Part shown: one piece after another, positions 1 to 64,000 of the stretch
Numbering within the stretch: the first letter of the stretch is position 1
Layout of the letters: every line of letters begins with the position of its first letter
From: a virus
Lineage: Duplodnaviria > Heunggongvirae > Uroviricota > Caudoviricetes
Direction: 5' to 3' (one strand)
DNA: 64,000 nucleotides
Virus record (IMG/VR): IMGVR_UViG_2706794662_000007
Program-made: the position numbers and the translations under genes
Notes under the pieces: model-generated
What the model saw: the letters and a program-made list of their open reading frames with translations, nothing else
What the model was told of the DNA's origin: nothing
Database searches by the model: none

Positions 1-319
1 CACCTTTGAGGGCGATCTCCGAACCGTTCTTCAACACGATTGTCATCGTGGTGTCGTTCTTTTTCCTAACCCACTTACGAGGCAGAACTTCCTGTAGATC
101 GTCCCACAAAATCTGGCGAGCCATCTGGTAAGTAGGAGCGACATACCAGACTCTTTGCTTTTTTTCCTTTGCCGCCGCACGAATAATAGTGGAGATCGAC
201 AACCGGGATTTTCCCCAGCGTCGACCAGCACAAACAACTTTAAATCGATGCGGAGACTGGAAGACTTTCATCTGTCCAGAATGCAGTTGCACAAGACTGA
301 GCGAGGACGGGATTGCCAT
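1..319 (-). CDS. terminase large subunit, N-terminal part (runs off window edge)
   Basis: Manual minus-strand translation from ATG at 319-317 gives MAIPSSLSLVQLHSGQMKVFQSPHRFKVVCAGRRWGKS... with a Walker A P-loop; start overlaps stop of upstream small terminase (TAATG). Not in ORF track because truncated. Confidence 0.55.
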   Translation of the reverse strand, partial: MAIPSSLSLVQLHSGQMKVFQSPHRFKVVCAGRRWGKSRLSISTIIRAAAKEKKQRVWYVAPTYQMARQILWDDLQEVLPRKWVRKKNDTTMTIVLKNGSEIALKG

Positions 320-951
320 TATTCGTCCTCCCCTTCACTTCCATCATCTGTCGCATCAAATTCGCTTAGAGCTTCTTCTTCCAACGTCTCAAGCAATTCG
401 TCATCGATGATTTCAGGCTCGTCGTCTTCCTGACGTAATTTCGCCACCTGGGAAGGCGTAAGCTCACCAAATACCAGGTTCGGAATTTCTTCCTCGTCAT
501 TTTCCGCATGATCCATGCCCAATGCTTTGGACGAAACTTCAAAGCATTTTGCAAGAGTATTACTGGCTCTCTGTAAGCTCTTGAGAGAATCCTCAATCGC
601 CCCTAAAGGCTTACCCTCACGTTTGGCCGTAGTGACTTCGACCATCACCATCTGCCCCAACGCATACGCCCAGCCGTCATAACGTGTACGACGTTCTTCT
701 ATCTTTTCCGCACGGGCTTTAGCGCGAAGCTCTGCGTCAGATTTAAGAGACTCACGAACCATCTTCCCAACAGAGTCCGCGCCTTTCTCTAATCCTCGCT
801 TTTTGAAATGTCTGGAGAGTGTTTCACGACGAATGCCGTACTCTTCCTCCAGCTTTGAGAGTGTATATTCGCCTGACGTCCATTTGGCTTCAGCTTCGGC
901 CCACTCCGCTGGTGTCAGGCGAGTTTTTACCTCGTCTTTTTCGACCGTCAT
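319..951 (-). CDS. terminase small subunit (HTH N-terminus, acidic C-terminus)
   Basis: 210 aa; N-terminal HTH-like segment TLSKLEEEYGIRRETLSRHFKKRG, acidic tail; directly upstream of and coupled to the large terminase ORF. Confidence 0.5.
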   Translation of the reverse strand: MTVEKDEVKTRLTPAEWAEAEAKWTSGEYTLSKLEEEYGIRRETLSRHFKKRGLEKGADSVGKMVRESLKSDAELRAKARAEKIEERRTRYDGWAYALGQMVMVEVTTAKREGKPLGAIEDSLKSLQRASNTLAKCFEVSSKALGMDHAENDEEEIPNLVFGELTPSQVAKLRQEDDEPEIIDDELLETLEEEALSEFDATDDGSEGEDE

Positions 952-1066
952 AGATCCCTCTAAAACACACAGAGCGCGTCCATGCGCTCTAAAACAACTT
1001 GTTTACTGCATATGCTAACCAACTTGTTTTCTGGGGTGTTTAATTAGGTCTGGGCATGTCTTACTA

Positions 1067-1123
1067 AGCCTGCTTCTGTATATATTTAATAAGTTACTTA
1101 TTATTTATATATACAGAAGCAGG
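1067..1123. repeat. long nested inverted repeat element, copy 1
   Basis: cctgcttctgtatatat...atatatacagaagcagg with palindromic AT-rich loop aataagttacttatt; flanked by outer inverted repeat ggtctggg/cccagacc. Confidence 0.7.
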
Positions 1124-1147
1124 TCTTTAAATAAGCTCCCAGACCGA

Positions 1148-1414
1148 TTACATCACCAGTAACTTCGCTTTGGCTCGACCTAAAGTGGTTAACCCAAGAG
1201 TCCGGCGGTGATAGCGATTGTCACTGCGTTGGCGCGTATGTCCTTTCTCCACCAGCCCCTTTTTTATCAGAGCGCGAATTGAGAACTGGATGCTTTGCTT
1301 GGTTGTCTTGTACGGCAAAACTTCAAGCAATTCGTCCAGATCAAGTAGATGACCTCGCTCATAACCGAGATTGAGCGTTTTGATGATGTCCTTTTGTTTG
1401 TCGGTTAACGTCAT
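1148..1414 (-). CDS. small winged-helix-like DNA-binding protein (hypothetical)
   Basis: 88 aa ORF, basic, HTH-like segment KQSIQFSIRALIKKGLVEKG; last gene of the leftward operon starting at 4568. Confidence 0.4.
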   Translation of the reverse strand: MTLTDKQKDIIKTLNLGYERGHLLDLDELLEVLPYKTTKQSIQFSIRALIKKGLVEKGHTRQRSDNRYHRRTLGLTTLGRAKAKLLVM

Positions 1415-1423
1415 GGCAAATCC

Positions 1424-2323
1424 TTATGCCGGTAAAGCAATTTCTAACGGTTTATCCAAAGGTTGTTTGTCGAATGCCAGCAGTGGCAGCGTGTCAGGCA
1501 GTCGACGACCAAAGTCAGGGTTTCGGTACACACCATACAACGGAGACGTAAAGCTCAGGTTGTGAATGTCCTTGAGCAGCTTCACAATGCTGGCCTCGTC
1601 CACCAGACTGTCGGCAATGTCCTGAATCGTCGTGCCACGATTCCGCCCAGCTTTTGCCAGGGAACTGTTCTTGTGGTAGTCCGCCACCAGATCACGCAGT
1701 GCACGGCGACGACGAGACTCGCTCATTGCGAACAACTCTTTGACGATCGCCTCGTTATCACCAGGGTCGGAACGGAAATGGCGCTGGAATACACGCAGTG
1801 CACTTTCATAGCTCTTCGGTCGCTCAGGGCGGATGAACTTAAACCCTGCTTTCATGGCGAAGGGATTGTATTTGCTCATCGAGGACTGGATCTCAATGAT
1901 TGGCCGGTCATGCATCCTGCTAACCAGGTTAATCATTCGATAAGAGACGCCTACGCCACGATACTGAGTATCCACAACTGAGCGACTGATCACCGCAAAG
2001 TTGTTATTCACGTACCGACCCCAGTACTGGTTAGCTACGGTGGTATTAGTGGTTGGTTTCAACTTAGGAAACATGCGGTGGCGAGGTGCCAACAGTAGTT
2101 TCGGGTAAGCCATAACCACGACGCCCACCAGACGGTCATCAAGTTCGCAGCGATAGTAAGTTGGCGCGAAAGGTTTGCCGTCTGTTTTGTAGTGAAGCGA
2201 CTTAAGAGCGTGCCAGTCCTCTACAGTTCCCTTTGTGACAGTCATTCGCTCCAGAAAGTCCAGATGACGCGGAAACTCTTCAGGGCGGTAGCGTTTGATG
2301 ATGATATCTGCCATGTCGATCAC
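1424..2323 (-). CDS. hypothetical protein (possible GNAT-like fold)
   Basis: 299 aa ORF; RGVGVS motif resembles acetyltransferase motif A; start overlaps upstream stop. Confidence 0.45.
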   Translation of the reverse strand: MIDMADIIIKRYRPEEFPRHLDFLERMTVTKGTVEDWHALKSLHYKTDGKPFAPTYYRCELDDRLVGVVVMAYPKLLLAPRHRMFPKLKPTTNTTVANQYWGRYVNNNFAVISRSVVDTQYRGVGVSYRMINLVSRMHDRPIIEIQSSMSKYNPFAMKAGFKFIRPERPKSYESALRVFQRHFRSDPGDNEAIVKELFAMSESRRRRALRDLVADYHKNSSLAKAGRNRGTTIQDIADSLVDEASIVKLLKDIHNLSFTSPLYGVYRNPDFGRRLPDTLPLLAFDKQPLDKPLEIALPA

Positions 2324-2574
2324 CTGCGCTCGATATTGGCATTGATGAAATCCAGGCGAAGAGACTCCATCGCCCCTACCATGACATACGGGCGCCCGCC
2401 GTTATGCCAGCAATCAAGAACACTGCCGTCGTTGTTGATCATCAACAGCGCCAGGCTCTGGCTTTTTCCTTCTCTGGCGTGCTGAAGTGCTTCTTCCAGC
2501 AGGCGGATGACTTCCACGTTGTTGTTATCAGTCTCTTTCGATGGCTTCAGCTCTACGATCTTCAAATCAGGCAT
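2320..2574 (-). CDS. hypothetical protein
   Basis: 84 aa ORF, coupled to flanking genes by overlapping start and stop. Confidence 0.4.
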   Translation of the reverse strand: MPDLKIVELKPSKETDNNNVEVIRLLEEALQHAREGKSQSLALLMINNDGSVLDCWHNGGRPYVMVGAMESLRLDFINANIERR

Positions 2575-3205
2575 ATTCCACCTTCACGCGTTCTTTGTAG
2601 TGCTTGGTGATCTGCATATCCGGGCGCAGCGCGTTCTTCAGGTCTTCGTGAGTCGTCGCCACCATTACCGTCGCACCAACCTTTCGAGCGGCACGCTGGA
2701 GGTTAGACGCCACAACCTGAGCGGTTACACGGTCTAGAACAGCGCCGAACTCGTCAGCAGCCCATACTTTAGCGCCTGACTCAATCAGTTTGGCAATCTT
2801 GAGACGATATTTCTGGCCGTCTGACATTTCAGAAGGCTTGCGAACAAACAGATATGCATCGTTCAGACCAGCCATAGATAACAACCCAAGCGCATCACTG
2901 GTCGTTTTGCCCAACTGATCGATGACGTTAACCTCATTATCGAAGGTAAAATCATCGATGGAGGCTACAGACAGCCCTTCATCCTTCATCTGTCGTTGCA
3001 ACTCGCGCAGCACAACGGATTTGCCGGAACCGGATTGGCCGGTGATGTACACCACATCGCCCTGCTTCACTTCCAGCTCCAGATTGTCGTAAAGCGTCCA
3101 CTCTTTTTCGTCCAGGCCAAGCCCGAACGACTCAGCGATTTCCAACGTGCGCGTGGTTTTATTTACGCGTGTCTGAAACGATACGTTGATGATGTATTTG
3201 CTCAT
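2567..3205 (-). CDS. standalone ABC-type ATPase (nucleotide-binding domain only)
   Basis: Walker A GQSGSGKS, ABC signature MSDGQKYR, Walker B VWAADEF, H-loop ATTHE; only 212 aa and no transmembrane partner nearby. Confidence 0.7.
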   Translation of the reverse strand: MSKYIINVSFQTRVNKTTRTLEIAESFGLGLDEKEWTLYDNLELEVKQGDVVYITGQSGSGKSVVLRELQRQMKDEGLSVASIDDFTFDNEVNVIDQLGKTTSDALGLLSMAGLNDAYLFVRKPSEMSDGQKYRLKIAKLIESGAKVWAADEFGAVLDRVTAQVVASNLQRAARKVGATVMVATTHEDLKNALRPDMQITKHYKERVKVEYA

Positions 3206-3870
3206 GCAGCCATCTCCCCGGAAGAGATTTTCTCCGCATATGCCACAAATGCGTCTACCCCGCTTTCTCCCGTCATTTCTTCCATGTGGGCAAGCAAATC
3301 ACCAACAACAATGGCAGAGCCAGCAGGAAGCGTTTTAAAGCCCAATACGTCGACAACACGTACTTCTTCCGCTGCAACTTCACGACTGATCTCGGTGTGT
3401 TCATCCTTCTGTCGTTTAGTTTCTTCGCCAAGATCGATAACTAGCGAGTCGGTGTCCATTTCTTCTGTCATACTGCCAACGAGAACATTCAACTCACGCT
3501 CTTCGAAGCCGAAAACCTCGATATCGTCCAGAACAAGCGACTCAAGCTCTTTCTGTAGCTTAATTGCATCGTAATCAATGCTGGCAAGTCGGTTATCTTC
3601 AAGGCGCTTCGCACGAACCTCGTCATCACTGAGATCATCGCGAACAATAACCGGTACACGCTCAAGTCCAGCAAAAATTGCAGCCTCACGACGGCCGTGG
3701 CCAGTAATAATTACGTCGTTCTTATCGACCGTAATTGGCTGGTCAAATCCGCGCTTTTTAATGGCTGCGGCCAGATCTCTGATCTGCTGTTCATCATGCT
3801 TTTTGGCATTCATCTCATAGGGAATAAGATCTGCCGGGTCGCGATATACGATTTCAAACTTTTTGGTCAT
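3202..3870 (-). CDS. ParB N-terminal domain (ParB/Srx-like nuclease fold) protein
   Basis: ParB-NTD motif ITGHGRREAA; start moved to internal ATG (M12 of track ORF) that overlaps upstream stop as TAATG with GGAG ribosome-binding site. Confidence 0.65.
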   Translation of the reverse strand: MTKKFEIVYRDPADLIPYEMNAKKHDEQQIRDLAAAIKKRGFDQPITVDKNDVIITGHGRREAAIFAGLERVPVIVRDDLSDDEVRAKRLEDNRLASIDYDAIKLQKELESLVLDDIEVFGFEERELNVLVGSMTEEMDTDSLVIDLGEETKRQKDEHTEISREVAAEEVRVVDVLGFKTLPAGSAIVVGDLLAHMEEMTGESGVDAFVAYAEKISSGEMAA

Positions 3871-4568
3871 TACATACGCTCCTTGTAGTAGTCGACCAGC
3901 CACACCAGAGCCTCACCAGCGTTCTCCATTTCATTACCGGTGTTAATAGCCTGCTCTTTGATGATGTTTTTTATGGTTTCTGCAACACGATCTGACGCAT
4001 CGAAAGTTACTTTGAAGCGCATGGTCTGATGTTCCGCCCCCACACGTTCGGTTTTCTCTCGTTTGTCGGTATCGACAGGCTCATCACTACCACGAGACAA
4101 CGCCTCCAGTGCTTCAAGGTCGATTGCCGCCTCTTTTGCTAAAACCATCGAGATTTCGTCGTCATACGGGGCGATTTCAGACAGTTGATAGTCAAGTTCT
4201 GACTGAATTTCTTCAATGAAGCGTTGCAATGCGATTTGGTCGTCTTCACCGTATCGCTCGTTGTCCACCAGTGACATCTGTTTAGCTACGACATCGCTAA
4301 TTTTGCCCACAGAAAGCACTGGAACCGTTGAAATTCCTTGCTCAATAGCGGCACGCCAGCGATGTTCGCCGCCGAGGATTTCAAAAAATCCATCTTCAAG
4401 TTCACGAGCCAAAATTGGCTTAAAAAAGCCCAATTTTTCGATAGAACCTTTCAGTTTTTCGAAATTCTGCGCACCAACCGAATTGGTGTTCCAGGTATTC
4501 GGGCGAAGGTTGGCAACATCAACCTGCAAAATCGTGATTTTTACGTCCATTTTATTGCTACAATCCAC
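3870..4568 (-). CDS. ParB N-terminal domain protein (paralog of neighbour)
   Basis: ParB-NTD motif ILGGEHRWRAA; first gene of leftward operon; motif B upstream at 4567-4589. Confidence 0.65.
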   Translation of the reverse strand: MDCSNKMDVKITILQVDVANLRPNTWNTNSVGAQNFEKLKGSIEKLGFFKPILARELEDGFFEILGGEHRWRAAIEQGISTVPVLSVGKISDVVAKQMSLVDNERYGEDDQIALQRFIEEIQSELDYQLSEIAPYDDEISMVLAKEAAIDLEALEALSRGSDEPVDTDKREKTERVGAEHQTMRFKVTFDASDRVAETIKNIIKEQAINTGNEMENAGEALVWLVDYYKERM

Positions 4569-4632
4569 TAAGTAATCACTTACTTATTATAATAGCCAAA
4601 TAACATACAAAAGGCACTAAGGAAAGAGGTTT

Positions 4633-6192
4633 ATGACTGTTCGGATTGTATCTAACGCAGTAAATGCGCTTATTTCTGGCGCAGATGACAAGGTAAAGCA
4701 ACTGGTGCAGCAAATGTTGAGCTACGAAGTCGAGGCTGGCGACTGGAAGGGCACAAGCACAATGTTCAACTGGAGCAAAAACTCGTTCCCTGCTGGCTTT
4801 GCCAAGCCCGTGGCGGCTAATTTGAACAAGGCGGGCATCAAATGTGTTCATATCCGCAAAGACAAAGCCCCGGCGCTTGGTAAACCAAATCCGGCGGTTA
4901 ACCCATTCCCATACAATCCTGATTATGCGTATCAGGATCAGACTGTGGAAACACTGGTTCGAGAGGGAATGATGATTGCGCAGATCGCTACTGGTGGCGG
5001 GAAATCTAACGTTGCCTGCAAAGCAGCTGCACGTATCGGTCGAATGACATTATTTTTAACAACCCGCTCTGTTCTGATGTTTCAAATGGCCGAAAACTTC
5101 CAGAGATCCATCGACTACCGCGCCAAAAATGGCGAACCGTGGTTAAAAGACCAAAAGGTTGGAGTCATTGGCTCGGGTGAGTTCCAGGTATCACGACATA
5201 TCAACGTCGCTACAGTTCAAACTCTTGCAAGTTTCCTCGAAGAACCACCACGCGATGCAACACCAGATAAGAAAAGCTACCACCTCAAACGTCGGGAGTT
5301 GGTGAAACGCTTCCTTTCAAGTGTCTCTCTTCTTATTCTGGAAGAGGCGCATGAGTCTTCAGGCTCAAATTTCTATGACATCGCCAGATTATGTGTGAAC
5401 GCAGACTATCGTCTGGCGCTTACAGCCACGCCGTTCATGAAGGATTCGACGGAAGCCAACATGCGCCTGATGGCGGTGGCCGGGCGAATTGAAATTAAAG
5501 TCACAGAAAAGTATCTGATTGATCGAGGCATTCTGGCAAAGCCGTACTTCCTTTATCATAAAGTTGCCTACAAGCCAGACGAGGCCAGAATCAAGGCCGA
5601 ACTTGCCAACAAACACCTCAATTTTAGAGTTGGTATGAGCACCGCCTACCAAAAGGCTTATCAGTTGGGGATCGTGTATAATTTGGGACGTAACGAGGCC
5701 ATTGTGCGCGAAGCATTGCTCTATAAGCAACATTCTCTCAATTGTATGACTCTGGTTCGCCTTAAACGCCACGGGCAAATCCTGATGGAAATGATGAAAG
5801 AGTCCGGCCTTAGAGTTGACTTCATCTATGGGGAATCTAACCAGGCGACAAGGCAAGCAAAGCTGAACAGTTTAGCGTCTGGAGAAATAGATGTTTTAAT
5901 AGGCTCGACTATTCTGGATGTCGGTGTTGATGTGCCAAGCGTTGGTGCGGTCATTCTTGCTGGTGGTGGGAAAGCAGAAGTTGAAATGAGGCAGCGTGTC
6001 GGTCGTGGCTTACGAGCCAAGAAGAATCAGGCAAACGTGTGTTTTATCACTGATTTCATTGACATTAGCAACAAATACCTGTTGTCTCACTCTTATGAGC
6101 GAAAACACATCATCGACACCACACCTGGCTTTGCAGAAGGTGTATTGCCTATTGATGGCGCATTCGATTTTGGAGTTCTGAAACGAGATTAG
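4633..6192 (+). CDS. SF2 (DEAD/DEAH-type) helicase
   Basis: Walker A ATGGGKS, Walker B LILEEAHE, motif III TATP, motif VI QRVGRGLR. Confidence 0.8.
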   Translation: MTVRIVSNAVNALISGADDKVKQLVQQMLSYEVEAGDWKGTSTMFNWSKNSFPAGFAKPVAANLNKAGIKCVHIRKDKAPALGKPNPAVNPFPYNPDYAYQDQTVETLVREGMMIAQIATGGGKSNVACKAAARIGRMTLFLTTRSVLMFQMAENFQRSIDYRAKNGEPWLKDQKVGVIGSGEFQVSRHINVATVQTLASFLEEPPRDATPDKKSYHLKRRELVKRFLSSVSLLILEEAHESSGSNFYDIARLCVNADYRLALTATPFMKDSTEANMRLMAVAGRIEIKVTEKYLIDRGILAKPYFLYHKVAYKPDEARIKAELANKHLNFRVGMSTAYQKAYQLGIVYNLGRNEAIVREALLYKQHSLNCMTLVRLKRHGQILMEMMKESGLRVDFIYGESNQATRQAKLNSLASGEIDVLIGSTILDVGVDVPSVGAVILAGGGKAEVEMRQRVGRGLRAKKNQANVCFITDFIDISNKYLLSHSYERKHIIDTTPGFAEGVLPIDGAFDFGVLKRD

Positions 6193-6194
6193 TT

Positions 6195-6473
6195 ATGAGC
6201 GAAAAGAAAACAACTTATTGTCAGGTGGCATTGTCCGATAAGGCCAATGACAAACTTGGAAAGTTTCAAATGAAACTAAAAGAAAAAAACATCAAAATGT
6301 CTAAGGCTGAAGTTATCAATACCATTCTGGAGACGATGACGATGGCTGAATTTGACAAAGTTTCATCTGCCGTTGGAGTCTCTGCTAAGGCTCGTGAGAA
6401 AATCATGCGCATCTATGAGAACTCTAATATGACAAAGGAAGATTTAGAGCAAATTCTAAGCAAACTGCCGTAA
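6195..6473 (+). CDS. hypothetical protein
   Basis: 92 aa ORF 3 nt after helicase stop; followed by hairpin terminator. Confidence 0.45.
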   Translation: MSEKKTTYCQVALSDKANDKLGKFQMKLKEKNIKMSKAEVINTILETMTMAEFDKVSSAVGVSAKAREKIMRIYENSNMTKEDLEQILSKLP

Positions 6474-6528
6474 TATTGGATTCTTAGTCAATTTCAGAAT
6501 TGCCAGACTTGAAGAGCTAATAGACAGA

Positions 6529-6561
6529 GTGCGGCAACAACGCCTTTGCCGCACAGCTTTT
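6529..6561 (+). terminator. rho-independent terminator-like hairpin
   Basis: gtgcggcaa...ttgccgcac stem followed by agctttt. Confidence 0.5.
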
Positions 6562-6654
6562 AGAGAAAACACGTCTGCTATTTACAGTTGAAAACTTATC
6601 GTTTGAGACTATTGGATATTTATAATTCTACTTTGCAATAATCGCTGTATAAAA

Positions 6655-7248
6655 ATGAAACGTTCGTTACTTCTTGCTTGTATATACCTCTCGTCATTTT
6701 CCGCCAATGCGTTGTCAGATATCGTCTCCGACATGCAAAAAACGTACAGCATGTATACTTCTGAAGACGTACTAAAATACGAATCACGAGGTCTGATTCA
6801 ACCAGTCTGGTTCAGATTCTCAGATAACGCAGAAGAAACAATACTTAATGCAGGAAAAGAAAGATTACGGTTGCAAATTAACGGAACCGCTGTACCAGAA
6901 AACGTTAATGTAAGCTCTGACGAAGCCATGAAGCCATCTGGAATTGTTTTGGAAGTTCAAGACGGCACACTTTACTGTGATGAAATGGCTACAACAGGTT
7001 GCCAAGTAAACATTAGGGTTGGCAATGAAGAGCCTATCGTTACTTACGCCAAGGCTGAAGGGAATACAAGTGGAAAGGTATTGTTTATCGATGAAAATAC
7101 CTCAAAACGTATCGTTCGTGACATACAGAAAACAGCGAACTCTAAATCCGTCGATAAAAAAATCTATGTTGAGGTTCCCTTCTTTGTCGTTGGTAACAAA
7201 GAATTTAAATTTGGGTTGCTGAAAACACCTCTAAGAGTATCAGAATGA
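6655..7248 (+). CDS. secreted protein with cleavable signal peptide (hypothetical)
   Basis: N-terminus MKRSLLLACIYLSSFSANA; in AT-rich island; stop overlaps next start (ATGA). Confidence 0.5.
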   Translation: MKRSLLLACIYLSSFSANALSDIVSDMQKTYSMYTSEDVLKYESRGLIQPVWFRFSDNAEETILNAGKERLRLQINGTAVPENVNVSSDEAMKPSGIVLEVQDGTLYCDEMATTGCQVNIRVGNEEPIVTYAKAEGNTSGKVLFIDENTSKRIVRDIQKTANSKSVDKKIYVEVPFFVVGNKEFKFGLLKTPLRVSE

Positions 7249-7766
7249 GAACATTGGACATCACCTACGGCATACCGGCTGAAGTATGGCCGCGAGACTA
7301 CGAACATGCTGAACGTACCTTGCTCTTCTGGCGGAGTGCAAAATTTCCTGTAAGAGTCACTCTCGAAGACGGCCAAGTGTTTTGCATGTATGTCTACGGG
7401 CTATTGAGCGCAAGAAATAAGCTGAACCTCACACCAGATCCGCTTAGCAACACAAATCGTATAAGGCTCCCTCTTGAGCGCATTAGCACAATTGAGTCGG
7501 GCATAGAAGAGGTTGACACTTCATTCACAGGTCGACTAACGCTAAACAATGAACAGATGGTTAATCAGCCATCACGTCGTGACTTTTTTAAGATATGTCG
7601 TCAGGCTTACCAAAACGGCAAATCTATAAGGGTCTACATGGCAGACGGTCGCGAAATTGAGGGAACGTCAGATGGCGTTGACGCCTGTCTAGTCACACTT
7701 AAGTTGGAAGACGGTAGAAAAATACTTATTTTCTTCGATTGGGTTGAACGAATCCTTCCGTTTTAA
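7245..7766 (+). CDS. hypothetical cytoplasmic protein coupled to secreted protein
   Basis: 173 aa ORF overlapping upstream stop. Confidence 0.5.
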   Translation: MRTLDITYGIPAEVWPRDYEHAERTLLFWRSAKFPVRVTLEDGQVFCMYVYGLLSARNKLNLTPDPLSNTNRIRLPLERISTIESGIEEVDTSFTGRLTLNNEQMVNQPSRRDFFKICRQAYQNGKSIRVYMADGREIEGTSDGVDACLVTLKLEDGRKILIFFDWVERILPF

Positions 7767-7780
7767 TTTCTATAAGGGTA

Positions 7781-7808
7781 ATAACCGGCTAAGTCCGGTT
7801 ATTATTTT
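7781..7808 (+). terminator. terminator-like hairpin
   Basis: aaccggctaagtccggtt stem followed by T-rich run. Confidence 0.45.
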
Positions 7809-7959
7809 ACATGCCATTCATTTTATACTCTTTCAATTCTACCCCGTATAAATATATAAGGTCTAAAGCCGGAATCGATTATTTATTTAGGGAACACCCT
7901 CGACGATCTAACATTTATTTCTAGGACTTTCATCCCTGCAAAAAAACTTAAAAAAACAC

Positions 7960-7988
7960 TTGCAATCTTTTTTCGCGTATCGATAATT
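7960..7988 (+). promoter_or_regulatory. candidate sigma70 promoter for 8064 gene
   Basis: TTGCAA, about 17 bp spacer, GATAAT, roughly 75 bp upstream of ATG with AGGA ribosome-binding site. Confidence 0.35.
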
Positions 7989-8063
7989 GAACGCATCAGG
8001 AACGAGTGCAAAACACTTTCTTTCTTGAGTTAAATTTTAATATTTATACTAAGGAATAAAATC

Positions 8064-8714
8064 ATGGCTAACATTATCATTTCTAAAAAGTCCATCATTG
8101 AAGCTGCATCTATTGTATCCGACGAACTGCGCGAAAAAGCAGATCTGGCAACTCAAACATATAACGAACATTATAAAAATGGTACGCACACTAAAGCAGA
8201 CAAAGCAAATATGCAAGCTGCGACCACTAAACTTGCTTACTTCATCAACAACGTCGTAAACGCTGTAGAAGACGAAAAATTATGCTCTGTTTTCTACTAT
8301 GCGATTAAAGCAAGCAAACAAGCGCCAGAAGTATTTTTTCGTGACGCTATGACTAATAGTTATTCACTGGAAAAACTGGTTTATCTGGTTAAATCAATTA
8401 AAGCTGGAAAATGTGTTTATTCCGTCGCTGATATGTCTGGATCTCGTGTATTCGCTTTAATCGATATGATTAACGACGAGATCGACACGTTCACGAATGG
8501 CGCTGTTTTCGATTTAATGAATGAAGCCAAAAAAGCGTGTGAAATTAAATTGGACGCTGGCTATACTCAAGCTAACCAGCTAATCAATCTTTGCGAACGT
8601 CTCGGACTTGTTGAGAAAGTCAAAGGAATGGGAAGCGCCAAAGCTGGTACACAGCAATATCGCTTTATCAAGAATGATTTCTACAATTATCTAGCTGACG
8701 CTTTCAAAGCGTAA
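8064..8714 (+). CDS. hypothetical protein (AT-rich island)
   Basis: 216 aa ORF, low GC codon usage, AAGGA ribosome-binding site. Confidence 0.5.
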   Translation: MANIIISKKSIIEAASIVSDELREKADLATQTYNEHYKNGTHTKADKANMQAATTKLAYFINNVVNAVEDEKLCSVFYYAIKASKQAPEVFFRDAMTNSYSLEKLVYLVKSIKAGKCVYSVADMSGSRVFALIDMINDEIDTFTNGAVFDLMNEAKKACEIKLDAGYTQANQLINLCERLGLVEKVKGMGSAKAGTQQYRFIKNDFYNYLADAFKA

Positions 8715-8763
8715 TTAATGGAATCAAGCGCCCACTATGGGCGCTTTAAAGGAGCTTTAAAAA

Positions 8764-8967
8764 ATGGTCAGCTATGACAAGATCCGCGCGGAATATCGCG
8801 CAAAGTATCGCGCTTATAAACTAGAATTAATCAATGATTTAATCGCGCAACGCGACCAATTAAATTTTACGTTTTCTGATTTGCTTAACAGCAAACGAGA
8901 TTGCAAGCGTAAACGTGAATACTTACGTTTAAGCGCATTAATCGGAAAACTTCATAATTCTATTTAA
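8764..8967 (+). CDS. hypothetical small basic protein
   Basis: 67 aa ORF with AGGAG ribosome-binding site. Confidence 0.4.
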   Translation: MVSYDKIRAEYRAKYRAYKLELINDLIAQRDQLNFTFSDLLNSKRDCKRKREYLRLSALIGKLHNSI

Positions 8968-8987
8968 TTTTTTTAAGGAGCTTAATC

Positions 8988-9215
8988 ATGGTTATTTTCA
9001 TCTCTGGCGTAAATATCAATAATCATACTCTTGTTTATGATATTGCTGGTTTAGCTGGATATGCTCTAAGTTCTGAAGTGGTTGATGAAACAACGTTTAA
9101 AATAAACATCAATGACGTAGAACATAGAGCGCGCGCAGGAATCAATGAAGCAGATGTTACTTTAATGCTTCAAGAATTTTTAAACGCTGGTTTTAATATT
9201 CGCTTAGAAAAATAA
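8988..9215 (+). CDS. hypothetical small protein
   Basis: 75 aa ORF with AAGGAG ribosome-binding site; followed by strong terminator. Confidence 0.4.
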   Translation: MVIFISGVNINNHTLVYDIAGLAGYALSSEVVDETTFKININDVEHRARAGINEADVTLMLQEFLNAGFNIRLEK

Positions 9216-9222
9216 AAACAAT

Positions 9223-9247
9223 AGCGCCCATAGTGGGCGCTTTTTTC
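9223..9247 (+). terminator. rho-independent terminator
   Basis: agcgcccatagtgggcgct stem followed by tttttt. Confidence 0.6.
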
Positions 9248-9579
9248 GTTTCCAATACTCCCACCATAACGCGCCAATGATGGCGCGTTTTTTATTGTCT
9301 TTGACTCACTCCAACAACATAAAAATAAGCGCCAAAATAACGCCATAGACGCGCTTTTATATCCTTGCCAGTACATACCCATTACTTAACACATTAACGC
9401 GCTTAAAACGCGTTATATTGCGCTATAGCGCATAGTTAATCATTGGCTTTTAGTCTTGCTATGTGATCCGCGTTTATTTGTCGGCGCGGATCGGCATTTT
9501 GTTTTGTTCCGTATCCGCTCGCGTATTATGTGCGCGTGATTTTTCACATAATCACACCACTTAATCACGTATGCGATTA

Positions 9580-9843
9580 NNNNNNNNNNNNNNNNNNNNN
9601 NNNNNNNNNNNNNNNNNNNNNNNNNNNNNNNNNNNNNNNNNNNNNNNNNNNNNNNNNNNNNNNNNNNNNNNNNNNNNNNNNNNNNNNNNNNNNNNNNNNN
9701 NNNNNNNNNNNNNNNNNNNNNNNNNNNNNNNNNNNNNNNNNNNNNNNNNNNNNNNNNNNNNNNNNNNNNNNNNNNNNNNNNNNNNNNNNNNNNNNNNNNN
9801 NNNNNNNNNNNNNNNNNNNNNNNNNNNNNNNNNNNNNNNNNNN
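9580..9843. other. N-run (masked or unresolved sequence)
   Basis: 264 consecutive n. Confidence 1.
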
Positions 9844-10324
9844 ACACGCCATCAAGGATGTGGATGCGGTTGCTTGCGTATACATTCAGCATAAAGTTAG
9901 CGCAAAACAGTTTCCATGTATCAACGCCAGCGGTATACGTAATGTTTTTGCATTTAATTGCATTGTTGGCGATCCGCATCCCCTGCGATACTGCTTCATC
10001 GTCGGAAAATTTGAACGACGATTGAGTTTTAATCCAGACAGAAATCTGCGTAGCGAACTCAATCAGCTTGGACTGGCAGAATCGCCCGGAGCGCACCGGA
10101 AAGACGAACGTTCCGAATCCAGAATTTACCACATACGCTTTCTCAAATACCCGCGAGTAACGACGATTGCCAATGATGTCGCGTGCAATAATGCATTTTT
10201 CTTGTGCTGACAGTTCTACCGTCTCATTGTCGCGCCATGCACCAAGTACTCGTTTTTCAATGTCAGAGAACGTTACAGCGATATTGCCATGTGCGGGTGC
10301 GTTTACAGTAGCGATAAAATTCAT
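9844..10324 (-). CDS. hypothetical protein, 3' end lost in N-run
   Basis: ORF starts MNFIATVNAPAHG at 10324; motif A at 10343-10360 upstream; true stop unknown. Confidence 0.4.
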
Positions 10325-10674
10325 GATTAATTCCTTATCGTAAATAACAAATTGTTTTCTTGTTGGCGTTAATTATCGTTGTACGAATAAGGCGTCAAAG
10401 TGGAAAGTTGCGGTAGCCGGACGGGAACAGGTGGGTTTGTCGGTTGCCTGGAGGTAAGAGGTTGGTGTTTTTAGCCTGCGGGAAACAGGATGGTCATTTA
10501 AGGCCACCAGCAGTGGTGGCCTTAATAATTATCGACCGATTACGCTAAGGATCTTTTCCTCAACTGATTTGTTGTTGCGACTAAACTGCCTTGCGTATCT
10601 GATGACAGAAGAGGCGTTTTGCTTTCTGACTATCTCGGCTCTTTCCTTCAGGCGTTTCTTGAAATCGCCCATAT

Positions 10675-11049
10675 TTACCACCAGGCGCAGAAGGTCAGTC
10701 TGTTATTGTGAAAGTCGTGGTTCTTAATCAGCTCTTCCACAAGTTTTTTCAACTCCCCCACGTCATGCCAGTACCCTTCATCGTACTCCTGACTGCCGAA
10801 GAAAAAACCTTCACAGGTAGGTAAGTACTCTTCGCAGTTACTTTCGTTCATGTGCATCAAATGAGCTTTCAGAGCACAAATGTCATTCATCGTTAATTCT
10901 AAAAGCTCACAATTTTTGACTTCACCTACGTTGCGTTCCATCCACCCAAAGAGAGCATTGAACTTACGGAAGTAAGCAACCTTCTTTCTGGATGCATCGT
11001 TATTCAGATCGTTTTTTGGTTGCGTCTCAATGTAGATATCAAGTCCCAT
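10675..11049 (-). CDS. hypothetical protein
   Basis: 124 aa ORF; motif A at 11107-11124 upstream. Confidence 0.45.
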   Translation of the reverse strand: MGLDIYIETQPKNDLNNDASRKKVAYFRKFNALFGWMERNVGEVKNCELLELTMNDICALKAHLMHMNESNCEEYLPTCEGFFFGSQEYDEGYWHDVGELKKLVEELIKNHDFHNNRLTFCAWW

Positions 11050-11126
11050 GATGGTTTCCTTATCAAGTTGCTTTCAGTGAAAGCATTTTCACAAATCAGA
11101 TAAGGCAGAAAACAAATTGTTATCGG

Positions 11127-11147
11127 GCATAAGAAAATGGCGCGGTT
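11127..11147 (-). terminator. terminator hairpin
   Basis: atggcgcggtttacgcgccat followed by T-run on minus strand. Confidence 0.55.
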
Positions 11148-11167
11148 TACGCGCCATTCAAAGAGGA

Positions 11168-11575
11168 TTAAGCGAATACGCTTTCAGGGATTAAGGTGTC
11201 AGCAGGAATGCCGGAGGTAATGCGCAGACCATACTGACCAATCCAGGTAGTGTTAGTGTTCAGACTGGAAGCGAATACGGTGTTAACCATATTCATCATG
11301 GTTTCAAACACCTCTTTATTCACCTTACGGAAGTAACTTTCAATTTTCAACAACAACGGGTCCGTTGCATCAAAAATGGACTGATATTGCGCCTCATATT
11401 CCCCGCCTGATGTATCTCCTTTACGCACAATAGTACTTGCCTGAACTTCAGTTCCAGTTTCGGTGTTGTACGTAACGACGGTGATTTTAGCTACATTCTT
11501 ACCTTCGGCGCTTTCTGAAGCATAGTAGACATCAACTGTCAGGTTTTCTCGTTTAACGCTCATATCACTCTCCAT
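11168..11575 (-). CDS. hypothetical protein
   Basis: 135 aa ORF. Confidence 0.45.
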   Translation of the reverse strand: MESDMSVKRENLTVDVYYASESAEGKNVAKITVVTYNTETGTEVQASTIVRKGDTSGGEYEAQYQSIFDATDPLLLKIESYFRKVNKEVFETMMNMVNTVFASSLNTNTTWIGQYGLRITSGIPADTLIPESVFA

Positions 11576-11632
11576 AGTGTCTTGGTTATTTTTCTATTTT
11601 ATAGACATAGGTATGTACTTACAATACAAAAA

Positions 11633-11651
11633 ACCCCGTAAGGATGGCGGG
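11633..11651 (-). terminator. terminator hairpin
   Basis: ccccgtaaggatggcgggg followed by T6 on minus strand. Confidence 0.55.
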
Positions 11652-11688
11652 GCTGTCGTACTGTCGACTAATTACCACTTGCACATTA

Positions 11689-12000
11689 TCAGGCTATTGC
11701 CATCACTGATGCTCTCTGAATCTCTTGCTGGGCCACGCGGTTAACTTCCATCAAAGCCAGTTCGAGCTGATGTTCCGGCCACATTCTTTGAAATGCCATC
11801 CAGCCTTTTCCACGCTGGCGACGAACATTCATTACATAACGAGTAAAGGTGTTTTTATCGAAAGACACCGCTGTTTCACGGAACAGACGAATAGAGGTTC
11901 CATTGGCAACGATGTCCAGCAAAGTTAATTGAGCAACCAGTGCAGGCTTCTCTTTTCTCTTCTGGTCTTTGTCCAGACCAAGAACCAATGATTTTTTCAT
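11689..12000 (-). CDS. hypothetical protein
   Basis: Start set to internal ATG (MKKSL) with GGAG ribosome-binding site; motif A 13 nt upstream. Confidence 0.45.
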   Translation of the reverse strand: MKKSLVLGLDKDQKRKEKPALVAQLTLLDIVANGTSIRLFRETAVSFDKNTFTRYVMNVRRQRGKGWMAFQRMWPEHQLELALMEVNRVAQQEIQRASVMAIA

Positions 12001-12154
12001 CACAACTCCGTAAACAACTTGTTTTCTCAATGGCGTAAATAATACCAGTAAGAAAACGGCTACAAAGCATATTGATCAGGCGCATGAGCGATATGCAGGT
12101 TCTTCCCTGCGGCTACAGATGAAGTTAAGCCAGCAATGCTGGCTTTGGTTGGGC

Positions 12155-12484
12155 TTACGCGAATATCGCAAGGAAGTCCTGAACGTCCCAATGCTGGACG
12201 AGGTGAAGATAGACCTTAGAAATCACGTCATTTTCGCTATCGCATGTGAAGTAGTACTTCTGGCTGCGGTTGTATGTGTCCACACAAAATTCGCTCATAT
12301 CCATAAAGTCAGCATCTTCACCCATGTCGCAAATCATCAAAGCAGGTGCGTCATCACGAGTCATCAGCTCCAGCACCCATCTTGAATTAATCAGAGTGGA
12401 AGACCAACCTTCCAGCTCATAAAACTGGTCAAACTCTTTTTGAGTCAATTTCTTAATTTGGTTGATGTCGATATTTGCAAACAT
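12155..12484 (-). CDS. hypothetical protein
   Basis: Start set to MFANIDINQ; upstream region is a near-duplicate of that of the 11689-12000 gene. Confidence 0.45.
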   Translation of the reverse strand: MFANIDINQIKKLTQKEFDQFYELEGWSSTLINSRWVLELMTRDDAPALMICDMGEDADFMDMSEFCVDTYNRSQKYYFTCDSENDVISKVYLHLVQHWDVQDFLAIFA

Positions 12485-12622
12485 AAAGCAATCCTTAAAC
12501 ATGTTGTTTTCTGAATTACGTAAACAATACCAGTAAGAAAACGGCCACAAAGTATATCGTTACGGTGCTGCGCTGCCCCGAGGTTAATAGCGACAAAAGC
12601 CACCGTGCTGGTGGCCTCACTC

Positions 12623-12841
12623 TTAATCTTGGTCGTCCGGGAACTCGCTGTGTACCGCGCCCACCAGCTCCCGCTTTTCATCTTCACTCAGCAGGTGCCA
12701 GATATCCTTCCCTTTGGGCGATTCCCCTTCTGCCGGGACGAACGACCACAACTTGCGGTACAACTCCGGCCCCACTGCATCCAGACACTCAGCCAGGGAA
12801 TCCACGCCCCACACCTCAACCGTCACAGGCATCTTAATCAT
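12623..12841 (-). CDS. hypothetical protein
   Basis: 72 aa ORF followed by hairpin. Confidence 0.35.
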   Translation of the reverse strand: MIKMPVTVEVWGVDSLAECLDAVGPELYRKLWSFVPAEGESPKGKDIWHLLSEDEKRELVGAVHSEFPDDQD

Positions 12842-14412
12842 CTCTTCATCCTCACTTCGTTTCTATAACGTCTAAATATGCTGTTTACTTGTTGGTGTTA
12901 TTATCGCAATAAGATAAAGGCGAAAAAGGATTTTATGTCGGGAAAGCCAGGCTGGGCAGTGAATATCCGGGAACGACACGAGAGCCAGTATTTACGATAT
13001 TCTGCTCTACGCGCGCCGCGGGGCTGGTGGGTAGAATAATCCTCTCCCCGAAAACCTACTGAAATCGATTGTGACCCGCTGGCTGTCTGGCACAATTACG
13101 CTGTATCTGGCATTCAGAGGGAATCCAGCGGTAAGCAAGTCAGCCTGCACGTGAGCGCCTCTCTTCTTCCCGCACATTACAGGTGGGTAGCTGCAACTCT
13201 CTCTCTCTCGCTATACCGGTACGCCGCCGTTCCAGAACCGGCATCGAGCCTTTTCCCGAAATCCACACAGGCAACTCGACCGTTTCCCTGAAAATCCCCA
13301 GCCGTTCCCCCGAAGGCAACCCAGCCGTTTCTGTAGCTGGATGCAACCTTTTCCCTGTATGGACCGAAGGCTGACCGTAGGGGGTGTTACGGGGGATAAA
13401 ATCAGGAGTTGAATAAATACGAAAAAGGAGGCGACCCCCCTCCTTCCCTCTCCACTTATACATACCTGGCTTCTTCGCTATACATGTTGTGTTTTATCTG
13501 TCTCAACCTCTCTATAGGCGTTAATGCTCACTCCTTCCAGAATGTTCTATACGGCGACTATTTCTGTTGGTGAATTGGGTGTGTTGTTTTCTCTGTCGGT
13601 GTATGTGGTTTCGTTAGTTTTGCGGTGGTTCTTCTATGGGGGTGTTCTCGTCGTTTTGGTGATTGTTCTTCTCCGTGTATGGAGTAATGGCAGGTGGGCG
13701 ATTGCTTTCGTTATTGTGTTTGAGTTGTTTGTCTGGAGTGTGTGAAGGCTTTTGTAGTTATTCGTGTATTGGGTAATGGCGTTTCCCGTGATTGTTATGT
13801 TTCGTGTCTTTTGGGATTGAGAGAAACCTTGCGGTTACAGGCTTCGTTAGGGTTTCAGCGGTTCAGGTGTTTCTTCGCTGTTTGGGTAATGGCGTGTCGT
13901 GGGTATCGCGCGTATGAATGTTTTCGGATTGCCTGTGAAAGTTAGGTTGGTTGTCCGGTAGCCTGGGGAGAAGAGGTGGGTCTTTTCGGTAGCCTGCCAT
14001 AAAGAGGTTGGTTGTTTTGGGTAATGGCATATGTGTTATTTGGTTGTTTTGTTATGCCTGAAAATAAGTTGTTTATATGGTTGTGTAACGCAACGGGAGC
14101 GATTTTGAGCGTGTGTTTTTGTTGGTAGTGTGTTGAGTCGTCTGTGGTGAAATTTGGACGCTGTGGCGCTATCTGCTGCGTAGAATTACGGGTATAAGAA
14201 GTGATGTGTGATAACGTCAATTTTTTAGACCAAATCGGGAGAAAGCGTTGATGTTTCGTTGATCTGTTATTTAGTTGTTTTCTTATTGGTATAAACAACC
14301 ATAACCTATTGATATTTAATGATGTGATTGCTGGTATGGGAGGGTAGTAGTGGCGATCAACGGGTTCTTATAGAAAAGAATCAAATTGTGACCGCCATTA
14401 TCAACGGTTTGA

Positions 14413-14598
14413 TTAGATGAGATGGTCTAATTCATCATCTATCATGGCTTTGACGCTGGAGTCGTTCACTCCATATTTATTTATGAGCTGTTTCAGCTCT
14501 GTCGAAAACTGAAGGTAGATATCGTGAGCGTTTTTCACTGTAGGTTCAACGCCACTCATTTCAAGCGCCTTTAGTAGATATGAGTCTTCTTTAAGCAT
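14413..14598 (-). CDS. hypothetical protein
   Basis: 61 aa ORF. Confidence 0.35.
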   Translation of the reverse strand: MLKEDSYLLKALEMSGVEPTVKNAHDIYLQFSTELKQLINKYGVNDSSVKAMIDDELDHLI

Positions 14599-14634
14599 AA
14601 ATTCTCCGTTATCTAGTATGAAGCGATTGCCGGA

Positions 14635-14934
14635 TTACCATTGCCAGCACTCAAGCCCTTCAACGACCGGTGCGCCACAATCAAAATGTACAGAGTTAAA
14701 GCCTACATCAAGTACTTTCTGAATGTTCGCAATCGCACCCTCGGATATACCATATCGACGCAACTCATCTTTCCAGTCATCGTCCTGTAACCCGGCGTGG
14801 ACAATGCAACCGTACTCAATTTGTGAAACCCAATCCAGCTCATTGCTTGCGATCATGAATCGGCGAGCATCTTCCTCTGATGTATGAGATGAACTGATCA
14901 ATGCCACCTGGTAGGCTTGGGTAATGTTCAACAT
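14635..14934 (-). CDS. hypothetical protein
   Basis: 99 aa ORF; two motif A copies upstream (14947-14963, 14997-15014). Confidence 0.4.
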   Translation of the reverse strand: MLNITQAYQVALISSSHTSEEDARRFMIASNELDWVSQIEYGCIVHAGLQDDDWKDELRRYGISEGAIANIQKVLDVGFNSVHFDCGAPVVEGLECWQW

Positions 14935-15045
14935 TTCAACTACTCCAAAACAAGTTGTTTTCTTATGTGGCTTATTATCTCAATCAACAAAAGGTAGAAA
15001 ACAAATTGTTTTAGGGCTTGTGTAAATCAGGAGGGATTGTGTCTA

Positions 15046-15076
15046 TATGAAAATGCCCGGCGTGTTGCCGGGCATT
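15046..15076 (-). terminator. metG rho-independent terminator
   Basis: atgcccggcaacacgccgggcat hairpin followed by T-run on minus strand, just after metG stop. Confidence 0.6.
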
Positions 15077-15095
15077 GCGAAGAGAGGTTGTTTAA

Positions 15096-17034
15096 TTACT
15101 TAACCTGGTGGCCAGGTTTAGCACCAGCATCCGGGCTTAACAGGAAGATATCTTTCCCGCCAGGACCGGCAGCCATCACCATGCCTTCAGAGATACCGAA
15201 GCGCATTTTACGTGGTGCCAGGTTAGCCACCATAATGGTGTGACGACCAATCAGTGCCTGTGGATCTGGATAAGCGGAACGGATGCCTGAGAAGACATTA
15301 CGCTTTTCACCACCGAGATCCAGCGTCAGGCGAAGCAGTTTGTCAGAACCTTCGACAAACTCCGCGTTTTCAATCAGCGCCACACGCAGGTCAACTTTGG
15401 CGAAGTCGTCAAAGGTGATGGTTTCCTGAATCGGTTCGTCAGCCAGTGGGCCAGTTACCGGTGCAGCTGTGGCTTTCACTTCTTCTTTGGATGCTTCCAC
15501 CAGTGCTTCCACCTGTTTCATATCGATACGGTTATACAGTGCCTTGAACGGATTCACTTTATGGCCCAGAAGCGGTTGCTGGATACCATCCCAGGTCAGT
15601 TCTGTATTCAGGAATGCTTCTGCACGTTCAGTCAGTTTCGGCAGTACCGGTTTCAGGTACGTCATCAGCACGCGGAACAGGTTAATGCCCATAGAGCAAA
15701 TCGCCTGCAGATCTGCATCGCGACCTTCCTGCTTCGCCACCACCCACGGAGCCTGTTCATCGACATAGCGATTAGCCAGGTCAGCCAATGCCATGATTTC
15801 ACGGATAGCTTTACCAAATTCGCGGCTTTCCCATGCTTCGCCAATCACTTCAGCGGCATCAGTAAAGGTTTTGTACAGTTGCGGGTCAGCCAGTTCGCTT
15901 GTCAGCACGCCGTCAAAACGCTTGTTGATAAAGCCTGCATTACGGGAGGCCAGGTTAACCACTTTGTTCACGATATCGGCATTCACGCGCTGAACGAAAT
16001 CTTCCAGGTTGAGATCGATATCATCAATGCGCGAAGAGAGTTTCGCAGTGTAGTAGTAACGCAGGCTGTCAGCGTCAAAATGATTCAGCCAGGTGCTGGC
16101 TTTAATAAAGGTGCCGCGAGACTTGGACATCTTCGCGCCGTTCACCGTCACATAGCCGTGAACAAACAGGTTGGTCGGCTTGCGGAAGTTGCTGCCTTCC
16201 AGCATGGCAGGCCAGAACAGACTGTGGAAGTAAACGATATCTTTGCCGATGAAGTGGTACAGCTCGGCGGTGGAGTCTTTCTTCCAGTATTCGTCGAAGC
16301 TTACGCTGTCGCCGCGCTTGTCGCACAGATTCTTGAAAGAACCCATGTAGCCAATCGGCGCGTCCAGCCAGACGTAGAAATATTTGCCCGGCGCGTTCGN
16401 NNNNNNNNNNNNNNNNNNNNNNNNNNNNNNNNNNNNNNNNNNNNNNNNNNNNNNNNNNNNNNNNNNNNNNNNNNNNNNNNNNNNNNNNNNNNNNNNNNNN
16501 NNNNNNNNNNNNNNNNNNNNNNNNNNNNNNNNNNNNNNNNNNNNNNNNNNNNNNNNNNNNNNNNNNNNNNNNNNNNNNNNNNNNNNNNNNNNNNNNNNNN
16601 NNNNNNNNNNNNNNNNNNNNNNNNNNNNNNNNNNNNNNNNNNNNNNNNNNNNNNNNNNNNNNNNNNNNNNNNNNNNNNNNNNNNNNNNNNNNNNNNNNNN
16701 NNNNNNNNNNNNNNNNNNNNNNNNNNNNCTCTTCGCTGTGCGTCGAGTGATAGTTGTCATAGCTGATGTTAAAGCCTGCGAAATCAGTCTGATGTTCCTG
16801 ACTCATTTCGCCAATCATCTGTTCCGGTGTGATACCAAGCTGCTGTGCTTTCAGCATGATTGGCGTACCGTGGGCATCGTCGGCACAGATGAAATTAACC
16901 TCGTGGCCGCGCATTCGCTGGTAACGAACCCAGACATCAGCCTGGATGTGCTCCAGCATATGGCCGAGGTGGATTGAGCCGTTAGCGTACGGCAGCGCGC
17001 ACGTCACCAGAATTTTCTTCGCGACTTGGGTCAT
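15096..17034 (-). CDS. metG: methionyl-tRNA synthetase (interrupted by N-run 16400-16728)
   Basis: Start [29 protein letters not shown] (HIGH-type motif) and C-terminus ...[24 protein letters not shown] match E. coli MetG as I recall it; the two flanking ORF fragments are in different frames because of the N-run. Confidence 0.95.
16400..16728. other. N-run inside metG
   Basis: 329 n. Confidence 1.
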
Positions 17035-17191
17035 AGTAGGCATTACTTCTTTGTAGTGAAAAGGGGCTTGATAGTAACAAAATGGCCTTATGTCTGCCAT
17101 GTGATAACAGCATTTCTCATAAATGATTAAATGTCGTAGCTGGAGTACACTACAAGGCGACAATTGCGCAAATTAAAATAAAGGAGACGGG

Positions 17192-18292
17192 ATGAGCGAG
17201 TCCAAATCGCCGGATGCCCTGAGAGCAATGGTAGCCGGTACGCTGGCTAATTTTCAGCACCCAACCCTGAAACACAACTTGACTACGCTTAAAGCGTTAC
17301 ACCATGTTGCGTTGATGGATGACACACTGCATGTCGAACTAATCATGCCTTTCGTGTGGAATAAGCCTTTTGAAGACCTGAAAGAGCAATGTAGTGGTGA
17401 TCTGCTCCGTATCACTGGCGCAAAGGCTATTGACTGGAAGCTGTCGTACAACATTGCCACGCTTAAGCGCGTCAAAAACCAACCAGGCATTAATGGCGTT
17501 AAGAACATTATCGCCGTCAGCTCAGGCAAGGGCGGCGTGGGTAAATCCTCCACAGCAGTAAACTTGGCACTGGCTTTGGCTGCTGAAGGTGCGAAAGTTG
17601 GTATTTTGGATGCCGATATCTATGGTCCATCAATTCCAACCATGCTGGGCGCGGAAAACCAACGTCCAACCTCACCGGACGGTACTCACATGGCACCTAT
17701 CATGTCTCATGGCCTGGCAACCAACTCTATTGGTTATCTGGTCACCGATGACAATGCAATGGTGTGGCGTGGACCGATGGCGAGCAAGGCGCTGATGCAG
17801 ATGTTGCAGGAAACACTGTGGCCTGATCTGGACTATCTCGTTCTCGATATGCCACCGGGCACTGGTGATATTCAATTGACGCTGGCGCAGAACATTCCTG
17901 TAACTGGTGCGGTTGTGGTAACTACGCCGCAAGACATCGCGCTGATCGATGCGAAGAAAGGCATTGTGATGTTCGAAAAAGTCGAAGTGCCGGTACTGGG
18001 TATCGTTGAAAACATGAGTGTGCATATTTGCAGTAACTGCGGTCATCACGAGCCAATTTTTGGCACCGGTGGAGCACAGAAACTGGCCGAGAAATACAAC
18101 ACGCAGTTGTTAGGCCAAATGCCACTTCATATCTCTCTTCGTGAAGATCTGGATAACGGAACACCAACCGTTATTAGTCGTCCAGATAGCGAATTTACGG
18201 CTATTTATCGTGACCTCGCAGATCGCGTTGCTGCCCAAATGTATTGGCAAGGTGAAGTAATACCTGGCGAAATCGCATTCCGCGCAGTGTGA
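17192..18292 (+). CDS. apbC: Mrp/ApbC Fe-S cluster carrier ATPase
   Basis: 366 aa; deviant Walker A AVSSGKGGVGKSST and CxxC (CSNCGH); divergent from metG as in the E. coli chromosome. Confidence 0.95.
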   Translation: MSESKSPDALRAMVAGTLANFQHPTLKHNLTTLKALHHVALMDDTLHVELIMPFVWNKPFEDLKEQCSGDLLRITGAKAIDWKLSYNIATLKRVKNQPGINGVKNIIAVSSGKGGVGKSSTAVNLALALAAEGAKVGILDADIYGPSIPTMLGAENQRPTSPDGTHMAPIMSHGLATNSIGYLVTDDNAMVWRGPMASKALMQMLQETLWPDLDYLVLDMPPGTGDIQLTLAQNIPVTGAVVVTTPQDIALIDAKKGIVMFEKVEVPVLGIVENMSVHICSNCGHHEPIFGTGGAQKLAEKYNTQLLGQMPLHISLREDLDNGTPTVISRPDSEFTAIYRDLADRVAAQMYWQGEVIPGEIAFRAV

Positions 18293-18294
18293 TA

Positions 18295-18319
18295 AAAAGG
18301 CGGTGCATTGCACCGCCTA
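18295..18319 (-). terminator. hairpin terminator (T-run on minus strand)
   Basis: ggcggtgcaatgcaccgcc followed by ttttt on minus strand, between apbC stop and UmuD'-like stop. Confidence 0.5.
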
Positions 18320-18329
18320 ATCAGTTCTC

Positions 18330-18719
18330 CTACATCACAGGACAATCATCAAACTCGCCACTTCTTGCGTCGTTGATAATGTGAGTGATCACACCAAACA
18401 CGGCATTGCTGCCCGTGCATCCATCGTCATCCTTTGGCAATGCTTCCTTCTTACCGGTTCTTAAATCCTCCAGATGCTGACGTGGAGACTTCCGGTATCT
18501 TTTTACGCGATATTCCCCATCCAGAGCGCATACAAGCAGAGAACCATCAACCGGGGTAAGTGAGGAATCAACCACCAGCAATGCACCCTGTAATATTCCC
18601 TCACGATGATGACTATCAGCTGCTCTCATGAAGTAGGTCGCTGAAGGATGTCTAATTATCTGCTGATCAAGAGAAATACGGCTCTCAGCATAATCCGCCG
18701 CAGGAGAAGGGAAGCCCAT
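18330..18719 (-). CDS. UmuD'-like S24 peptidase family protein
   Basis: GFPSPAADYAE...HPSATYF...DS...VKRYRK...VFGVITHIIN aligns with the UmuD C-terminal domain and lacks the N-terminal arm, like processed UmuD'; motif A upstream at 18839-18856. Confidence 0.7.
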   Translation of the reverse strand: MGFPSPAADYAESRISLDQQIIRHPSATYFMRAADSHHREGILQGALLVVDSSLTPVDGSLLVCALDGEYRVKRYRKSPRQHLEDLRTGKKEALPKDDDGCTGSNAVFGVITHIINDARSGEFDDCPVM

Positions 18720-18904
18720 AGCGTTTTGCCCTCAATACTGTTCATTTACACAGTATACATGAAAGAAGCTCACTCAGTGCAACTGATCGGTACATAGCAC
18801 CAGACAAAGGAACGTTATTTTCTCGAACAAGAAAAGGTAGAAAACAAATTGTTTAAGGCCACAACTAGTGGCCTTAATGGAGAAGGGATGCTTATTGGCT
18901 ATGG

Positions 18905-19423
18905 CTAAAAATCAAANNNNNNNNNNNNNNNNNNNNNNNNNNNNNNNNNNNNNNNNNNNNNNNNNNNNNNNNNNNNNNNNNNNNNNNNNNNNNNNNNNNN
19001 NNNNNNNNNNNNNNNNNNNNNNNNNNNNNNNNNNNNNNNNNNNNNNNNNNNNNNNNNNNNNNNNNNNNNNNNNNNNNNNNNNNNNNNNNNNNNNNNNNNN
19101 NNNNNNNNNNNNNNNNNNNNNNNNNNNNNNNNNNNNNNNNNNNNNNNNNNNNNNNNNNNNNNNNNNNNNTTTAAAGGAAGATAGGTTCCCCATAGTAGCT
19201 GTCTGCCGTGCGCTCGTGTGAAATACCGGGCCATCTTCGGATTGCTATGCTGCTTAGGAGCGCCTGGTCTGTATGTCTGATACCCGGCCAACATCCCATC
19301 AAACCTGTATAGAGGGAATGTAACAACTCCTTCGCTTTCATCGATCCACTGTCTATATGGATGCACATCATAGCGGTAGTTACGAGTTAGCAAATGAGCT
19401 TCCAGCTTTCCAAATTTAGTCAT
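18905..19423 (-). CDS. hypothetical protein (interrupted by N-run)
   Basis: Start set to MTKFGKLEAH with GAGGGA ribosome-binding site; C-terminal part and frame uncertain. Confidence 0.35.
   Translation of the reverse strand: MTKFGKLEAHLLTRNYRYDVHPYRQWIDESEGVVTFPLYRFDGMLAGYQTYRPGAPKQHSNPKMARYFTRAHGRQLLWGTYLPLXXXXXXXXXXXXXXXXXXXXXXXXXXXXXXXXXXXXXXXXXXXXXXXXXXXXXXXXXXXXXXXXXXXXXXXXXXXXXXXXXXXXXFDF
18917..19169. other. N-run
   Basis: 253 n. Confidence 1.
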
Positions 19424-19436
19424 AACTTCGCATCCC

Positions 19437-20291
19437 TCATAACACTTCCCATTTATCACCATATTTCTCCATAGCTCTTAGCCAATAAACATGGCCACTA
19501 GGCATAGTGATGTGAGGCTCGCCAAACTCTTCTCCATGTACATCAAAGATGTCCCCAACAGAAAATTGGGGGATTTCTGTTCCGTTTTCACCTATATGTG
19601 TAATTCGTATACGTTTCGGTTGGGATTGTCCACCTTTGAGCGAGTTGTTCACTGCTCTGGCAATTTTCTCCCGCAATTGCTGCGTTCCGTGATACGTAAC
19701 CGCAATATCCCGCAACTCATTCACTAGTTCTCGAATTTGGTGATCTTTAAGCTCATTATTTGGGTGATTGGTAACAACTCTGGTTAATTCCCCATTGTCT
19801 TTTGCTCTTACGTATGCAGCTCTTGTGCATTCGCCCCATGTATTACCGCCTACATTAACTTCGTAGATTAGGCTGGACTTATCTGTCAATTCGGAACAAA
19901 TACGGGCCGTGGTCTGGCAACTAGAGCATTCGCAGTTATCGCGGAAACCGTGGTCTACTGGCTTCGGTTTAACATCATCAACTTTTTCTACCCTATTGGA
20001 ATTTAAATACTTCGAAGCCTTGCTATGCCAATCGCTGGTTTTAGGATCTTGTCCATCCATCAAACGCCAGGCTTCAGCTATTAACTCATAACTAGTGACT
20101 GTAGCTTCCTGCGCATCACCAATAAGTCGTGTAATCTCTCTTTCAAGCCGACCGCCTAACTCCGTTTTAGTGCAATGTTCTGACCAATCGCCAGTCTCAA
20201 GAAGCGCGAGAATGCTTAAAATATCGTCCAATAGAACGGTAGTATTATCGACTTCCTTCTGAAACTCACCGGCTACTGATTTATGCATCAT
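19437..20291 (-). CDS. hypothetical protein
   Basis: 284 aa ORF. Confidence 0.5.
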   Translation of the reverse strand: MMHKSVAGEFQKEVDNTTVLLDDILSILALLETGDWSEHCTKTELGGRLEREITRLIGDAQEATVTSYELIAEAWRLMDGQDPKTSDWHSKASKYLNSNRVEKVDDVKPKPVDHGFRDNCECSSCQTTARICSELTDKSSLIYEVNVGGNTWGECTRAAYVRAKDNGELTRVVTNHPNNELKDHQIRELVNELRDIAVTYHGTQQLREKIARAVNNSLKGGQSQPKRIRITHIGENGTEIPQFSVGDIFDVHGEEFGEPHITMPSGHVYWLRAMEKYGDKWEVL

Positions 20292-20569
20292 TCGTCATCC
20301 TCATCCGAGTCATCCTCATCACAGGATGAGAGTAGTGGGTTAGTCATTCGCCCTACTTGAGTGGCGTAGCAACGCCGACAGAGATTGCGCAGCACACTGT
20401 ATATTTCGAACATCTCGGTTCGTTCATCGCCAACATCAAGCTCAGATGCTATAGCGTGGCATTCAGTCGCGAGAGCCGATATTTTCTGAAATAACTCTGC
20501 TTTATTCACTCTTCGACTCCTGCGGAGGTTCTGGTAGCGGCATCCAGTGAGTTGCTTGCTCAATACCAT
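20288..20569 (-). CDS. hypothetical protein
   Basis: 93 aa ORF; overlaps neighbour 5' region, low certainty. Confidence 0.3.
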   Translation of the reverse strand: MVLSKQLTGCRYQNLRRSRRVNKAELFQKISALATECHAIASELDVGDERTEMFEIYSVLRNLCRRCYATQVGRMTNPLLSSCDEDDSDEDDE

Positions 20570-21077
20570 TACCCGGCTTAATCGTTACATCTCCGCGCCG
20601 AAAGGTGATTCCGGTATAGCGTGCGGAGCATATTAGCGGTTCAACCAGAGAGCTATCGAAATTCACCGAAATAAGCACGTTCTGGCCCTTTTCAGGCATT
20701 CGCTCACTACAGCTTATCCAACCATCCGGAGTTACCGGATGGGGTCCAGCGAACTCGGGAATGTCAGGACCTTTTCTGATAGCTTTAGCCAGATCCAGCG
20801 GGTCATCGTAAAGCCAGTCGCCAGTTTGTGGGTGATTTGCTTCTGCAAGCTGCGCAGCCCATTCAAGACCATCTTTTTGACCTTGGAGATAATCAAGCGG
20901 CAACTCTTCATGATTACTTGCAGGTTCTGCACTATCAGCTTCGCGCCGCTTCTGTAGCTCTGCTGCCATCGCTCTCACGACTTCAACTGGTGCCCTTGCA
21001 GCAAACTCTATGTTGGTGATCAGCTCATTAAGATATTGCTCGCCTGGATACTGTTTCTTATCGGTTATAGTGGTCAT
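20502..21077 (-). CDS. DUF551-like phage protein
   Basis: Start MTTITDKK; C-terminal ...GITFRRGDVTIKPGNG...THWMPLPEPP resembles the DUF551 signature. Confidence 0.5.
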   Translation of the reverse strand: MTTITDKKQYPGEQYLNELITNIEFAARAPVEVVRAMAAELQKRREADSAEPASNHEELPLDYLQGQKDGLEWAAQLAEANHPQTGDWLYDDPLDLAKAIRKGPDIPEFAGPHPVTPDGWISCSERMPEKGQNVLISVNFDSSLVEPLICSARYTGITFRRGDVTIKPGNGIEQATHWMPLPEPPQESKSE

Positions 21078-21078
21078 A

Positions 21079-21465
21079 TCACTCTCCTTTTCCCTGAAGC
21101 ATAGCAGCGCGGCAGGCATTCCAGCCTCTCACCTCTGCAATAGCGGCAACAGCATCAACCGCGTACATGCTAAGAGGATTAGGCATTGGTTTTTCTTCCG
21201 GTACTACTGGAACGGGTGGAGCGGCGTAGACCTCAATAATTCCATTATCAATAGGCCATTCTCCATCCTTGAGGTAGTCACTTGTGCCGTCAACTTGCTG
21301 TTCTGCAATGTGGAATGCACCTATTGGTTTTGCTTCCAGCGATGCCAGAGCAATTCGTGCCAGTTCTTCCGCTTCTTCTGCTGGCAGTACAACGTTGCTA
21401 CCAGGTCCGTATGTTTCGCGCCACTGTTTGATTGTCAGTAGTCGCTCTTTGGTAATAGTGGTCAT
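21079..21465 (-). CDS. hypothetical protein
   Basis: 128 aa ORF starting MTTITKERLL with AAGGAG ribosome-binding site. Confidence 0.5.
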   Translation of the reverse strand: MTTITKERLLTIKQWRETYGPGSNVVLPAEEAEELARIALASLEAKPIGAFHIAEQQVDGTSDYLKDGEWPIDNGIIEVYAAPPVPVVPEEKPMPNPLSMYAVDAVAAIAEVRGWNACRAAMLQGKGE

Positions 21466-21475
21466 GTGTTACTCC

Positions 21476-21748
21476 TTAACCCGCAGTGCNNNNNNNNNNN
21501 NNNNNNNNNNNNNNNNNNNNNNNNNNNNNNNNNNNNNNNNNNNNNNNNNNNNNNNNNNNNNNNNNNNNNNNNNNNNNNNNNNNNNNNNNNNNNNNNNNNN
21601 NNNNNNNNNNNNNNNNNNNNNNNNNNNNNNNNNNNNNNNNNNNNNNNNNNNNNNNNNNNNNNNNNNNNNNNNNNNNNNNNNNNNNNNNNNNNNNNNNNNN
21701 NNNNNNNNNNNNNNNNNNNNNNNNNNNNNNNNNNNNNNNAGTTGCCAT
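21476..21748 (-). CDS. hypothetical protein (mostly masked by N-run)
   Basis: ATG at 21748 preceded by conserved junction GGAGAGTGATATG; body is n. Confidence 0.3.
   Translation of the reverse strand: MATXXXXXXXXXXXXXXXXXXXXXXXXXXXXXXXXXXXXXXXXXXXXXXXXXXXXXXXXXXXXXXXXXXXXXXXXXXXXXXXXXXXXTAG
21490..21739. other. N-run
   Basis: 250 n. Confidence 1.
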
Positions 21749-21749
21749 A

Positions 21750-22271
21750 TCACTCTCCTTTGATGCGAATGCCTGCTGCAATGCTGTTTATGATGCTGTC
21801 AGTGCATGGAGTAGAAAGCTGGGCATCTCCAGCAATTTTCATGACCTCAACATCCGCATATCGAATACCGAGGTGTATCAGACCGGCTATACCTGACTTA
21901 AGTCGAACATTTTCCATAAACAGATCTTTTTCCCGCTGTTTAGCGGCTTCCAACTCCATCGACAATTTTTCCAACTGCTCTTTATGCTTCTTGTATTCCT
22001 GATACGCGTGCCAAGACTGACCTTTGCGCACACTATCAGTGATATCAGCAACCTGCTCCGGTGTTAGCGTGGTCAGTGGCTGTGCTGGAAAAATCATCAC
22101 TTTCCCGGCATCCCAATCAAAACCCGCCTGAATTGACTGAACCTCAACTGATGGTGTTGAACCGATGCGACCAGGCGAATGAACAACGATCGTTACATCC
22201 ATATCGCGACGATGGCTGTGGTTGTTGGACAAAATACGATTCACCAACTCAGAAAATTTGGAAAATTTCAT
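21750..22271 (-). CDS. hypothetical protein
   Basis: Start [10 protein letters not shown]; C-terminus ...AAGIRIKGE encoded by the repeated junction sequence. Confidence 0.5.
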
Positions 22272-22591
22272 GCTGATCCCTCTTTCTCTCCCCGGATAAT
22301 TCTGTTGCACACATCCACACACTCGTCGCAGATGAAAACGGCGTCCCCAGCAATTAACTTTTTGACGGCGTACTGGGATTTGTTGCAGAAGCTGCAACAA
22401 AGTGTTCGCCTGACTGATAAGGATGGAGCGCCAGATGTCAGCCGCTCCATATCGTTCTTGCGACGCAATATCACACGGCTGAACTCAACCAGTTTCTCCG
22501 GGGATATCTCCTCCTCCGTAGCAAGCGCCTCTAATCGTTCGAGTATGTGGAAGGCTTTTTTCTGGGTAATTGCAGAATGCGATGTGGTCAT
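22268..22591 (-). CDS. ClpX zinc-binding-domain-like protein
   Basis: C-terminal [34 protein letters not shown] closely resembles the ClpX N-terminal C4 zinc finger. Confidence 0.55.
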
Positions 22592-22592
22592 C

Positions 22593-23123
22593 TCACTCTC
22601 CTTTGATGCGAATGCCAGCGGCGCGGGAATCATTCCATCGCTTTACTTCTTCACGAATTACGTCAATGCATTCTTTCGAATCCATTAGGTAATCTTCATC
22701 AAAAAGACGTTCCTGTTCGTTTTCTATCGCAACAATGATTGCTTCAACTAACTTTTGTGCCTGAGAATCACTTTCTAACTCTGCTATGCGCTTACTTCCA
22801 TCCGAGATAACGCCCTCGTAATACTCACGCTGCTCGTTGAGTTTTGATTTTGCCAACTCCAGTTGTTTTGTTAGTTCCGCAATACGGCAAACATCGTTGA
22901 TACGCGTTTCCTCTAATGCGTTGATCTCATCCAGTAGTGCCAGCACGGTTTCTGGTCCGGCCAGAAATTTGAAGGCGTTGAGGGCATCAATATCAACACC
23001 GCTATCTTTAAGTTCCTGTTCACTTAACAAGTCATCATCAGCTGGCAACATTAACAGGCGTTCCATTGCTGGAATTGCACGTTCCGCCACCTCACGCAGT
23101 GCCTGGTAATTAATTTCGCTCAC
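22593..23123 (-). CDS. hypothetical protein
   Basis: 176 aa ORF ending ...AAGIRIKGE. Confidence 0.5.
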
Positions 23124-23364
23124 TGGCTGCCTCCTGCTTTTCTGCCTTCAACACCATGCGAGAACCATCATCCAGCTCCCACACTATCTCACCACCTTCA
23201 GCCATGACCAGTTGCCACACCAATTGAGCAGCCTCATTGGTAACATCACGACCTGGATCATTGCCAACGCGCATACGTCCACCTTCAACATCGCGCATTT
23301 TTGCCAGCATGATAGTTTTTGATAGCGGTGAAAAACCAAGCTGTAGTCGTGCTGAATTACTCAC
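23110..23364 (-). CDS. hypothetical protein
   Basis: 84 aa ORF. Confidence 0.4.
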   Translation of the reverse strand: MSNSARLQLGFSPLSKTIMLAKMRDVEGGRMRVGNDPGRDVTNEAAQLVWQLVMAEGGEIVWELDDGSRMVLKAEKQEAASERN

Positions 23365-23903
23365 TGGTTGCCTCCTTTGCGAAGCTGGGCAGCAAAGTCA
23401 ACTAACCACTCAGTCATTTCAACCTTCCCTACCAGGTCTGAACCAGGGTGCATACAGCAATCACTCTGCGCCGCTTTGAAATCCTTATACTCATATTCTT
23501 GGGCCACCAGATTTTTTGCAGCTTCTATAGCAGCATCCACCCCCTGCGCACGTACTTCAGCCAGAAAAGCATCGGTGGCTGGAGTCTCCGTTAATTCGCT
23601 AACCCAATTATCTCCGTGTTCCTCGGCACACATCGCATCGAATGCTCGCTCAGATTCTTTCAGGGCTGCATTCTCCGCCGCTAATGCGTCTCTCTGCGCC
23701 CGCAACTTCTCAATTTCGGCAGCCATGTAGTAACCAACCATAGCGAAGACGGCAAAAGAGTTGTCTGCCTCATCAGGCGACACTGAGGCCATTAGCAGAC
23801 CATCGTAATAATCGTGACTCCCATTGGTGATCGCCACCTCATAGGAGTCGTGGTTCTCACGCTTGTGAATGAGAACTACGGGGTTTTCGATTTTGTTACT
23901 CAT
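23361..23903 (-). CDS. hypothetical protein
   Basis: 180 aa ORF; conserved start context aaaaacacATG. Confidence 0.5.
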   Translation of the reverse strand: MSNKIENPVVLIHKRENHDSYEVAITNGSHDYYDGLLMASVSPDEADNSFAVFAMVGYYMAAEIEKLRAQRDALAAENAALKESERAFDAMCAEEHGDNWVSELTETPATDAFLAEVRAQGVDAAIEAAKNLVAQEYEYKDFKAAQSDCCMHPGSDLVGKVEMTEWLVDFAAQLRKGGNQ

Positions 23904-24041
23904 GTGTTTTTCTCTTCTTTGCTGTTACATAAGCACTACCAAGTGCTGGTTTATTTTCACAAATAAGAAAATGTAGAAAACAATTTATTTAAGGCCACAA
24001 CTTATGGCCTTTATTTATTCATGCCGAAGGATTTGTAGCGT

Positions 24042-24422
24042 CTAATTGCCGTATAAAATGGGGTGAGGTGCTTGCCAGTAGGCTCCACCGGTCCATGTGA
24101 ACCCCATGCGAATAAGAGTGTTTATTGCGGCTTTGGTAGACTCCGATTCGACACTGGCTTTACGAAACTCTTGAACCTCTTTCGCCAACCTGTATGTAAT
24201 TGTGCAGGGGACGATTGCAGCCCAGCCTTTCTCATGACTGTTAATGACCATCTGGATGTGACCATCCAGAATAGGTTGATTAGACATGTTATTGAAAATG
24301 TCTGCCTGTTTTTGAATGTGAAGAAAAAGCCTTGCCAGCTCCATTTGCTCACTACGAGACAAGGGATTATCAAGAGGGCTTTTTGCAAAAGCGGCTATAC
24401 GCTGTGCGTCAATGCCAAACAT
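24042..24422 (-). CDS. hypothetical protein
   Basis: 126 aa ORF. Confidence 0.45.
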   Translation of the reverse strand: MFGIDAQRIAAFAKSPLDNPLSRSEQMELARLFLHIQKQADIFNNMSNQPILDGHIQMVINSHEKGWAAIVPCTITYRLAKEVQEFRKASVESESTKAAINTLIRMGFTWTGGAYWQAPHPILYGN

Positions 24423-25126
24423 CAGCGCACCTCACCATCTTTATGGCTGGAGTTAACTTCCGCCATTAAATGTCTGACGTAATCGACAAGAGAGCCACCT
24501 GGTGGAATCTGGCATTCCTCAACTAACTGGAAGTAGATATCCGCAGCATTACGTGTATTGCTACCCGCGCATATTCTTTCTTCCCGAAGTGCATGAAGCT
24601 CGTTGATCAAACGGTCACACTCTCCGTTACGCTGATCCACAACAGCCTCAAGTTCTGCGACGCGTTCACCTGGCGTCTTACCTTCTTCGCGTTGGATGGT
24701 AACGACGAAATCGCCAATTGCAGGGACGTTGTAATCCAGCTCAAGGTAGTTTTTGGCACCGCTGCGGACGAACTCACCCGCGAACATGGTGGCGAACATC
24801 TCAGAGGCCATTGTGCTGTTGAAAAGTGACTCCAGATCTAACGGAGTCCCGGCAGCCAGAGCCTCTTTTGCTGTATCCATTGTATCCATGAACCGATCAA
24901 ACTCATTAGCGCGCTTTTCCAGGTCTTTCCATTGCTCGCTCCAACGTTTGGCAATGAAGTCTATGAATGTTTTCGCGGATTCATCAAAATCCCCCTCAAA
25001 CTTAACGATGCCTTTATCAATAATGATCTGGCCTACCGCATCCTCTGCATAACCTTTCAATGTAAACTTGAAAGGAAAATCAGAATGGCCTGTGACGTTA
25101 AAATGCTCTAACTGGAGGTTGTTCAT
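24422..25126 (-). CDS. hypothetical protein
   Basis: 234 aa ORF; motif B upstream at 25170-25190. Confidence 0.5.
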   Translation of the reverse strand: MNNLQLEHFNVTGHSDFPFKFTLKGYAEDAVGQIIIDKGIVKFEGDFDESAKTFIDFIAKRWSEQWKDLEKRANEFDRFMDTMDTAKEALAAGTPLDLESLFNSTMASEMFATMFAGEFVRSGAKNYLELDYNVPAIGDFVVTIQREEGKTPGERVAELEAVVDQRNGECDRLINELHALREERICAGSNTRNAADIYFQLVEECQIPPGGSLVDYVRHLMAEVNSSHKDGEVR

Positions 25127-25187
25127 ATGTTTTTCTCTTATCGTTTAGTTATTACATTCTTACACAAATTAAGTAAGTATTTACCTA

Positions 25188-26892
25188 TCATTTAACGCGT
25201 TTGAAAACGTATACGCTGACTGTGATCCCTGTGTCTTCAAACTCGTTGGTAAACGACTTCCCTCTGGCATAAACGTAATTATCCATCGTCATCCAGTCCA
25301 GTATTGGCGCNNNNNNNNNNNNNNNNNNNNNNNNNNNNNNNNNNNNNNNNNNNNNNNNNNNNNNNNNNNNNNNNNNNNNNNNNNNNNNNNNNNNNNNNNN
25401 NNNNNNNNNNNNNNNNNNNNNNNNNNNNNNNNNNNNNNNNNNNNNNNNNNNNNNNNNNNNNNNNNNNNNNNNNNNNNNNNNNNNNNNNNNNNNNNNNNNN
25501 NNNNNNNNNNNNNNNNNNNNNNNNNNNNNNNNNNNNNNNNNNNNNNNNNNNNNNNNNNNNNNNNNCCAGATCGGCGTTAATATAGGCCAGAAGATCCCCA
25601 CGTCCGGCTTGAGGCTCCAACAGCTTCTCACCAGGCTTCAATTCAGTGGCTCTGGCAACGTACTCAGCAATCAAGCGTGGGGTAGGGTAGAACTGGTGTG
25701 ATTTTGTATCCGGTATTAAACCGGTAGCCACAATCGTATTTAGCGTATGGCCGATCTCATACGGGAACTGCCAGTGCTTTTTCTCCTGCACGCCGCCAAT
25801 GAAGCTCAGTGTGCGCTCAAGCTCTTCCACCTGCGACTTCTGGAGAGCTGAATCAGAGAAGTACCATACGCCTTTGTCTTTGCTCAATCGCCCGTCACGA
25901 AGCGCAGTGCGAACCGGCACGGAGATCGTCTTCTGGATTAACCCGAACTGCTTTGGTGCCCGTGTTTTTGGCGCAGTTCGGCATGGCGCGGGGATTGCAG
26001 CAGGCATACTGTAAGCCAGCACCTCATTCAACTTCCAGGCCACGTCAGGATGTATTTCAAAGTGAACGTTGCCGTTCTTGAACATCTTCACGCGCATCAG
26101 ATTTCCATCGACGTTCATCCAGTCACCGGTCTGGCAGTCGTTTGCCCGATACGCAGCTGATAGCACCTCAGCAGTGCGGTTGATGGTAATAAATTCTTTG
26201 TGCGCGAAGAAATGAAGCAAGACACGCAGATCGTCGATGTAGTCCTCTTTGCGATAGTTCACGCTAACGCTGTCACGCCAGAAATCAGAAATGCAGTCAG
26301 CGATTATCAGACGCTCGCTGAAACCGTTTGTCTTATTTGTCTTGTGCGCAGGACTCAGCGCCTTAAACAAGCCATACACGCGCTCAGAGAGATATTTGTG
26401 CCTGTCATTCAGCAAATTAAGCATCGTTGGTATGACCGTTTCTGCTTTGAACTCCGGTACACCAACGAACTCTTTAACCTTCATCTGATAGCCGGTTCTG
26501 TCAGTTTTGATGACTTCCTGCTTGCCCTCGATAAATAGCTCACGCCACTCGTCGCGACGGGAAGCTGGCATGATCAGCAGAACGTTAGTCATATCCGTAA
26601 CCTTCCTCCAGTACTCGGCCCAAATATTCTGTTTCACCCATTCCAGATCGACGTTATCCAGCCAGACTCGATTCAAACGTGAGCGATCTTCATCTGGTCG
26701 GTGGTTTAGTCGAAGCAGGCGATTAATCATGTTGTGGCGTTCATCGCCATAAACGAAGTCGTGTACCTGATACATGAAGGAGATCTCTTTCTCGCACTCG
26801 GCCACAATTTCGTGGATGACGTTCATTTCCTGTCGATAGTCGATAGCAGTGTTTGAGCTGGCATCGCCCATGATGGAAAGGGCTGTATTCAT
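25188..26892 (-). CDS. putative N6-adenine DNA methyltransferase with large N-terminal extension (C-terminal part masked)
   Basis: FYPTPRLIAEYV followed by EPQAGRGDLLAYI (motif X then motif I, gamma-class order) just before the N-run; the catalytic (D/N)PPY region would lie in the masked part. Confidence 0.45.
25311..25565. other. N-run
   Basis: 255 n. Confidence 1.
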
Positions 26893-26995
26893 AATTGCAC
26901 CATTAAGAAATGATTTGTTTAATGATGCAATTATTTCAAAAATAAAAAGGTGCTAAATAGAAATTAACAGGCAATACTTAAAATAAAGGCATTGA

Positions 26996-27670
26996 CTAAT
27001 CATACTTGGATGTATTTATAACCAGGACTTTATTTGTATATAGTTTTTTTACATTCCATGTAACATTACTTGAATACCATTCACCATTATATATTTGGTT
27101 TCCCGTTGCGCCTGTCATTGTTACGTATACAGGTCTGTCGTAAGGTGTTCGTCTATAGTTATATACTCCAACCATTGCAGGCATTATCGCACACGGGTAT
27201 CCCATATTTATGGTAAATTGAGGATTTGTAATAGTGATAATCTCTGCATCAAGGGGCATCATCTCACCGTGATATACCATTTTACCTGCGCTATTATACA
27301 TGGCAATACCATATCCTGAATGTGGTAACACCATATCAGAAAAAGCATAAACTGTTATCGTTCCGGGGTTTCCTCCAACCTGATTCAGTCTGAGAACATT
27401 ATACCCATCTCTAAATTCATGAACGAACATCATATTCGCCTTATTACTGCTTTTTATAAAGAAAAAACATGATTTGTTCGACGGTATTGAAGTCTTAAAA
27501 ACAGAACCTTTAGACGTGGACATTGTCCCCCTATTAATCAAATTTTGCGGTGTAAATTCTGGACTCATCCACACATTACCATTTGACTGAGTAATTGACA
27601 TCCCGAACATTATTGTTATCCCCAATATGTATATATATAAGATCCAAGTCCCTTGTATAAATTTGACCAA
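26996..27670 (-). CDS. membrane-anchored or exported protein (hypothetical)
   Basis: N-terminal hydrophobic segment WILYIYILGITIMFGM; AT-rich region. Confidence 0.45.
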   Translation of the reverse strand: MVKFIQGTWILYIYILGITIMFGMSITQSNGNVWMSPEFTPQNLINRGTMSTSKGSVFKTSIPSNKSCFFFIKSSNKANMMFVHEFRDGYNVLRLNQVGGNPGTITVYAFSDMVLPHSGYGIAMYNSAGKMVYHGEMMPLDAEIITITNPQFTINMGYPCAIMPAMVGVYNYRRTPYDRPVYVTMTGATGNQIYNGEWYSSNVTWNVKKLYTNKVLVINTSKYD

Positions 27671-27897
27671 CTTACTGTATTGCCGTTAATAGTGATAGTT
27701 GGTGTAGGTATATTTACATGGTTATCGTTATTTAAAGGCATCAATGAGCACACAGCATGTAATGATTTGCCAGGTGGTGGATTTGGGTAAGTCTTAGAGC
27801 CTGACGTGGTTGTAAATCGATCAAGAAAAAAAATAGGAGTAAGGAAGCCGGTAACGTTAACTCCCTTATTATTGTAGATCCCTGTACCGTATGCCAT
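27616..27897 (-). CDS. hypothetical ORF overlapping the 5' end of the previous gene in another frame
   Basis: 93 aa ORF; may be the N-terminal part of a frameshifted gene. Confidence 0.3.
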   Translation of the reverse strand: MAYGTGIYNNKGVNVTGFLTPIFFLDRFTTTSGSKTYPNPPPGKSLHAVCSLMPLNNDNHVNIPTPTITINGNTVSWSNLYKGLGSYIYTYWG

Positions 27898-27951
27898 TTT
27901 TCATCCTTGTTTTTATCAACATAATATGGCCGATCATGCGGCCATATCAGA

Positions 27952-28521
27952 TCAATTAGAGCTTTGAAAGGCTTTGTGTGGCTGTGTTGCGAGGTTATGT
28001 CGATGGCTTAACTCACGCATCATGTCTTCAAGGCGACTCTTTGTGTCGTCGAGTTGGTCAGCCATTGCTCCTAAAAGCTGACGAACTACCATCGGATCGT
28101 CGCTGTTTAGTGATGGCATTTTATAACCCGCCTGAGAAGACATCAGATTGAATGCTGACATCAACATCGTTAGAGAGGATTTAAGCCCGGCAATTTCACG
28201 ATCTTTGCTGGCAATAATCGTCTCACTTTTGTTACTGTCATGAGTTCCTTGAGTCTCGATCACCATATCCAAAGTCTCTTGCAACTTATCAGCTCTCTGT
28301 TTTTCAGCAAGATAATGAACACCGAAATGATGTGCTAAAGCTACAACCTGAGTTGGCTCTTCAAAGGTGGACTCAAAATTAAGTGCTGTAACCACTCTCT
28401 CAAAAATGGAAACGTCTTCTATTCCTCGAAGAATGGCTAACATTTTGACAAGTTCATTAGCATCCATTTCTTCGAATAGGGCGTTTTGTTCATCAGCTAT
28501 TGCTTTGCATTTCTCGCACAT
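27952..28521 (-). CDS. hypothetical protein
   Basis: 189 aa ORF; motif A at 28538-28555 upstream. Confidence 0.5.
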   Translation of the reverse strand: MCEKCKAIADEQNALFEEMDANELVKMLAILRGIEDVSIFERVVTALNFESTFEEPTQVVALAHHFGVHYLAEKQRADKLQETLDMVIETQGTHDSNKSETIIASKDREIAGLKSSLTMLMSAFNLMSSQAGYKMPSLNSDDPMVVRQLLGAMADQLDDTKSRLEDMMRELSHRHNLATQPHKAFQSSN

Positions 28522-28660
28522 ATGTTTTCCTTAATGCTTAAACAAGTTGTTTTCTTATTGGCTTTATTGTGATGTGGCATAAAAGGGGAGCAAGCTAAAC
28601 GTAAAGGTGCAAACTCTCTATTTCGGTCAACGAAACACAATGGCCATTTGACCCTTGTCA

Positions 28661-28819
28661 TTAACACGTTGCTTTACGGACTAGCGGATAAGCGAAGTAG
28701 ATCGCCAGACCAATGAGGACGCCATCAGAAATGACAGACATCATCTTTCCCGTAAAATCCACCAACACCGCCATCACCAGAAGAGCAATGACGGTCACAA
28801 GCCGGAATCTCTCAAGCAT
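28661..28819 (-). CDS. small hydrophobic peptide (52 aa), coupled to TerB-like gene
   Basis: Manual translation MLERFRLVTVIALLVMAVLVDFTGKMMSVISDGVLIGLAIYFAYPLVRKATC; ATG overlaps upstream stop as TAATG; below ORF-track size cutoff. Confidence 0.35.
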   Translation of the reverse strand: MLERFRLVTVIALLVMAVLVDFTGKMMSVISDGVLIGLAIYFAYPLVRKATC

Positions 28820-29244
28820 TAGAGATAAGCATCCAGTGACAACTGAAGCGCCTGGGCGATCTTTTTCAGCGCCTGCTCTTCTGGTTCATCAATGCCGTCT
28901 TGGTCGGCAATATCAAGGCACAGACAAAGTACATCTACTGCATCATCAGTCCCGGCCACATCCGCCAGCTCACGTAAAGCCTGGGCATTAGCACGGCGCG
29001 GTGAGGCTTCGTATTGAGCGCGGATATTGGCGCTCATCTGGGCTATCTCACCAGCAAAAGGAGAAAATGCAGGCAGAGCTGCAATTGTTTTCTCAAGAAT
29101 GGAAATTTCTTTTGCATCGCATGTACCGTTGGCATAGGAGATCATGTACCCACCCCACACGGTGGCTTCAACCGCATCACGGTTCTCCATTTTTTTGACT
29201 TCGATAACTGCTTTACGAGTTTTCTTTTTGAAGAAACCTAACAT
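28819..29244 (-). CDS. TerB-like domain protein (hypothetical)
   Basis: 141 aa, all-helical profile reminiscent of TerB; motif A at 29268-29284 upstream. Confidence 0.4.
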   Translation of the reverse strand: MLGFFKKKTRKAVIEVKKMENRDAVEATVWGGYMISYANGTCDAKEISILEKTIAALPAFSPFAGEIAQMSANIRAQYEASPRRANAQALRELADVAGTDDAVDVLCLCLDIADQDGIDEPEEQALKKIAQALQLSLDAYL

Positions 29245-29337
29245 GTGTTTTCCTTTTGTTATTGGTCAAAACAAGTTGTTTTCTAGTTAAATAAATTGCT
29301 TACGCAAAGACGGTCAATGCATATGCACTAACAACCG

Positions 29338-29526
29338 TCAGAAATAACCAAGTACCGAACCGACTGGAAAAATAAAAATCCCAACTACACGAGCCAAGGT
29401 CATGCCAGCCTGAAACTGGAGATCGCCAGAGCAAACAAGTTTTATAATGTTCGATACCCAACCGGCGGCCATGAGGGCAAGAATTGCCAGCCAAATTTTT
29501 CCAAAGTGATTTGAAAACCAGTTCAT
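29338..29526 (-). CDS. small membrane protein
   Basis: 62 aa, hydrophobic segments WLAILALMAAGWV and VVGIFIFPVGSVLGYF. Confidence 0.4.
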   Translation of the reverse strand: MNWFSNHFGKIWLAILALMAAGWVSNIIKLVCSGDLQFQAGMTLARVVGIFIFPVGSVLGYF

Positions 29527-29535
29527 ACAACCGCC

Positions 29536-30051
29536 TTAGTCACAGCATGATCCTGAGTAACTGGATGAACTTGAGGTATCGCATCCACCGTCATCCCATC
29601 CAGAGTGACAGGTCGCTCTACTGGAGTGGTGGTAATTGTCGTCGACGGAGGTGTGGTGATGGATGAATCCGGCATCAAAAGGCTCTGACCGGCTGGAACG
29701 GCTACCGTCGCCAGTGAAACTATAATGAGAACGTAGGCCATTGGTTTCAGCCTCTTTCTTTGAAAATTTTCCATTCGAACTGTCCTTGTTGTTTTTCTCC
29801 TTCACTAAAGGCCGTGCATTTTTCGCTTCGCGTGAAGAACCAGAGGCAACAATCGCCCACACGTTCGCAACAACTGACGCTTGATTATCTAAACGTTCAT
29901 TCAGCAACCGAACGGTAGTCTCTAGTTCATCAAGGCGTGACATAACACGACCGCTAAATAATTCGGCCAAAATTTGACGTAAAGAACGAGGACGTTTAGT
30001 TACAGAAGTGAAATAGGTTTGACGTGCCATGTGGACTCCATCCAGTGTCAT
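29536..30051 (-). CDS. hypothetical protein (3' end ambiguous; overlapping alternative frame 29523-29774)
   Basis: N-terminal part MARQTYFTSV... is plausible; C-terminal low-complexity tail is doubtful. Confidence 0.3.
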   Translation of the reverse strand: MTLDGVHMARQTYFTSVTKRPRSLRQILAELFSGRVMSRLDELETTVRLLNERLDNQASVVANVWAIVASGSSREAKNARPLVKEKNNKDSSNGKFSKKEAETNGLRSHYSFTGDGSRSSRSEPFDAGFIHHHTSVDDNYHHSSRATCHSGWDDGGCDTSSSSSYSGSCCD

Positions 30052-30175
30052 AAAGAGTTGCGGCTGGCAATCGCCAGCCGCCTTTCTCGTTCCATCCTGG
30101 AACTGTGTCTTACCGACACATTGTCATCCTGACGCCGATAAGATACATGATTTATAATGATAGGTAAACACTTAC

Positions 30176-30769
30176 TTACTGTTTGTTATAAACAAAACCA
30201 ATATCTTTCTTGTGAGGCATATCTGCTGCTGAAAAAGCTGCGATCTTCGCGAGTCGATCACATATTTCATTTTCACGATGCCCGGCGTGACCTTTAACCC
30301 ACTTCCAGCGAACATTATGTCGACTTGCGGCCTCATCCAGACGCTTCCACAGATCAACATTCTTTACCGGTTTTTTGTCAGAAGTCATCCATCCATTGCG
30401 TTTCCACCATTTCATCCACTGTGTCATGCCGTTTTTCAGATACTGGCTATCAGAGTGCAAAATAACGTTGCATGGATATTTCAAACGCTCCAGCCCGATA
30501 AGTGCCCCCATCATCTCCATGCGGTTATTGGTGGTGCTATGAAAACCATCTGAGAACTCGCGTTCCTCGCCACGATACTGGAGAACGATACCGTAACCGC
30601 CCGGGCCACCCGGATTTTTAAGGCAAGAGCCATCACTAAAGATTTTCACGGTTTTAAGCTGGGGATTGAACTCTACGACAGGCGTTGTGGGATTGGTGCG
30701 GGGAGAATTTTTGTTTTTGTCTTTTTTGCGAGTTTTTGCTTGCGGTCGGGCTGGTGTCTTCGTTGTCAT
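30176..30769 (-). CDS. rnhA: ribonuclease HI
   Basis: [19 protein letters not shown]...HSDSQY...[16 protein letters not shown] matches the RNase H fold catalytic pattern; start set to MTTKTPAR. Confidence 0.85.
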
Positions 30770-31350
30770 ATAAACTCCTGAATCAAGCGCCGCGCCGATT
30801 TTTCCTCGCGCGTGCGCACACGCGTGCGTGTTAATAATTATTAAAATAAACAAATTACTTCCCAGAACAGGTTTTTATAAACCTGAACTGAACGAACGAA
30901 GTGAGTGAAGTTCACCTCGAACGAAGTGAGAGGTTGTCTTTTCAGGTAATACTCTCCCAGGGAGGTGAGTATAAAATTCCTCACCAACCTGGTCGTTTCA
31001 TAACCTGAAAAGCTATGGTCTAAGTCTACTGCCAGCTTAGACTTGGGAAGTTATGGATGACAGCACCCCAGAACCGAGATCTTCCCACACTTTATGAAGG
31101 GGAGTACTGGATTCAACCTCTCGAAACACCCCAGACTCGACAATCATAAAGTGACCCTTGTCTCCGCTCACTTTGGTTCCCCCTTCCCCGACACCTAAAC
31201 GGCACCGGTTCTACGCTGGTAGTGAGCTTTTTTAAACCTGACGCCAGTGACGCTTACCCCCACCCATCAGGTCGAGTCTCCAGTCTACGACTGGAAACTA
31301 TCAGATCTTAGCACTTACAATTCATCTTATGAATAGTTTGTACTTATCTA

Positions 31351-31581
31351 TCATTTCGATTGATTATTTTCTCGACCATGTAGTTGAACATTCAAGGCAA
31401 ACACCTCGTTGATCAACTCACCTAAAAGCTGTTCAACAAGTTCGCGATGCTCCCCAAGATGCAAGCACTTAATTGCCCACTCGTACAAGTTGAAAGCCTG
31501 CTCACGATCTTTCATCATTTCACGAGCCTGGGCCAGAAAATCGCTGTCTACGAGCGCAACGACATTAGTCGGGTATGACAT
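31351..31581 (-). CDS. hypothetical protein
   Basis: Start MSYPTNVV with AAGGA ribosome-binding site. Confidence 0.4.
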   Translation of the reverse strand: MSYPTNVVALVDSDFLAQAREMMKDREQAFNLYEWAIKCLHLGEHRELVEQLLGELINEVFALNVQLHGRENNQSK

Positions 31582-31689
31582 GTTGGTTTCCTTAAAGTGG
31601 TTCATAAAATCGATTTTAAAGCGTCTGGGAAGGGGGTCTAGTGGATTCTGTAGTGATGTTCAGGTCTGGAGTCTCTGATACAAAACAGC

Positions 31690-31746
31690 CTGCTTCCGTA
31701 TATTAATAATTAATATGTAGTTATTTATATATATACAGAAGCAGGC
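31690..31746. repeat. long nested inverted repeat element, copy 2
   Basis: cctgcttccgtatat...atatatacagaagcagg, same architecture as copy 1. Confidence 0.7.
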
Positions 31747-31768
31747 TAATTACAGACGCCAGAACAAA

Positions 31769-32362
31769 CTAAGCAGCCTTCTTTGATGGTCTTTTTTTCC
31801 TGATCACATTCGCAGGATCATACCCTCCCAGACTTTTCATGACGTCCAAAGGGATCTTGCTTATAGAGTGCCCAGCGTCCTGACAGAATCCTCGAAAAAC
31901 AACGAGCATACTGCCACCGGGGTTGATGTTTACTTCTACCTGACCCAAATTGACGTCAGGCTCGACAAACGCTACGCGGCCACCAGACAGAATAATCGTC
32001 TCATTCGCATACTCTGTTGCACGCTCATACCACTTTGTATCGAGGGATTGAGGAATTAGCATCACTGTAGTAACTCCGCGAGCCTGCTCACGTATAGCAG
32101 CATCAATCCAGGGGGAGATTTTGGAGTAGGGTGGATTGAGGAAGGCAATTGTACCTGGCTGTCCCCATTCAGATTTCAAAGCATCACGCTCAATGCCTAT
32201 GAAATTAGGCAGCTTTGCGTTGTCCTTGTTGCAGGCAACGTCAACATCAAATGTCACTCCAAGATAACGTTGAATGGCAGAAAACAGCCAATCAGGTGTT
32301 CTCCAGAGGTCACGAAGAGAGTTGTCGCGCTTTCGCTGTTTGATTTTTTCGGCTGCAATCAT
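31769..32362 (-). CDS. phage-type N6-adenine DNA methyltransferase (Dam-like)
   Basis: TPDWLF and NPPY motifs; about 197 aa typical of the phage Dam family. Confidence 0.75.
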   Translation of the reverse strand: MIAAEKIKQRKRDNSLRDLWRTPDWLFSAIQRYLGVTFDVDVACNKDNAKLPNFIGIERDALKSEWGQPGTIAFLNPPYSKISPWIDAAIREQARGVTTVMLIPQSLDTKWYERATEYANETIILSGGRVAFVEPDVNLGQVEVNINPGGSMLVVFRGFCQDAGHSISKIPLDVMKSLGGYDPANVIRKKRPSKKAA

Positions 32363-32544
32363 CTTCTTTCTCGATAGGTAAGTAAATACCTATTTTTGCA
32401 TTTGATTTTATGTATGGCAATCAAATAAAACGCGCCAGAAATGCGAACAAGAAGCTCTCTGGCGCGTTTTTTTGGTGCTGGGTATGGGTTATCTTACCCA
32501 GCACTATAAAGCTCTCTATGGGCTTTATTTTCAGTAGGGGAACG

Positions 32545-33354
32545 TCATCCAATAGTGTACTCCGCGACAAACTTCTTAACGATCGGTGATTCTTCGTTCA
32601 ATGTTAGATTTCCACCGTCTCTAACGGCAATTCCTGTAGCTGGAAATACAGCCATCATTTGCCCAGCCTGAGTTGACGCAGTGTTAAGCGGATACGGTTT
32701 TTCTGGATTGCTCATTAAAGCAATCTTAATACTATTACTTGTAGCCTTCTTTTCTGTAAGAAGGTGTCTCATGGAAATTACCGTGTAAACACTAATATCT
32801 GGACCTCCGCTAAACCAATTAAGAAGGTTTAATATCTTATCCTTCGCTTTGACAGGCGCGTTTTCGTAAGCGTCTAAGAAAATATCTTTTTCTAAGCCTG
32901 CTTTATTGAAAAACGAATCATCTTTATCACTTAAAGTAAAACTAGGACCTCTTGCAGCACGAGTTTTTTTATTTGTATTGCTATCATTTGACTGTTGAAC
33001 TTTTAATTCATCATTAACCTCAACACAATCTTCAACCTCAATGATCCCCAACTGTTCTGGCTCATTTTCGGCAGCTTCACCACTTTCAGCGTTAATTACG
33101 TTTATAGGCTCATGCGCTAACTCCAACTCATTTAAAGCAGAGCTGAAATCACCTGCTTTTTCTTCATTGAACAGTTCTTCGGCAACATCATCAGAACTCA
33201 TGGCTACGCCAGCATCGAGGCCGAGAAGCAGATCGTCAATATCATCAGTATTTTCAACCTGTGCAGCTTTTTTTACTGGTTCATCAAGTGATTGCAACAT
33301 GGCTGTCAGCTCATCCAGATCATCATTTGTCATTACATTTTCAACCGAACTCAT
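32545..33354 (-). CDS. hypothetical protein with highly acidic N-terminal half
   Basis: 269 aa; D/E-rich N-terminus. Confidence 0.5.
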   Translation of the reverse strand: MSSVENVMTNDDLDELTAMLQSLDEPVKKAAQVENTDDIDDLLLGLDAGVAMSSDDVAEELFNEEKAGDFSSALNELELAHEPINVINAESGEAAENEPEQLGIIEVEDCVEVNDELKVQQSNDSNTNKKTRAARGPSFTLSDKDDSFFNKAGLEKDIFLDAYENAPVKAKDKILNLLNWFSGGPDISVYTVISMRHLLTEKKATSNSIKIALMSNPEKPYPLNTASTQAGQMMAVFPATGIAVRDGGNLTLNEESPIVKKFVAEYTIG

Positions 33355-33514
33355 GTAAGTCTCCTTCTGTTTAGTTGCATTTGCGTTTCGATGGCTACAT
33401 TTTGACTAAACCTATCAGGCGGAAAAGTATTAAATACAGGCAGGAAATGATTGAAAGGCGACTGTTCTTTAAAAGAAAGCCTGCTTCAAACTCTCTTTAA
33501 AGCAGGCTTTTGTT

Positions 33515-34072
33515 TTACACAATTTCAGAGGGTAATTTAAAAAATCCGTATTTATTACGTGCCTTAAAGAAGCATTGCATCATTAAGTTTGTGTCATATA
33601 AGGCACTATGTGCTTTGGCATGATCGTATATAAAGCCAAGAGAGAAGGCCAATTCTTCAAGGCGAGGACGTTTACCGTCTTCTGTGGCCCACAATCCCGA
33701 TAACATAGTATCTATAACGGGAACGTCTGGCAGTCTTACTCCATACCCTGAAAACTCGTGTCTAATAAATGGTATATCAAACGCTTCGCCGTTATGAGCA
33801 ACCCACGCACTACATGCCTCCATATAAGCGCCAATTTCGCTAGCATGATTTGACAACAAAGGTTCAGCTGCGAGCTGTTCTAATGAAATGCCATGAACGG
33901 CTTGAGCTTTCGGATCTATGTTTCTGCGAGGGTTAAAACGCATCTCCAGACTATCAATATGTCTCTGTGTCTCCAGTTCATAGCGGGTAATTGCGATTTC
34001 AATAATTTTATGACCAGCAAGGAAATCCAGTCCCGTAGACTCGATATCGATGCCTGCAACAATCGTTGTCAT
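33515..34072 (-). CDS. DnaQ-like 3'-5' exonuclease (DEDDh)
   Basis: GIDIESTGL (Exo I), HNGEAFDIPF (Exo II), HSALYDT (Exo III). Confidence 0.8.
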   Translation of the reverse strand: MTTIVAGIDIESTGLDFLAGHKIIEIAITRYELETQRHIDSLEMRFNPRRNIDPKAQAVHGISLEQLAAEPLLSNHASEIGAYMEACSAWVAHNGEAFDIPFIRHEFSGYGVRLPDVPVIDTMLSGLWATEDGKRPRLEELAFSLGFIYDHAKAHSALYDTNLMMQCFFKARNKYGFFKLPSEIV

Positions 34073-34081
34073 CAGAACTCC

Positions 34082-34501
34082 TTACAACTTCTTAGCGCCC
34101 TTAAGTAGTGCGCTACGTACAAATTGAGCCGCTTTTTTCAAAGTTTCTTCACTGGTTTCACAGACAATCGGATCTTTCCACTTACCTGACGCAGTGTTGA
34201 GAATATTGATTTGGTTGCTATCCAGACAAACAGAGATATAAAGCACCGTGCCACCAGCCAGCATCAAATGCATAGGAAACAGAGGCTTTTTACTGTCTTC
34301 ACTGAACTGAGACATGGCGATGTTAATGGCTTCACCTACTTGTGCGCCAACAAGCCCCTGCGCAGTTTCGAATATGGCACGAATAGCCAGACGAGCCTCT
34401 CGATCGCTCATAAGCGACCGGGAATGTTCGTCCGCTACACGAATCAAAGCCTCTGTTGTTTTCCGATCCAGTTCATCTTCAAGCAACATTTCACTAAACA
34501 T
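34082..34501 (-). CDS. hypothetical protein
   Basis: 139 aa ORF. Confidence 0.45.
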   Translation of the reverse strand: MFSEMLLEDELDRKTTEALIRVADEHSRSLMSDREARLAIRAIFETAQGLVGAQVGEAINIAMSQFSEDSKKPLFPMHLMLAGGTVLYISVCLDSNQINILNTASGKWKDPIVCETSEETLKKAAQFVRSALLKGAKKL

Positions 34502-34562
34502 TTTTTATCCTTAACCCATTTTGAGAGTTTTATTGTCGCAATGTCGAAGAGGCGAACAATTT

Positions 34563-35207
34563 CTAATGAACGGTCACTCGACCACAGAACCGGTTTTCTA
34601 TCTTTTCTACAGCGTTATCTAGCATTCTCATCACTGATCTGGCTCTTGCTTCAACCGTGCGATATCGGTTGGAAACGACGAAGGTTTGCAGATCCCCCCT
34701 TTGCGGATGCAGGTGAATTTTTGTCAGTTCCCCGCACATCAACGCATCAATACGAGCGACATACAGACGGTCTAATGATGCTCGTTGTGATCGCAAGTAA
34801 TCTCGCTCTGAGAGAGCGACTCCCGGGCGTAGGCCAGCAATGGCGTTAAAGTTTGAAATAGCAGTTTTGTGGCAAAACTTTTCGATATCGAGGGCTAACT
34901 CAATACATCGATCTTCATTGGTATGGCCGACCAAATCCAACGTGTAGGCCATAACATCAGCAGGTGTGCGATCGATAACAAAGCCTTCAACACCACGCGT
35001 AAGTAGCTCTATATGCTTTGCGATTTCCATTTGAATCTGAAGCCGCTCATATAGAGGCATAGACTCACCTACTCGAACACCGAGTCGGCTCATCAAACTT
35101 CCGACACCAGCATCCACGTAAGGGATTCCGTAATGTTTGTCGATATATTTTGCCAGGGTTGTTTTCCCACTGCCCTGAGCACCAGTGATCCCAATCCGGT
35201 AATCCAT
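34563..35207 (-). CDS. P-loop nucleotide kinase-like protein
   Basis: Walker A GITGAQGSGKTT; sits within nucleotide-metabolism cluster. Confidence 0.5.
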   Translation of the reverse strand: MDYRIGITGAQGSGKTTLAKYIDKHYGIPYVDAGVGSLMSRLGVRVGESMPLYERLQIQMEIAKHIELLTRGVEGFVIDRTPADVMAYTLDLVGHTNEDRCIELALDIEKFCHKTAISNFNAIAGLRPGVALSERDYLRSQRASLDRLYVARIDALMCGELTKIHLHPQRGDLQTFVVSNRYRTVEARARSVMRMLDNAVEKIENRFCGRVTVH

Positions 35208-35683
35208 TACGACCTTCTGTATACGATCTGCGAAAAGCCAGGCTCTTCCTCGCTGGCTCGTTGGGTAAAAACTGTTTCAACAGGCACAAAGCCTAAATTA
35301 CGCATCATGCTTGCCGGGAAGAATGCATCGGCGTTTGGCACATCAACGCCGATGTGGGAGAGCCAAATCTCTTCAACATGCGGCATGAATAGCGAGTAAA
35401 TTTGTTCCCCGCCAATCACCCACACAGGCTCTGGTAATCGCAACACATCATCCACACCAGCAGGGTAGAATCCATTTGGTACAAAGCCATGAGAGCGCGT
35501 CAAAACGAGGTTATGACGCTCTGGAAGAGGGCGTTTGAGACTTTCCATCGTTTTACGCCCCATAACGACAGTGGCGTTTTTGGTGAGTCTCTTAAATAGC
35601 TTCAGATCGGTAGAACAACGCCAGGGCAGTTCGTTCGCTATGCCGATCTCATAGTTACGGCCAACAGCAGCTATCATCTTCAT
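35207..35683 (-). CDS. dihydrofolate reductase
   Basis: IAAVGRNYEIG...LPW...VVMGRKT...LPER...VIGG matches DHFR motifs. Confidence 0.85.
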   Translation of the reverse strand: MKMIAAVGRNYEIGIANELPWRCSTDLKLFKRLTKNATVVMGRKTMESLKRPLPERHNLVLTRSHGFVPNGFYPAGVDDVLRLPEPVWVIGGEQIYSLFMPHVEEIWLSHIGVDVPNADAFFPASMMRNLGFVPVETVFTQRASEEEPGFSQIVYRRS

Positions 35684-36093
35684 TTGCTCACCTCATAGAT
35701 GACCGGTCTATGATGAGAGTCAGCTAAAGCGGCACGGAGTCGAGGATCGTGCACCAGCGCAGCGATAAGCAGATCGCCTTTATGCTCCGCTAATGTGCGC
35801 TTAATATGCTTCTCATAACTGGTGCCATTCGGTACGAGATGAAGCCAGTCGTAATCAACGCCAAAATCTTTCAGCCATCGTTTAGTGGGCGCTTCAAGAG
35901 TTTCAGAGCGGCTACTGATAAGCACCACTTCAGCCCCTGAGCGAGCAAAACCACGCAACATACGGCTGGTGGGGAAAATGAGTTCATCACCGGCAATGAG
36001 CTGGCCTGCATCCGTGTCAGGTACAGATTTACGATGGCTGGTATTTGCCAGCACACCTTCAATTTCGCATAAGACATACATACCTCTTGCCAT
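35680..36093 (-). CDS. HAD-like (5'(3')-deoxyribonucleotidase-like) protein with non-canonical motif I
   Basis: MYVLCEIEGVLANT aligns to the HAD motif hhhDxDGVLAD but with C and E at the aspartate positions; start ATG 4 nt after thyA stop. Confidence 0.4.
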   Translation of the reverse strand: MARGMYVLCEIEGVLANTSHRKSVPDTDAGQLIAGDELIFPTSRMLRGFARSGAEVVLISSRSETLEAPTKRWLKDFGVDYDWLHLVPNGTSYEKHIKRTLAEHKGDLLIAALVHDPRLRAALADSHHRPVIYEVSK

Positions 36094-36094
36094 A

Positions 36095-37198
36095 TCACAC
36101 CGCCACTGGAACCTTGATCCACGGTAGAGGGTCATAGCCAAGAATCAGAATATCGTCCCATTTGAAATCATCCAGCTCAGACCATTCATGAGGGAAAATA
36201 ACGACCGGATCTGAATGCTCTGGAGCCTGTCGTTTCATTAGCTCACACACACCTTCCATGTGGTTGTTGTACAAATGCACGTCAAAGCCAAAATGCACAA
36301 ATGCACCGGCCATGTGACCCGTAATCTTCGCGAGAAAATGAGTGAGAATGCCATAGCCAGCAATATTGAATGGCATACCAACAAAAGTGTCTACGCTACG
36401 CTGTACGAGGCAGGAGTTGAGGATGCGTTTGGGGATTCCAAGTTCATCCAGTTCAGTTTCAGTAACACTGCCGTCCATCTCCAGATCGTATAGCATCTTG
36501 GTGTAGATAGACTCATAACCGAAGCGACTGTGTTGAAGACCAATGTCAGTTGCCATCGTTAAACGGGTTTCAAAATCAAGCTCACGACTCCACAAAGAGA
36601 AGACAAAGTGGCAAGGTGGCAGTTTCATATCCTCAAGCTCGCCTACGTTCCATGCGTTAAGCATGATGCGACGATCGGTAGGGTTCGTGCGCAGTGTGTC
36701 GACAATACGCTGTAGCTGATCGATTTCACGGGACAGCACTACGCGATCTTCACTGATACCCAGGTATCCCTCGACTTTGTACCCGCGTTCACGGAAAGTA
36801 GCGATCTTGCTCAGATATTCACTATGGCTCACGATGCGGGTATCTTCCCATCGACGCCACTGCTTACCGTAAACCGGCCCCAAATCGCCATTCTCATCGG
36901 CCCATGCATCCCAAATCTTAACGCCGTTATCCTTAAGAAATTGGATGTTGCCCGTGCCTTTCAGATACCACTCAAGTTCGACAAGCAGTGGCTTAAGATT
37001 TACCGCCTTTCCAGAAATAAGCGGCACAGTCCCACCAGTAAGCATGTAGTAAGAGGGAACGTAGCAGGTGCTTAAAGTACCAGTGCCTGTGCGATCATCA
37101 GTCTGCACGCCGCTTTTAAGCACCGTCTCAATAACTTTTGCATACGATGCGTTTGTTACCTGACCGTTCGTATGCTCACGATTCAAAAGGAGTGACAT
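36095..37198 (-). CDS. thyA: thymidylate synthase family protein (ThyA-like, with insertions)
   Basis: DRTGTGT, GPVYGKQWR, RRIMLNAWN, LPPCH, QRSVD, PFNIA, DVHLY, C-terminal IKVPVAV; 367 aa with an insertion of about 50 aa after the PCH motif. Confidence 0.85.
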   Translation of the reverse strand: MSLLLNREHTNGQVTNASYAKVIETVLKSGVQTDDRTGTGTLSTCYVPSYYMLTGGTVPLISGKAVNLKPLLVELEWYLKGTGNIQFLKDNGVKIWDAWADENGDLGPVYGKQWRRWEDTRIVSHSEYLSKIATFRERGYKVEGYLGISEDRVVLSREIDQLQRIVDTLRTNPTDRRIMLNAWNVGELEDMKLPPCHFVFSLWSRELDFETRLTMATDIGLQHSRFGYESIYTKMLYDLEMDGSVTETELDELGIPKRILNSCLVQRSVDTFVGMPFNIAGYGILTHFLAKITGHMAGAFVHFGFDVHLYNNHMEGVCELMKRQAPEHSDPVVIFPHEWSELDDFKWDDILILGYDPLPWIKVPVAV

Positions 37199-37279
37199 AA
37201 AACCTCACGAAGATAAGTAATCAATTATTTATCACGTGAGTTTACATTCATTGATAAAACAAGACCAGATAGATAAAAA

Positions 37280-37298
37280 ATGGTGGCCATAGGCCACC
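37280..37298 (-). terminator. terminator hairpin
   Basis: tggtggccataggccacca flanked by A/T runs. Confidence 0.5.
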
Positions 37299-37365
37299 AA
37301 AAAGAATAGTCGTTCCAGAGTTTTATACGCAAATCAAATATACATTAGTAGATAATCACCTACAA

Positions 37366-38235
37366 TTATTTTTTGATCATTCCGTACATTGCTGAGGCTT
37401 TAGCTTGCTCAACAAAGGAGGATAAATCGACATCACTATAGGTTGGAGACTTCAGAATCTTTCCATCGGAAATTCGAAAACCGATCATCTTATCGGTGCC
37501 ATCAGCATGGCGAAATCCCAGGTCTGAAGAGTCGTATTTGCAGTTGGCCACAGCCTGGCGACGTTCCTCTACATCAGCAGGCCATAATTTTGTCATGTTA
37601 GACCGATGAATTTCGCCAACCAGCTCGACTACATTGATACCGAGGAAATCAGCCAGTCGATAGGTCATCATGCACGCCACATAGATTTTGTTCATGACAC
37701 GGCGCAGTTCCTGAATCAGCTCAGAATCCTTAACAGTCTTGTTCTCAAGTTTATCTGCCAGCTCTTCGAGCATACATGACGCCTCACGAGCTTCCTGAAA
37801 TGGCATTGCCATATCATCGAAAACAGTGTTACCGGGCACAAAAATTGTCTGCATAAAGCGATCAATGCTCTGTTCCTGCGTGTAATAGGTCATGCCGGTA
37901 GAAATACCACCTTTGATGGCGACCATCGTACCAACACCAACGTATAAAAAGTCGGCCATTGCATCCAGCAGTTGCTCAATATCCCCATTCATTGCAGCTG
38001 GAATACCTTCCACTACAGCTTCTTCATGAATCAGGCTTGCACGGAGACGAAGCAGCTCTGGTGTCGGCATAACGCGTCTCGGATGCTGGAAGAGTTCATG
38101 AAACTGATCGACCATCTTGTAAATACTTTCAGTAGCTACACCATGACCTTCATGCAACTCATATGGTTCTGGCTTAAATCCAATGAGACGATCGGTGGCA
38201 AGTTTCAGGTGGTCAGTCAGTTTGGTAAAGTTCAT
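37366..38235 (-). CDS. hypothetical protein (possibly nucleotide metabolism)
   Basis: Start set to MNFTKLTDH; helical, with several ExxE-type acidic pairs; function not recognised. Confidence 0.45.
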   Translation of the reverse strand: MNFTKLTDHLKLATDRLIGFKPEPYELHEGHGVATESIYKMVDQFHELFQHPRRVMPTPELLRLRASLIHEEAVVEGIPAAMNGDIEQLLDAMADFLYVGVGTMVAIKGGISTGMTYYTQEQSIDRFMQTIFVPGNTVFDDMAMPFQEAREASCMLEELADKLENKTVKDSELIQELRRVMNKIYVACMMTYRLADFLGINVVELVGEIHRSNMTKLWPADVEERRQAVANCKYDSSDLGFRHADGTDKMIGFRISDGKILKSPTYSDVDLSSFVEQAKASAMYGMIKK

Positions 38236-38312
38236 GCTAGTTTTGTTCCTTCTTAATTCTTGTGATCCATTGTGGCCCAGCGTTGCCAGGTTACATAATG
38301 CTTTGTATCGGT

Positions 38313-39455
38313 TCACAGGTCTGCAAACTGGCTTAGAGAAGCCTTGTCCACGGTAGAATCGATCTGACCTACCAGATATGTGCTTTGCTCTGCCTCTTGT
38401 GGTGCAATTTGCAGTGTGTCGGTTAACAACCACTTGTTCATCCAGACCAGCGGATCGGTGGTAACCTCTGGAAATAAAGCCTTCAGGCCAAGACGATTCA
38501 TAGCCAGATTGGTGCGGTATTTTACATAGGTCTTCAAAATATCCGCGTTTAAACCAATCATCGAACCGTCTTTGAAGAGATACTCGGCCCAGTTCATTTC
38601 TTGTTCGGCGACTGATTTCATGGTGTCGTAAATGACGTTTTCTTCATCAGCAGCAATCTCTTTCCACAATAAACCTTCGCGACCGGTACGCATGAAGCGG
38701 ATCATGCGTTCAGTTCCTTCGCAATGCAGAGCTTCATCACGGGCAATAAAGCGCATAATTTTGGTGTTACCCTCAAGCAACTTCCGTTCGCCAAAGGCAA
38801 ACGTACATGCAAAACTTACATAGAAACGGATCGCCTCAAGCGCATTAATGGACACCAACGTGCGGAAAAGCTGACGGTGCAAAGGATATGGCTCCCAGCC
38901 ATATTCATTTACGTACAGACGCTCAAATTCCTTCTCGCCTAACGACTGGCGCTCGCAGGTCATCCCATAAAGCCTGTCATATTCAGCAGAGATACTGATC
39001 GCTCGGTTGATGATTTCTTCATCCGTAACAATACCGTCAAAAACAATGCTCGGATCGTCCACCATGCCACGAATAATGTGGGTGTAGCTGCGGCTATGGA
39101 TAGTCTCAGAGAAAGACCATGTTTCAACCCACGTTTCCAGTTCAGGAATAGAGATAAGCGGCAGCAGCGTTGCATTTGGGCTACGTCCCTGAACTGAATC
39201 GAGTAACGTTTGATAACGGAGATTGCTCAGAAAAATGTGACGTTCGTGGTCCCGCAGCTTCGTGTTGAAGTCGATACGATCGCTCGAAATATCAACTTCT
39301 TCCGGCCGCCAGAAGAAAGACAATTGACGTTCAATCAACTTTTCAAAATCACGGTATTTTTGCTGATCGTAACGTGCCACGTTGACAGATTGTCCGAGGA
39401 ACATAGGCTCTTTGGTTGCATCATTAGCACCCAAACGGAACGTTGAATATGACAT
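38313..39455 (-). CDS. nrdB: ribonucleotide reductase class Ia beta subunit
   Basis: Near-colinear with E. coli NrdB as I recall it ([38 protein letters not shown]-terminal YLVGQIDS...); start set to MSYSTFRLG. Confidence 0.95.
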
Positions 39456-39536
39456 GTGTTTTTCCTTTTGCTTTTTGATGTGTTTAAACAAGTTGTTATC
39501 CTATTTGTTTAAACAAGGCTTACAAATCAAAGAGAA

Positions 39537-39555
39537 GGTGGGGATACACCCCACC
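39537..39555 (-). terminator. terminator hairpin after nrdA
   Basis: ggtggggatacaccccacc followed by T-rich run on minus strand. Confidence 0.55.
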
Positions 39556-39560
39556 ATATG

Positions 39561-41876
39561 TCAGATTTTGCAGGCTCCGTCGCACTCATCTTCTGGCTCG
39601 ACGGCTACAGCTTGCGTCAGTGGATTCTGCGGTTCGTCGTCATCACGCTTTCCTGCCCCATCTCTGGTGTTGTGGTAGTAAAGCGTTTTAACTCCCATCT
39701 TGTAGGCGAGAAGCAAATCTGACAGTAGCGTCATCATTGGGACTTTATCGCCTTCAAAGCGAGAAGGGTCATAGTTGGTATTGGCCGAAATAGCCTGGTC
39801 AAAGAACTTCTGGATGATCGCCACCTTTGTCAGATAGCCGCGGTTGTCCGGCATATCCCACAGGTATTCATACTGTTCCTTCAGTTTTTCAATCTCAGGC
39901 ACGACCATCTTAACGATGCCGTCCTTAGAAGATTTCACCGACACCGGTCCACGAGGCGGTTCGATGCCGTTTGTGGAATTAGTGATCTGGCTGGAAGTCT
40001 CGCATGGCATTTGTGCCGTCAGTGTGGAGTTGCGAAGACCGTATTTTGCAATACGTTCACGCAGTTCTTCCCACGGCATCTTTAACTCAAAGTTGGTTTC
40101 GCCACTTTCGTCTAATGAAGAACGGTAATGGTCGATCGGCAACTGACCAATTGCGTACTTGGTCTGCTCAAACCAGTCACACTCACCTTTTGCTTCAGCA
40201 AGTTGGCAGCTGGCATCAAGAAGGTAATACTGGATAGCTTCGAACGTTTCATGCACCAGTTTATTACCAGCGGTATCAGAATAACGAATGCCATTCTTTG
40301 CCAGGTAATAAGCAAAGTTGGTTACACCGATCCCCAGGCTACGACGAGCTTTGGCAGGCACTTCGGCTGCCTCCATCGGATAGTCTTGATAATCCAGTAA
40401 CGAATCCAGTGCAGCAACGGCATAGAACGCCACCTCTTTAAGAGACTCCAGTGAACGGATGGCTCCGAGGTTAAAAGCGGATAAAGTGCATAGCGCGATC
40501 TCACCGTTCGGGTCGTCGGTAAATGCCAGTGGACGGGTAGGTAGGGTGATCTCCATACACAGGTTTGACTGGCGGACAGGTGCAAGAGCAGGAATGAAAG
40601 CGCCATGCTCATTAATATGATCGACGTTCGCAATATAAATTCGGCCCGTGGACGCTCGTTCCTGCATCAGAGATGAGAACAGCTCAATGGCAGGTACTGA
40701 CTTCTTGCGAATTGAATCATCGGCTTCGTATTTATGGTACAGCTTTTCAAACAGCTCCTGGTCTGTGAAGAAGGCTTCGTACATATCAGGCACATCATGC
40801 GGGCTGAACAGAGTGATGTTCTCGCTTCTGACGAGTCGACGGTACATTAGACGGTTACTCATGACGCCGTAATCAAGATGGCGAACGCGGTTTTCATCAA
40901 TACCACGGTTATTTTTCACCACCAGCAGACTTTCAACTTCAAGATGCCAGATCGGGTAAAACGCTGTTGCTGCGCCACCACGAACACCACCTTGCGAACA
41001 AGATTTAACAGCCGTCTGGAAATGCTTCAGGAATGGAATAACTCCGGTATGGGTGGCTTCACCATTGCGGATCTCGCTGCCCAGCGCACGGATACGGCCA
41101 AAACCAATACCAATTCCAGCACGACGTGAAACGTAGTCGATAATTGCGGCTGAAGCTGCACTAATCCCTTTCAGACTATCGCCAGACTCAATCAGCACAC
41201 AACTGGAGAACTGACGGGTTGGAGTACGGACGCCGGCCATGATTGGTGTGGGCAGAGACAGTTTGAACGTACTTGTAACGTCATAGAAACCTTTGACCAT
41301 CTCCATACGTGTTTTGCCAGCGCAGTCGTCTTCCCAATTCTGGAACAGACACATGCCTACCAGCATATAGATATGTTGCGGCCCCTCATGAATCTCACCA
41401 GTAACACGGTTTTGAACGAGGTATTTGCTTTGCAACTGCACCGTAGCTGCATAGCCAAAAAGATCGTCACGTTTCGGCTTAATGTAATTACCGAGTTCTT
41501 CGATCTCTTCAAACGAATAATGTGTCAGCAAATCCTTGTCATAAACGCCCTTGTTAACGTTCTTGACAATGTGTTGGTAGAAGTTCGGATAGTCGTAACG
41601 ACCGAAGGCATCTTTGCGGATTTTAAAAATGTTCAGGCGGGCAGCCACCTGTGAGTAATTTGGTGCTTCTGGTGAGATCAAATCAGCGGCAGATTTAACC
41701 AAAGCCTCATGCAACTGGCTGGTGGTCATCCCATCAAAAATGCTGGCCGCAGCTCCCATTGCTACAGCGGATGCGCTTACACCACGAATGCCTTCTACGC
41801 CATACATTACGACGCGGTTGTATTTTTCTTCGGATAACGGCTCTGTTTGGCCGTTACGTTTTACGATGCTTATCAT
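39561..41876 (-). CDS. nrdA: ribonucleotide reductase class Ia alpha subunit
   Basis: 771 aa; SLPTPIMAGVRTPTRQFSSCVLIE, NLCMEI, C-terminal ...TLYYHNTRDGA...DECDGACKI with CxxC tail. Confidence 0.95.
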   Translation of the reverse strand: MISIVKRNGQTEPLSEEKYNRVVMYGVEGIRGVSASAVAMGAAASIFDGMTTSQLHEALVKSAADLISPEAPNYSQVAARLNIFKIRKDAFGRYDYPNFYQHIVKNVNKGVYDKDLLTHYSFEEIEELGNYIKPKRDDLFGYAATVQLQSKYLVQNRVTGEIHEGPQHIYMLVGMCLFQNWEDDCAGKTRMEMVKGFYDVTSTFKLSLPTPIMAGVRTPTRQFSSCVLIESGDSLKGISAASAAIIDYVSRRAGIGIGFGRIRALGSEIRNGEATHTGVIPFLKHFQTAVKSCSQGGVRGGAATAFYPIWHLEVESLLVVKNNRGIDENRVRHLDYGVMSNRLMYRRLVRSENITLFSPHDVPDMYEAFFTDQELFEKLYHKYEADDSIRKKSVPAIELFSSLMQERASTGRIYIANVDHINEHGAFIPALAPVRQSNLCMEITLPTRPLAFTDDPNGEIALCTLSAFNLGAIRSLESLKEVAFYAVAALDSLLDYQDYPMEAAEVPAKARRSLGIGVTNFAYYLAKNGIRYSDTAGNKLVHETFEAIQYYLLDASCQLAEAKGECDWFEQTKYAIGQLPIDHYRSSLDESGETNFELKMPWEELRERIAKYGLRNSTLTAQMPCETSSQITNSTNGIEPPRGPVSVKSSKDGIVKMVVPEIEKLKEQYEYLWDMPDNRGYLTKVAIIQKFFDQAISANTNYDPSRFEGDKVPMMTLLSDLLLAYKMGVKTLYYHNTRDGAGKRDDDEPQNPLTQAVAVEPEDECDGACKI

Positions 41877-41894
41877 GTATCACCAAATAAAGAG

Positions 41895-41916
41895 GGCCAC
41901 TAAATATAGTGGCCCA
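41895..41916 (-). terminator. terminator hairpin
   Basis: gggccactatatttagtggccc followed by T-rich run on minus strand. Confidence 0.5.
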
Positions 41917-41949
41917 TGTTAATAGATAAGCACTTACCTATCAATGAAA

Positions 41950-42519
41950 TCAAATGAGAGACTTAAGAACATCGCGCACCTGGCGGAACTGATCTGTTTG
42001 CATACCGGTATGGATGGCAGCCACCGCATCAGCCAAATGTTCGTTTTTGTTCACGAGAACATCCTGTCCAGATTGCTTACGACGCAGCCACGGTGCTTTA
42101 GAGTGTTTTTTCGTAGCCCACTGGATAATCTCTTCTTTCGATGTAGTAAGTTTATTGCCGACAAAATGCTTGATTTCGTTTGGAGTAACCTGGATCAATG
42201 GCTTATCCACACACGCAAGTACACCGATACAAATACCGTAAGACGTCTGCGAACGAGAGTTTTGGCTCCCAACCGGTAGCTCACAAAAAACCATATTTGC
42301 CTTATCAATGATTGGCTTCGCAACACGCCATATTTCACTGGCTCGGCGCAGATCGTCACTGTTCACACGAACGGTCTTTTTGTTACTCCCCGCTTTAGTC
42401 TCAACAAGAGTAAGGTCGTGAATCTCAAGTTCGTCCGTTTCAAGGTCTAAAGTGCCCACAGCAAGCCCAAAGTTGCTCATTGAGGGATCAACACCAACTA
42501 CGCTGATTTTTTTACTCAT
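41950..42519 (-). CDS. RuvC-like Holliday junction resolvase
   Basis: VVGVDPSMSNFG (catalytic D), CELPVG (E), EHLADAVAAIH (H/D) spacing typical of the RuvC fold. Confidence 0.65.
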   Translation of the reverse strand: MSKKISVVGVDPSMSNFGLAVGTLDLETDELEIHDLTLVETKAGSNKKTVRVNSDDLRRASEIWRVAKPIIDKANMVFCELPVGSQNSRSQTSYGICIGVLACVDKPLIQVTPNEIKHFVGNKLTTSKEEIIQWATKKHSKAPWLRRKQSGQDVLVNKNEHLADAVAAIHTGMQTDQFRQVRDVLKSLI

Positions 42520-42528
42520 ATAGTCTCC

Positions 42529-43272
42529 TTACCATGTTCCCCATATAGGGTTTTCCAATAATCTCGCCTCCAACGAATTGGTTACTATTGCCGTTTGCAA
42601 CGTTGGTTGGGGAGAGTTTGCAAAGTCTGAATACTCATTTTCCTGCGTGACACGTTTATCTACGGCATGTTTAACGCCACTTGCTATGAAATGACGCATG
42701 ATGCCCAACAGCCTCCGACTGTCTGCACTATCGTTTGCTAAAACATGCGGGAGCTGAAGTTCGATTTCTACCATTTCTCCATACTTACCAACAAACTGTA
42801 GTTTGTCCGCACTGTACTTTTTATCCCTCCTTTGGATAAGGAAACCAGTAAAAGCATCACCTGGCGATGCCAAACTATCCACCCGCTTATTGGCAAGTCG
42901 AATAAGGTTGGTGAAAGCCATACAGTGATGCGCACCCATTCCCCCAAAGAACCCTTCGCTATTAATGTTAAGATCTTCATTTTCATGGGATGCAATAAAC
43001 CCAGGCCCGACGTTGGGAAGATATCCCCCCTCAACAAAAGGATTAATCAGGATCGGCGCAATACATCCAGGTGGTAGTGATTTCAAACTTTGCATCAATG
43101 GCGTCTCGGATATTAGACCAAGCAACGCGGCAAATTGTACTCCGTCAATATTGTTGCTGCCCCACAGAATACGTGGAGCCGCACCATTGGAAGTATGCCC
43201 ATTGATCAGTTTTATCGACTGCATCACTGCAAATACCTGCAAAAACTGCGAGCGGCTTAATTTAAACGACAT
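42529..43272 (-). CDS. hypothetical protein
   Basis: 247 aa ORF. Confidence 0.5.
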   Translation of the reverse strand: MSFKLSRSQFLQVFAVMQSIKLINGHTSNGAAPRILWGSNNIDGVQFAALLGLISETPLMQSLKSLPPGCIAPILINPFVEGGYLPNVGPGFIASHENEDLNINSEGFFGGMGAHHCMAFTNLIRLANKRVDSLASPGDAFTGFLIQRRDKKYSADKLQFVGKYGEMVEIELQLPHVLANDSADSRRLLGIMRHFIASGVKHAVDKRVTQENEYSDFANSPQPTLQTAIVTNSLEARLLENPIWGTW

Positions 43273-45195
43273 AGCTGCGCCCCTCTTTAACTTCCAGCGT
43301 AATAGTTTCCCGGAACCATGACTTCATCTCTTTATGGGAGATAATCAGCACAGTACCTCGCTCGCGAGCTTTGGACTCCAGAATACCCATGAGGCGTTCA
43401 AGACCGGCTGTATCGAGTGCATCGTCAATTTCGTCGCCGATAAACAAATCGATGTTTTTACTCGCCCGGTTACTAACCAGATCCTGCAATGCCAAAGAAC
43501 ACGCAATGCGAACCTTCCGCTTCTCACCACCAGAGAGGGTCTGGAACGACTTACTTGAACCTTTCTTCTGCACACTAATGTTGAATTTGTCGCGATACTC
43601 ACCTTTTTTGGTGACATCCATCGTCGACCACTCAGCAGTAATATTCCCGTCAGACAACGTATTGAGATACTCGGCAGTGCGTGTATTCAGGAAAGGCGTA
43701 ACAGACGTCAAAATATGAGAACGCACCCCGGCAGGAGAGTAGACCTGACGAGCTTTTTCCAATAGCAACGTTTGTTCCTGAATAGCCTTCAACTCATCTT
43801 TTAAGGACTTGAAGGTAGACTTACTGGATACCAGGTTATCTTCGTGTCTGGCGATAAGAGCAATAAACGGATTAATCTCTTTTGATATACGATCGACCTC
43901 AGTACGAGCACGAGTCACAAGAGACTCAATAGCAACAATCTCCTTCTCACGATGACGCAAAGATGAGAGTTGTTTCGTAAGCTCTTCAATCCGGGCAATG
44001 ATAGCCGTTACATCAGGTGTCGTTTTAACAAGGGCAGACTCAATGCTTAACGCTTTCTCAAGATTCGTTTTGTGTTTAGCCATTGCCTCTGCAAGTGTCT
44101 TCGCCTGACCAATTTCCTGACGTGCTTGTTCAATGAAATTCTCCTTCACCGTTGATAGATCTTCTTCGCAGTAGGCTTTGCCACAAGTAGGGCATGGTGA
44201 TCCCACTTTAGTACCAACCTCTTCTGCTTTGGTCTTAAAATTACGCGCGCGGTTCATTGCATCAGCCTGACTATTTTCTGTAGCTTTGATGCTTGCCCGA
44301 ATATCAGTTATCGCACCACGAACNNNNNNNNNNNNNNNNNNNNNNNNNNNNNNNNNNNNNNNNNNNNNNNNNNNNNNNNNNNNNNNNNNNNNNNNNNNNN
44401 NNNNNNNNNNNNNNNNNNNNNNNNNNNNNNNNNNNNNNNNNNNNNNNNNNNNNNNNNNNNNNNNNNNNNNNNNNNNNNNNNNNNNNNNNNNNNNNNNNNN
44501 NNNNNNNNNNNNNNNNNNNNNNNNNNNNNNNNNNNNNNNNNNNNNNNNNNNNNNNNNNNNNNNNNNNNNNNNNNNNNNNNNNNNNNGATTGTCGACTCCA
44601 ATTTGGTTTTAACCACATCCATACGTGCGGCAGCTGCATTAGCTCGCTCACGAGCAATAGCGTAGGCGCGTGTCAGTCTGTCAACGCCAGCGGCTTCTTC
44701 TACGATGGTTTTGAGGTTTTTGTCGGACATTCCAGGTAAATCTGGCATAGCTTCTTGGCTCGCATAGATGGAAGCCATGAAAACCTCTTTAGATGCACCG
44801 ATCAGACGCTCGACGAACTCTTGCGTCAGCGCATCTTTGCCTTTCGTCATATCGCCGTCTTCACCACGAACGATAAGCCGATTTTTGAACTCTTTGTGTT
44901 TACGGTGACGAATGATCGCATATCTCTTGCCTTCATCCTCGATGGTTACTGCAACACGACAGTTCTTTTCATGGTCGGTAGACAACACATCGTCACCCTT
45001 CACACCATGAGCTGTTTCGCCATAAAGACACCACATCAGGCTATTCATTAGCGTTGACTTTCCAGAGCCATTACTTGATGCGGAACTATCATCACTATTA
45101 ACACCCTGAATGAGCACTAAACCACGCTGATCTAACTCGACCTCCGCGCTGGCGATAGCCATAAAATTCTCAACCTGGAGCTTTAAAAACTTCAT
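43262..45195 (-). CDS. SbcC/Rad50-like ATPase (gp46-like), interrupted by N-run 44324-44586
   Basis: N-terminal Walker A GSNGSGKST; C-terminal signature LSGGEKRK and Walker B LFIGDEID; coiled-coil middle. Confidence 0.8.
44324..44586. other. N-run
   Basis: 263 n. Confidence 1.
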
Positions 45196-45424
45196 ATAAC
45201 ACCTTTGATACCGTGTGTTAGCTTTTGACCTTCTTTCAATCTGAACTCCGTATGCGCCGGGAAGGATCTGCGCCTCAATACGCCTTTTCTGGTTAACCTT
45301 CCAAGATAAAACGCTACGGGATTTCCTTGTGGCGGGTAGGGCTTGTGAAACATCACCGTCTGGCCTCGTTCAAGTCTTTTCATCGTGATGGCAAAGTCTC
45401 GAAAGCTCCCATAACGACTTTGTC

Positions 45425-46510
45425 TCACACAGCCTCCGAACTCTCCGCTTCGGTGAGGATTTCCTGACACAAAATATCCAACTTGCTCAGATCAAATCCG
45501 CCGTCAGTATCGTGGACAATCTTGCAATAAGCAGATACCGACTCTCCCAGGCTATCGATTTTGCTGGTTTCAGTTGTGCTGGCTGTCCCTTCCATCATTG
45601 ATGACTTACGGATGAAGTTGCACACGACACCTTTTGCGCCCATTGTTTTGAGGATGTTCTGGTACTTAATGCCTTCTTCATCGTTCTCAATTACGGCGCG
45701 GAAACGCACGTAGTTGCCGCGAATTTGGTCATCAGCAACATCATCTTCCAGGTTAATGAATTTAGGCGCACTGGTTTCGTAGTGACTGAAACTGCCGTCC
45801 GGGTTTACGATCATGTAACCAGCCAGAGATCCAACATCTCCCCAATTTTGATGGGTCAGTGCACCGACACTGATAACTCCAGGAATGACCTCTTTGTGGT
45901 TGTGGTAATGCCCACTAAGCACGAGACGAAAGCCGATATCCTTTAACTCCTGCGCATCGATACCGACGTCAGGCATTGTTGGAATGGCTTTGTTAATGGA
46001 TGTATGGATAACAACGTCATGATTATCACCTTCTACGCTCTTACGTAATGCTTTCAGATCGCTGATAAGCTCCGCATGATTGTTACGCCAGCTAATCAGG
46101 TGGACAGTCACATCACCAATTTTTATTGAGTGTGGGCGTTTGCCACATACGATTACCACGCCGATAGAACTCAGCGATGCTGCTGCGTTGGCGCTATATA
46201 CTGAATCGTTGGTTTCAAGATCGTGATTACCGGCCAGCATTACTACTGTCAGATCAAGCTCGTTGATAATCCACTTGTACGTTTCAGTTACGTAATGCAA
46301 AACAGAAGGGGACACAGTTCCTCGGACGTGAAATGTATCACCGGCAACCAACATGTACTTACAACCGGCCTTCTTCATGGCGATGGCTGCTTCTTTCGTT
46401 GCTTCCAACTGTATTTCAAGTCTGGAGTTAAGCCCCTCTGCGTTCGTCGTGGAGAACGCATCCCATTTGTGGTAGTGGCAGTCAGAAATGACGCCGTATG
46501 GCAAAGTCAT
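45425..46510 (-). CDS. SbcD/Mre11-like nuclease (gp47-like)
   Basis: Calcineurin-like phosphoesterase motifs DCHYH, GDTFH, GNHD, GHYH. Confidence 0.85.
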   Translation of the reverse strand: MTLPYGVISDCHYHKWDAFSTTNAEGLNSRLEIQLEATKEAAIAMKKAGCKYMLVAGDTFHVRGTVSPSVLHYVTETYKWIINELDLTVVMLAGNHDLETNDSVYSANAAASLSSIGVVIVCGKRPHSIKIGDVTVHLISWRNNHAELISDLKALRKSVEGDNHDVVIHTSINKAIPTMPDVGIDAQELKDIGFRLVLSGHYHNHKEVIPGVISVGALTHQNWGDVGSLAGYMIVNPDGSFSHYETSAPKFINLEDDVADDQIRGNYVRFRAVIENDEEGIKYQNILKTMGAKGVVCNFIRKSSMMEGTASTTETSKIDSLGESVSAYCKIVHDTDGGFDLSKLDILCQEILTEAESSEAV

Positions 46511-46764
46511 GTGTTTTTCCTTTGTGGTTATTTTGATACAAATTTTAAGAGCAATGAGAAGGTAAACAACTATGCATAACGGTATGTTAGGAATGAAACG
46601 AGCGTCTTAATATACAAAATTTATAAGTAAGTATATACCTATTTGTTGTGGCGCAACTTTGCTTGTCTGTATGACTAAAAATAAGACAGGATCACTGTAG
46701 AACGCTATGAGAGCTATTTTGAGGAGGCGTAGATTCTATCTACGCCAATATACGATCTGGAGGG

Positions 46765-47409
46765 TTACAGCGCGTCAGTGGGCTTTTTACGCGCTGCGTT
46801 TATGCTTATGACGCCAGCTTTTGGACGTGGGTCAACAAGGTTAAGCTCTTCTTCGCTGTGGTATTCGAGGTCGAACTCACGTTTTACATGTCTGATGTAG
46901 ATTGCGGTGAGCAGGCTATCTTTGGTCAGAAAGTGTCCGTAGGATTTGCGGATCACTTCTTCTACCTTCTCGATTTTCTCACCACCCATACAGAGATGAT
47001 TAAACCGGCTGTGTTTCCGCAACATTTCGTCTACTGGGCCTGAGTAAACCTTGTCTACTTTCCCAAAACGGATGATTTTTCCTGTGTCTGCGGATACGAG
47101 GCAAATCAGCTTGTCTGGTGATAAACGATCTCGCCACGTCACACCTGAACGGAGTGTGTTGAAGTAGGGGGCATCCAATCCGATGATCGGTTTACGAAAT
47201 GCGAGTAATGGAACGTACCTGATGCAACTGTTTAAATGAAAATTCACACCAGCCTTATCAAGTTTAATTCTGGTTTCGTAGATCGGGCACTTCGCCGCTA
47301 TACCGCAGATGTCACAAAGCAACTTCTGCTTATTCAGGTTGGAATTTGATTCGATAGTGTAGGAGCCGTCTTCAAGACGACGAACCCAGCGCGTGCGTTT
47401 TAGATCCAT
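46765..47409 (-). CDS. hypothetical protein (Cys-containing)
   Basis: 214 aa ORF. Confidence 0.5.
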   Translation of the reverse strand: MDLKRTRWVRRLEDGSYTIESNSNLNKQKLLCDICGIAAKCPIYETRIKLDKAGVNFHLNSCIRYVPLLAFRKPIIGLDAPYFNTLRSGVTWRDRLSPDKLICLVSADTGKIIRFGKVDKVYSGPVDEMLRKHSRFNHLCMGGEKIEKVEEVIRKSYGHFLTKDSLLTAIYIRHVKREFDLEYHSEEELNLVDPRPKAGVISINAARKKPTDAL

Positions 47410-47495
47410 ATGTCATTTTTCTGTGATTGTTAGCCGAGGCAACGATAACCCACCAGGTGCGCCGAAGGTAGTAAATGCCTGTTTTAATTATTCAC

Positions 47496-47570
47496 ATATC
47501 CACAGGATAGATCCTAATAAAGAGATCCATAGATAGATCCTTATATAGATCAAATAAGATCCCCGATCGC
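47496..47570. promoter_or_regulatory. origin elements: DnaA-box-like site plus cluster of GATC-containing heptamers
   Basis: atatccaca (8/9 match to TTATCCACA) followed by five AGATCC/AGATCA repeats and cgatcg, immediately upstream of the iterons. Confidence 0.6.
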
Positions 47571-47608
47571 TGTAAGCCGCGCCACGACTGGTCTGAAGTC
47601 ATGTTCAT

Positions 47609-47710
47609 GTATGCTGTCAGCGGTAATTGATAGTCTGTCAGCGGTTCACCGTATGCTGCCAACTGTTTTTGGTATTCTGTCAGCGGCAAATCAAGTATGC
47701 TGTCAGCGGT
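47609..47710 (+). repeat. five upstream iterons, consensus (g)tatgctgtcagcggt
   Basis: Copies at about 47609, 47632, 47651, 47674, 47695, ending 21 nt before the repA ATG. Confidence 0.85.
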
Positions 47711-47730
47711 TGAATGACAAAGGTGTCCAC

Positions 47731-48825
47731 ATGTCCACAAAAAATAAAAAAGGTAAAAATAACAAAGAAGTAGAAGATAACATCGACAACTTTGAAGAAG
47801 GTTCCCTTGAATTGTACACAGGGGAACTTGTCCCTAATAGCAACAATACAGTCCAACCAATTGCGTTGATGCGACTGGGGTTGTTCGTCCCCACGCTTAA
47901 GGGAACAAAATACAGTAAACGTAACAAGCCAAATGAGATCGATGCTTCAAAGGAGCTTGTCCAGCTCGAAGTAGCCCGTTCTGAAGGCTATTCCGATATC
48001 AAGATAACCGGTCCTCGTCTCGACATGGATCATGATTTCAAAACGTGGGTGGGCGTTGTGCGTTCGCTGGCAGAATACGGCGAACCTAACGGTCGTGTCG
48101 AGTTAAGCATCACGAAATTTGCTAAGTTTTGTGGCTATCCATCGTCACAGATCCGCAAAACACTCCGCGACCGGCTTACAAACAGTCTTTTGAAGATCAT
48201 GCGTACAACTCTGTCTTTCCAGAGAACGTATGAAGAAAAGAACGTCGACGGCTCTAACAAGATCTCGCTTCTGATGGTGCACCTCATCAATAGCGTGGAC
48301 TACAACGAGCAGAAAGATACGGTGGTGTTCTATGCAGAACCGAAGCTGGCCGAACTATATCGCTTTGACCATAAGGTTCTTTTGCAGTTAAAGGTTATCA
48401 ATAAGCTACCACGCAAAGAAACAGCACAGGCTCTGTACACCTTCATCGAAAGTCTTCCAACCAAGCCTGCGCCGGTATCGCTTGCTCGATTGCGTGCGCG
48501 ACTCAATTTGAGTAGCAGGAATGTCAGCTCGCAGAATCAGACTATACGTAACGGCTTAAAAGCTCTCCAAGATTTGGGCTATCTCGAATACAGCGAGATT
48601 AAGCGTGGGCGGTCGATCTATATCCAGATTCACAGCCGCAATCCAAAACTCAAAGTCGCACCGCCAAAACCTGAAGACATCGAACCCAAAAAACCAGATG
48701 AGAAAGCTGGGGAAATTGATGCCAAACAGAACATTATCAACAAGATAACCGAACTTTCGCAGAATTTGACGCCTGAAAATATCAAGATGATTGAGATCCT
48801 TTCCAATAGTCTCAAACTGCTTTGA
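47731..48825 (+). CDS. repA: iteron-binding replication initiator RepA (P1-type)
   Basis: NSNNTVQPIALMRLGLFVP...GYSDIKITGPRLDMDHDFKTW...ALYTFIESLP...IHSRNPKLK resembles P1-family RepA as I recall it; start set to MSTKNKK (M41 of track ORF). Confidence 0.85.
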   Translation: MSTKNKKGKNNKEVEDNIDNFEEGSLELYTGELVPNSNNTVQPIALMRLGLFVPTLKGTKYSKRNKPNEIDASKELVQLEVARSEGYSDIKITGPRLDMDHDFKTWVGVVRSLAEYGEPNGRVELSITKFAKFCGYPSSQIRKTLRDRLTNSLLKIMRTTLSFQRTYEEKNVDGSNKISLLMVHLINSVDYNEQKDTVVFYAEPKLAELYRFDHKVLLQLKVINKLPRKETAQALYTFIESLPTKPAPVSLARLRARLNLSSRNVSSQNQTIRNGLKALQDLGYLEYSEIKRGRSIYIQIHSRNPKLKVAPPKPEDIEPKKPDEKAGEIDAKQNIINKITELSQNLTPENIKMIEILSNSLKLL

Positions 48826-49357
48826 TATGCTGTCAGCGGTGAAATGTATGCTATCAGCGGCTATTTTTCTGAAAAGTATGCTGTGAACGGTTAAAGATAT
48901 GCTACCAGCGGTATAGTGAGATGAACGTATGCTGTGAGCGGTAAATCATCTATCACCACTCAATGCTCTGTCATACCTCCCCAGTGGTTACTAACCTCGA
49001 AGAGTGCATTCCATATAGGTTTGCGCTCACTAACATTCTATTGCTATTGCGCTGATTGCTTGTAGTGAAAGGCATTTATTGCCTGCTACTCCCTGATAGA
49101 ACGTATGCTGTCAGCGGTGTTTTATTGAGGAATTTTTGTTTGGATATGCTATCAGCGGTAATTAATGGCATATGTCAGACATTCGTATGCTGCCAGCGGT
49201 AATTTTGTTCTGGTTATACCCATACCGGTACACATTATTCATGCAATGTCTTAAGTATGCTGTCAGCGGTAAAAAATCGAGTAAAGTATGCTGTGAGCGG
49301 TGAGATAGACTCTCGATATGCTATCAGCGGTAGTTGATTGTGTATGCTGTCAGCGGT
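48824..49357 (+). repeat. downstream iteron array (12 copies in two groups)
   Basis: tatgctNNcagcggt copies at about 48824, 48846, 48876, 48896, 48926, then 49103, 49143, 49184, 49254, 49285, 49315, 49341; all same orientation. Confidence 0.85.
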
Positions 49358-49404
49358 GACGACTATGAAATATGACTGCGGAACGTGCCGCAGTCAGTTT
49401 GCAT

Positions 49405-49617
49405 TTAGTGTATTTTCTTTAACAGACCCCAAAGTGTACCGGCTTTTGTAGTCAGTTTTCCTGTTTCTGGATCGTACATACGCCATTCACGCCGCTGGTG
49501 GACGATATACCCATCTTCACGTTCCAGACGCTCAAGAATGCCAGGCTGCTTGAAACCCTTAGCACGCCAGTAGCCGCTTGTTTTCTCGATTTCCAGACCT
49601 GCCAGTGTTAATGCCAT
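49405..49617 (-). CDS. hypothetical protein
   Basis: 70 aa ORF; hairpin 49373-49394 downstream. Confidence 0.4.
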   Translation of the reverse strand: MALTLAGLEIEKTSGYWRAKGFKQPGILERLEREDGYIVHQRREWRMYDPETGKLTTKAGTLWGLLKKIH

Positions 49618-49952
49618 TACCCAACCTCCTTGCAGTCATCGAAAAGGTAGCTTTGCTGAGAAGCGTGAACGCCATAGAAGCCCTTGTATTTGTTGTATAC
49701 GAAGTGGTCTTCTCCGACGCCGGTTAATTTGCCATTACGATTTGTGAGATATGGGGATGACAACACTCGATCGTCACGCACAACATAGAACTGGTCGCCG
49801 CTGTCTACGACCATCGCTCCATATGGTGCTTTTATGACGTCGGTAAGAGCGCCATTCTTAACGTCGGCTACAGACATTTCACACTGATAAACAGTGGTGT
49901 CGGCCACAACGATCGAAGAAAGAAACAACAGCGCGAATGGGATGGTCTTCAT
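49617..49952 (-). CDS. secreted protein with signal peptide (hypothetical)
   Basis: MKTIPFALLFLSSIVVA N-terminus. Confidence 0.45.
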   Translation of the reverse strand: MKTIPFALLFLSSIVVADTTVYQCEMSVADVKNGALTDVIKAPYGAMVVDSGDQFYVVRDDRVLSSPYLTNRNGKLTGVGEDHFVYNKYKGFYGVHASQQSYLFDDCKEVG

Positions 49953-50128
49953 GCTGCCACCTCTTTGATTACATCAAATGCTGAATTAAATACGAGCACG
50001 ATAGCCAAAGCGTTTATGACTACGTCGTGCACCGGGGAAAAGACTTTACGAATGACACCAGTGAAAATGCAGTCGATGACAAAAGCTATTGAAACGATGA
50101 GTAACAAGTATTCAATAAAAATCTTCAT
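49949..50128 (-). CDS. small membrane protein (59 aa)
   Basis: Manual translation MKIFIEYLLLIVSIAFVIDCIFTGVIRKVFSPVHDVVINALAIVLVFNSAFDVIKEVAA; stop overlaps next ATG (ATGA); motif B upstream. Confidence 0.35.
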   Translation of the reverse strand: MKIFIEYLLLIVSIAFVIDCIFTGVIRKVFSPVHDVVINALAIVLVFNSAFDVIKEVAA

Positions 50129-50167
50129 GATAGGTAGATACTAACTTATATAAACTTTACTGTAAAC

Positions 50168-50443
50168 TCACTCAAAAGTGCTGATGCTTAAAATACGCTC
50201 AAGATGTTCAGCATCTTCATTACTGATTTGTTGAGTCTCTTCTACGTACCAACAGTTGCCGTTATGCCAACAAACACCATCATCATCAACCATCACTGAA
50301 TCAGCGTCATGACCTGTATATTCAACAAGAGTACGCTGGATCAGCGCGTCAGTTTCTTCATCGTTAAGGCCATCGACTTTGACCATAAAAAGCGGAAACA
50401 CGTCATAGACAGTGCTGGTAACGATTCGAACTAAAACTCTCAT
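50168..50443 (-). CDS. hypothetical protein
   Basis: 91 aa ORF with conserved start context. Confidence 0.45.
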   Translation of the reverse strand: MRVLVRIVTSTVYDVFPLFMVKVDGLNDEETDALIQRTLVEYTGHDADSVMVDDDGVCWHNGNCWYVEETQQISNEDAEHLERILSISTFE

Positions 50444-50498
50444 GTGTTTTTCCTTTTGTGGTTAGTGTTTACTTATTTTGTTAGTTATGAATAGGCGA

Positions 50499-50924
50499 TC
50501 AATCTTCTTGGTTAGGGAAAAACTGTTCAATAACTCTGTCAACGGCTGTGTCTATATGGAGTAGATGCCACACAACCATATCTTTGCTTCCCATGCCTTG
50601 TGTGAATATCACGTCATACTTACGCCATGCGCAGTGGAACCAATATGCTGAGTCATCAATTGGTAAATCCTCTCCCGCCTCTTTGAAGTATTTCAGCAGC
50701 ATTGCCTGCTCTGCCGTTGGCGTTGGACCTATTTCCTGAGCGTACATACGGATGAATCGCTGCCAGTCTGTCTCGTCGGGGGTTGGATCTGGTGGGGTCA
50801 TTTCTGCGATAGCGTTTCGTAGCTGATGCGCCCAATCAGGTTCAGGAAAGCCTTTTGCTACTTCATCATCAATAACATCCAGAGCCACGTTTGCGGCATC
50901 GTAGAGTTTCTTAATTGCTGCCAT
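50499..50924 (-). CDS. hypothetical protein
   Basis: 141 aa ORF. Confidence 0.45.
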   Translation of the reverse strand: MAAIKKLYDAANVALDVIDDEVAKGFPEPDWAHQLRNAIAEMTPPDPTPDETDWQRFIRMYAQEIGPTPTAEQAMLLKYFKEAGEDLPIDDSAYWFHCAWRKYDVIFTQGMGSKDMVVWHLLHIDTAVDRVIEQFFPNQED

Positions 50925-50985
50925 GTTTACTTCTCCTTATAAATAGGAAAATAATCACCTTTGAAAAAATAAAGCAAAGATATAT

Positions 50986-51375
50986 TCACTCCGATACAAG
51001 ACGTTTATATGCTTCGATGTCTCGACGTGCTTCACCGAGTTTTCTTCTTAGGTCCATATTTTCTGATTCAAGTTTTTCAATGTTTTTTTGGTATCGGCCA
51101 CGATGTTCTTCCCAGGCATCCTGATATGCCTTCATATATGTCGTATTAGCCTTTCTTTTTGCCTGACGAACCGCGTGGTGATTTTCTACAAACCAGTCAG
51201 GGTCGTTAAATGCTGCTCTTGCGCATTTATACCAATAATCGGTTGACTCTCTGTTTAACCAATGAATGGTGATAAATGGTAATCGAATAGACAGAATTTT
51301 TCGTTTGGAATCTCGCTCACCAAACATATGCCCTTTTTTTATCTTTAAACCGAACCCAGGTTGAATTAAAAGCAT
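50986..51375 (-). CDS. hypothetical protein
   Basis: 129 aa ORF. Confidence 0.45.
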   Translation of the reverse strand: MLLIQPGFGLKIKKGHMFGERDSKRKILSIRLPFITIHWLNRESTDYWYKCARAAFNDPDWFVENHHAVRQAKRKANTTYMKAYQDAWEEHRGRYQKNIEKLESENMDLRRKLGEARRDIEAYKRLVSE

Positions 51376-51395
51376 TGTCAGTACCTCAGATGCAT

Positions 51396-52136
51396 TTATG
51401 GCAGTAATTCTTTACCGCTTTCCATTTTGGTGATAGAGACAGTAGGATCATCGTTAATGCATGATTCTGTGCCTAATGCTGCTAACCCTTTACGCATAAC
51501 CGTGCCCGCAACATACGCCTCAATCTCCGCCTTTCCAGATGAGACAATTTCATCCATTTGTTCCTGCATTAATTCGGTAGCAAAGCACAGATTTTCAGGA
51601 AGGTTAGCTACAGCAGATGCTAGTTTTCTATATAGTTCTTCAAGGTCACGTTTTCCAGCTCTTCCTTTTTTCACAAGTTCACCTAGCTCTGAAACTTGCT
51701 GATTAAGTCGATCAATCTCACTATTCGTAGCGGCCTTTATTTGATCGTTGAATTTTTGCCGAATACTTTTTTGCTCGGCAATATCATGAACTCTAATTGA
51801 GTCTCCAATGGTTTTATATGAAATAGTGCATGGCACACCTTCGCCCACTCCAAAACTGCTAACCATAGCAGCCCATTGTGCCTGGCTAAGTCTAATTTCA
51901 ACTAAAGGCCGTCTATTGCAACTTCTTTGTGGGCGGGTTCGTTCATTGTCTAAGGACAGTTCCGCCTCGTAAACGCCTATTTCAATATAGTCTCTATGTT
52001 CCAGTTCTGAATCAAATAGGCGAATGCCAGTTGTGCTAACACGGCTTGTTTTCACAAGACCGAACGCTGGATGTGTTTGAATTTTTTCCCCATGTTTATT
52101 AAGGGTCGTTTTTGGTTCTTCAATTTTTCTTTTCAT
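51396..52136 (-). CDS. hypothetical protein
   Basis: 246 aa ORF. Confidence 0.5.
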   Translation of the reverse strand: MKRKIEEPKTTLNKHGEKIQTHPAFGLVKTSRVSTTGIRLFDSELEHRDYIEIGVYEAELSLDNERTRPQRSCNRRPLVEIRLSQAQWAAMVSSFGVGEGVPCTISYKTIGDSIRVHDIAEQKSIRQKFNDQIKAATNSEIDRLNQQVSELGELVKKGRAGKRDLEELYRKLASAVANLPENLCFATELMQEQMDEIVSSGKAEIEAYVAGTVMRKGLAALGTESCINDDPTVSITKMESGKELLP

Positions 52137-52183
52137 CTTATTAACCTCTATGCTTCATGCGTAAAGCTAAATGACAATTTTTT

Positions 52184-53008
52184 TTAATATCCGGCGTATT
52201 CGTATTCTTCATTTAGACCGTATTCTTGTGGAGTGATACCAGGACAACATAACTCAAAGGCGAACTTGCGCCATTTGATTTTTTCTTCTGACGATTGTTT
52301 GTTATTCGCCGGTGCAATGTAGTCATATTCCCATTTGCCGTTGCGAAGTAAAATGAATCCGCAGTTATTGCCGAAGTCTTCGTCTGCATAACGTATTACA
52401 AACTCAAGGTGCGGGAACTTTCTAGCCATCGCTTGATAAATTGGTTTTGGCATAGACCAGGCTGTTTCAAAGCGAATCACCAACTCACCACCAGTTGCGG
52501 CATGTCTTGCAAGACGTTTTTTATAGATTCGTTTTGCATATGCTCGAACGTGTGTATGGCGGAAATTATGGCCGTACTTAATACGTGTAGGGATACGTTT
52601 TACGGGCATTTCGATGTTGTAGGCATTCCATTTTGTTCCCCAATTAGCTCGCGACCAGTCAAACCATGAGTAATAGCCATAGCGACGATAATTCTCAAGC
52701 CGCATAAGAGCCTGCTCTTTGATTTTGCGAATTTCCTTGCGTGTCATTCCTGATTCACGCATAGCTAATTCGACCTGTTCTGGAGTCTTTAATTCACCGA
52801 ACATGTGGTCGTAAACTGTTTCGCCCGCCATTGCAGAGGCCATGCGCCTGATATGATTGTTTTCTTCCATTTCTATACTTTTCGGACGTCTGCAAATGGT
52901 ATTAAAGTCAATTAGACCTTTTTTGTTAGTTATGGCACGTATGAAATCTAAGCGTTGTTTATTTGTACCACCTATGACTCGGATTTCGTTTGTAATGTGG
53001 TTGGGCAT
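52184..53008 (-). CDS. hypothetical conserved phage/plasmid protein
   Basis: 274 aa; YGYYSWFDWSRANWGTKWNA motif; motif A at 53013-53031 upstream. Confidence 0.5.
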   Translation of the reverse strand: MPNHITNEIRVIGGTNKQRLDFIRAITNKKGLIDFNTICRRPKSIEMEENNHIRRMASAMAGETVYDHMFGELKTPEQVELAMRESGMTRKEIRKIKEQALMRLENYRRYGYYSWFDWSRANWGTKWNAYNIEMPVKRIPTRIKYGHNFRHTHVRAYAKRIYKKRLARHAATGGELVIRFETAWSMPKPIYQAMARKFPHLEFVIRYADEDFGNNCGFILLRNGKWEYDYIAPANNKQSSEEKIKWRKFAFELCCPGITPQEYGLNEEYEYAGY

Positions 53009-53067
53009 AATTAACTTAACCTTTTAACAAATTGTTTTCTTGTGTGTGATAATAACGAGAATAAAAC

Positions 53068-53086
53068 GGCGTCCAACTGGACGCCT
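53068..53086 (-). terminator. terminator hairpin
   Basis: ggcgtccagttggacgcc followed by T-run on minus strand. Confidence 0.55.
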
Positions 53087-53103
53087 GATCTTCTTAATGA
53101 GAG

Positions 53104-53934
53104 TTATTTCACTGTAATGAAAGGAGTGTTAGCCCCTTGAGTCATGTACTGCGGTAACTGGCCATTCCATTTATTGATGGCTTCCAGTTCCATAACGTTC
53201 GGGTTTTGACGCAGAGCTTCACCGCGCAGACGAATGGCGTCTGCTTCTGCTTGCGCACGAGCACGGATAGCATCAGCTTCACCATTAGCCTGTTCACGTA
53301 GCATATTCGCCTCAGCTTTACGTTGTTCAACTTCCTGCTGACGTTGCAGAGTACGCTGGTTAGCCGTTACTTTGGCGTTGATAGATTCAATGACGGTTTT
53401 TGGGTAATCAGGCTTTCCAACCCATGACAGGCTCAGTACCTCAATACCAACCGGAGACATCTCTTTCTGAATATCTTTCAGTGCGTTGTCCAGCAATTGC
53501 GCCTTACCACCGTCGATAAATGAGTCAGTGGTCATACGGCTGGCCAAACGGTTTAGAGAGTCGGCAATTTTCTGACGCAGATCTGATTCGGTGATATCGT
53601 CTACGCCTTTGCGATAGGTCTGGAACACCGTCGTTACCTTGTCACGATTAACCAGATACGCAACGCCAATTTTGTGACCAATAGCAGTACCGTCACTCAT
53701 CTGGAATGTGAACGGTTCGTCGTAGGTCTTCATTTGTTTGAAGGTCGGGAATACGTAAAGTTCGGTGTTAAGACCTGTCCATTGGCGACCAACGCCAACC
53801 ACTTCACCGATCCCTTTGTCTTCACCTAATTTGTTTACTTTGATGCCAACGTATCCAGGCTCCACGCGATCACAGCCAGTAAGACCCATTGTGCAAATAG
53901 CCGCCAGAGCAACTGCAAGTAAACCTTTCTTCAT
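53104..53934 (-). CDS. SPFH/band-7 domain lipoprotein
   Basis: Lipobox-like MGLTGC at N-terminus; SPFH-type body with coiled-coil A/E/R-rich C-terminal region. Confidence 0.7.
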   Translation of the reverse strand: MKKGLLAVALAAICTMGLTGCDRVEPGYVGIKVNKLGEDKGIGEVVGVGRQWTGLNTELYVFPTFKQMKTYDEPFTFQMSDGTAIGHKIGVAYLVNRDKVTTVFQTYRKGVDDITESDLRQKIADSLNRLASRMTTDSFIDGGKAQLLDNALKDIQKEMSPVGIEVLSLSWVGKPDYPKTVIESINAKVTANQRTLQRQQEVEQRKAEANMLREQANGEADAIRARAQAEADAIRLRGEALRQNPNVMELEAINKWNGQLPQYMTQGANTPFITVK

Positions 53935-53937
53935 TAC

Positions 53938-54138
53938 TTATTTCCCCTTTGCTTTGATTAATGAGTTGATAAACTTACGACCAGCAATAAGACCGATTAC
54001 AGGAGCACCAAAACCAACGATAACTCCAAACATGACGGCTAAATCACTCTTGGTAGAAATCAGCGACGGAACCAGTAAACCGTAGATGAGAGCCACTGAA
54101 ACGCCTGTGGCTACTGCCAATAGATAGATTTTGATCAT
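53938..54138 (-). CDS. small two-helix membrane protein upstream of SPFH gene
   Basis: 66 aa, IYLLAVATGVSVALIYGLLV and VMFGVIVGFGAPVIGLIAG; 3 nt from SPFH start. Confidence 0.45.
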   Translation of the reverse strand: MIKIYLLAVATGVSVALIYGLLVPSLISTKSDLAVMFGVIVGFGAPVIGLIAGRKFINSLIKAKGK

Positions 54139-54205
54139 GTGTTTTCCTATGTGGTTGTTATGCGAAAATAATAAGTAAGTACTTATATATTTTCAAGAGA
54201 TAAAA

Positions 54206-54226
54206 AAGGCGTCCTGTGGACGCCTT
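54206..54226 (-). terminator. terminator hairpin
   Basis: aaggcgtccacaggacgcctt followed by T6 on minus strand. Confidence 0.6.
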
Positions 54227-54230
54227 GTGT

Positions 54231-55321
54231 TTACTCTTCTACTGACTCGGTGGGGTTGTCTTTTGCTCTTCGGTCGTCGATTGCCTGCAAAGCCGCAATG
54301 ATTTCAGCCAGTGGCTTCTCCCGATACATCTCGACGATCTGCGATTTGGTGTATTTCTTGTCACCAATTTCAACTCGCCCGCTGGCGTTCTTTGGCAGGT
54401 ATCCTTCTTCCAGCATGTACTCGACGAGCGATTCGATAACGTCGAGGCCACGAGTAGGATCGAAGTAGAATTTCCAGGTGCATTTGCCATACGGTGGTGC
54501 AACTTTGTTTTTGATGCATTCTGCGCCTACGTCCTGGCCGATCTTCTCTTTACCATCCTTCATCACCGATGCACCAAGACGGATACGTACAGAAGCGTAG
54601 AACTTCGGTGAATCTCCACCTGGAGACGTAGTAGGGTCGCCAAACATTACACCGATTTTTGTGCGAACCTGATTCAAGAAGATGATGCAGGCGTTGTATT
54701 TGCGTGCCCACAAAGCCAGAGTAGGGAAGTTCGCACTTGTCGCACGAGCCAGTGCCGTATTGTCGTTCATGTTTAGCTGATCTTTGTCTTTGGCAGTGCC
54801 TTCAGCCATCTTTTCGAACTTCTCGGCTTTGGAGTTCGGAACCATAGACGCAAGTGAGTCAGCCACGATACAGATAGGTGCTGATTCAGGAATAAGCTCT
54901 TCATCACGTACCAATTTAAGAATTGTGCCGATCAACTCTACAGAGTCTTCGAAGGTATCAGGCTGCTTGTATACCCACTGACCGTCATCCTCATCTGCAT
55001 TCAAACCATTGGCTACAGCCAGGCCAACGTCAAAACTGTTCTCATGATCGAGGANNNNNNNNNNNNNNNNNNNNNNNNNNNNNNNNNNNNNNNNNNNNNN
55101 NNNNNNNNNNNNNNNNNNNNNNNNNNNNNNNNNNNNNNNNNNNNNNNNNNNNNNNNNNNNNNNNNNNNNNNNNNNNNNNNNNNNNNNNNNNNNNNNNNNN
55201 NNNNNNNNNNNNNNNNNNNNNNNNNNNNNNNNNNNNNNNNNNNNNNNNNNNNNNNNNNNNNNNNNNNNNNNNNNNNNNNNNNNNNNNNNNNNNNNNNNNN
55301 NNNNNNNNNNNNTTTTGCCAT
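54231..55321 (-). CDS. RecA-family recombinase (UvsX/RecA-like), interrupted by N-run 55055-55312
   Basis: C-terminal part ...IIFLNQVRTKIGVMFGDPTTSPGGDSPKFYASVRIRLG matches the RecA core (loop L2 region); N-terminal ATG at 55321; Walker motifs presumably masked. Confidence 0.8.
55055..55312. other. N-run
   Basis: 258 n. Confidence 1.
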
Positions 55322-55323
55322 GA

Positions 55324-55596
55324 TCAGGCTCCTTTTGTTTCGTTGATTCGTTTTAAAGCGGCGGATTCGTCGAATACAATCGCATCGTGGTTAAGGAGTC
55401 TGGATACACGAGCGAGGATTTTTACGACCTGCTCGCTGACTAATCCAAACTCGCGATCTGTCGCTTTCATTCCGGCAGCGCCTAGAATTGACGGCAGTGC
55501 GATGACAGCGTACTCACCGTGATAAAAGACAATCTCTTTTGCCAGTTGGGTAGGGGTGGTTGTAGCGCCATTAATAATCGATTTAAGCATTAGCAA
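55324..55596 (-). CDS. hypothetical protein
   Basis: 90 aa ORF. Confidence 0.4.
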   Translation of the reverse strand: MLMLKSIINGATTTPTQLAKEIVFYHGEYAVIALPSILGAAGMKATDREFGLVSEQVVKILARVSRLLNHDAIVFDESAALKRINETKGA

Positions 55597-56534
55597 TACC
55601 TTTCGAATGGAAGAACAAACACTTCAAGGTCTTCAAGGAACGAACGGAAATTCAGCTCGTAGCACAGTTGCTCGAATGCTTTCACGTCACGATTGCCTTT
55701 GATTGTTTCGATTTCGGTAGGCGGAAACTTCGTCTCAATCAGGTTCATTAGCGTGATGTTTCTCTTGAACGCTTCGAGCATTCGACAGCCTGTTTTCTCG
55801 TTGAAGGCATTCTTCGCTAGTTTGTTGAAGGCGGTCTTATGGCGTCCTTTGTCAACCACGATTGAGCCGTCGTTGATGCCGCGTACCATCGTTGCGACAC
55901 TTCCCCATTCATGCAGCAGCTCTTTCGCACCGCCAGCACCAATGCCACCAACACCGCTAATGTTGTCCGATTTATCGCCTTGTAATGCTTTTGCTTCCAA
56001 AAATGCGCGAGGAGTAGCGAATCCTGTCAGCTCCGCAAATTGCTCAAAATTAACCTGCTTGTTTTTGGCGTCTTCGCGCAGGCTTACCCAGCTTACGTTT
56101 TCGCGAACTAACTGAAGCCAGTCGCTATCGCCTGTTAACAGATAGATGTGTTCAACAATTGGCTGCGGTGCAATGCTGGCTACCAGCAGCCCGGCCAGAT
56201 CATCCGCTTCTGCATCTTTTGCAATGAGTTGGGTAACTCCAAGCGCGGTCATCATTTTGAGGATGTATGGCTTCTGGATAGCAAAGCCTTCCTTCATCTT
56301 TTTCATATCAGGATCGTCGTCGCGATTTGCTTTGTAGTCCGGGTAAAAGTCGCGACGCTTGTCACTAAATCCATCCCAAAGAATCATAGGTCGGGCATGG
56401 AGGATGGAGGCATAACGACGGACGTTCTTAACAAAGCCGAAAGCAGCCTGTACTTCCATTTCGCCGTTGTGCAATTTGTCAGATTGTTGGTGGTAATAAC
56501 CCAGGCTATTGCCATCTACGAAGAGATAATTCAC
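55590..56534 (-). CDS. 5'-3' exonuclease / flap endonuclease (FEN family)
   Basis: NYLFVDGNSLGYY, EADDLAG, LLTGDSDWLQL, GDKSDNISGVGGIG; start set to GTG after GGAAGGA ribosome-binding site, because the longer track ORF runs through the ssb terminator hairpin. Confidence 0.8.
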   Translation of the reverse strand: MNYLFVDGNSLGYYHQQSDKLHNGEMEVQAAFGFVKNVRRYASILHARPMILWDGFSDKRRDFYPDYKANRDDDPDMKKMKEGFAIQKPYILKMMTALGVTQLIAKDAEADDLAGLLVASIAPQPIVEHIYLLTGDSDWLQLVRENVSWVSLREDAKNKQVNFEQFAELTGFATPRAFLEAKALQGDKSDNISGVGGIGAGGAKELLHEWGSVATMVRGINDGSIVVDKGRHKTAFNKLAKNAFNEKTGCRMLEAFKRNITLMNLIETKFPPTEIETIKGNRDVKAFEQLCYELNFRSFLEDLEVFVLPFERYC

Positions 56535-56552
56535 CGGTACATTCCTTCCAAA

Positions 56553-56578
56553 AAGTAAGGCGTCCGTAGACGCCTTAC
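56553..56578 (-). terminator. terminator hairpin after ssb
   Basis: aaggcgtctacggacgcctt followed by T-run on minus strand. Confidence 0.5.
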
Positions 56579-56594
56579 TGGTCACGTAATGGGA

Positions 56595-57623
56595 TTACAG
56601 AGAGTCCAGCTCTCTCAGTAGGTCATCCAGACCTTCATCTTCCGTCGCAGATGCGGCTGCTACAGATGTCGCTGCGACTGCTTCAGACTCTTTGACTGAT
56701 ACGGCAACGGCAGCGGAACTTGCCTCTGGTTTAAATTCAGTTTCAACGGCACGGAGGATTTCTTCATCAACCAGACTGGTTGGTTCAGAAGCCGGTGTGT
56801 GCGCGGTTGCTACAGCCGTCGCTCCTTCTGTATGACCAGTGACAGAGCCAAATCCAGGTAGTGCCGCAGCCGATGTTTTCGCGGTTGAGGAAATTGCTGG
56901 TGCAGATGCTGCGGCAGTTGGTGCAGCGATGCCAATCAGACGACCCATAGTGCGAACTGTCGACAGAAGACGAGTTTCATCAGCCTGATTTGCGTATGCG
57001 ATCAGATCATGCTGGGTGTTCCAGAATTTATCTTCGATATCGCCTTTGTAGACTTTACGCTTAGGCGAGACGTCATATTTGGTATCGCGACCAGAGCCAG
57101 TACGTTTAATCAGGAATGCGTAGCCTTCCTCTTTGCTCAGTGGATTGCCGATATCATCAGCGATGTCTTCGGTGATTGCTTTGCAGATATCATCGAATAC
57201 AGTAGACGGCAGCTCGATTAATTGGCATTTCTCAGCATCTGCGAAATCCTCACGAGCAGAAAGAATGCCGTTGACCAGGTAGCGAGGAGTGGCACGCATT
57301 TGACCGATGCGTTCTTCCATTGCTTTGTTACCCTTGTGACGAGCGCGACCTTCCATCACCATTTCGCATAGCTGACAAGCGCGACCGTGAGTATGTTGCT
57401 CACAAATATAAGCGTTGGTTGCTTCTTTACCTTCCTCGTTCTGATACTTAACGTAGTGCATACCGAAAGTCTGGAAGAACTTACCGTTTGGGTCGTCTTT
57501 ATTCGGGAAGATGCGGATATAGTTGACGCCGTCTTTTAAGCGAGTCAGATCAACGTTGTTGCCACGTTTGGCGGCAATGTCTTCACGAGTTTTGTTAAGC
57601 AAATCAAGTAATGTCTTAGACAT
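56595..57623 (-). CDS. single-stranded DNA-binding protein (gp32-like)
   Basis: Zn-ligand-like C/H cluster YICEQHTHGRACQLCE, A/S/T-rich linker, acidic tail DEGLDDLLRELDSL. Confidence 0.6.
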   Translation of the reverse strand: MSKTLLDLLNKTREDIAAKRGNNVDLTRLKDGVNYIRIFPNKDDPNGKFFQTFGMHYVKYQNEEGKEATNAYICEQHTHGRACQLCEMVMEGRARHKGNKAMEERIGQMRATPRYLVNGILSAREDFADAEKCQLIELPSTVFDDICKAITEDIADDIGNPLSKEEGYAFLIKRTGSGRDTKYDVSPKRKVYKGDIEDKFWNTQHDLIAYANQADETRLLSTVRTMGRLIGIAAPTAAASAPAISSTAKTSAAALPGFGSVTGHTEGATAVATAHTPASEPTSLVDEEILRAVETEFKPEASSAAVAVSVKESEAVAATSVAAASATEDEGLDDLLRELDSL

Positions 57624-57740
57624 GTGTTTCTCCTTGTTGTGATTTGGCCGATGGCGCTATGCGCGTTGGGCTTTCGTTCATTCGTGGCTCTTTCGAGCTG
57701 TTAAATGATAGATCAGTACTTACTTATTATCTATCAAAAA

Positions 57741-58172
57741 TCAACGGGGAGTAATAAAGCGTTCAGAGCCTAATCGCTCTAATTCAACGATGGCCATCTT
57801 TGACGCCTGAACGATCATGTCTCGGCGATGCGAAAAGGCGGCGACAGCATGTTTGTATATGTCTGCTATGTGCCGTGCGTCATCCAACTTCTGACGTTTA
57901 GATAGATACTGTGGGTTCGTTTTAACCTTAGCGTCCAGTACAGACTCGTTGAACTTAATGCCGTTCATACTCAAGTTCTTACGCTCTGTGTCGTATAGCT
58001 TTGCTTCAACAGCTTCAAGGTTAAGTTTTGCCTCTGCGACACTTCTTTCTGCATGAGCGAGTTTTGAGCCATACTCCATTAAAAGGCGGGGTTGTCTACG
58101 CCAGACTTCCTCCAGATTGTCTCGGTCAAACTCGAGATCAGACATTATTTTCTCGTAAATATCGGTGATCAT
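57741..58172 (-). CDS. hypothetical protein (helical; possible recombination mediator)
   Basis: 143 aa ORF between ssb and dnaE; function not recognised. Confidence 0.45.
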   Translation of the reverse strand: MITDIYEKIMSDLEFDRDNLEEVWRRQPRLLMEYGSKLAHAERSVAEAKLNLEAVEAKLYDTERKNLSMNGIKFNESVLDAKVKTNPQYLSKRQKLDDARHIADIYKHAVAAFSHRRDMIVQASKMAIVELERLGSERFITPR

Positions 58173-58267
58173 GTGCTTTCCTTTTTACTTATCATCTTAT
58201 ATTGATTATATCATTGTGATGATAAGGCAAGGAGTTCGAGGATAGGGGATATGAGGGGATAAGAGAA

Positions 58268-58290
58268 AACATGGCCATAGAGGCCATGTT
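58268..58290 (-). terminator. terminator hairpin after dnaE
   Basis: aacatggcctctatggccatgtt followed by T-rich run. Confidence 0.55.
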
Positions 58291-58297
58291 TATTGGA

Positions 58298-61200
58298 TCA
58301 CGACTTAATAGTTTCTGCTACGTCGGCTAATATCGCTTCTAGTCGTTCTCCCTCTTCAGGTCTGAAGTAAAGAATGTTGGGGTTAAACCCGTAAAAGACT
58401 GTAACGTCAAGGTCTGGAAGATACTCCTTCCTACCGACTAAATCGGATGGCTTGTTTTTGTTGTTAAACAATGCCGTTGCCCGACTGCCACACGTCAGCA
58501 CATAGGTCGGACGTACCAGATTGATCTCTTCACGCATAAAGTCGGTGAACTGGCCGATCTCGTCTTTGGTGTAGTCCTTTTCTTTGTCTTTCACCTTTTT
58601 GCAAACGCCTGTGACATAGAGATCGCCCATGCGCAAATCTCCAGCCGTCAACAGCTTGGCCTTAAAATCGTCGTATCCGTTCTCCATGAAGTAACCGGTT
58701 CGAGCATCATTGCCGTTTGCATTGTCCAGAATGATCATGATTTTCGGCTTAATACCAATGCTGGGGCGGATTAGTTCATCACCTAAGCCCATTTCAGCCG
58801 CCATCCGCGTCATAAGTACGTTAATTTCAGCCGAACGTTTGGAGTTCATCTCAAACGGACGTGAGGCTTTAACTGCGTCTATGACAAGATTTCCCATCAA
58901 TTCCGCTTGGTCGCGGAGACGTTCTGGATCAGTTGCTGGCAGACTGCCTGGCTCGATGGATGCAAACGCCCCTACTTTTTGCAGTGATTCGCGCACTCGA
59001 CTATTACAGGCACGTTTCTCGACAGCTTCTTCGAATTGCGCCAGTGACTCGAATTTGCCGCCAACTTTTTCTCGCGCTCTCATGATGGCCTGGCAGCCAT
59101 TCTCAGAACAACCTTTCACAGCAGAGAAGGGCGCATACAGCACCTGGCTGCCATCTTCAAGCGTGCGGATCTCAATTCGGTTAGATGACACGTTAACGTC
59201 TGGTGGCAATACGCGAATACCATAGGTCAGCGCATCTTTAACCAGCCCCTGGTGTTTATCTTCGCCAAGAATAGTGAGAGCAGCAGCGAAAAACTCTGCG
59301 GGATAATGAGTTTTCAACCACATAGATTGATAACTGATTAAGGAGTAAGCAACAGAGTGTGATTTGTTGAACTGGTAGGCACCATTCTTTTCGAATGCGG
59401 TCCAGATCTCCTTCGCTTTCATCTCTGATAGCCCTGGATGTGACGCTGTAACGCGTACTGCGTTTATAGGTAGTTTTGCGCCGTACTCAAGTGCCTCTTC
59501 GACAGTTTTCATAGTTCCGTCTTCGCATTTAAAATGTTCCGCACGGTGAATGCGCTGTGTAGTGCCATCTTCCAGCTCAACGTCTATCCAGCCAGCTTGA
59601 GCCTGAACGATGAACTTCTCGCCCATGCTCTTCATTTTTTCCATGTCTTTTTTGCCTATCGCTTTACGAACGCCGTCAGCTTCAGCCATTGTGAAGCCAG
59701 CAAGCAATCGAGTCGCGTTCATCGTCTGTTCCTGATAGAGAATCACGCCATTTGTTTCTGCGGTAAGTTCATCAAGAACGGGGTGTAATGATTCCGGCGT
59801 CATAAAGCCTTTGGCGACAGAAACATAATCATCCAACATGCCTGACTGAATTGGTCCCGGCCGGAAGAGCGCAGTCGTGGCGACAACGGTTTTAAAGCTC
59901 ATTGGCTCAATGCCACCGCCCAGATCTTTAAGCAGCTTGCGCATTGGGCCTGATTCAAGCTGGAAAACACCTTGAGTGTACCCAGCAGCAAAACCATCCA
60001 GCACCTTGCGATCTTCAAGAGAAATGGTATCAAGATTGATATCTTCACCTGTGTTCTCTTTAATGTAGCGTTTTGCACTATCGAGCAAATCGAGAGTTGC
60101 CAGGCCAAGCACGTCCAGCTTAATTAGGCCCATAGCCTCGCAGTAACGCTTGTCAAATGCGATACAACGCGCGTCACCACGGCGCTCAACCGGTGTACGT
60201 TCTGTCAGAGGAACACCTGCTACGATCATCCCTGCCGCATGTCTACCAAAGCCACGCATAAGGCTTTGTAACTTGCAGGCTGCATTGAATGCATCAGGAT
60301 ATTTTGTTGCGTATTTGTCGAGACTTGCCAGTTGTTCGCGCAGCTCTTCCAATGGAAGGCTATCATCCTCGACGTTCTTCAGTTCTTTTGATACCGCCAT
60401 ATCTGCGGACTCCACACCATAAATACGAGCGGTATCACGTAGTGCAGAGGCTGCGCCCAGGTAGGTGAAGTTCGGAATGCCTGCAACGTAATCTTCGCCG
60501 TAGCGTTCATTCAGATACTCGATCACTTCATGGCGACGTGCCTGGCTGAAGTCCAAATCCGCATCCGGCAAGTCGAGACGCTCAGGGTTGATGAAACGTT
60601 CAAACAGAAGACCGTGACGGATTGGGTCGACGTTGGTTATGCCTATGCACCATGCCACCAGAGATCCAGCGGAGGAACCACGACCAGGCCCGACAGGAAT
60701 GCCAGTTTCACGACTATGATTCATCAGATCGCGCACCATCAGGAAGTAACCACAGAATCCCAGGCGAGTCAGCGTGTCCATTTCGTACTTTAGCCGCTCA
60801 ACATAAACCCTGTTCTCAGAAGCAGGTGGTGTGTATCCAAACTCTTTTGTGGTAAGACGTTTACGCAGCCCTGCAACAGCCAGTTTCATCAGCGTTGCAG
60901 GTTCGTCGTCTGCCATCTTGGGCAGTGCTGGTGGCAATTCATGCCAGCGCCATGTGCAGGCATCGATAATGGTATCCTGCGTTGTTGAGGCCATTGCAGC
61001 TGTTACCGGCACATCCATGCGAACGGAGAAGGCTTTAAGCGCCTCAAGGAGATGGCGGCGACCATTGACGGCGTTATCTCGCTGGTGGGGGATACGCAGA
61101 CGATGCGGCTGGTCGATTTTTATGTTGTTCGTAACCATGTGCGCAATGTCTTTAATGTCTGCATCGTCGATCGATTCGTAATAAGCGGGATAGAACGCCA

Positions 61201-61816
61201 CTGGCTCTATTTTCAATGCGCTGGCGACTTTCATCGCCCGGACGTTAATCTGGTCGTAGAATGGGGTAGGGTGCGGATAAACCACACTATAGAAGTTGTC
61301 TTTTCCACCCGGTGTAATCAGTGTGCTTATGATTTTTGCAAAATCGTTGCGTTGGAACACGCTACCGATGTCGGAAGTGAGCAGGATGATGTTGCCTTTG
61401 GCATATGTAGAAACCAACTGTTCGAGCGAGAGACGCGGTACAAAGTAGAACTGTTCTCGTGTGTTGGCCACCGTCATTAGTTCGCAGATGTCGCGATATC
61501 CTTGCTCATTTTTAATTAGAGCGGTAAACGAGTAGTTACGTCCTCGCTCTAATGATTCCATACATCCCTTAGATTCTTTAGCAAGTTTATCCCGGTGCTC
61601 GTATGTGGGATCATCAACGATGTTTAGTTTCACACCACAAATAACCGCCATGTCGTCACCAGCGGCACGTTGTAGTGGAATAACACTCGCAATATTCATG
61701 CTATCTGCTGAAATTACAGCGGTGTAGCCAGCTTCTCTGGCAATCTTCACCGCGTTTTCTGCTTTTAGAGCCGACTCCCCAAGTGAGAAGTCAGTTCGAA
61801 CCATCAGTGCCTTCAT
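58298..61816 (-). CDS. dnaE: DNA polymerase III alpha-type replicative polymerase (PHP domain N-terminus)
   Basis: 1172 aa; N-terminal PHP-like region, GFCGYFLMVRDLMNHSRETGIPVGPGRGSSAGSLVAWCIGITNVDP palm/fingers signature. Confidence 0.9.
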   Translation of the reverse strand: MKALMVRTDFSLGESALKAENAVKIAREAGYTAVISADSMNIASVIPLQRAAGDDMAVICGVKLNIVDDPTYEHRDKLAKESKGCMESLERGRNYSFTALIKNEQGYRDICELMTVANTREQFYFVPRLSLEQLVSTYAKGNIILLTSDIGSVFQRNDFAKIISTLITPGGKDNFYSVVYPHPTPFYDQINVRAMKVASALKIEPVAFYPAYYESIDDADIKDIAHMVTNNIKIDQPHRLRIPHQRDNAVNGRRHLLEALKAFSVRMDVPVTAAMASTTQDTIIDACTWRWHELPPALPKMADDEPATLMKLAVAGLRKRLTTKEFGYTPPASENRVYVERLKYEMDTLTRLGFCGYFLMVRDLMNHSRETGIPVGPGRGSSAGSLVAWCIGITNVDPIRHGLLFERFINPERLDLPDADLDFSQARRHEVIEYLNERYGEDYVAGIPNFTYLGAASALRDTARIYGVESADMAVSKELKNVEDDSLPLEELREQLASLDKYATKYPDAFNAACKLQSLMRGFGRHAAGMIVAGVPLTERTPVERRGDARCIAFDKRYCEAMGLIKLDVLGLATLDLLDSAKRYIKENTGEDINLDTISLEDRKVLDGFAAGYTQGVFQLESGPMRKLLKDLGGGIEPMSFKTVVATTALFRPGPIQSGMLDDYVSVAKGFMTPESLHPVLDELTAETNGVILYQEQTMNATRLLAGFTMAEADGVRKAIGKKDMEKMKSMGEKFIVQAQAGWIDVELEDGTTQRIHRAEHFKCEDGTMKTVEEALEYGAKLPINAVRVTASHPGLSEMKAKEIWTAFEKNGAYQFNKSHSVAYSLISYQSMWLKTHYPAEFFAAALTILGEDKHQGLVKDALTYGIRVLPPDVNVSSNRIEIRTLEDGSQVLYAPFSAVKGCSENGCQAIMRAREKVGGKFESLAQFEEAVEKRACNSRVRESLQKVGAFASIEPGSLPATDPERLRDQAELMGNLVIDAVKASRPFEMNSKRSAEINVLMTRMAAEMGLGDELIRPSIGIKPKIMIILDNANGNDARTGYFMENGYDDFKAKLLTAGDLRMGDLYVTGVCKKVKDKEKDYTKDEIGQFTDFMREEINLVRPTYVLTCGSRATALFNNKNKPSDLVGRKEYLPDLDVTVFYGFNPNILYFRPEEGERLEAILADVAETIKS

Positions 61817-61996
61817 GTGTTTTTACCTTTCTGGTTTTTTTGATTTTGTCATTTGGGAAGCCTACGAACTTCCCATGCATCGAAATCGCAACTTCTTTTG
61901 CTGATTGGTGACAATAAGGCTTGTCTGGACACTCCAGACAAGCCTTACCAGTTTCAGAAGCAGCGATAAGAGAGCCGAAACATCCTTTACGCACGA

Positions 61997-63232
61997 TCAA
62001 CCAAATATTTTTTGAACAACTTCACGAGCCGCTTGTGCAGAAGCTGAAGGGAGTTTGTTAATGAAAGAACGCTCAATACCTGTCACAAAATCGCCTCGCA
62101 TCATTCCAATCTTGGCCGACAACAAAAGCTCACGAGGCCCAATCGGTTGGCTGATATTGTGTTCTTCGTATCCATCGCGAACGATACCGGCAAACTTAAC
62201 CATCTTTTCAGCGTATTCATCCACGATGCCTGCATTTGTCAACATGTTGATCTCTGCGTCTTTGCTCATGTATTTCACATTCGAAACGATGCCAAAACGC
62301 GAAAAGTTCGCGGCGTTCTGGATGTTTGTACCCTGGTACAAGCCGGTTTCATCACCAGATCCGTTCGTGTTGCCAGTGCCAATGAAAGCAAACCGTTCAT
62401 GCGGAGTAATGCGACGCCATTCTGGAGTTGCCTCTTTGATGACCAACGCTTCACCTTCCAGCACTGGCTGATACACGCCAAGAATTTGTGGAAACGCAAA
62501 GTCGTATTCATCCGCGAGGTAAACCCAGCCATGCTTCATTGCGAGCGCAAGCAAGCCAGGTTCGAAATACGTAGAGCCATCACGCGCCAGAATTTGCCCC
62601 GTAACATGTGCCTCTTCCATTGATGCTGTATGTTGGGCACGGATCAACGGACGATTGAGCAAAGCACATAGCTGTGTAGGCAATGACGATTTGCCTGTTC
62701 CTGCATGACCCCACAAATAGCCAGGTATGCCAAGTTCAAGCATCATGAAAATATCTTTGATCAGTTCGAAGTCGCCATATACGTAGCCTTTCTTCACTTC
62801 GGGAACGAACTCTGGATACGGCGTATTGACGTTGACGCTAACCATGAGCGGCGTCCCACGTTTTGTTCCGAGTTCTTCCACCGTTACGTTTAGCAGTTCG
62901 TGAGCTGCGACCAGATCTGTCTTGTACTCAACTGTGCCTGTGTAGCCAGGGCTACTGGTCAAGCCAGAAGATTTGGCCATTTCGCTTTTTTGCTCGGCAC
63001 GTTTAGCTTGAATTGCATCAAGTGCCTTTTTCGATAGCGTTGGCTCATCTGGAAACTGTGTTGTGTACATTTTCAGTACGGTGTCAGGATCGGCATCTTT
63101 TACTGACTCAGGAATGCCCTCGCAATTACCATTGGCTACATGGGACTTAAAATAGTGAAATGATTTTCCGCACCACTTGCAAACAAGGTAATCAGAAGGA
63201 TTTTTTTCATTTTGCAGTGCAGTAGTAGTCAT
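61997..63232 (-). CDS. MoxR/CobS-like AAA+ ATPase
   Basis: Walker A GHAGTGKSS, Walker B VYLADEYD; N-terminal C4-like cluster CKWCGK...C. Confidence 0.65.
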   Translation of the reverse strand: MTTTALQNEKNPSDYLVCKWCGKSFHYFKSHVANGNCEGIPESVKDADPDTVLKMYTTQFPDEPTLSKKALDAIQAKRAEQKSEMAKSSGLTSSPGYTGTVEYKTDLVAAHELLNVTVEELGTKRGTPLMVSVNVNTPYPEFVPEVKKGYVYGDFELIKDIFMMLELGIPGYLWGHAGTGKSSLPTQLCALLNRPLIRAQHTASMEEAHVTGQILARDGSTYFEPGLLALAMKHGWVYLADEYDFAFPQILGVYQPVLEGEALVIKEATPEWRRITPHERFAFIGTGNTNGSGDETGLYQGTNIQNAANFSRFGIVSNVKYMSKDAEINMLTNAGIVDEYAEKMVKFAGIVRDGYEEHNISQPIGPRELLLSAKIGMMRGDFVTGIERSFINKLPSASAQAAREVVQKIFG

Positions 63233-63327
63233 GCGTTTTTCCTTTGTTTTCTAATGAGCTTTCAACTTCTTATATAAATATACCATCAAATATCGTAAGT
63301 GATTACTTATCATTAAGGCTATTCTAA

Positions 63328-64000
63328 TCACTTCAAAATGATACGAGATAGTTCAGTAACTACAGATGAACCAAGACTATCAACGCTCGTTACCAGGGCA
63401 TGATTTGAGTAAAATCTCTCCGGTGCGTCAGTCATGATGCCAATTGCCATCAAATCAATGTCAGTCTGCGTTTCAATTTGCTTCGCAACCGAACGCAAAT
63501 GAGCGTCAAAACCTCTCCCAACAGCCCACGGCGCGCCATCACTCAGAACAAGCATGATCTTCCTGTCCTCCATGCGACCGGAAAATAACGATGCAAGGCT
63601 GGCTATGCTTTCACCATCCACGTTATTAAGAAGTGGGAATGTGTAGCCTACGCACCCCATACGTGAGCGAACTTCGCGAGAACTTACCTTTTCATTCCAA
63701 TTTTTGATGATAGGTAGCATTAAAGATTCAAAGCGAGAGAACTCATACTTGACAGCCTTAAGTTCTCCTGCCGCCATATGACTACCAAATGTAGTGAAGC
63801 CGGTGATAATGTTGGGAACATTTATTCGATCAAGGGCATCGGCGATGGTATATGAACTTGCAAGAGCCAATTGTATCGTTATACCACTCATTGAACCTGA
63901 TAAATCAATCACTTGTTGAACACAGGCGTTAACGGCTTTAGATTCTTCTTTTTTACGAAACACGCGATCATCATTCATTGCTAATCTGTAGATACTAGAA
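63328..64000 (-). CDS. vWA (MIDAS) domain protein, CobT-like; N-terminus beyond window
   Basis: MIDAS motif DLSGSM; no in-frame stop between listed ATG (63978) and window end, so likely longer. Confidence 0.6.
   Translation of the reverse strand, partial: SSIYRLAMNDDRVFRKKEESKAVNACVQQVIDLSGSMSGITIQLALASSYTIADALDRINVPNIITGFTTFGSHMAAGELKAVKYEFSRFESLMLPIIKNWNEKVSSREVRSRMGCVGYTFPLLNNVDGESIASLASLFSGRMEDRKIMLVLSDGAPWAVGRGFDAHLRSVAKQIETQTDIDLMAIGIMTDAPERFYSNHALVTSVDSLGSSVVTELSRIILK

What the first reader, a model, noticed from the sequence alone, without database searches (positions are those of the whole stretch)
35680..36093. HAD-like nucleotidase homolog with Cys/Glu replacing the catalytic Asp-x-Asp
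The N-terminus VLCEIEGVLANT aligns with the HAD motif I hhhDxDGVLAD, but both aspartates are substituted. It sits between DHFR and ThyA in the dNTP-synthesis cluster, so it could be an inactive regulatory paralog or use unusual chemistry.
Basis: partly seen in the sequence, partly recalled or inferred. Interest (0 to 1): 0.4.

Follow-up and report, generated by a model that had tools for sequence, protein, structure and literature searches.

The report
Degenerate phage HAD phosphatase-like protein
A small, well-conserved phage-plasmid gene wedged between thymidylate synthase and a trimethoprim-resistant DHFR has the fold of a polynucleotide 3'-phosphatase, but its catalytic aspartates are replaced by glutamates, or lost outright in orthologues, so it is most likely a non-catalytic relic kept for a binding role.

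Summary
The ORF at 35680-36093 (minus strand, 137 aa) is a real gene under purifying selection (dN/dS 0.07). The window is an SSU5-like phage-plasmid, 100% identical to Escherichia phage CMS-2020a. The predicted structure (pLDDT 85) is a cap-less HAD fold, closest to the phosphatase domains of Capnocytophaga Pnkp1 and T4 Pnkp, not to nucleotidases.

The two aspartates are replaced by Glu10 and Glu12 (E-x-E). Cys9 is only the hydrophobic residue before the nucleophile.

Across 41 orthologues, of which every clade whose locus was fetched sits in the same slot directly after thyA, the nucleophile position is:
- Asp in 3 (these pass the Pfam HAD_PNKP cutoff; both loci fetched lack DHFR);
- Glu in 32;
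- Thr, Ala or Gly in 6.

Motif IV is not conserved either; a 73%-identical Klebsiella orthologue has Ser-Ser. The positions kept in at least 90% of orthologues are not catalytic ones. Two correspond to T4 residues recalled as architectural (Arg21, Asp36); others belong to two orthogroup-specific motifs.

The best reading is a pseudo-phosphatase kept as a binding or assembly component of the thyA-X-dfrA51-kinase operon. Residual or altered catalysis cannot be excluded. This is a new variant of a known kind, of modest interest.

The parts
35680..36093 (-). 137-aa HAD_PNKP-like protein (pseudo-phosphatase candidate), phrog_5387
   Evidence: ORF and translation. phrog_5387 E 2.5e-89. AF2 pLDDT 85 with a HAD fold. 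dN/dS 0.067 against SSU5.
36049..36075 (-). Degenerate motif I, residues 7-15 VLCEIEGVL. Glu10 takes the place of the Asp nucleophile (T4 D165) and Glu12 the place of the acid/base Asp (T4 D167).
   Evidence: HMMER alignments to Pnkp1 and T4 Pnkp. Residue 10 lies at the end of strand 5-10 in the model. Orthologue table.
35947..35973 (-). Orthogroup motif PTSRMLRGF (residues 41-49) at the N-terminus of helix 40-51. Thr42, Arg44, Leu46 and Gly48 are kept in at least 90% of 41 orthologues.
   Evidence: Helix boundaries.
35908..35916 (-). Motif II equivalent Ser60-Ser61-Arg62 (T4 S211-G212-R213).
   Evidence: Position 60 is Ser/Thr in most orthologues and Asp/Glu in the six that lack a carboxylate at position 10.
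35800..35814 (-). Motif III region Glu94...Lys98 (T4 D254...K258). Conserved only among close SSU5-type relatives.
35746..35751 (-). Remnant of motif IV, His115-Asp116 (T4 D277-D278). It is Ser-Ser in the 73%-identical Klebsiella orthologue.
   Evidence: HMMER register. These residues follow strand 108-114. ST13 sequence and residue counts.
35695..35715 (-). Orthogroup-specific C-terminal motif HHRPVIY (residues 127-133). Pro130 is invariant. It replaces the canonical MWR..G..c.QV segment.
36095..37198 (-). Thymidylate synthase (367 aa, two insertions). Its stop codon lies 1 nt before the HAD-like start codon.
   Evidence: Pfam PF00303 E 2.4e-79. Catalytic PPCH, QRSVD..PFN and C-terminal PVAV are kept in all orthologous loci.
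35207..35683 (-). Dihydrofolate reductase DfrA51. Its start codon overlaps the HAD-like stop codon (ATGA).
   Evidence: NCBIfam DfrA51, 334 bits against a cutoff of 322. Sequence.
34563..35207 (-). P-loop nucleoside/nucleotide-kinase-like protein (GAQGSGKTT, DRTxxDxxxY). It follows the HAD-like gene directly in relatives that lack DHFR.
37366..38235 (-). MazG-like (PRA-PH) NTP pyrophosphohydrolase upstream of thyA. The start codon is not certain.
   Evidence: Pfam PF01503 E 1.3e-8. Annotated in Cyrano and SSU5.
37281..37299 (-). Terminator-like hairpin between the MazG-like gene and thyA. It may mark the upstream edge of the thyA-X-dfrA-kinase unit.
   Evidence: This is a consensus scan only.

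Best explanation
The gene encodes a stand-alone, cap-less HAD domain descended from the 3'-phosphatase domain of polynucleotide kinase-phosphatases. It has lost the canonical phospho-aspartyl machinery.

Shown: the fold is intact, and the gene is under purifying selection as strong as that on the neighbouring enzyme DHFR. It is the second cistron of a tightly coupled thyA-X-dfrA51-kinase unit. Its orthologues occupy the same position directly after thyA in every clade whose locus was fetched. The catalytic positions (nucleophile, motif III Lys, motif IV acids, and the two Arg that hold the polynucleotide backbone in T4 Pnkp) are not conserved among these orthologues. The positions that are conserved are non-catalytic, including the equivalents of T4 R176 and D187 and two orthogroup-specific motifs.

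Inferred: the protein no longer acts as a phosphomonoesterase through an acyl-phosphate intermediate. It works instead as a non-catalytic binding module. It would either hold a phosphorylated or metal ligand in the partly acidic remnant pocket, or dock onto a partner (ThyA or the kinase-like protein) through its remodelled C-terminal segment. That segment forms the dimer interface in T4 Pnkp. Either way it would serve the phage-plasmid's dTMP-synthesis module.
For: Fold:
- AF2 pLDDT 85, pTM 0.81.
- Foldseek matches to Pnkp1 (E 3e-8, TM 0.78) and the T4 Pnkp phosphatase domain (TM 0.81). Viral PNKP domains also match.

Degeneration:
- Pfam HAD_PNKP scores 23.1 bits, below the gathering cutoff of 27.6.
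- Orthologues P0045 and P0196 score 45 and 40 bits. Members of the Thr/Ala/Gly clade score nothing.

Orthology:
- The order MazG-like, ThyA, X, (DHFR), kinase-like, unknown gene, RNase T-like exonuclease holds for carriers of E-x-D (L002-5), T-x-D (L006, L007, L010), G-x-T (L008, L009) and D-x-D (L011-14).

Residue table against T4 D165/D167/R176/D187/S211/R213/R246/D254/K258/D277/D278:
- The nucleophile position is E in 32, D in 3, T in 3, G in 2 and A in 1 of 41 orthologues.
- It is D in 125 of the 128 aligned proteins outside the orthogroup.
- Motif IV is Ser-Ser in the 73%-identical ST13 orthologue.
- Positions kept in at least 90% of orthologues: V14, R21, D36, T42, R44, L46, G48, G53, T70, W73, L74, G78, D82, P130.

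Selection:
- dN/dS is 0.067 for X and 0.060 for DHFR, window against SSU5.

Catalytic roles of D165, D167, S211, K258 and D278 in T4 Pnkp come from PMC3592404.
Against: - Glu10 is invariant in all 32 E-clade sequences down to about 33% identity. Position 12 is always Asp or Glu there. Pure decay does not predict this.
- In the clade without a carboxylate at position 10, the adjacent motif II position is Asp or Glu in 6 of 6. This looks like a relocated carboxylate and suggests the pocket still matters.
- In the window protein and its closest relatives, nearly every T4 catalytic position still holds a chemically similar residue (E10, E12, S60, R62, E94, K98, D116).
- No binding partner or ligand was identified.
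- No activity data exist.
- The model's coordinates could not be inspected, so the pocket geometry is unverified.
Confidence: 0.55

Rival explanations
1. It is still an active phosphohydrolase with altered chemistry. Glu10 would act as the nucleophile or as a general base for direct water attack. In the Thr/Ala/Gly clade, the Asp/Glu at the motif II position would take that role. The substrate would be a nucleotide of the dUMP/dTMP pathway.
For: - Glu10 is invariant and position 12 is always acidic across the E clade.
- The window protein keeps Ser60, Arg62, Glu94, Lys98 and Asp116 at T4 catalytic positions.
- Loss of the carboxylate at position 10 coincides with gain of Asp/Glu at position 60.
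- The gene is coupled to nucleotide-metabolism genes.
Against: - Motif IV, which supplies a Mg2+ ligand, is Ser-Ser, Cys-Ser, Ala-Ser or Thr-Thr in E-clade orthologues.
- Lys98 is Ala, Ser or Thr in several.
- Position 10 drifts among Ala, Thr and Gly inside one clade.
- From my own recollection, not checked here, Asp-to-Glu changes at the HAD nucleophile inactivate characterised members.
- The position 10/60 covariation probably reflects a single evolutionary event (tree).
Confidence: 0.2
2. It is the phosphatase half of a split polynucleotide kinase-phosphatase-like pair with the downstream P-loop protein. It would bind, or once healed, 3'-phosphate nucleic-acid ends. Its position next to thyA would be incidental.
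For: - In DHFR-less relatives, the HAD gene is followed 3 nt later by the P-loop gene.
- Fusions of HAD_PNKP with an AAA_33 kinase exist in both domain orders.
- The P-loop gene of L008 carries a weak AAA_33 hit.
- Records for phages Cyrano and ST13-OXA48phi12.3 annotate the gene as a Pnkp homologue.
Against: - The P-loop protein has a DRTxxDxxxY motif. Its only multi-segment PDB match is a deoxynucleoside kinase (2jas, E 4e-4).
- T4 Pnkp is not among its best 60 PDB matches.
- The positions of T4 R246 and R279 are Val87 and Pro117 here. Their role in binding the polynucleotide backbone is my recollection of Zhu et al. 2007, not read here.
- No RNA ligase was looked for in the window, and none was seen in the stretches examined.
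Confidence: 0.12
3. It is a functionless relic that persists only because it lies inside a coupled operon, for example as a spacer that keeps translational coupling of dfrA to thyA.
For: Catalytic motifs decay in a mosaic pattern in different lineages. Both ends of the gene show overlapping or adjacent start and stop codons.
Against: - dN/dS is 0.067, equal to that of DHFR.
- Intact ORFs of 137-148 aa persist down to 22-27% identity in distant phage-plasmids.
- Fourteen positions are kept in at least 90% of orthologues, including motifs specific to the orthogroup.
- A confident, compact fold is predicted.
Confidence: 0.05

Closest known systems
T4 polynucleotide kinase-phosphatase (Pnkp), C-terminal 3'-phosphatase domain (PDB 1ltq, 2ia5, 5uj0)
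   Same: Same cap-less HAD fold (TMq 0.81 to 5uj0) and the same order of motifs. The equivalents of R176, D187, S211, R213 and K258 are present in the window protein.
   Different: - D165 and D167 are Glu, D254 is Glu, D277 is His, R246 is Val and R279 is Pro.
- There is no fused kinase domain.
- The C-terminal segment is replaced by HxH(R/K)PxxY. In T4 that segment forms the dimer interface (own knowledge of Zhu et al. 2007, not read here).
- Sequence identity is about 14%.
Capnocytophaga gingivalis Pnkp1 phosphatase domain (PDB 4xrp, 4xru) and Pfam HAD_PNKP (PF25109)
   Same: Best sequence and structure match (phmmer E 3.8e-5, Foldseek E 3e-8). It even shares the Cys before the nucleophile (VICDLDG against VLCEIEG).
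   Different: The window protein scores below the Pfam gathering cutoff (23.1 against 27.6 bits). It lacks DxD, the 'MR' arginine and the DDR motif.
Stand-alone PNKP-like phosphatases of about 150 aa in T1-like, Webervirus and other phages, annotated 'polynucleotide kinase/phosphatase' or 'acid phosphatase'
   Same: Same size and single-domain layout. They are phage-encoded and about 25-30% identical over the N-terminal 85 residues.
   Different: They keep the full DxDGTLA / (S/T)GR / YDxLxMR / K / (D/E)DR set. Their gene neighbourhoods were not examined here.
Non-catalytic or weakly catalytic HAD-like domains, such as the Nir2/PITPNM LNS2 domain (PDB 9jtz, binds phosphatidic acid) and plant vegetative storage proteins (4fyp)
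   Same: They appear among the structural matches. They are precedents for a HAD fold reused for ligand binding.
   Different: They are eukaryotic, larger, and belong to different HAD subfamilies. Homology is at superfamily level only. That some of them lack catalysis is my own knowledge and was not tested here.

Membership tests
HAD superfamily (DxDxT acylphosphatases) | Rossmannoid alpha/beta core with motif I at the end of strand 1 | tested here: met
   AF2 model with pLDDT 85. Strand 5-10 ends at residue 10. Foldseek top hits are all HAD phosphatases.
HAD superfamily (DxDxT acylphosphatases) | Motif I Asp nucleophile and Asp+2 general acid/base | tested here: not met
   Glu10 and Glu12 occupy these positions. 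Orthologues have E, T, A, G or D at the nucleophile position.
HAD superfamily (DxDxT acylphosphatases) | Motif II Ser/Thr | tested here: met
   Ser60 aligns with T4 S211. Position 60 is Ser/Thr in 32 of 41 orthologues.
HAD superfamily (DxDxT acylphosphatases) | Motif III Lys | tested here: inconclusive
   Lys98 aligns with T4 K258 in the HMMER register, but one column off in MAFFT. It is Lys in 26 of 41 orthologues and Ala, Thr, Ser or Asn in others.
HAD superfamily (DxDxT acylphosphatases) | Motif IV acidic pair that coordinates Mg2+ | tested here: not met
   The window has His115-Asp116, so only one acid remains. The ST13 orthologue has Ser-Ser. Most of the E clade has no acid there.
Pfam HAD_PNKP (PF25109), polynucleotide 3'-phosphatase domain | Score at or above the curated gathering cutoff (27.6 bits) | tested here: not met
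   23.1 bits, E 9e-5. The syntenic orthologues P0045 and P0196 do pass, at 45.3 and 40.3 bits.
Pfam HAD_PNKP (PF25109), polynucleotide 3'-phosphatase domain | Arginines that bind the penultimate phosphodiester of the polynucleotide (T4 R246, R279; their role is recalled from Zhu et al. 2007, not read here) | tested here: not met
   Val87 and Pro117 occupy the aligned positions.
   No nucleotidase family appears among the Pfam, NCBIfam or PHROG hits at E up to 1. A 137-aa protein has no room for a cap insertion.
Pseudo-phosphatase (operational class) | Fold kept, catalytic residues lost, purifying selection | tested here: met
Pseudo-phosphatase (operational class) | Absence of phosphatase activity | not testable with these tools
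   This needs an enzyme assay.

The most novel reading that the evidence does not exclude
The orthogroup is a HAD-fold enzyme family that has rebuilt its active site. It would use a Glu at the end of strand 1, or in one clade an Asp/Glu at the end of strand 2, instead of the otherwise near-universal Asp nucleophile, and would work without the motif IV metal ligands. Its substrate would be a nucleotide in the phage thymidylate pathway. That would be a new catalytic solution within the HAD superfamily.
Probability: 0.12. Interest if true: 0.7.

Novelty: new variant of a known kind. Interest (0 to 1): 0.35.

Why it matters
This exact protein occurs on at least 1000 E. coli and Shigella contigs and is always labelled 'hypothetical'. 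It is translationally coupled to dfrA51, a recently recognised trimethoprim-resistance gene of SSU5-type phage-plasmids (PMC12217456), and to a phage thymidylate synthase.

If it modulates or assembles the TS/DHFR/kinase module, it could affect dTMP supply during phage replication and possibly the trimethoprim phenotype of carriers.

The orthologue series runs from D-x-D through E-x-D/E to T/A/G-x-D within one conserved genomic slot. It is also a clean natural example of how a phosphatase becomes a pseudoenzyme. The finding is not a new kind of system, and its function remains inferred.

Tried and rejected
- Looked for a canonical DxD elsewhere in the protein. There is none.
- Tested the nucleotidase idea against Pfam, NCBIfam and PHROGs. 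Only PNKP-type and acid-phosphatase HAD families appear.
- Scanned PADLOC defence models. No hit for the HAD-like protein.
- Tried to find the canonical-DxD orthologue P0045 in viral and metagenome contig collections. Nothing was confirmed. It was then recovered through the search for homologous proteins and the look-up of encoding contigs.
- Tried to model the neighbouring P-loop protein. The single-sequence model had pLDDT 33 and was discarded, so no fold search was run on it.
- Considered a fused ThyA+X model to test an interface. I dropped it because the tool returns no PAE or coordinates and refuses sequences not found in the window.
- Asked whether the ThyA insertions co-occur with X outside this lineage. 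Insertion 2 is found only in the same 12 SSU5-like phage records, so this is uninformative.
- Considered that the ThyA homologue might be a hydroxymethylase, with X an ancestral dTMPase as in hmU phages. The TS hallmarks, the C-terminal PVAV and the adjacent DHFR argue for a true thymidylate synthase. The idea is not supported, though it is not formally excluded for the DHFR-less relatives.
- Zhu et al. 2007 (Virology) and Wang & Shuman 2002 (NAR) were not available to read. Statements taken from them are marked as recollection.
- The MAFFT and HMMER registers differ by one column at motifs III and IV. I used the HMMER register because it agrees with the strand ends in the model.

Full report
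**What is there.** On the minus strand, 35680..36093 encodes a 137-aa protein, MARGMYVLCEIEGVLANT...YEVSK.
- Its ATG lies one nucleotide after the TGA of a 367-aa thymidylate synthase (36095..37198).
- Its TGA overlaps the ATG of a 158-aa DHFR (35207..35683) as ATGA.
- The DHFR stop in turn overlaps the start of a P-loop kinase-like gene (34563..35207).
- A terminator-like hairpin lies upstream of thyA (consensus scan only).

The window is an SSU5-type phage-plasmid. It is 100% identical to Escherichia phage CMS-2020a, about 98-99.8% to PhiR41_1 and Cyrano, and 78% to Salmonella phage SSU5.

**Is it HAD-like beyond chance?** Yes.
- Sequence: Pfam HAD_PNKP E 9e-5 (23.1 bits, below the 27.6-bit cutoff), phrog_415 'polynucleotide kinase' E 2.8e-9, and phrog_5387 (unknown function) over full length at E 2.5e-89.
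- phmmer against PDB sequences finds only Capnocytophaga Pnkp1 (4xrp) at E 3.8e-5.
- A profile of 14 family members, searched against 1.84 billion representatives, returns 375 proteins at E up to 1e-3. Beyond the family itself these are canonical DxDGTLA phosphatase domains, either stand-alone or fused to AAA_33 kinases.
- Structure: the AlphaFold2 model built on the family alignment has pLDDT 85 and pTM 0.81. Foldseek places it with Pnkp1 (E 3e-8, TMq 0.78), the T4 Pnkp phosphatase domain (5uj0, TMq 0.81), class B/C acid phosphatases, and viral PNKP domains in BFVD.

**Register of motif I.** HMMER aligns VLCEIEGVLA with VICDLDGTLS of Pnkp1 and with VIFDVDGTLA of T4 Pnkp.
- Glu10 therefore sits at the Asp165 nucleophile position and Glu12 at the Asp167 acid/base position.
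- Cys9 is the hydrophobic residue before the nucleophile, and it is Cys in Pnkp1 and many canonical members too.
The 'Cys/Glu' of the title should read 'Glu/Glu'.
- The codons are GAA at 36064-36066 and GAA at 36058-36060 (read).

**The rest of the active site.** In the HMMER register, which agrees with the strand ends in the model, the window protein has the following residues at T4 positions:

| T4 Pnkp | Window protein |
|---|---|
| R176 | Arg21 |
| D187 | Asp36 |
| S211 | Ser60 |
| R213 | Arg62 |
| R246 | Val87 |
| D254 | Glu94 |
| K258 | Lys98 |
| D277-D278 | His115-Asp116 |
| R279 | Pro117 |

In T4 Pnkp, D165 is the covalent nucleophile and D167 the acid/base. S211 and K258 stabilise the transition state, and Mg2+ is held by D165, D278 and the D167 carbonyl (PMC3592404). 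That R176, D187, R213 and D254 are architectural, and that R246 and R279 bind the polynucleotide backbone, is my recollection of Zhu et al. 2007 (Virology 366:126). I could not open that paper.

**Orthologues decide the question.** I collected 41 full-length or near-full-length members of the orthogroup and fetched loci for representatives of every clade.
- In all of them the gene sits immediately downstream of thyA. The order is MazG-like, ThyA, X, (DHFR), P-loop kinase-like, unknown gene, RNase T-like exonuclease.
- A rough neighbour-joining tree gives three clades.

| Clade | Members | Motif I | Other features |
|---|---|---|---|
| D | P0045, P0195, P0196 | canonical D-x-D | SGR, the 'LR' arginine and Lys kept. 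P0045 and P0196 pass the Pfam HAD_PNKP cutoff (45.3, 40.3 bits). Their loci lack DHFR, so X abuts the kinase gene. P0195 sits on a 1.2-kb contig and was not examined. |
| E | 32 sequences from Escherichia, Salmonella, Klebsiella, Citrobacter, Raoultella and others, including the window | E-x-(D/E) | Motif IV mostly without an acid |
| T/A/G | Moellerella, Providencia and metagenomic phage-plasmids | T-x-D, A-x-D or G-x-T | Asp/Glu at the motif II position |

- Motif IV is not conserved even among close relatives. The Klebsiella phage ST13-OXA48phi12.3 orthologue (73% identical) has Ser-Ser where the window has His-Asp.
- Among the 128 aligned proteins outside the orthogroup, the nucleophile position is Asp in 125. 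The three exceptions are a degraded family fragment (P0048), a misaligned protein with a canonical DIDG earlier in its sequence (P0060), and one independent E-I-D case that also lacks motif IV (P0153).
- Across all 41 orthologues, the positions kept at 90% or more are V14, R21, D36, T42, R44, L46, G48, G53, T70, W73, L74, G78, D82 and P130. None is a catalytic position. They include two positions that are architectural in T4 Pnkp by my recollection (R21, D36). They also include parts of two orthogroup-specific motifs: PT(S)RxLxGF at the start of helix 40-51, and HxH(R/K)PxxY near the C-terminus.

**It is a working gene.** For the window against SSU5, dN/dS is 0.067 for X and 0.060 for DHFR. 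Amino-acid identity is 87% for X and ThyA, 89% for DHFR and 82% for the kinase-like protein. ORFs of 137-148 aa persist down to 22-27% identity. The exact protein is on at least 1000 contigs of E. coli and Shigella and is always called hypothetical. Two phage records call it a T4 Pnkp phosphatase-domain homologue.

**Interpretation.**
- A phosphatase that needs an Asp nucleophile cannot tolerate Thr, Ala or Gly there. The function shared by the E and T/A/G clades is therefore not canonical HAD catalysis.
- Strong purifying selection, conserved non-catalytic positions and new orthogroup motifs point to a pseudoenzyme kept for binding.
- The C-terminal segment that was remodelled is the one that builds the phosphatase-phosphatase dimer interface in T4 Pnkp (recollection). 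That makes a changed protein-protein interface plausible.
- Tight coupling to thyA, dfrA51 and a dNK/TMPK-like P-loop protein makes the thymidylate module the most likely place of action. The P-loop protein has a DRTxxDxxxY motif and its only extended PDB match is a deoxynucleoside kinase, E 4e-4. The ThyA orthologues all keep PPCH, QRSVD..PFN and the C-terminal PVA(V/K), consistent with a real thymidylate synthase.
- I put about 0.55 on this reading. The specific partner or ligand is not identified.

**What does not fit neatly.**
- Glu10 is invariant in 32 of 32 E-clade sequences, and position 12 is always acidic there.
- In the T/A/G clade, the motif II position is Asp/Glu in 6 of 6, while carriers of E10 or D10 have Ser, Thr, Cys or Ala there, with one exception.
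- That clade also keeps an acid in motif IV.
- Motif I and motif II residues contact the same phosphoryl group in T4 Pnkp. This looks like a carboxylate that moved within a pocket that still matters, whether for metal or ligand binding or for some residual or altered catalysis.
- The change probably happened once, at the base of the clade, so it carries little statistical weight.
- It is the reason I leave 0.2 on an active enzyme with altered chemistry, and 0.12 on the stronger claim of a rebuilt HAD active site.

**Other rivals.**
- A split PNKP-like pair with the P-loop protein (0.12). Adjacency in DHFR-less relatives and the existence of phosphatase-kinase fusions suggest it. The kinase looks like a nucleoside/nucleotide kinase, however, and the residues at the T4 backbone-binding positions are lost.
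- A functionless relic (0.05). The selection data contradict it.

**Novelty and score.**
- The fold, the family and the gene's existence are known. Some records already annotate the Pnkp similarity.
- What appears new is two things: the recognition that the catalytic aspartates are replaced, and the graded series across syntenic orthologues that marks it as a pseudo-phosphatase embedded in the thyA-dfrA51 operon. The few keyword searches I ran in the held library for HAD pseudo-phosphatases returned nothing relevant, and none targeted this gene.
- I rate it a new variant of a known kind, with interest 0.35.

Noticed in passing
window 35207-35683 (-): The DHFR scores above the NCBIfam cutoff for the trimethoprim-resistant DfrA51 (334 bits against 322). 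dfrA51 was described in SSU5-type phage-plasmids in 2025 (PMC12217456).
   Followed up: partly
window 36095-37198 (-): The thymidylate synthase is 367 aa, with two insertions (roughly residues 122-160 and 205-262) relative to the Pfam TS model. By tblastn, the second insertion is found only in 12 SSU5-like phage records. All catalytic hallmarks and the C-terminal PVAV are kept.
   Followed up: partly
window 34563-35207 (-): A P-loop protein (GAQGSGKTT, DRTxxDxxxY, conserved Arg139/Arg142) resembles deoxynucleoside or thymidylate kinases. Phage records annotate it variously as 'ABC transporter ATP-binding protein', 'AAA family ATPase' or hypothetical. The single-sequence AF2 model failed (pLDDT 33).
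   Followed up: partly
L011 5005-8052 and L013 4632-7506: Related metagenomic phage(-plasmid) loci carry the same MazG-ThyA-HAD-kinase block but lack the DHFR gene and the RNR genes upstream. Their HAD gene still has a canonical DxD. DHFR was therefore either inserted in the SSU5 lineages or lost in these.
   Followed up: partly
window 37281-37299 (-): A GC-rich hairpin with a T-run (terminator-like) lies between the MazG-like gene and thyA. It suggests that thyA-X-dfrA51-kinase is a separate, or attenuated, transcription unit.
   Followed up: no
window 37366-38433 (-): A MazG-like (PRA-PH) NTP pyrophosphohydrolase. The mechanical ORF extends to a GTG at 38433 and overlaps the end of nrdB. Annotated homologues start about 66 codons later (289 aa).
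   Followed up: no
P0153 (from; no locus): A 144-aa HAD_PNKP relative that does not carry the orthogroup's C-terminal motif also has E-I-D at motif I and has lost motif IV. Asp-to-Glu change together with motif IV loss may therefore be a recurrent route of degeneration. Its gene context could not be looked up.
   Followed up: no
L005 4945-6028: In one metagenomic relative, thyA is called as two overlapping ORFs (124 and 251 aa). This is probably a frameshift or an assembly error. The downstream HAD-like gene is intact.
   Followed up: no
window 1-64000: ARAGORN found no tRNA or tmRNA genes in the whole window.
   Followed up: yes

What the first reader, a model, noticed from the sequence alone, without database searches (positions are those of the whole stretch)
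36095..37198. ThyA-family enzyme with an insertion of about 50 aa after the catalytic Cys motif
All core thymidylate synthase motifs are present, but the protein is 367 aa and the FQFYV folate-contact segment reads FVFSLW, followed by a long insertion. ThyA homologs in phages include pyrimidine hydroxymethylases, so altered substrate or cofactor specificity (modified bases) is possible though unproven.
Basis: partly seen in the sequence, partly recalled or inferred. Interest (0 to 1): 0.4.

Follow-up and report, generated by a model that had tools for sequence, protein, structure and literature searches.

The report
Phage-plasmid thymidylate synthase with two insertions
This is an ordinary thymidylate synthase gene of an SSU5/pHCM2-type phage-plasmid that carries two extra, well-folded surface segments, and nothing in its active site or its neighbours suggests that it makes modified DNA bases.

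Summary
The 367-aa ORF at 36095-37198 (-) is real. It is a classical ThyA thymidylate synthase of an SSU5/pHCM2-type phage-plasmid, 100% identical to Escherichia phage CMS-2020a and annotated 'thymidylate synthase' in 372 plasmid records.

The ~50-aa insertion exists (aa 204-261, net +51).

- **Fold:** AlphaFold models both insertions as folded (mean pLDDT 95).
- **ins1:** homologous to a segment of the solved Burkholderia ThyA 3V8H.
- **ins2:** three helices with invariant Arg212 and Pro256. It occurs in phage ThyAs (SSU5-like elements, jumbo phages) and in no solved TS.
- **Selection:** both are under purifying selection.

All residues for dUMP binding, uracil specificity (Asn) and folate binding/hydride transfer are kept: Trp80, Trp83, His147 and the C-terminal tail. 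The real or presumed hydroxymethylases (T4 gp42, SPO1 gp29, M6 gp58) lack these and are about 20% identical.

The gene sits in a tight operon with dfrA51, a DHFR family shown experimentally to be functional. Only a DHF-producing synthase needs a DHFR. No base-modification genes are annotated in the element. 'FVFSLW' is most likely a dimer-interface strand, not a folate contact.

Verdict: an ordinary thymidylate synthase with lineage-specific decorations; low interest.

The parts
36095..37198 (-). thyA: 367-aa classical thymidylate synthase (stop codon included)
   Evidence: ORF; PF00303 E=2.4e-79; TIGR03284 222.7 bits, above the 108 cut-off; core TM-score 0.94 to E. coli TS.
37203..37206 (-). 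GAGG ribosome-binding site, 4 nt before the ATG
   Evidence: Sequence read. The start position is shared with Cyrano (GTG) and SSU5 (TTG).
37148..37198 (-). N-terminal extension (aa 1-17, about 15 more than E. coli ThyA); the least confident part of the model
   Evidence: Alignments; mean pLDDT 64 for the first 10 residues.
36731..36841 (-). Insertion 1 (aa 120-156, net +34). It extends the W101-D110 hairpin into a small beta/alpha flap.
   Evidence: Gap; modelled strands 117-124, 141-146 and 152-159 and helices 125-130 and 132-137 at pLDDT 95-98. Homologous, with the same length, to residues ~120-156 of B. thailandensis ThyA 3V8H. 3 nonsynonymous vs 14 synonymous differences to SSU5.
36611..36613 (-). 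Codon of the catalytic nucleophile Cys196 (E. coli C146) in the P-C-H motif
   Evidence: Invariant in alignments A1 and A2.
36590..36610 (-). H-F-V-F-S-L-W (aa 197-203), the strand after the Cys (E. coli H147-Y153). It is recoded in the SSU5-like clade only.
   Evidence: Clade-specific changes Q151S, F152L and Y153W, together with changes on neighbouring sheet strands (F30C, G31F/Y, Q33P, R35, F36Y, G204F/C).
36416..36589 (-). Insertion 2 (aa 204-261, net +51). A three-helix unit placed in the hairpin between the two central strands.
   Evidence: Translation; helices 209-225, 231-242 and 247-253 at pLDDT 96-98. R212 and P256 are invariant, and R258, D251 and L260 nearly so, in 50 insertion-bearing ThyAs. 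16.5 nonsynonymous vs 33.5 synonymous differences to SSU5. No solved TS covers it (TM-score normalised to the query at most 0.73).
36098..36118 (-). C-terminal tail I-K-V-P-V-A-V (E. coli I-K-A-P-V-A-I), which closes the folate site in TS
   Evidence: Present in the window protein; absent from T4 gp42 and SPO1 gp29.
35680..36093 (-). 137-aa HAD-like ORF, starting 1 nt after the thyA stop. Operon partner of unknown function.
   Evidence: Weak PF25109 match; PHROG 5387, unknown function; conserved position in SSU5, Cyrano and PhiR41_1.
35207..35683 (-). dfrA51-type dihydrofolate reductase, overlapping the HAD-like ORF by 4 nt
   Evidence: PF00186 E=2.9e-34; NCBIfam DfrA51 334.1 bits, above the 322 cut-off; SSU5 dfrA51 shown to confer trimethoprim resistance (PMC12217456).
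34563..35207 (-). 214-aa P-loop NMP-kinase-like ORF, overlapping the dfrA51 stop by 1 nt. Probably a dTMP/dNMP kinase.
   Evidence: AAA_28 and other NMP-kinase-type Pfam matches; PHROG 2107 'thymidylate kinase' E=2.9e-10; shares only the P-loop with the M6 5-hmU DNA kinase.
37281..37299 (-). Terminator-like GC hairpin followed by a T run, between the mazG-like gene and thyA
   Evidence: sequence.
37366..38235 (-). MazG-like NTP pyrophosphohydrolase. The start is uncertain: 705 nt in the PhiR41_1 annotation, 870 nt in SSU5 and Cyrano.
   Evidence: PF01503 E=2.2e-8; PHROG 671; annotations.
38313..41876 (-). nrdB (38313-39455) and nrdA (39561-41876), class Ia ribonucleotide reductase
   Evidence: PF00268 E=5.5e-46; annotations.

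Best explanation
The ORF encodes a catalytically conventional, homodimeric ThyA thymidylate synthase. It makes dTMP and dihydrofolate from dUMP and 5,10-methylene-THF.

It is the first gene of a translationally coupled unit: thyA, a HAD-like ORF, dfrA51 and an NMP-kinase-like ORF. This unit lies downstream of nrdAB and a mazG-like gene, in the replication and nucleotide-metabolism block of an SSU5/pHCM2-type phage-plasmid. The module lets the element run its own, trimethoprim-insensitive thymidylate cycle.

The extra 103 residues are lineage-specific structural additions on the enzyme's periphery:
- ins1 is a beta/alpha flap also present in Burkholderia-type ThyA.
- ins2 is an acidic three-helix unit inserted at the tip of the central beta-hairpin, at the far end of the strand from Cys196.

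Both are kept by selection.

What is shown: family membership, conservation of every catalytic and ligand-binding residue, a confident fold for the insertions, purifying selection, operon structure, and the phage-restricted distribution of ins2.

What is inferred: the enzyme activity itself, and the idea that the insertions stabilise or modify the dimer or surface rather than the chemistry.
For: **Family membership**
- PF00303 E=2.4e-79.
- TIGR03284 equivalog 222.7 bits, above the 108 cut-off.
- PHROG 160 'thymidylate synthase' E=6.8e-96.

**Catalytic and binding residues**
- Invariant R21, E58, W80, W83, Y94, R126, R127, C146, H147, R166, S167, D169, N177, H207 and Y209 equivalents, plus the C-terminal tail.

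**Operon and context**
- 1-nt gap, then 4-nt and 1-nt overlaps, linking thyA, the HAD-like ORF, the DHFR and the kinase-like ORF. The arrangement is conserved in SSU5, Cyrano and PhiR41_1.
- The DHFR meets the DfrA51 model, and dfrA51 is experimentally functional.
- The TS-needs-DHFR logic is stated in PMC4528723.
- thyA, dhfR and nrdAB have been recognised in pHCM2 since 2002 (PMC12928451, citing Kidgell 2002).

**Insertions**
- Model pLDDT 95.3.
- ins1: 3 nonsynonymous vs 14 synonymous differences to SSU5. ins2: 16.5 vs 33.5.
- ins1 is homologous to 3V8H.
- ins2 is shared with jumbo-phage ThyAs (BFVD query-normalised TM-score 0.83-0.87; alignment; invariant R212 and P256).
Against: - No enzymology or complementation exists for this protein or any close relative that I could find.
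- The SSU5-like clade has changed about 45 positions that are at least 90% conserved in canonical ThyAs. These include H51N and S54P (folate polyglutamate region), L172V, and several sheet residues.
- The neighbours (MazG-like pyrophosphohydrolase, HAD-like protein, NMP-kinase-like protein) superficially resemble the dTTPase/dTMPase/kinase set of hmU phages described in PMC8989533.
- The role of the insertions is not established. I could not inspect the model's coordinates to measure their distance from the active site or the dimer axis.
Confidence: 0.86

Rival explanations
1. One reading: the enlarged ThyA homologue is a pyrimidine hydroxymethylase (dUMP or dCMP to the 5-hydroxymethyl nucleotide), or has otherwise altered substrate or cofactor use, and it feeds a modified-base pathway.
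For: - Some phage ThyA homologues are hydroxymethylases, and several are long: SPO1 gp29 is 383 aa and M6 gp58 is 351 aa.
- The operon contains a MazG-like pyrophosphohydrolase, a HAD-like protein and an NMP-kinase-like protein. These could in principle mirror the dTTPase, dTMPase and hm-dUMP kinase of hmU phages.
- The clade carries substitutions near the folate tail site (H51N, S54P).
Against: - Only 19-22% identity to SPO1 gp29 (E=0.024), M6 gp58 (E=2e-4) and T4 gp42, against 44-50% core identity to canonical ThyA.
- The extra length of SPO1 gp29 is C-terminal, not at the ins1 or ins2 sites.
- W80, W83, H147, Q165, P-F-N177 and the C-terminal tail are kept. gp42 and gp29 lack them, and Asn177 is not Asp.
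- The gene is coupled to a functional DHFR family. A THF-releasing hydroxymethylase does not need one.
- The kinase-like ORF gives no HMUDK or aGPT-Pplase Pfam match and shares only the P-loop with the M6 5-hmU DNA kinase.
- No dCMP deaminase, glycosyltransferase or hypermodification genes are annotated in Cyrano.
- The HAD-like protein has Glu where HAD phosphatases have the Asp nucleophile, so even its phosphatase activity is doubtful.
Confidence: 0.03
2. The protein is an active TS, and the insertions and the recoded sheet have a selected extra role. Either they prevent mixed dimers with the host's 47-50% identical ThyA, or they dock the enzyme to other element-encoded nucleotide or replication proteins, as in a T4-like dNTP-synthesis complex.
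For: - Both insertions are folded and under purifying selection.
- R212 and P256 are invariant across ThyAs that are only ~37-48% identical overall.
- ins2 was found only in phage contexts, in all five sampled outside the SSU5 family.
- ins2 of 30 or more residues never occurs without an enlarged ins1 (labels), which is consistent with the two packing together.
- In the SSU5-like clade the sheet strands equivalent to human interface residues F59, Q62 and Y202 are recoded together (6R2E is titled 'interface variant Q62R').
Against: - No dimer model, interaction data or coordinates were available, so the geometry is inferred from memory of TS structures.
- Jumbo-phage ThyAs have ins2 but keep the canonical sheet residues, so insertion and sheet recoding are not one package.
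- ins2 is acidic and evolves faster than the core (dN 0.133 vs 0.009-0.088), as expected of a tolerated surface decoration.
- TS insertions in other lineages (L. casei, eukaryotes; from my own knowledge) have no known separate function.
Confidence: 0.2
3. The gene is a decaying or non-catalytic ThyA homologue, a pseudoenzyme kept for a regulatory or structural role.
For: - The host already has ThyA, so catalysis might be dispensable.
- There are many clade-specific substitutions.
Against: - All catalytic residues are invariant across 30 SSU5-like sequences down to 46% identity.
- Purifying selection is strong in the core: 1 nonsynonymous vs 24 synonymous differences in aa 157-203.
- The ORF is intact in 370 plasmid records.
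- It is coupled to a functional DHFR.
Confidence: 0.03

Closest known systems
E. coli ThyA (264 aa; PDB 1TYS, 2TSC and many others) and other minimal bacterial ThyAs
   Same: Same fold (target-normalised TM-score 0.94). 44-50% identity over the 255 core positions. Identical catalytic, dUMP-binding and folate-binding residues and C-terminal tail.
   Different: The window protein has +15 at the N-terminus, +34 (ins1) and +51 (ins2). About 45 otherwise conserved positions are changed, many of them on the central sheet.
Burkholderia thailandensis ThyA, PDB 3V8H (NCBIfam PRK13821-type, ~323 aa)
   Different: 28% identity. The window protein scores 137.8 bits against the 576 cut-off of NF010393, so it is not a member. 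3V8H has no three-helix ins2; from chain lengths I infer at most about 13 extra residues after the strand.
Jumbo-phage ThyAs: Erwinia phage EarlPhillipIV gp110 (342 aa), Pseudomonas phage 201phi2-1 ThyA B3FJL1 (457 aa), and metagenomic P0038-P0089
   Same: Both insertions are at the same sites, with the shared S-R-E-L...E-R and D-x3-I-P-x-R-x-L boundary motifs. BFVD query-normalised TM-score is 0.83-0.87. The contexts are those of phages.
   Different: Only 36-43% identical overall. They keep the canonical sheet residues. No DHFR lies next to them in the loci examined. They do not resolve as one clade with the SSU5-like group in a core-only NJ tree.
T4-type td/frd pair (e.g. phage IME08 frd-td-nrdA)
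   Same: A phage-encoded ThyA next to a DHFR and ribonucleotide reductase; the same pathway logic.
   Different: Td is 37% identical over aligned positions (A3), with different small insertions and neither ins1 nor ins2.
Pyrimidine hydroxymethylases: T4 gp42 (dCMP), SPO1 gp29 and M6 gp58 (dUMP)
   Same: The ThyA superfamily fold, with the Cys nucleophile and the E58, Y94, R166, S167, D169, H207 and Y209 equivalents.
   Different: 19-22% identity. They lack W80/W83 (SPO1 gp29 lacks both, T4 gp42 lacks W83), H147, P-F-N177 (gp42 has Asp) and the C-terminal tail. No DHFR coupling is needed.
Lactobacillus casei TS with its 50-residue insert, and eukaryotic TS inserts (from my own knowledge, not tested here)
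   Same: A precedent that large lineage-specific surface insertions are compatible with normal TS chemistry.
   Different: As I recall, the L. casei insert sits in the 'small domain' (near E. coli residue ~70-90), not at the ins2 hairpin.

Membership tests
Classical thymidylate synthase ThyA (EC 2.1.1.45) | Match to the family profile above curated cut-offs | tested here: met
   PF00303 266.7 bits (cut-off 24.3). TIGR03284 equivalog 222.7 bits (cut-off 108.35).
Classical thymidylate synthase ThyA (EC 2.1.1.45) | Catalytic Cys in P-C-H, with His147 | tested here: met
   P195-C196-H197, invariant in 74 sequences.
Classical thymidylate synthase ThyA (EC 2.1.1.45) | dUMP phosphate-binding arginines (R21, R166, and R126'/R127' from the partner subunit) and S167 | tested here: met
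   R36, R267, R176, R177 and S268 are invariant.
Classical thymidylate synthase ThyA (EC 2.1.1.45) | Asn177 (uracil, not cytosine, specificity), with H207 and Y209 | tested here: met
   P276-F277-N278, H308 and Y310.
Classical thymidylate synthase ThyA (EC 2.1.1.45) | Folate-binding and hydride-transfer set: E58, I79, W80, W83, Y94, L143, D169, G173, F176, and the C-terminal tail that closes the site | tested here: met
   E74, I95, W96, W99, Y110, L193, D270, G274, F277 and the terminal I-K-V-P-V-A-V. L172 is Val; H51 and S54 are Asn and Pro.
Classical thymidylate synthase ThyA (EC 2.1.1.45) | TS fold | tested here: met
Classical thymidylate synthase ThyA (EC 2.1.1.45) | Activity: dUMP + CH2-THF gives dTMP + DHF; complements thyA | not testable with these tools
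   No experiment found in the searchable literature. Indirect support comes from coupling to a functional DHFR family.
dCMP hydroxymethylase (T4 gp42 type) | Asp in place of Asn177; no H147; no W83; no TS C-terminal tail; close sequence relationship | tested here: not met
dUMP hydroxymethylase (SPO1 gp29 / M6 gp58 types) | Sequence relationship to the characterised or presumed enzymes; loss of the I-W-D-x-W folate segment and of H147; C-terminal extension instead of the TS tail | tested here: not met
   BLASTP E=0.024 (19%) to gp29 and E=2e-4 (21%) to gp58. The window protein keeps IWDAW, His197 and the tail.
hmU / thymidine-hypermodification pathway | Companion genes: dCMP deaminase, dTTPase/dTMPase, 5-hmU DNA kinase, aGPT-Pplase (PMC8989533) | tested here: not met
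   No HMUDK or aGPT-Pplase Pfam match in the operon's proteins. The kinase-like ORF shares only the P-loop with M6 gp54. None is annotated in the 108-kb relative Cyrano. The roles of the MazG-like and HAD-like ORFs are unresolved.
PRK13821-type long ThyA (Burkholderia, PDB 3V8H) | NCBIfam NF010393 above cut-off | tested here: not met
   137.8 bits vs cut-off 576. Only ins1 is shared.
SSU5/pHCM2-type phage-plasmid thyA | Near-identity and synteny (nrdA-nrdB-mazG-thyA-HAD-dfrA51-kinase) with SSU5, Cyrano and PhiR41_1; a monophyletic clade | tested here: met
   100% (CMS-2020a), 99.8%, 98.5% and 77.7% nucleotide identity. Same gene order. Clade of 30 sequences with 100/100 bootstrap. Found in 372 plasmid records.

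The most novel reading that the evidence does not exclude
ins1 plus ins2 form a phage-specific add-on domain of ThyA. In SSU5-like phage-plasmids it comes with a recoded dimer-interface sheet. Together these would make the element's enzyme an orthogonal homodimer that cannot mix with the host's ThyA, or would serve as a docking surface for element-encoded nucleotide or replication proteins. That would give a mobile element a private, trimethoprim-insensitive thymidylate cycle alongside DfrA51.
Probability: 0.2. Interest if true: 0.4.

Novelty: already known. Interest (0 to 1): 0.14.

Why it matters
As a thymidylate synthase it is routine. The same protein is already annotated in hundreds of plasmid and phage records, and the thyA/dhfR/nrdAB set of pHCM2 was described in 2002.

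Two modest points remain:
1. The gene is the upstream partner of dfrA51, a recently recognised trimethoprim-resistance DHFR carried by SSU5-type phage-plasmids. The operon supplies a complete thymidylate cycle that bypasses the drug's target, which is relevant to how these elements affect antifolate susceptibility.
2. The three-helix insertion at the central hairpin is a phage-restricted ThyA architecture. It has no solved structure and I found no description of it. It could be a handle for telling phage from host ThyA in metagenomes, or a small structural-biology question.

Neither point changes the functional call.

Tried and rejected
- **ins2 as a captured domain.** phmmer with ins2 alone (58 aa) against 1.84 billion representatives found only a fragment of the same protein and one 1063-aa repeat protein. 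The repeat units of that protein match by chance and are sequence-repetitive, so I rejected it as a homologue. ins2 has no detectable source outside ThyA.
- **Single origin of the insertions.** A core-only NJ tree with 100 bootstraps supported the SSU5-like clade (100/100). It did not unite all insertion-bearing ThyAs (0/100). Single origin versus repeated gain or loss is unresolved, and the shared boundary motifs argue for homology.
- **AFDB50 fold search.** The library was not available.
- **Contact analysis.** Model coordinates are not exposed to scripts. I could not measure contacts between ins1, ins2, the active site and the dimer axis, and I could not model a dimer.
- **Literature.** Searches for a description of the insertion or for enzymology of the SSU5/pHCM2 or jumbo-phage ThyA found nothing specific.
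- **Foreign DNA.** Composition gives no sign that ins2 is foreign: GC 0.45 against 0.48-0.52 in the rest of the gene.
- **Apparent SbcC-like pseudogene.** The split ORFs at 43262-45195 are caused by a run of N in the window.
Full report
**1. The observation**

The ORF listing shows an ATG-to-stop ORF of 367 aa at 36095-37198 on the minus strand. A GAGG lies 4 nt upstream of the ATG. Cyrano and SSU5 start at the same position with GTG and TTG.

Pfam gives Thymidylat_synt at E=2.4e-79. phmmer against all PDB sequences matches E. coli ThyA in three blocks: query 18-118 to Ec 3-102, query 156-203 to Ec 106-153, and query 261-367 to Ec 160-264.

- There is also a second insertion of net +34 at aa 120-156.
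- There is an N-terminal extension of 15 residues.
- With +1 and +2 elsewhere, these account for all 103 residues beyond the 264 of E. coli ThyA.

**2. Where the window comes from**

The gene is 100% identical to Escherichia phage CMS-2020a. It is 99.8% identical to PhiR41_1, 98.5% to Cyrano (the pLF82 phage-plasmid) and 77.7% to Salmonella phage SSU5. It occurs in 372 PLSDB plasmids of Escherichia, Enterobacter, Salmonella, Citrobacter and others, annotated 'thymidylate synthase' in every full-length match listed. The window is therefore part of an SSU5/pHCM2-type phage-plasmid.

The gene order is nrdA, nrdB, mazG-like, thyA, a 137-aa HAD-like ORF, DHFR and a P-loop kinase-like ORF. It is the same in the window, PhiR41_1, SSU5 and Cyrano.

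- thyA and the three following genes are separated by a 1-nt gap, then 4-nt and 1-nt overlaps.
- A terminator-like hairpin lies between the mazG-like gene and thyA.
- The presence of thyA, dhfR, nrdAB and rnhA on pHCM2 has been known since Kidgell et al. 2002, as cited in PMC12928451.

**3. Synthase or hydroxymethylase?**

The protein exceeds the curated cut-off of the NCBIfam thymidylate synthase equivalog TIGR03284 (222.7 vs 108 bits). Its best PHROG is 160, 'thymidylate synthase' (E=6.8e-96). Over the 255 core positions it is 44-50% identical to canonical 264-aa ThyAs.

I fetched three comparators:
- the experimentally known dUMP hydroxymethylase of SPO1, gp29;
- the dCMP hydroxymethylase of T4, gp42;
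- the ThyA homologue of the 5-hmdU-dependent phage M6, gp58.

These are 19% (E=0.024), 22% and 21% (E=2e-4) identical to the window protein.

In a joint alignment the window protein keeps I-W-D-x-W (E. coli W80, W83), His147, Gln165, P175-F176-Asn177 and the C-terminal I-K-x-P-V-A-V tail. gp42 and gp29 lack these, and gp42 has Asp at 177. The extra length of gp29 is C-terminal, not at the ins1 or ins2 sites.

**4. Context argues the same way**

The DHFR two genes downstream passes the NCBIfam model for DfrA51 (334 vs 322 bits). dfrA51 of SSU5 was cloned and shown to raise the trimethoprim MIC, and the purified protein bound the drug weakly (PMC12217456).

A synthase oxidises the folate to DHF and needs a DHFR. 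A hydroxymethylase releases THF and does not (PMC4528723).

The hmU pathway also needs a dCMP deaminase and dTTP/dTMP-removing enzymes, and for hypermodification a 5-hmU DNA kinase and aGPT-Pplases (PMC8989533).

- The operon's proteins give no Pfam match to those families.
- The kinase-like ORF shares only its P-loop with the M6 5-hmU DNA kinase. Its best PHROG function is thymidylate kinase.
- The full annotation of Cyrano lists no such genes, only an adenine methyltransferase.
- The MazG-like and HAD-like ORFs remain of unknown specificity.

**5. The insertions**

An AlphaFold2 model built on 74 sequences has mean pLDDT 95.3 and pTM 0.93. The insertions are as confident as the core.

*ins1* forms strands 117-124, 141-146 and 152-159 and two short helices.
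- It is homologous, with the same length, to the corresponding segment of B. thailandensis ThyA (PDB 3V8H): RGY/RGF motif, E=3e-14 for the sub-query. All other solved TSs align only from aa 157 onward.

*ins2* forms three helices (209-225, 231-242, 247-253).
- No solved TS covers it. The query-normalised TM-score is 0.68 for E. coli TS and at most 0.73 overall.
- Predicted viral structures do cover more of the model: 0.87 for A0A1C3NFC4 and 0.83 for the ThyA of Pseudomonas phage 201phi2-1.
- In an alignment of 50 insertion-bearing ThyAs, R212 and P256 are invariant. L260 (49/50), R258 (45/50) and D251 (42/50) are nearly so.

*Distribution outside the SSU5 family.* Every insertion-bearing ThyA whose context I examined lies in a large phage genome or a phage-like contig. 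These are Erwinia phage EarlPhillipIV, P0042, P0046, P0089 and P0058.

*Selection.* Between the window and SSU5, ins1 has 3 nonsynonymous against 14 synonymous differences. ins2 has 16.5 against 33.5, with dN 0.133 compared with 0.009-0.088 in the core blocks. Both are constrained, ins2 less tightly.

*Origin.* ins2 alone finds no homologue outside this family among 1.84 billion representatives. Its base composition is unremarkable.

**6. The 'FVFSLW' strand**

This segment follows the catalytic Cys. It corresponds to E. coli H147-Y153, a strand of the central sheet that forms the dimer interface. That placement comes from my knowledge of TS structures. For the neighbouring strand, PDB 6R2E is titled 'interface variant Q62R', and human Q62 equals E. 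coli Q33.

The real folate contacts are conserved.

A comparison of 20 canonical, 24 intermediate and 30 SSU5-like sequences shows that the SSU5-like clade has recoded several sheet positions together. These are F30C/S, G31F/Y, Q33P, R35, F36Y, Q151S, F152L, Y153W, V154S and G204F/C. Jumbo-phage ThyAs with ins2 keep the canonical residues. The sheet recoding is therefore a clade feature, separate from the insertion.

The SSU5-like clade is monophyletic (100/100 bootstraps). The deeper relationships of insertion-bearing ThyAs are unresolved.

**7. Most likely mechanism**

- **Shown:** this is a ThyA with a complete synthase active site. It sits in an operon with a functional-type DHFR and next to ribonucleotide reductase, in a widespread phage-plasmid.
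- **Inferred:** it methylates dUMP to dTMP, DfrA51 recycles the DHF, and the kinase-like protein phosphorylates the product. This gives the element its own thymidylate supply during replication, one that is insensitive to trimethoprim.
- **Inferred:** the insertions are peripheral structural additions. ins2 sits at the tip of the hairpin at the far end of the strand that begins at Cys196. They are more likely to affect stability, the dimer edge or partner contacts than chemistry.

The idea that they, with the recoded sheet, insulate the enzyme from the host's ThyA or dock it to partners is the most novel reading not excluded. I give it about 0.2.

**8. Verdict**

- The family assignment is right.
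- The suggestion of altered specificity or modified bases is not supported.
- The gene is already annotated and the gene set has long been known.
- The undescribed three-helix insertion is a lineage-specific decoration of a kind that thymidylate synthases are known to tolerate.
- Interest is low.

Noticed in passing
window 35680-36093 (-): The 137-aa HAD-like ORF wedged between thyA and dfrA51 has C-E-I-E/D-G-V where HAD phosphatases have the D-x-D-x-T/V motif. The Glu at the nucleophile position is invariant in 12 homologues down to 42% identity. The family (PHROG 5387, unknown function) was retrieved almost only from ~100-kb Enterobacteriaceae plasmid-size contigs like this element. It may be an unusual or inactive HAD.
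   Followed up: partly
window 35207-35683 (-): The DHFR passes NCBI's model for the trimethoprim-resistance enzyme DfrA51 (334 vs 322 bits). This phage-plasmid therefore carries a recognised resistance determinant inside its core nucleotide-metabolism operon, not on a transposon or integron.
   Followed up: partly
window 44324-44586: A run of 263 N interrupts the SbcC-like gene (43262-45195, -). It makes the gene look like two ORFs. The flanks are 99.8-100% identical to the intact PhiR41_1 gene, so this is a masking artefact and not a pseudogene.
   Followed up: yes
window 36731-36841 (-), thyA insertion 1: ins1 is mosaic among close relatives. P0002 is 95% identical to the window protein in the core but only 51% in ins1, where it carries the allele seen in the more distant P0005. 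This suggests recombination within thyA between phage-plasmid lineages.
   Followed up: partly
window 7245-7766 (+): This ORF matches Pfam Flag1_repress (FljA-type repressor of phase-1 flagellin) at E=1.4e-68. It lies beside a GC dip to 33% at 8001-10000. A phage-plasmid-borne flagellin repressor could alter host flagellar expression. The neighbouring ORFs (6655-7248, 8064-8714, 9440-10324) have no Pfam match.
   Followed up: partly
window 37281-37299 (-): A terminator-like hairpin (TGGTGGCC-TAT-GGCCACCA followed by a T run) lies between the mazG-like gene and thyA. This suggests that thyA, the HAD-like ORF, dfrA51 and the kinase-like ORF form a separate transcription unit from nrdAB-mazG. The consensus scan found no sigma-70-like promoter in the 80 nt before thyA.
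   Followed up: no
Cyrano record OV696614.1, loci L011 and L013: The closely related phage-plasmid is annotated with its own DNA polymerase III alpha, helicase, primase, ligase, RecA/UvsX-like, UvsW, UvsY and gp32-like proteins. It also has a methionyl-tRNA synthetase, three tRNAs, CobT/CobS-like proteins and several toxin-antitoxin pairs. This is an unusually self-sufficient replication and nucleotide toolkit for a temperate element.
   Followed up: no

Follow-up and report, generated by a model that had tools for sequence, protein, structure and literature searches.

A probable P1-type plasmid replicon in an SSU5-like siphovirus phage-plasmid of Escherichia coli

Within a 64,000-nucleotide stretch of tailed-virus DNA (IMG/VR record IMGVR_UViG_2706794662_000007; hereafter the window), a gene for a candidate replication initiator is bracketed by many copies of one short repeat. 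Is this the replicon by which the element persists as a plasmid, and how closely does it follow that of phage P1? Our analysis indicates that the locus is very probably the plasmid replicon that an SSU5-like siphovirus phage-plasmid (p09EL50/pECOH89 lineage) uses in its prophage state, and that it is homologous to P1 oriR-repA-incA.

The 2 kb replicon region is 100% identical to E. coli plasmid p09EL50, and the remainder of the window is collinear with that plasmid, mostly at 97-99.9% with one stretch of ~3 kb (6648-9579) at 90%; the synteny of the flanks with SSU5 is conserved. Among 5,426 complete E. coli genomes the replicon was found in 120 (~2%; 185 places), without exception in plasmid records, which are of ~105-112 kb, and it was chromosomal in none of the 120. 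These counts support the plasmid maintenance of the element that an initial annotation of the window had proposed. The phage-plasmid group to which it belongs is found in E. coli and Shigella, and some of its members carry blaCTX-M-15.

The RepA of pECOH89 is identical to that of p09EL50 (PMC3999498) and has been typed as IncFIB(H89-PhagePlasmid) (PMC12838234), which is the PlasmidFinder type of the present replicon; the SSU5 supergroup as a whole is typed IncFIB (PMC7969092). In PLSDB/MOB-suite p09EL50 has a single replicon type, rep_cluster_488. The element had also been said to carry phage structural genes and T4-like replication genes. The former are present on the reference plasmid but lie beyond the window, while for the latter the nucleotide-metabolism genes and an SbcCD-like nuclease pair fit the description and the replicative polymerase, being DnaE-type, does not. 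A Dam-family methyltransferase of the element's own is encoded at 31769-32362. In the literature on SSU5 and phage-plasmids we found no experiment on this replicon, and iterons are mentioned in none of these papers save one on an unrelated Acinetobacter plasmid.

Layout of the iterons and the origin core

The features of the locus are as follows (window coordinates).

47410..49404, + strand: whole replicon cassette, intergenic to intergenic, delimited by sliding identity against near-identical backbones
47488..47504, + strand: tandem DnaA boxes TTATTCACA and ATATCCACA at the outer origin edge, from a consensus scan
47508..47569, no strand: cluster of GATC (Dam) sites, 66% AT, at 47510, 47524, 47536, 47548, 47558 and 47565
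47570..47609, no strand: G+C-rich block from the GATC cluster to the iterons, core GCCGCGCCACGACTGG at 47576-47591
47610..47710, + strand: five origin iterons (incC equivalent) at 47610, 47631, 47652, 47673 and 47696
47720-47725: ribosome-binding site of repA, AAGGTG
47723..47739, + strand: weak DnaA-box-like 9-mers GTGTCCACA and ATGTCCACA at the inner origin edge, overlapping the repA start
47731..48825, + strand: repA, 364 aa, Rep_3-family (WH1-WH2) iteron-binding initiator of the P1/RepFIB type
48826..48942, + strand: control block 1, five direct iterons at 48826, 48847, 48877, 48898 and 48928
48943..49103, no strand: iteron-free spacer of 161 bp between the control blocks
49104..49357, + strand: control block 2, seven direct iterons at 49104, 49145, 49186, 49256, 49287, 49317 and 49343
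49373..49396, no strand: G+C-rich hairpin with a 9-bp stem, terminator-like on both strands

With up to 3 mismatches allowed, the 15-mer TATGCTGTCAGCGGT has 20 matches in the 64 kb window, where the chance expectation is 1.65 (sd 1.18; maximum of 5 in 100 shuffles). Seventeen iterons of this sequence lie at 47610-49357, every one on the + strand, and their information content extends the unit to 16 bp, (G/A)TATGCTGTCAGCGGT, with a purine ahead of TATG. The total of 17 agrees with that given by the initial annotation, as do the five copies ahead of repA and the two groups (5 + 7) behind it; the interval of about 160 bp reported between these groups measures 161 bp, or 176 bp start to start. The origin iterons are spaced at 21/21/21/23, those of control block 1, the first of which abuts the repA stop codon (TGA), at 21/30/21/30, and those of control block 2 at 41/41/70/31/30/26. 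The terminator-like hairpin sits between the last iteron and a convergent downstream gene.

At the outer edge of the origin, TTATTCACA (47488-47496) is a perfect match to TTWTNCACA and is followed in tandem by ATATCCACA (47496-47504), so that the DnaA-box-like site noted earlier is present, not singly, but as two boxes. Both match the annotated DnaA-binding site of P1 oriR column for column in an alignment, and both are kept in PhiR41_1 and in Klebsiella pJN2-26. Next to them GATC occurs six times within 59 bp (47510-47568), a density that has a Poisson probability of ~2e-7 per position given the frequency of GATC in the window as a whole. Five of the six are the GATC heptamers recognised previously, of the form AGATC[C/A], to which CGATCG has to be added as a sixth. 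The five Dam sites annotated in P1 oriR are the counterpart of this cluster in an alignment, and each of the 37 complete related loci has six sites. The G+C-rich block that follows contains GCCGCGCCACGnCTGG, common to the window, P1 and the Klebsiella lineage, and 100 IMG/VR loci were recovered with a search pattern based on it (50 P1-type, 28 window-type and 22 Klebsiella-type). At the inner edge, the aligned counterparts of GTGTCCACA are CTATCCACA in P1 and GTATCCACA in the Klebsiella relative; as GTGTCCACA and ATGTCCACA have 2 mismatches apiece to the consensus, we treat them as putative inner-edge DnaA sites.

A scan for the sigma-70 promoter consensus gave nothing on the + strand within the iterons and only chance-level matches on the - strand, and the hexamers at the position equivalent to P1 PrepA are TTTTGG/TCAAGT, so repA autorepression is unsupported by the sequence. 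Within the 161-bp spacer, promoter matches were likewise at chance level, and the replicon region, spacer included, had no Rfam match for structured RNA at E <= 1. By eye CCCCAGTGGTTA in this spacer resembles an inverted SSU5 iteron; its reading as a relic was rejected by a scan with a PWM from SSU5 iterons, which had no match of >=9 bits in 47400-49450 and 6 in the whole window.

The RepA initiator and the comparison with P1

The start of repA is most likely the ATG at 47731, giving 364 aa, rather than the mechanical (and PGAP) start at 47611, which falls within iteron 1. RepA matches a plasmid Rep family, Pfam Rep3_N, above the gathering threshold (residues 118-239, E 3.9e-9, 37.5 bits, cut-off 22.4); NCBIfam assigned it to no family. 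By BLASTP it shares 46% identity with P1 RepA in an alignment of 278 columns that takes in residues 20-284 of the 286 in the P1 protein (E 3e-86; by tblastn, E 2e-64). A protein search returned 477 homologues, with PF01051 in 120 of 120 among the matches listed, and was dominated by proteins that are 320-380 aa long and 50-58% identical to the query, with RepFIB or RepA as the name of many.

An AF2 model of RepA (pLDDT 70.3) matched only iteron-binding initiators in Foldseek, and the top PDB matches were RctB (domains 2-3, E 6.5e-8), RepE (6e-5 to 1e-3), pi (6e-3), pPS10 RepA (through its WH1) and TrfA. Although the TM-scores are modest (0.37-0.55, target-normalised), the model points to a two-winged-helix fold resembling that of RepE, pi and pPS10 RepA. 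Sequence searches of the PDB, whether with RepA singly or with a 34-sequence profile, found no initiator, and only the fold search succeeded. Mini-F RepE/ori2 and RctB/ori2 of Vibrio cholerae chromosome 2 thus have an initiator fold in common with the present RepA but no detectable sequence similarity to it. Both systems likewise combine origin iterons with a separate negative-control array, and RctB replication depends on Dam (PMC6090056), but the negative control of RctB acts via 39-mers, unlike that of the replicon described here.

Support for the P1 oriR/incC/repA/incA arrangement, which had been proposed from layout, comes from homology as well, both in RepA and in the origin core. The P1 replicon, of incompatibility group IncY, also has tandem DnaA boxes, GATC heptamers, the GCCGCGCCACGnCTGG block and five origin iterons, which can be aligned at base level, as well as an inner DnaA-type box at the origin edge; DNA identity in the core of DnaA boxes and GATC sites is 72%. 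Its incA begins at the last base of repA, much as the control array here starts directly after the stop codon. The two replicons differ in origin spacing (21/21/21/22 in P1), in the number of Dam sites (five in P1, six here) and in the iteron itself, which is GATGTGTGCTGGAGGGAAA in P1 and (G/A)TATGCTGTCAGCGGT here. P1 has 9 control iterons, 3 direct and 6 inverted (an orientation of +++------ in 35 of 40 complete P1-type loci), whereas the 12 here are all direct and fall into blocks of 5 + 7. The present RepA carries ~30 extra N-terminal residues, predicted to be disordered, and ~55 extra C-terminal residues predicted as a linker and two helices. No counterpart of the P1 PrepA consensus was recognised in the promoter scan. 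Finally, parAB-parS adjoins incA in P1, but no parAB is found beside the control locus here, where the downstream genes encode small hypothetical proteins on the opposite strand; a ParA/MipZ-like ATPase is encoded ~31 kb off, at 93565-94233 of p09EL50, beyond the window.

Relatives, constraint and exchange of the module

Among the relatives are the Klebsiella pKpn-type phage-plasmids (for example pJN2-26 and ST13-OXA48phi12.3), whose RepA is 85% identical and whose iteron consensus is the same. Their origin half does not differ from that of the window in its two DnaA boxes, its six GATC sites or its five iterons spaced at 21/21/21/23, whereas their control locus has 8 or 9 iterons (4 + 4/5) with a gap of 87 bp start to start, and their spacers are ~50% diverged from those of the window. 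Between the E. coli and Klebsiella lineages the iterons differ at 13 of 135 sites and the spacers at 26 of 53 (Fisher p = 1.4e-8), and the contrast is seen both in the origin (iterons 6/75, spacers 12/26) and in control block 1 (7/60 and 14/27). These substitution patterns indicate purifying selection on the iterons when the spacers are taken as the reference.

Across relatives the origin half is invariant and the control half variable. Of the 37 complete related loci, 36 have the five origin iterons at a spacing of 21/21/21/23 and one has a degenerate third copy, while the control array has 12, 9 or 8 copies. Within the E. coli lineage the 161-bp length of the control spacer is equal in all 23 complete loci, and block 2 has seven iterons in 22 of these 23; PhiR41_1 has lost the last three through an 87-bp deletion.

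The replicon of SSU5, pHCM2 and pLF82 (Cyrano) is found at the equivalent genomic position, with the same two genes on either side, whose proteins are 86% and 94% identical. Its RepA belongs to the same family and its DnaA/GATC core is 75% identical to that of the window, but the RepA is just 45% identical, as distant as that of P1, and the iteron, [T/A]A[T/A]CCACTGTAGAGAG, is unrelated. Its upstream origin module is tandemly duplicated, and it has ~14 downstream iterons in both orientations. Four near-identical backbones (L115, L120, L123 and L128) carry this SSU5-type replicon, and the window is 97-100% identical to them up to ~47405 and again from ~49410, with 40-80% identity between. Sliding identity thus provides good support for the view that the module at 47410-49404, whose edges are the start codon of a 214-aa gene upstream (47409) and the stop codon of a 70-aa gene downstream (49405), has been swapped as a cassette with the SSU5-type replicon. 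The same analysis led us to reject a narrower swap of the iterons and repA with the DnaA/GATC core as part of the backbone, since the breakpoint at ~47405-47410 places the origin core within the cassette, where it is merely conserved. Across cassette types the DnaA boxes and the Dam/SeqA heptamers are kept, while RepA and all iterons are replaced jointly.

The RepFIB replicons (F, P307 and enterobacterial IncFIB) are a further group of relatives, most of whose RepAs share the C-terminal helical tail that is absent from P1 RepA and whose iteron specificities differ from that of the window. IncFIB(H89-PhagePlasmid) and IncFIB(AP001918) plasmids co-reside in the same strains (PMC12838234), and from this co-residence the two would appear to be functionally compatible. 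For the present replicon we predict incompatibility with the phage-plasmids of Klebsiella with which it has its iteron in common, and compatibility with pLF82/SSU5-type phage-plasmids and F-type IncFIB plasmids.

A P1-like model and its alternatives

We take the mechanism of P1 from its GenBank annotation, from the titles in reference lists and from established knowledge, and it is from P1 that we infer handcuffing, Dam/SeqA dependence and low copy number for the present replicon. A 1995 paper is reportedly titled 'Control of P1 plasmid replication by iterons', and Das & Chattoraj are said to have dealt with origin pairing (handcuffing) in 2004. By this analogy, RepA monomers would bind the five 16-bp origin iterons, set two helical turns apart, and host DnaA would bind the tandem outer-edge boxes and probably the weak inner-edge boxes too. 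RepA and DnaA together would open the A+T-rich region of the GATC heptamers, which would fire only if Dam-methylated, with SeqA sequestering the hemimethylated form, and theta replication with host enzymes should follow. The 12 downstream iterons would be non-initiating and would reduce copy number both by binding, and so titrating, RepA and by handcuffing, in which they would pair in cis or in trans with iterons of the origin, and RepA bound at the origin iterons would probably repress its own promoter. With regard to copy number, the one value found was for the relative Cyrano/pLF82, which has the other RepA type and is present at 5.5 copies per cell, above strict unit copy (PMC9928086). A 2026 heteroresistance preprint on phage-plasmid copy-number mutants was set aside as irrelevant here, as it concerns another family under CopA/CopT control.

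Titration and handcuffing by the downstream arrays are indistinguishable from sequence, the arrays are all direct and divided by an invariant 161-bp spacer, and their size varies naturally (12, 9 or 8 copies), so it is possible, though in our judgement unlikely, that within the same replicon family they work chiefly by titrating RepA, or by blocking transcription or replication forks, rather than by origin pairing, and that block 2 may be unrelated to copy control. Set against this, pairing is held to be the main inhibitory mechanism in P1 and other iteron plasmids (PMC3401445), and the arrays are positionally homologous to P1 incA. Improbable, too, is the idea that the module is, or doubles as, the origin of lytic phage DNA replication. 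It does lie amid DNA-metabolism genes (an SbcCD-like nuclease, NrdAB, a DnaE-type polymerase and a primase), and a separate lytic origin was not identified in the present analysis; but lytic replication of P1 is served by a separate replicon, the homologue of RepA/oriR serving the plasmid state, and ordinary non-phage plasmids carry members of this RepA family in abundance. Moreover, the cassette is freely exchanged between near-identical phage backbones, as would be expected of a plasmid incompatibility module.

Two further readings would deny the locus a role in replication today. One might suppose an inactive relic in an element kept by another origin; yet repA is intact, purifying selection acts on the iterons relative to the spacers, the architecture is invariant over dozens of loci and no other replicon is typed on the reference plasmid, which together make a relic very improbable. 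The repeats could otherwise be att sites or some other recombination target around an inserted gene, as suggested by the GenBank record of Klebsiella phage pJN2-26, in which two of them are labelled attR and attL. An att-site reading is effectively refuted by 13-17 copies instead of two, by their helical-phase spacing, by their position around a Rep_3 initiator in the exact P1 arrangement and by the lack of any chromosomal copy of the element in the 120 complete genomes.

The P1-type plasmid replicon that we favour is real but ordinary, and reveals no new mechanism. Its practical value is that the origin, the initiator and the predicted copy-control sites of a widespread phage-plasmid group can be placed to the base, that a 2-kb fragment from which mini-replicons could be built is defined, and that several annotation errors are put right (iterons recorded as att sites, a RepA start placed too far upstream, and a helicase label on RepA). 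Beyond the cassette exchange, which is well supported, a bolder proposal that we consider doubtful is that SSU5-like elements carry a hot-swappable incompatibility cassette in which an iteron-recombining array serves as the copy-number setting and block 2 or the spacer has a distinct role. If true, the all-direct, two-block array would grow and shrink by iteron-iteron recombination, providing an evolvable setting of copy number, and a role absent from P1 incA could fall to block 2 and to the 161-bp spacer of invariant length.

The iteron replicon and its RepA initiator

A well-known phage-plasmid lineage has the module at 47490-49360 as its plasmid replicon. The initial annotation, which had described it as a complete P1-type iteron replicon, proved real and correctly read as a whole. 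Scanning the window for the 15-mer TATGCTGTCAGCGGT with up to 3 mismatches returned 20 matches versus 1.65 expected by chance, 17 of which cluster at 47610-49357, every one on the plus strand. These are the 17 iterons first described, at the positions claimed for them, and they form groups of 5, 5 and 7. Column information content defines the repeat unit as 16 bp, (G/A)TATGCTGTCAGCGGT.

Features of the replicon and the element's predicted methyltransferase, in 5' to 3' order
31769-32362, minus strand: Dam-family methyltransferase gene (197 aa; PF05869 N6-adenine, E 5e-38)
47488-47504: two tandem DnaA boxes, the first a perfect TTWTNCACA
After the DnaA boxes: GATC cluster, 6 sites in 59 bp (66% A+T), five being AGATC[C/A] heptamers
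Between GATC sites and origin iterons: G+C-rich block, 40 bp
5' of repA, plus strand: five origin iterons, spacing 21/21/21/23 bp
Overlapping the repA start: two weak DnaA-like 9-mers
47731-48825: repA, from the favoured start
48826-48942, plus strand: control block 1, five iterons directly 3' of the repA stop codon
49104-49357, plus strand: control block 2, seven iterons beyond a 161-bp gap after block 1
49373-49396: hairpin with a 9-bp stem, ending the module

The DnaA-box-like site noted initially is thus present, as a tandem pair rather than a single site, and the five heptamers stand within a total of six GATC sites whose clustering has a Poisson P of ~2e-7 per position. In the 70-bp gap of control block 2 lies TTATACCCA (49214-49222), which matches exactly the first of the DnaA-like boxes in origin copy 1 of phage-plasmid SSU5; it may represent weak DnaA binding within the control locus or a chance match.

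The mechanical ORF, identical to the RefSeq/PGAP call, gives a 404-aa RepA that starts at 47611 within iteron 1, and its 40 extra codons (47611-47730) are translated iteron array. We favour ATG 47731 (364 aa) as the probable start because P1 RepA homology begins at residue 32 of this form, a Shine-Dalgarno AAGGTG lies 5 nt 5' of it, the record of phage PhiR41_1 uses the same start, and the Klebsiella homologue retains the N-terminus. The proposed membership of RepA in a plasmid Rep family was borne out by a profile search, which matched Pfam Rep3_N above the gathering threshold. A protein search placed it in the large enterobacterial RepFIB/RepA group (477 matches), with PF01051 in 120 of 120 homologues among the matches listed. 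PDB sequence searches gave no match, and the leading Foldseek hits of an AlphaFold2 model (pLDDT 70) were all iteron-binding initiators (RctB domains 2-3, RepE, pi, pPS10 RepA WH1 and TrfA). The PHROGs family phrog_775 and several RefSeq phage records (P1/P7/SSU5) call P1-type RepA a 'replication helicase'; since the fold is that of a two-winged-helix initiator without an NTPase domain, this label is wrong.

Common descent with the P1 replicon and a proposed mechanism

RepA is 46% identical to P1 RepA over essentially the full P1 protein (E 3e-86), from which it differs by ~30 extra, predicted disordered residues at the N-terminus and, at the C-terminus, a linker with two helices. This C-terminal tail is common to most RepFIB-type homologues, making P1 RepA the short outlier. 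The P1 record AF234172 runs from a DnaA site through five Dam sites, five incC iterons (21/21/21/22) and repA to nine incA iterons, with PrepA inside the incC iterons and the first incA iteron at the stop codon of repA. When the origins are aligned as DNA, the DnaA boxes of the two coincide, the GATC heptamers line up with the P1 Dam sites, the G+C block GCCGCGCCACGnCTGG is common to both, and the DnaA and GATC core is 72% identical. This feature-on-feature correspondence therefore reflects common descent and not merely a similar layout. The oriR/incC/repA/incA reading is thereby upheld, and the module clearly belongs to the P1/RepFIB family of iteron replicons.

Searching IMG/VR with a pattern built from the core common to both gave 100 contigs (50 P1-type, 28 window-type and 22 Klebsiella-type). 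P1-type loci have five origin iterons and a control array of mostly nine, oriented +++------, whereas the window lineage has 12, all direct and in two blocks, a longer RepA, and no adjacent par operon. One candidate for its partition system lies far from the replicon, where two adjoining ParB_N-domain proteins are encoded beside an ABC-type ATPase (window ~2500-4550; p09EL50 14387-16397); another is a ParA/MipZ-like ATPase with a 117-aa partner beyond the window (p09EL50 93206-94233).

By homology with P1, on which every step is modelled, RepA would bind the five phased origin iterons and DnaA the flanking boxes, the methylated A+T-rich GATC region would melt open, and SeqA would sequester the hemimethylated origin once fired. 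The 12 downstream iterons would hold copy number down through titration and origin pairing. Autorepression is the weakest link, because a promoter scan found no consensus promoter among the iterons. The one copy number found, 5.5 per cell, belongs to Cyrano/pLF82, a carrier of the other RepA type (PMC9928086). If GATC-specific, the element's predicted Dam-family enzyme could methylate the six origin sites without host Dam, so that even in a dam- host the origin of the full element could be methylated.

Distribution and conservation

Plasmid p09EL50 of E. coli O104:H4 carries the 2-kb replicon region at 100% identity, as do many plasmids of ~110 kb from E. coli and Shigella; in the phage records PhiR41_1 and CMS-2020a the identity is 99.3-100%. 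Elsewhere the window is collinear with p09EL50 and mostly 97-99.9% identical, except for ~3 kb at 6648-9579 (90%). Seven N runs of ~250-330 bp mask sequence (9580-9843, 16400-16728, 18917-19169, 21490-21739, 25311-25565, 44324-44586 and 55055-55312), one of them splitting an SbcC-like gene just 5' of the replicon. Two host-like genes are annotated at ~15050-18300 (p09EL50 28005-31296): metG, for methionine-tRNA ligase, and apbC, for an Fe-S cluster carrier.

Plasmids similar to p09EL50 include pLF82, pHCM2 and pMT1 (PMC3486847), and the CTX-M-15 phage-like plasmid pECOH89 has an identical RepA (PMC3999498), typed by PlasmidFinder as IncFIB(H89-PhagePlasmid) (PMC12838234); SSU5 supergroup phage-plasmids are likewise typed IncFIB (PMC7969092). 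The replicon is carried by 120 of 5,426 complete E. coli genomes, with 185 of 185 places on plasmid records and 0 on a chromosome, and no other replicon type is given for p09EL50. Individual E. coli ST38 isolates contain both IncFIB(H89-PhagePlasmid) and IncFIB(AP001918)-IncFII plasmids (PMC12838234, plasmid tables), so the common 'IncFIB' label need not mean incompatibility. Typing databases already include the rep gene; an anatomy of the origin at base level is absent from searchable literature and record annotations.

The phage structural genes attributed to this element were located on the reference plasmid, but beyond the window. Replication-type neighbours include a DnaE-type polymerase, primase, SbcCD-like nuclease, NrdAB, thymidylate synthase and DHFR. 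The label 'T4-like' suits the genes for nucleotide metabolism and the nuclease; it does not suit the polymerase.

Between the E. coli and Klebsiella lineages (RepA 85% identical, repA DNA 76%), 13 of 135 iteron 15-mer positions differ, versus 26 of 53 in the inter-iteron spacers (Fisher p = 1.4e-8), a comparative pattern that we take as evidence for functional repeats. Among complete related loci, six GATC sites are present in 37/37 and five origin iterons at 21/21/21/23 in 36/37, the third origin iteron being degenerate in the remaining one. Of the 23 E. coli-lineage loci, 22 have twelve control iterons at near-identical spacing; the Klebsiella lineage has 8 or 9. PhiR41_1 (PV340561) has 9, an 87-bp inter-iteron deletion after 4075 having taken the last three; this natural variant in an infectious relative would be useful for relating array size to copy number. 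P1-type loci follow the same pattern in their origin and control iterons. In the record of the Klebsiella phage-plasmid pJN2-26 (MZ779062), iterons at 1878-1897 and 3148-3167 are labelled phage attR/attL, an annotation artefact of a repeat-based prophage-boundary call.

Exchange of the replicon cassette

A single slot between conserved 214-aa and 70-aa genes holds a window-, Klebsiella- or SSU5-type RepA, depending on the contig; the window, SSU5 and P1 RepAs are ~45-47% identical pairwise. In four contigs (L115, L120, L123 and L128) the flanks match the window at 96-100% identity, yet the replicon between them is of the SSU5 type. Sliding identity places the breakpoints at ~47405-47410 and ~49405-49410, where the upstream gene has its start codon and the downstream gene its stop codon, so the exchanged unit is the entire module (47410-49404). 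Replicase alternatives at a fixed position (IncY versus p0111) are described in P1-like phage-plasmids (PMC7969092), making such a swap a known kind of event. The DnaA/GATC core lies inside the exchanged module and is 70-80% similar between cassette types, which we read as probable constraint from shared host factors.

The SSU5-type cassette differs from that of the window in its unrelated iteron, in ~12-14 downstream iterons in both orientations (~25 iterons in total), and in a tandemly duplicated origin module 5' of repA, in which a DnaA box, GATC cluster and 5-6 iterons occur twice.

Duplicated origin modules of SSU5-type cassettes
SSU5 (JQ965645): 2280-2499 and 2655-2896
L115, reverse complement: 5231-5428 and 5557-5829
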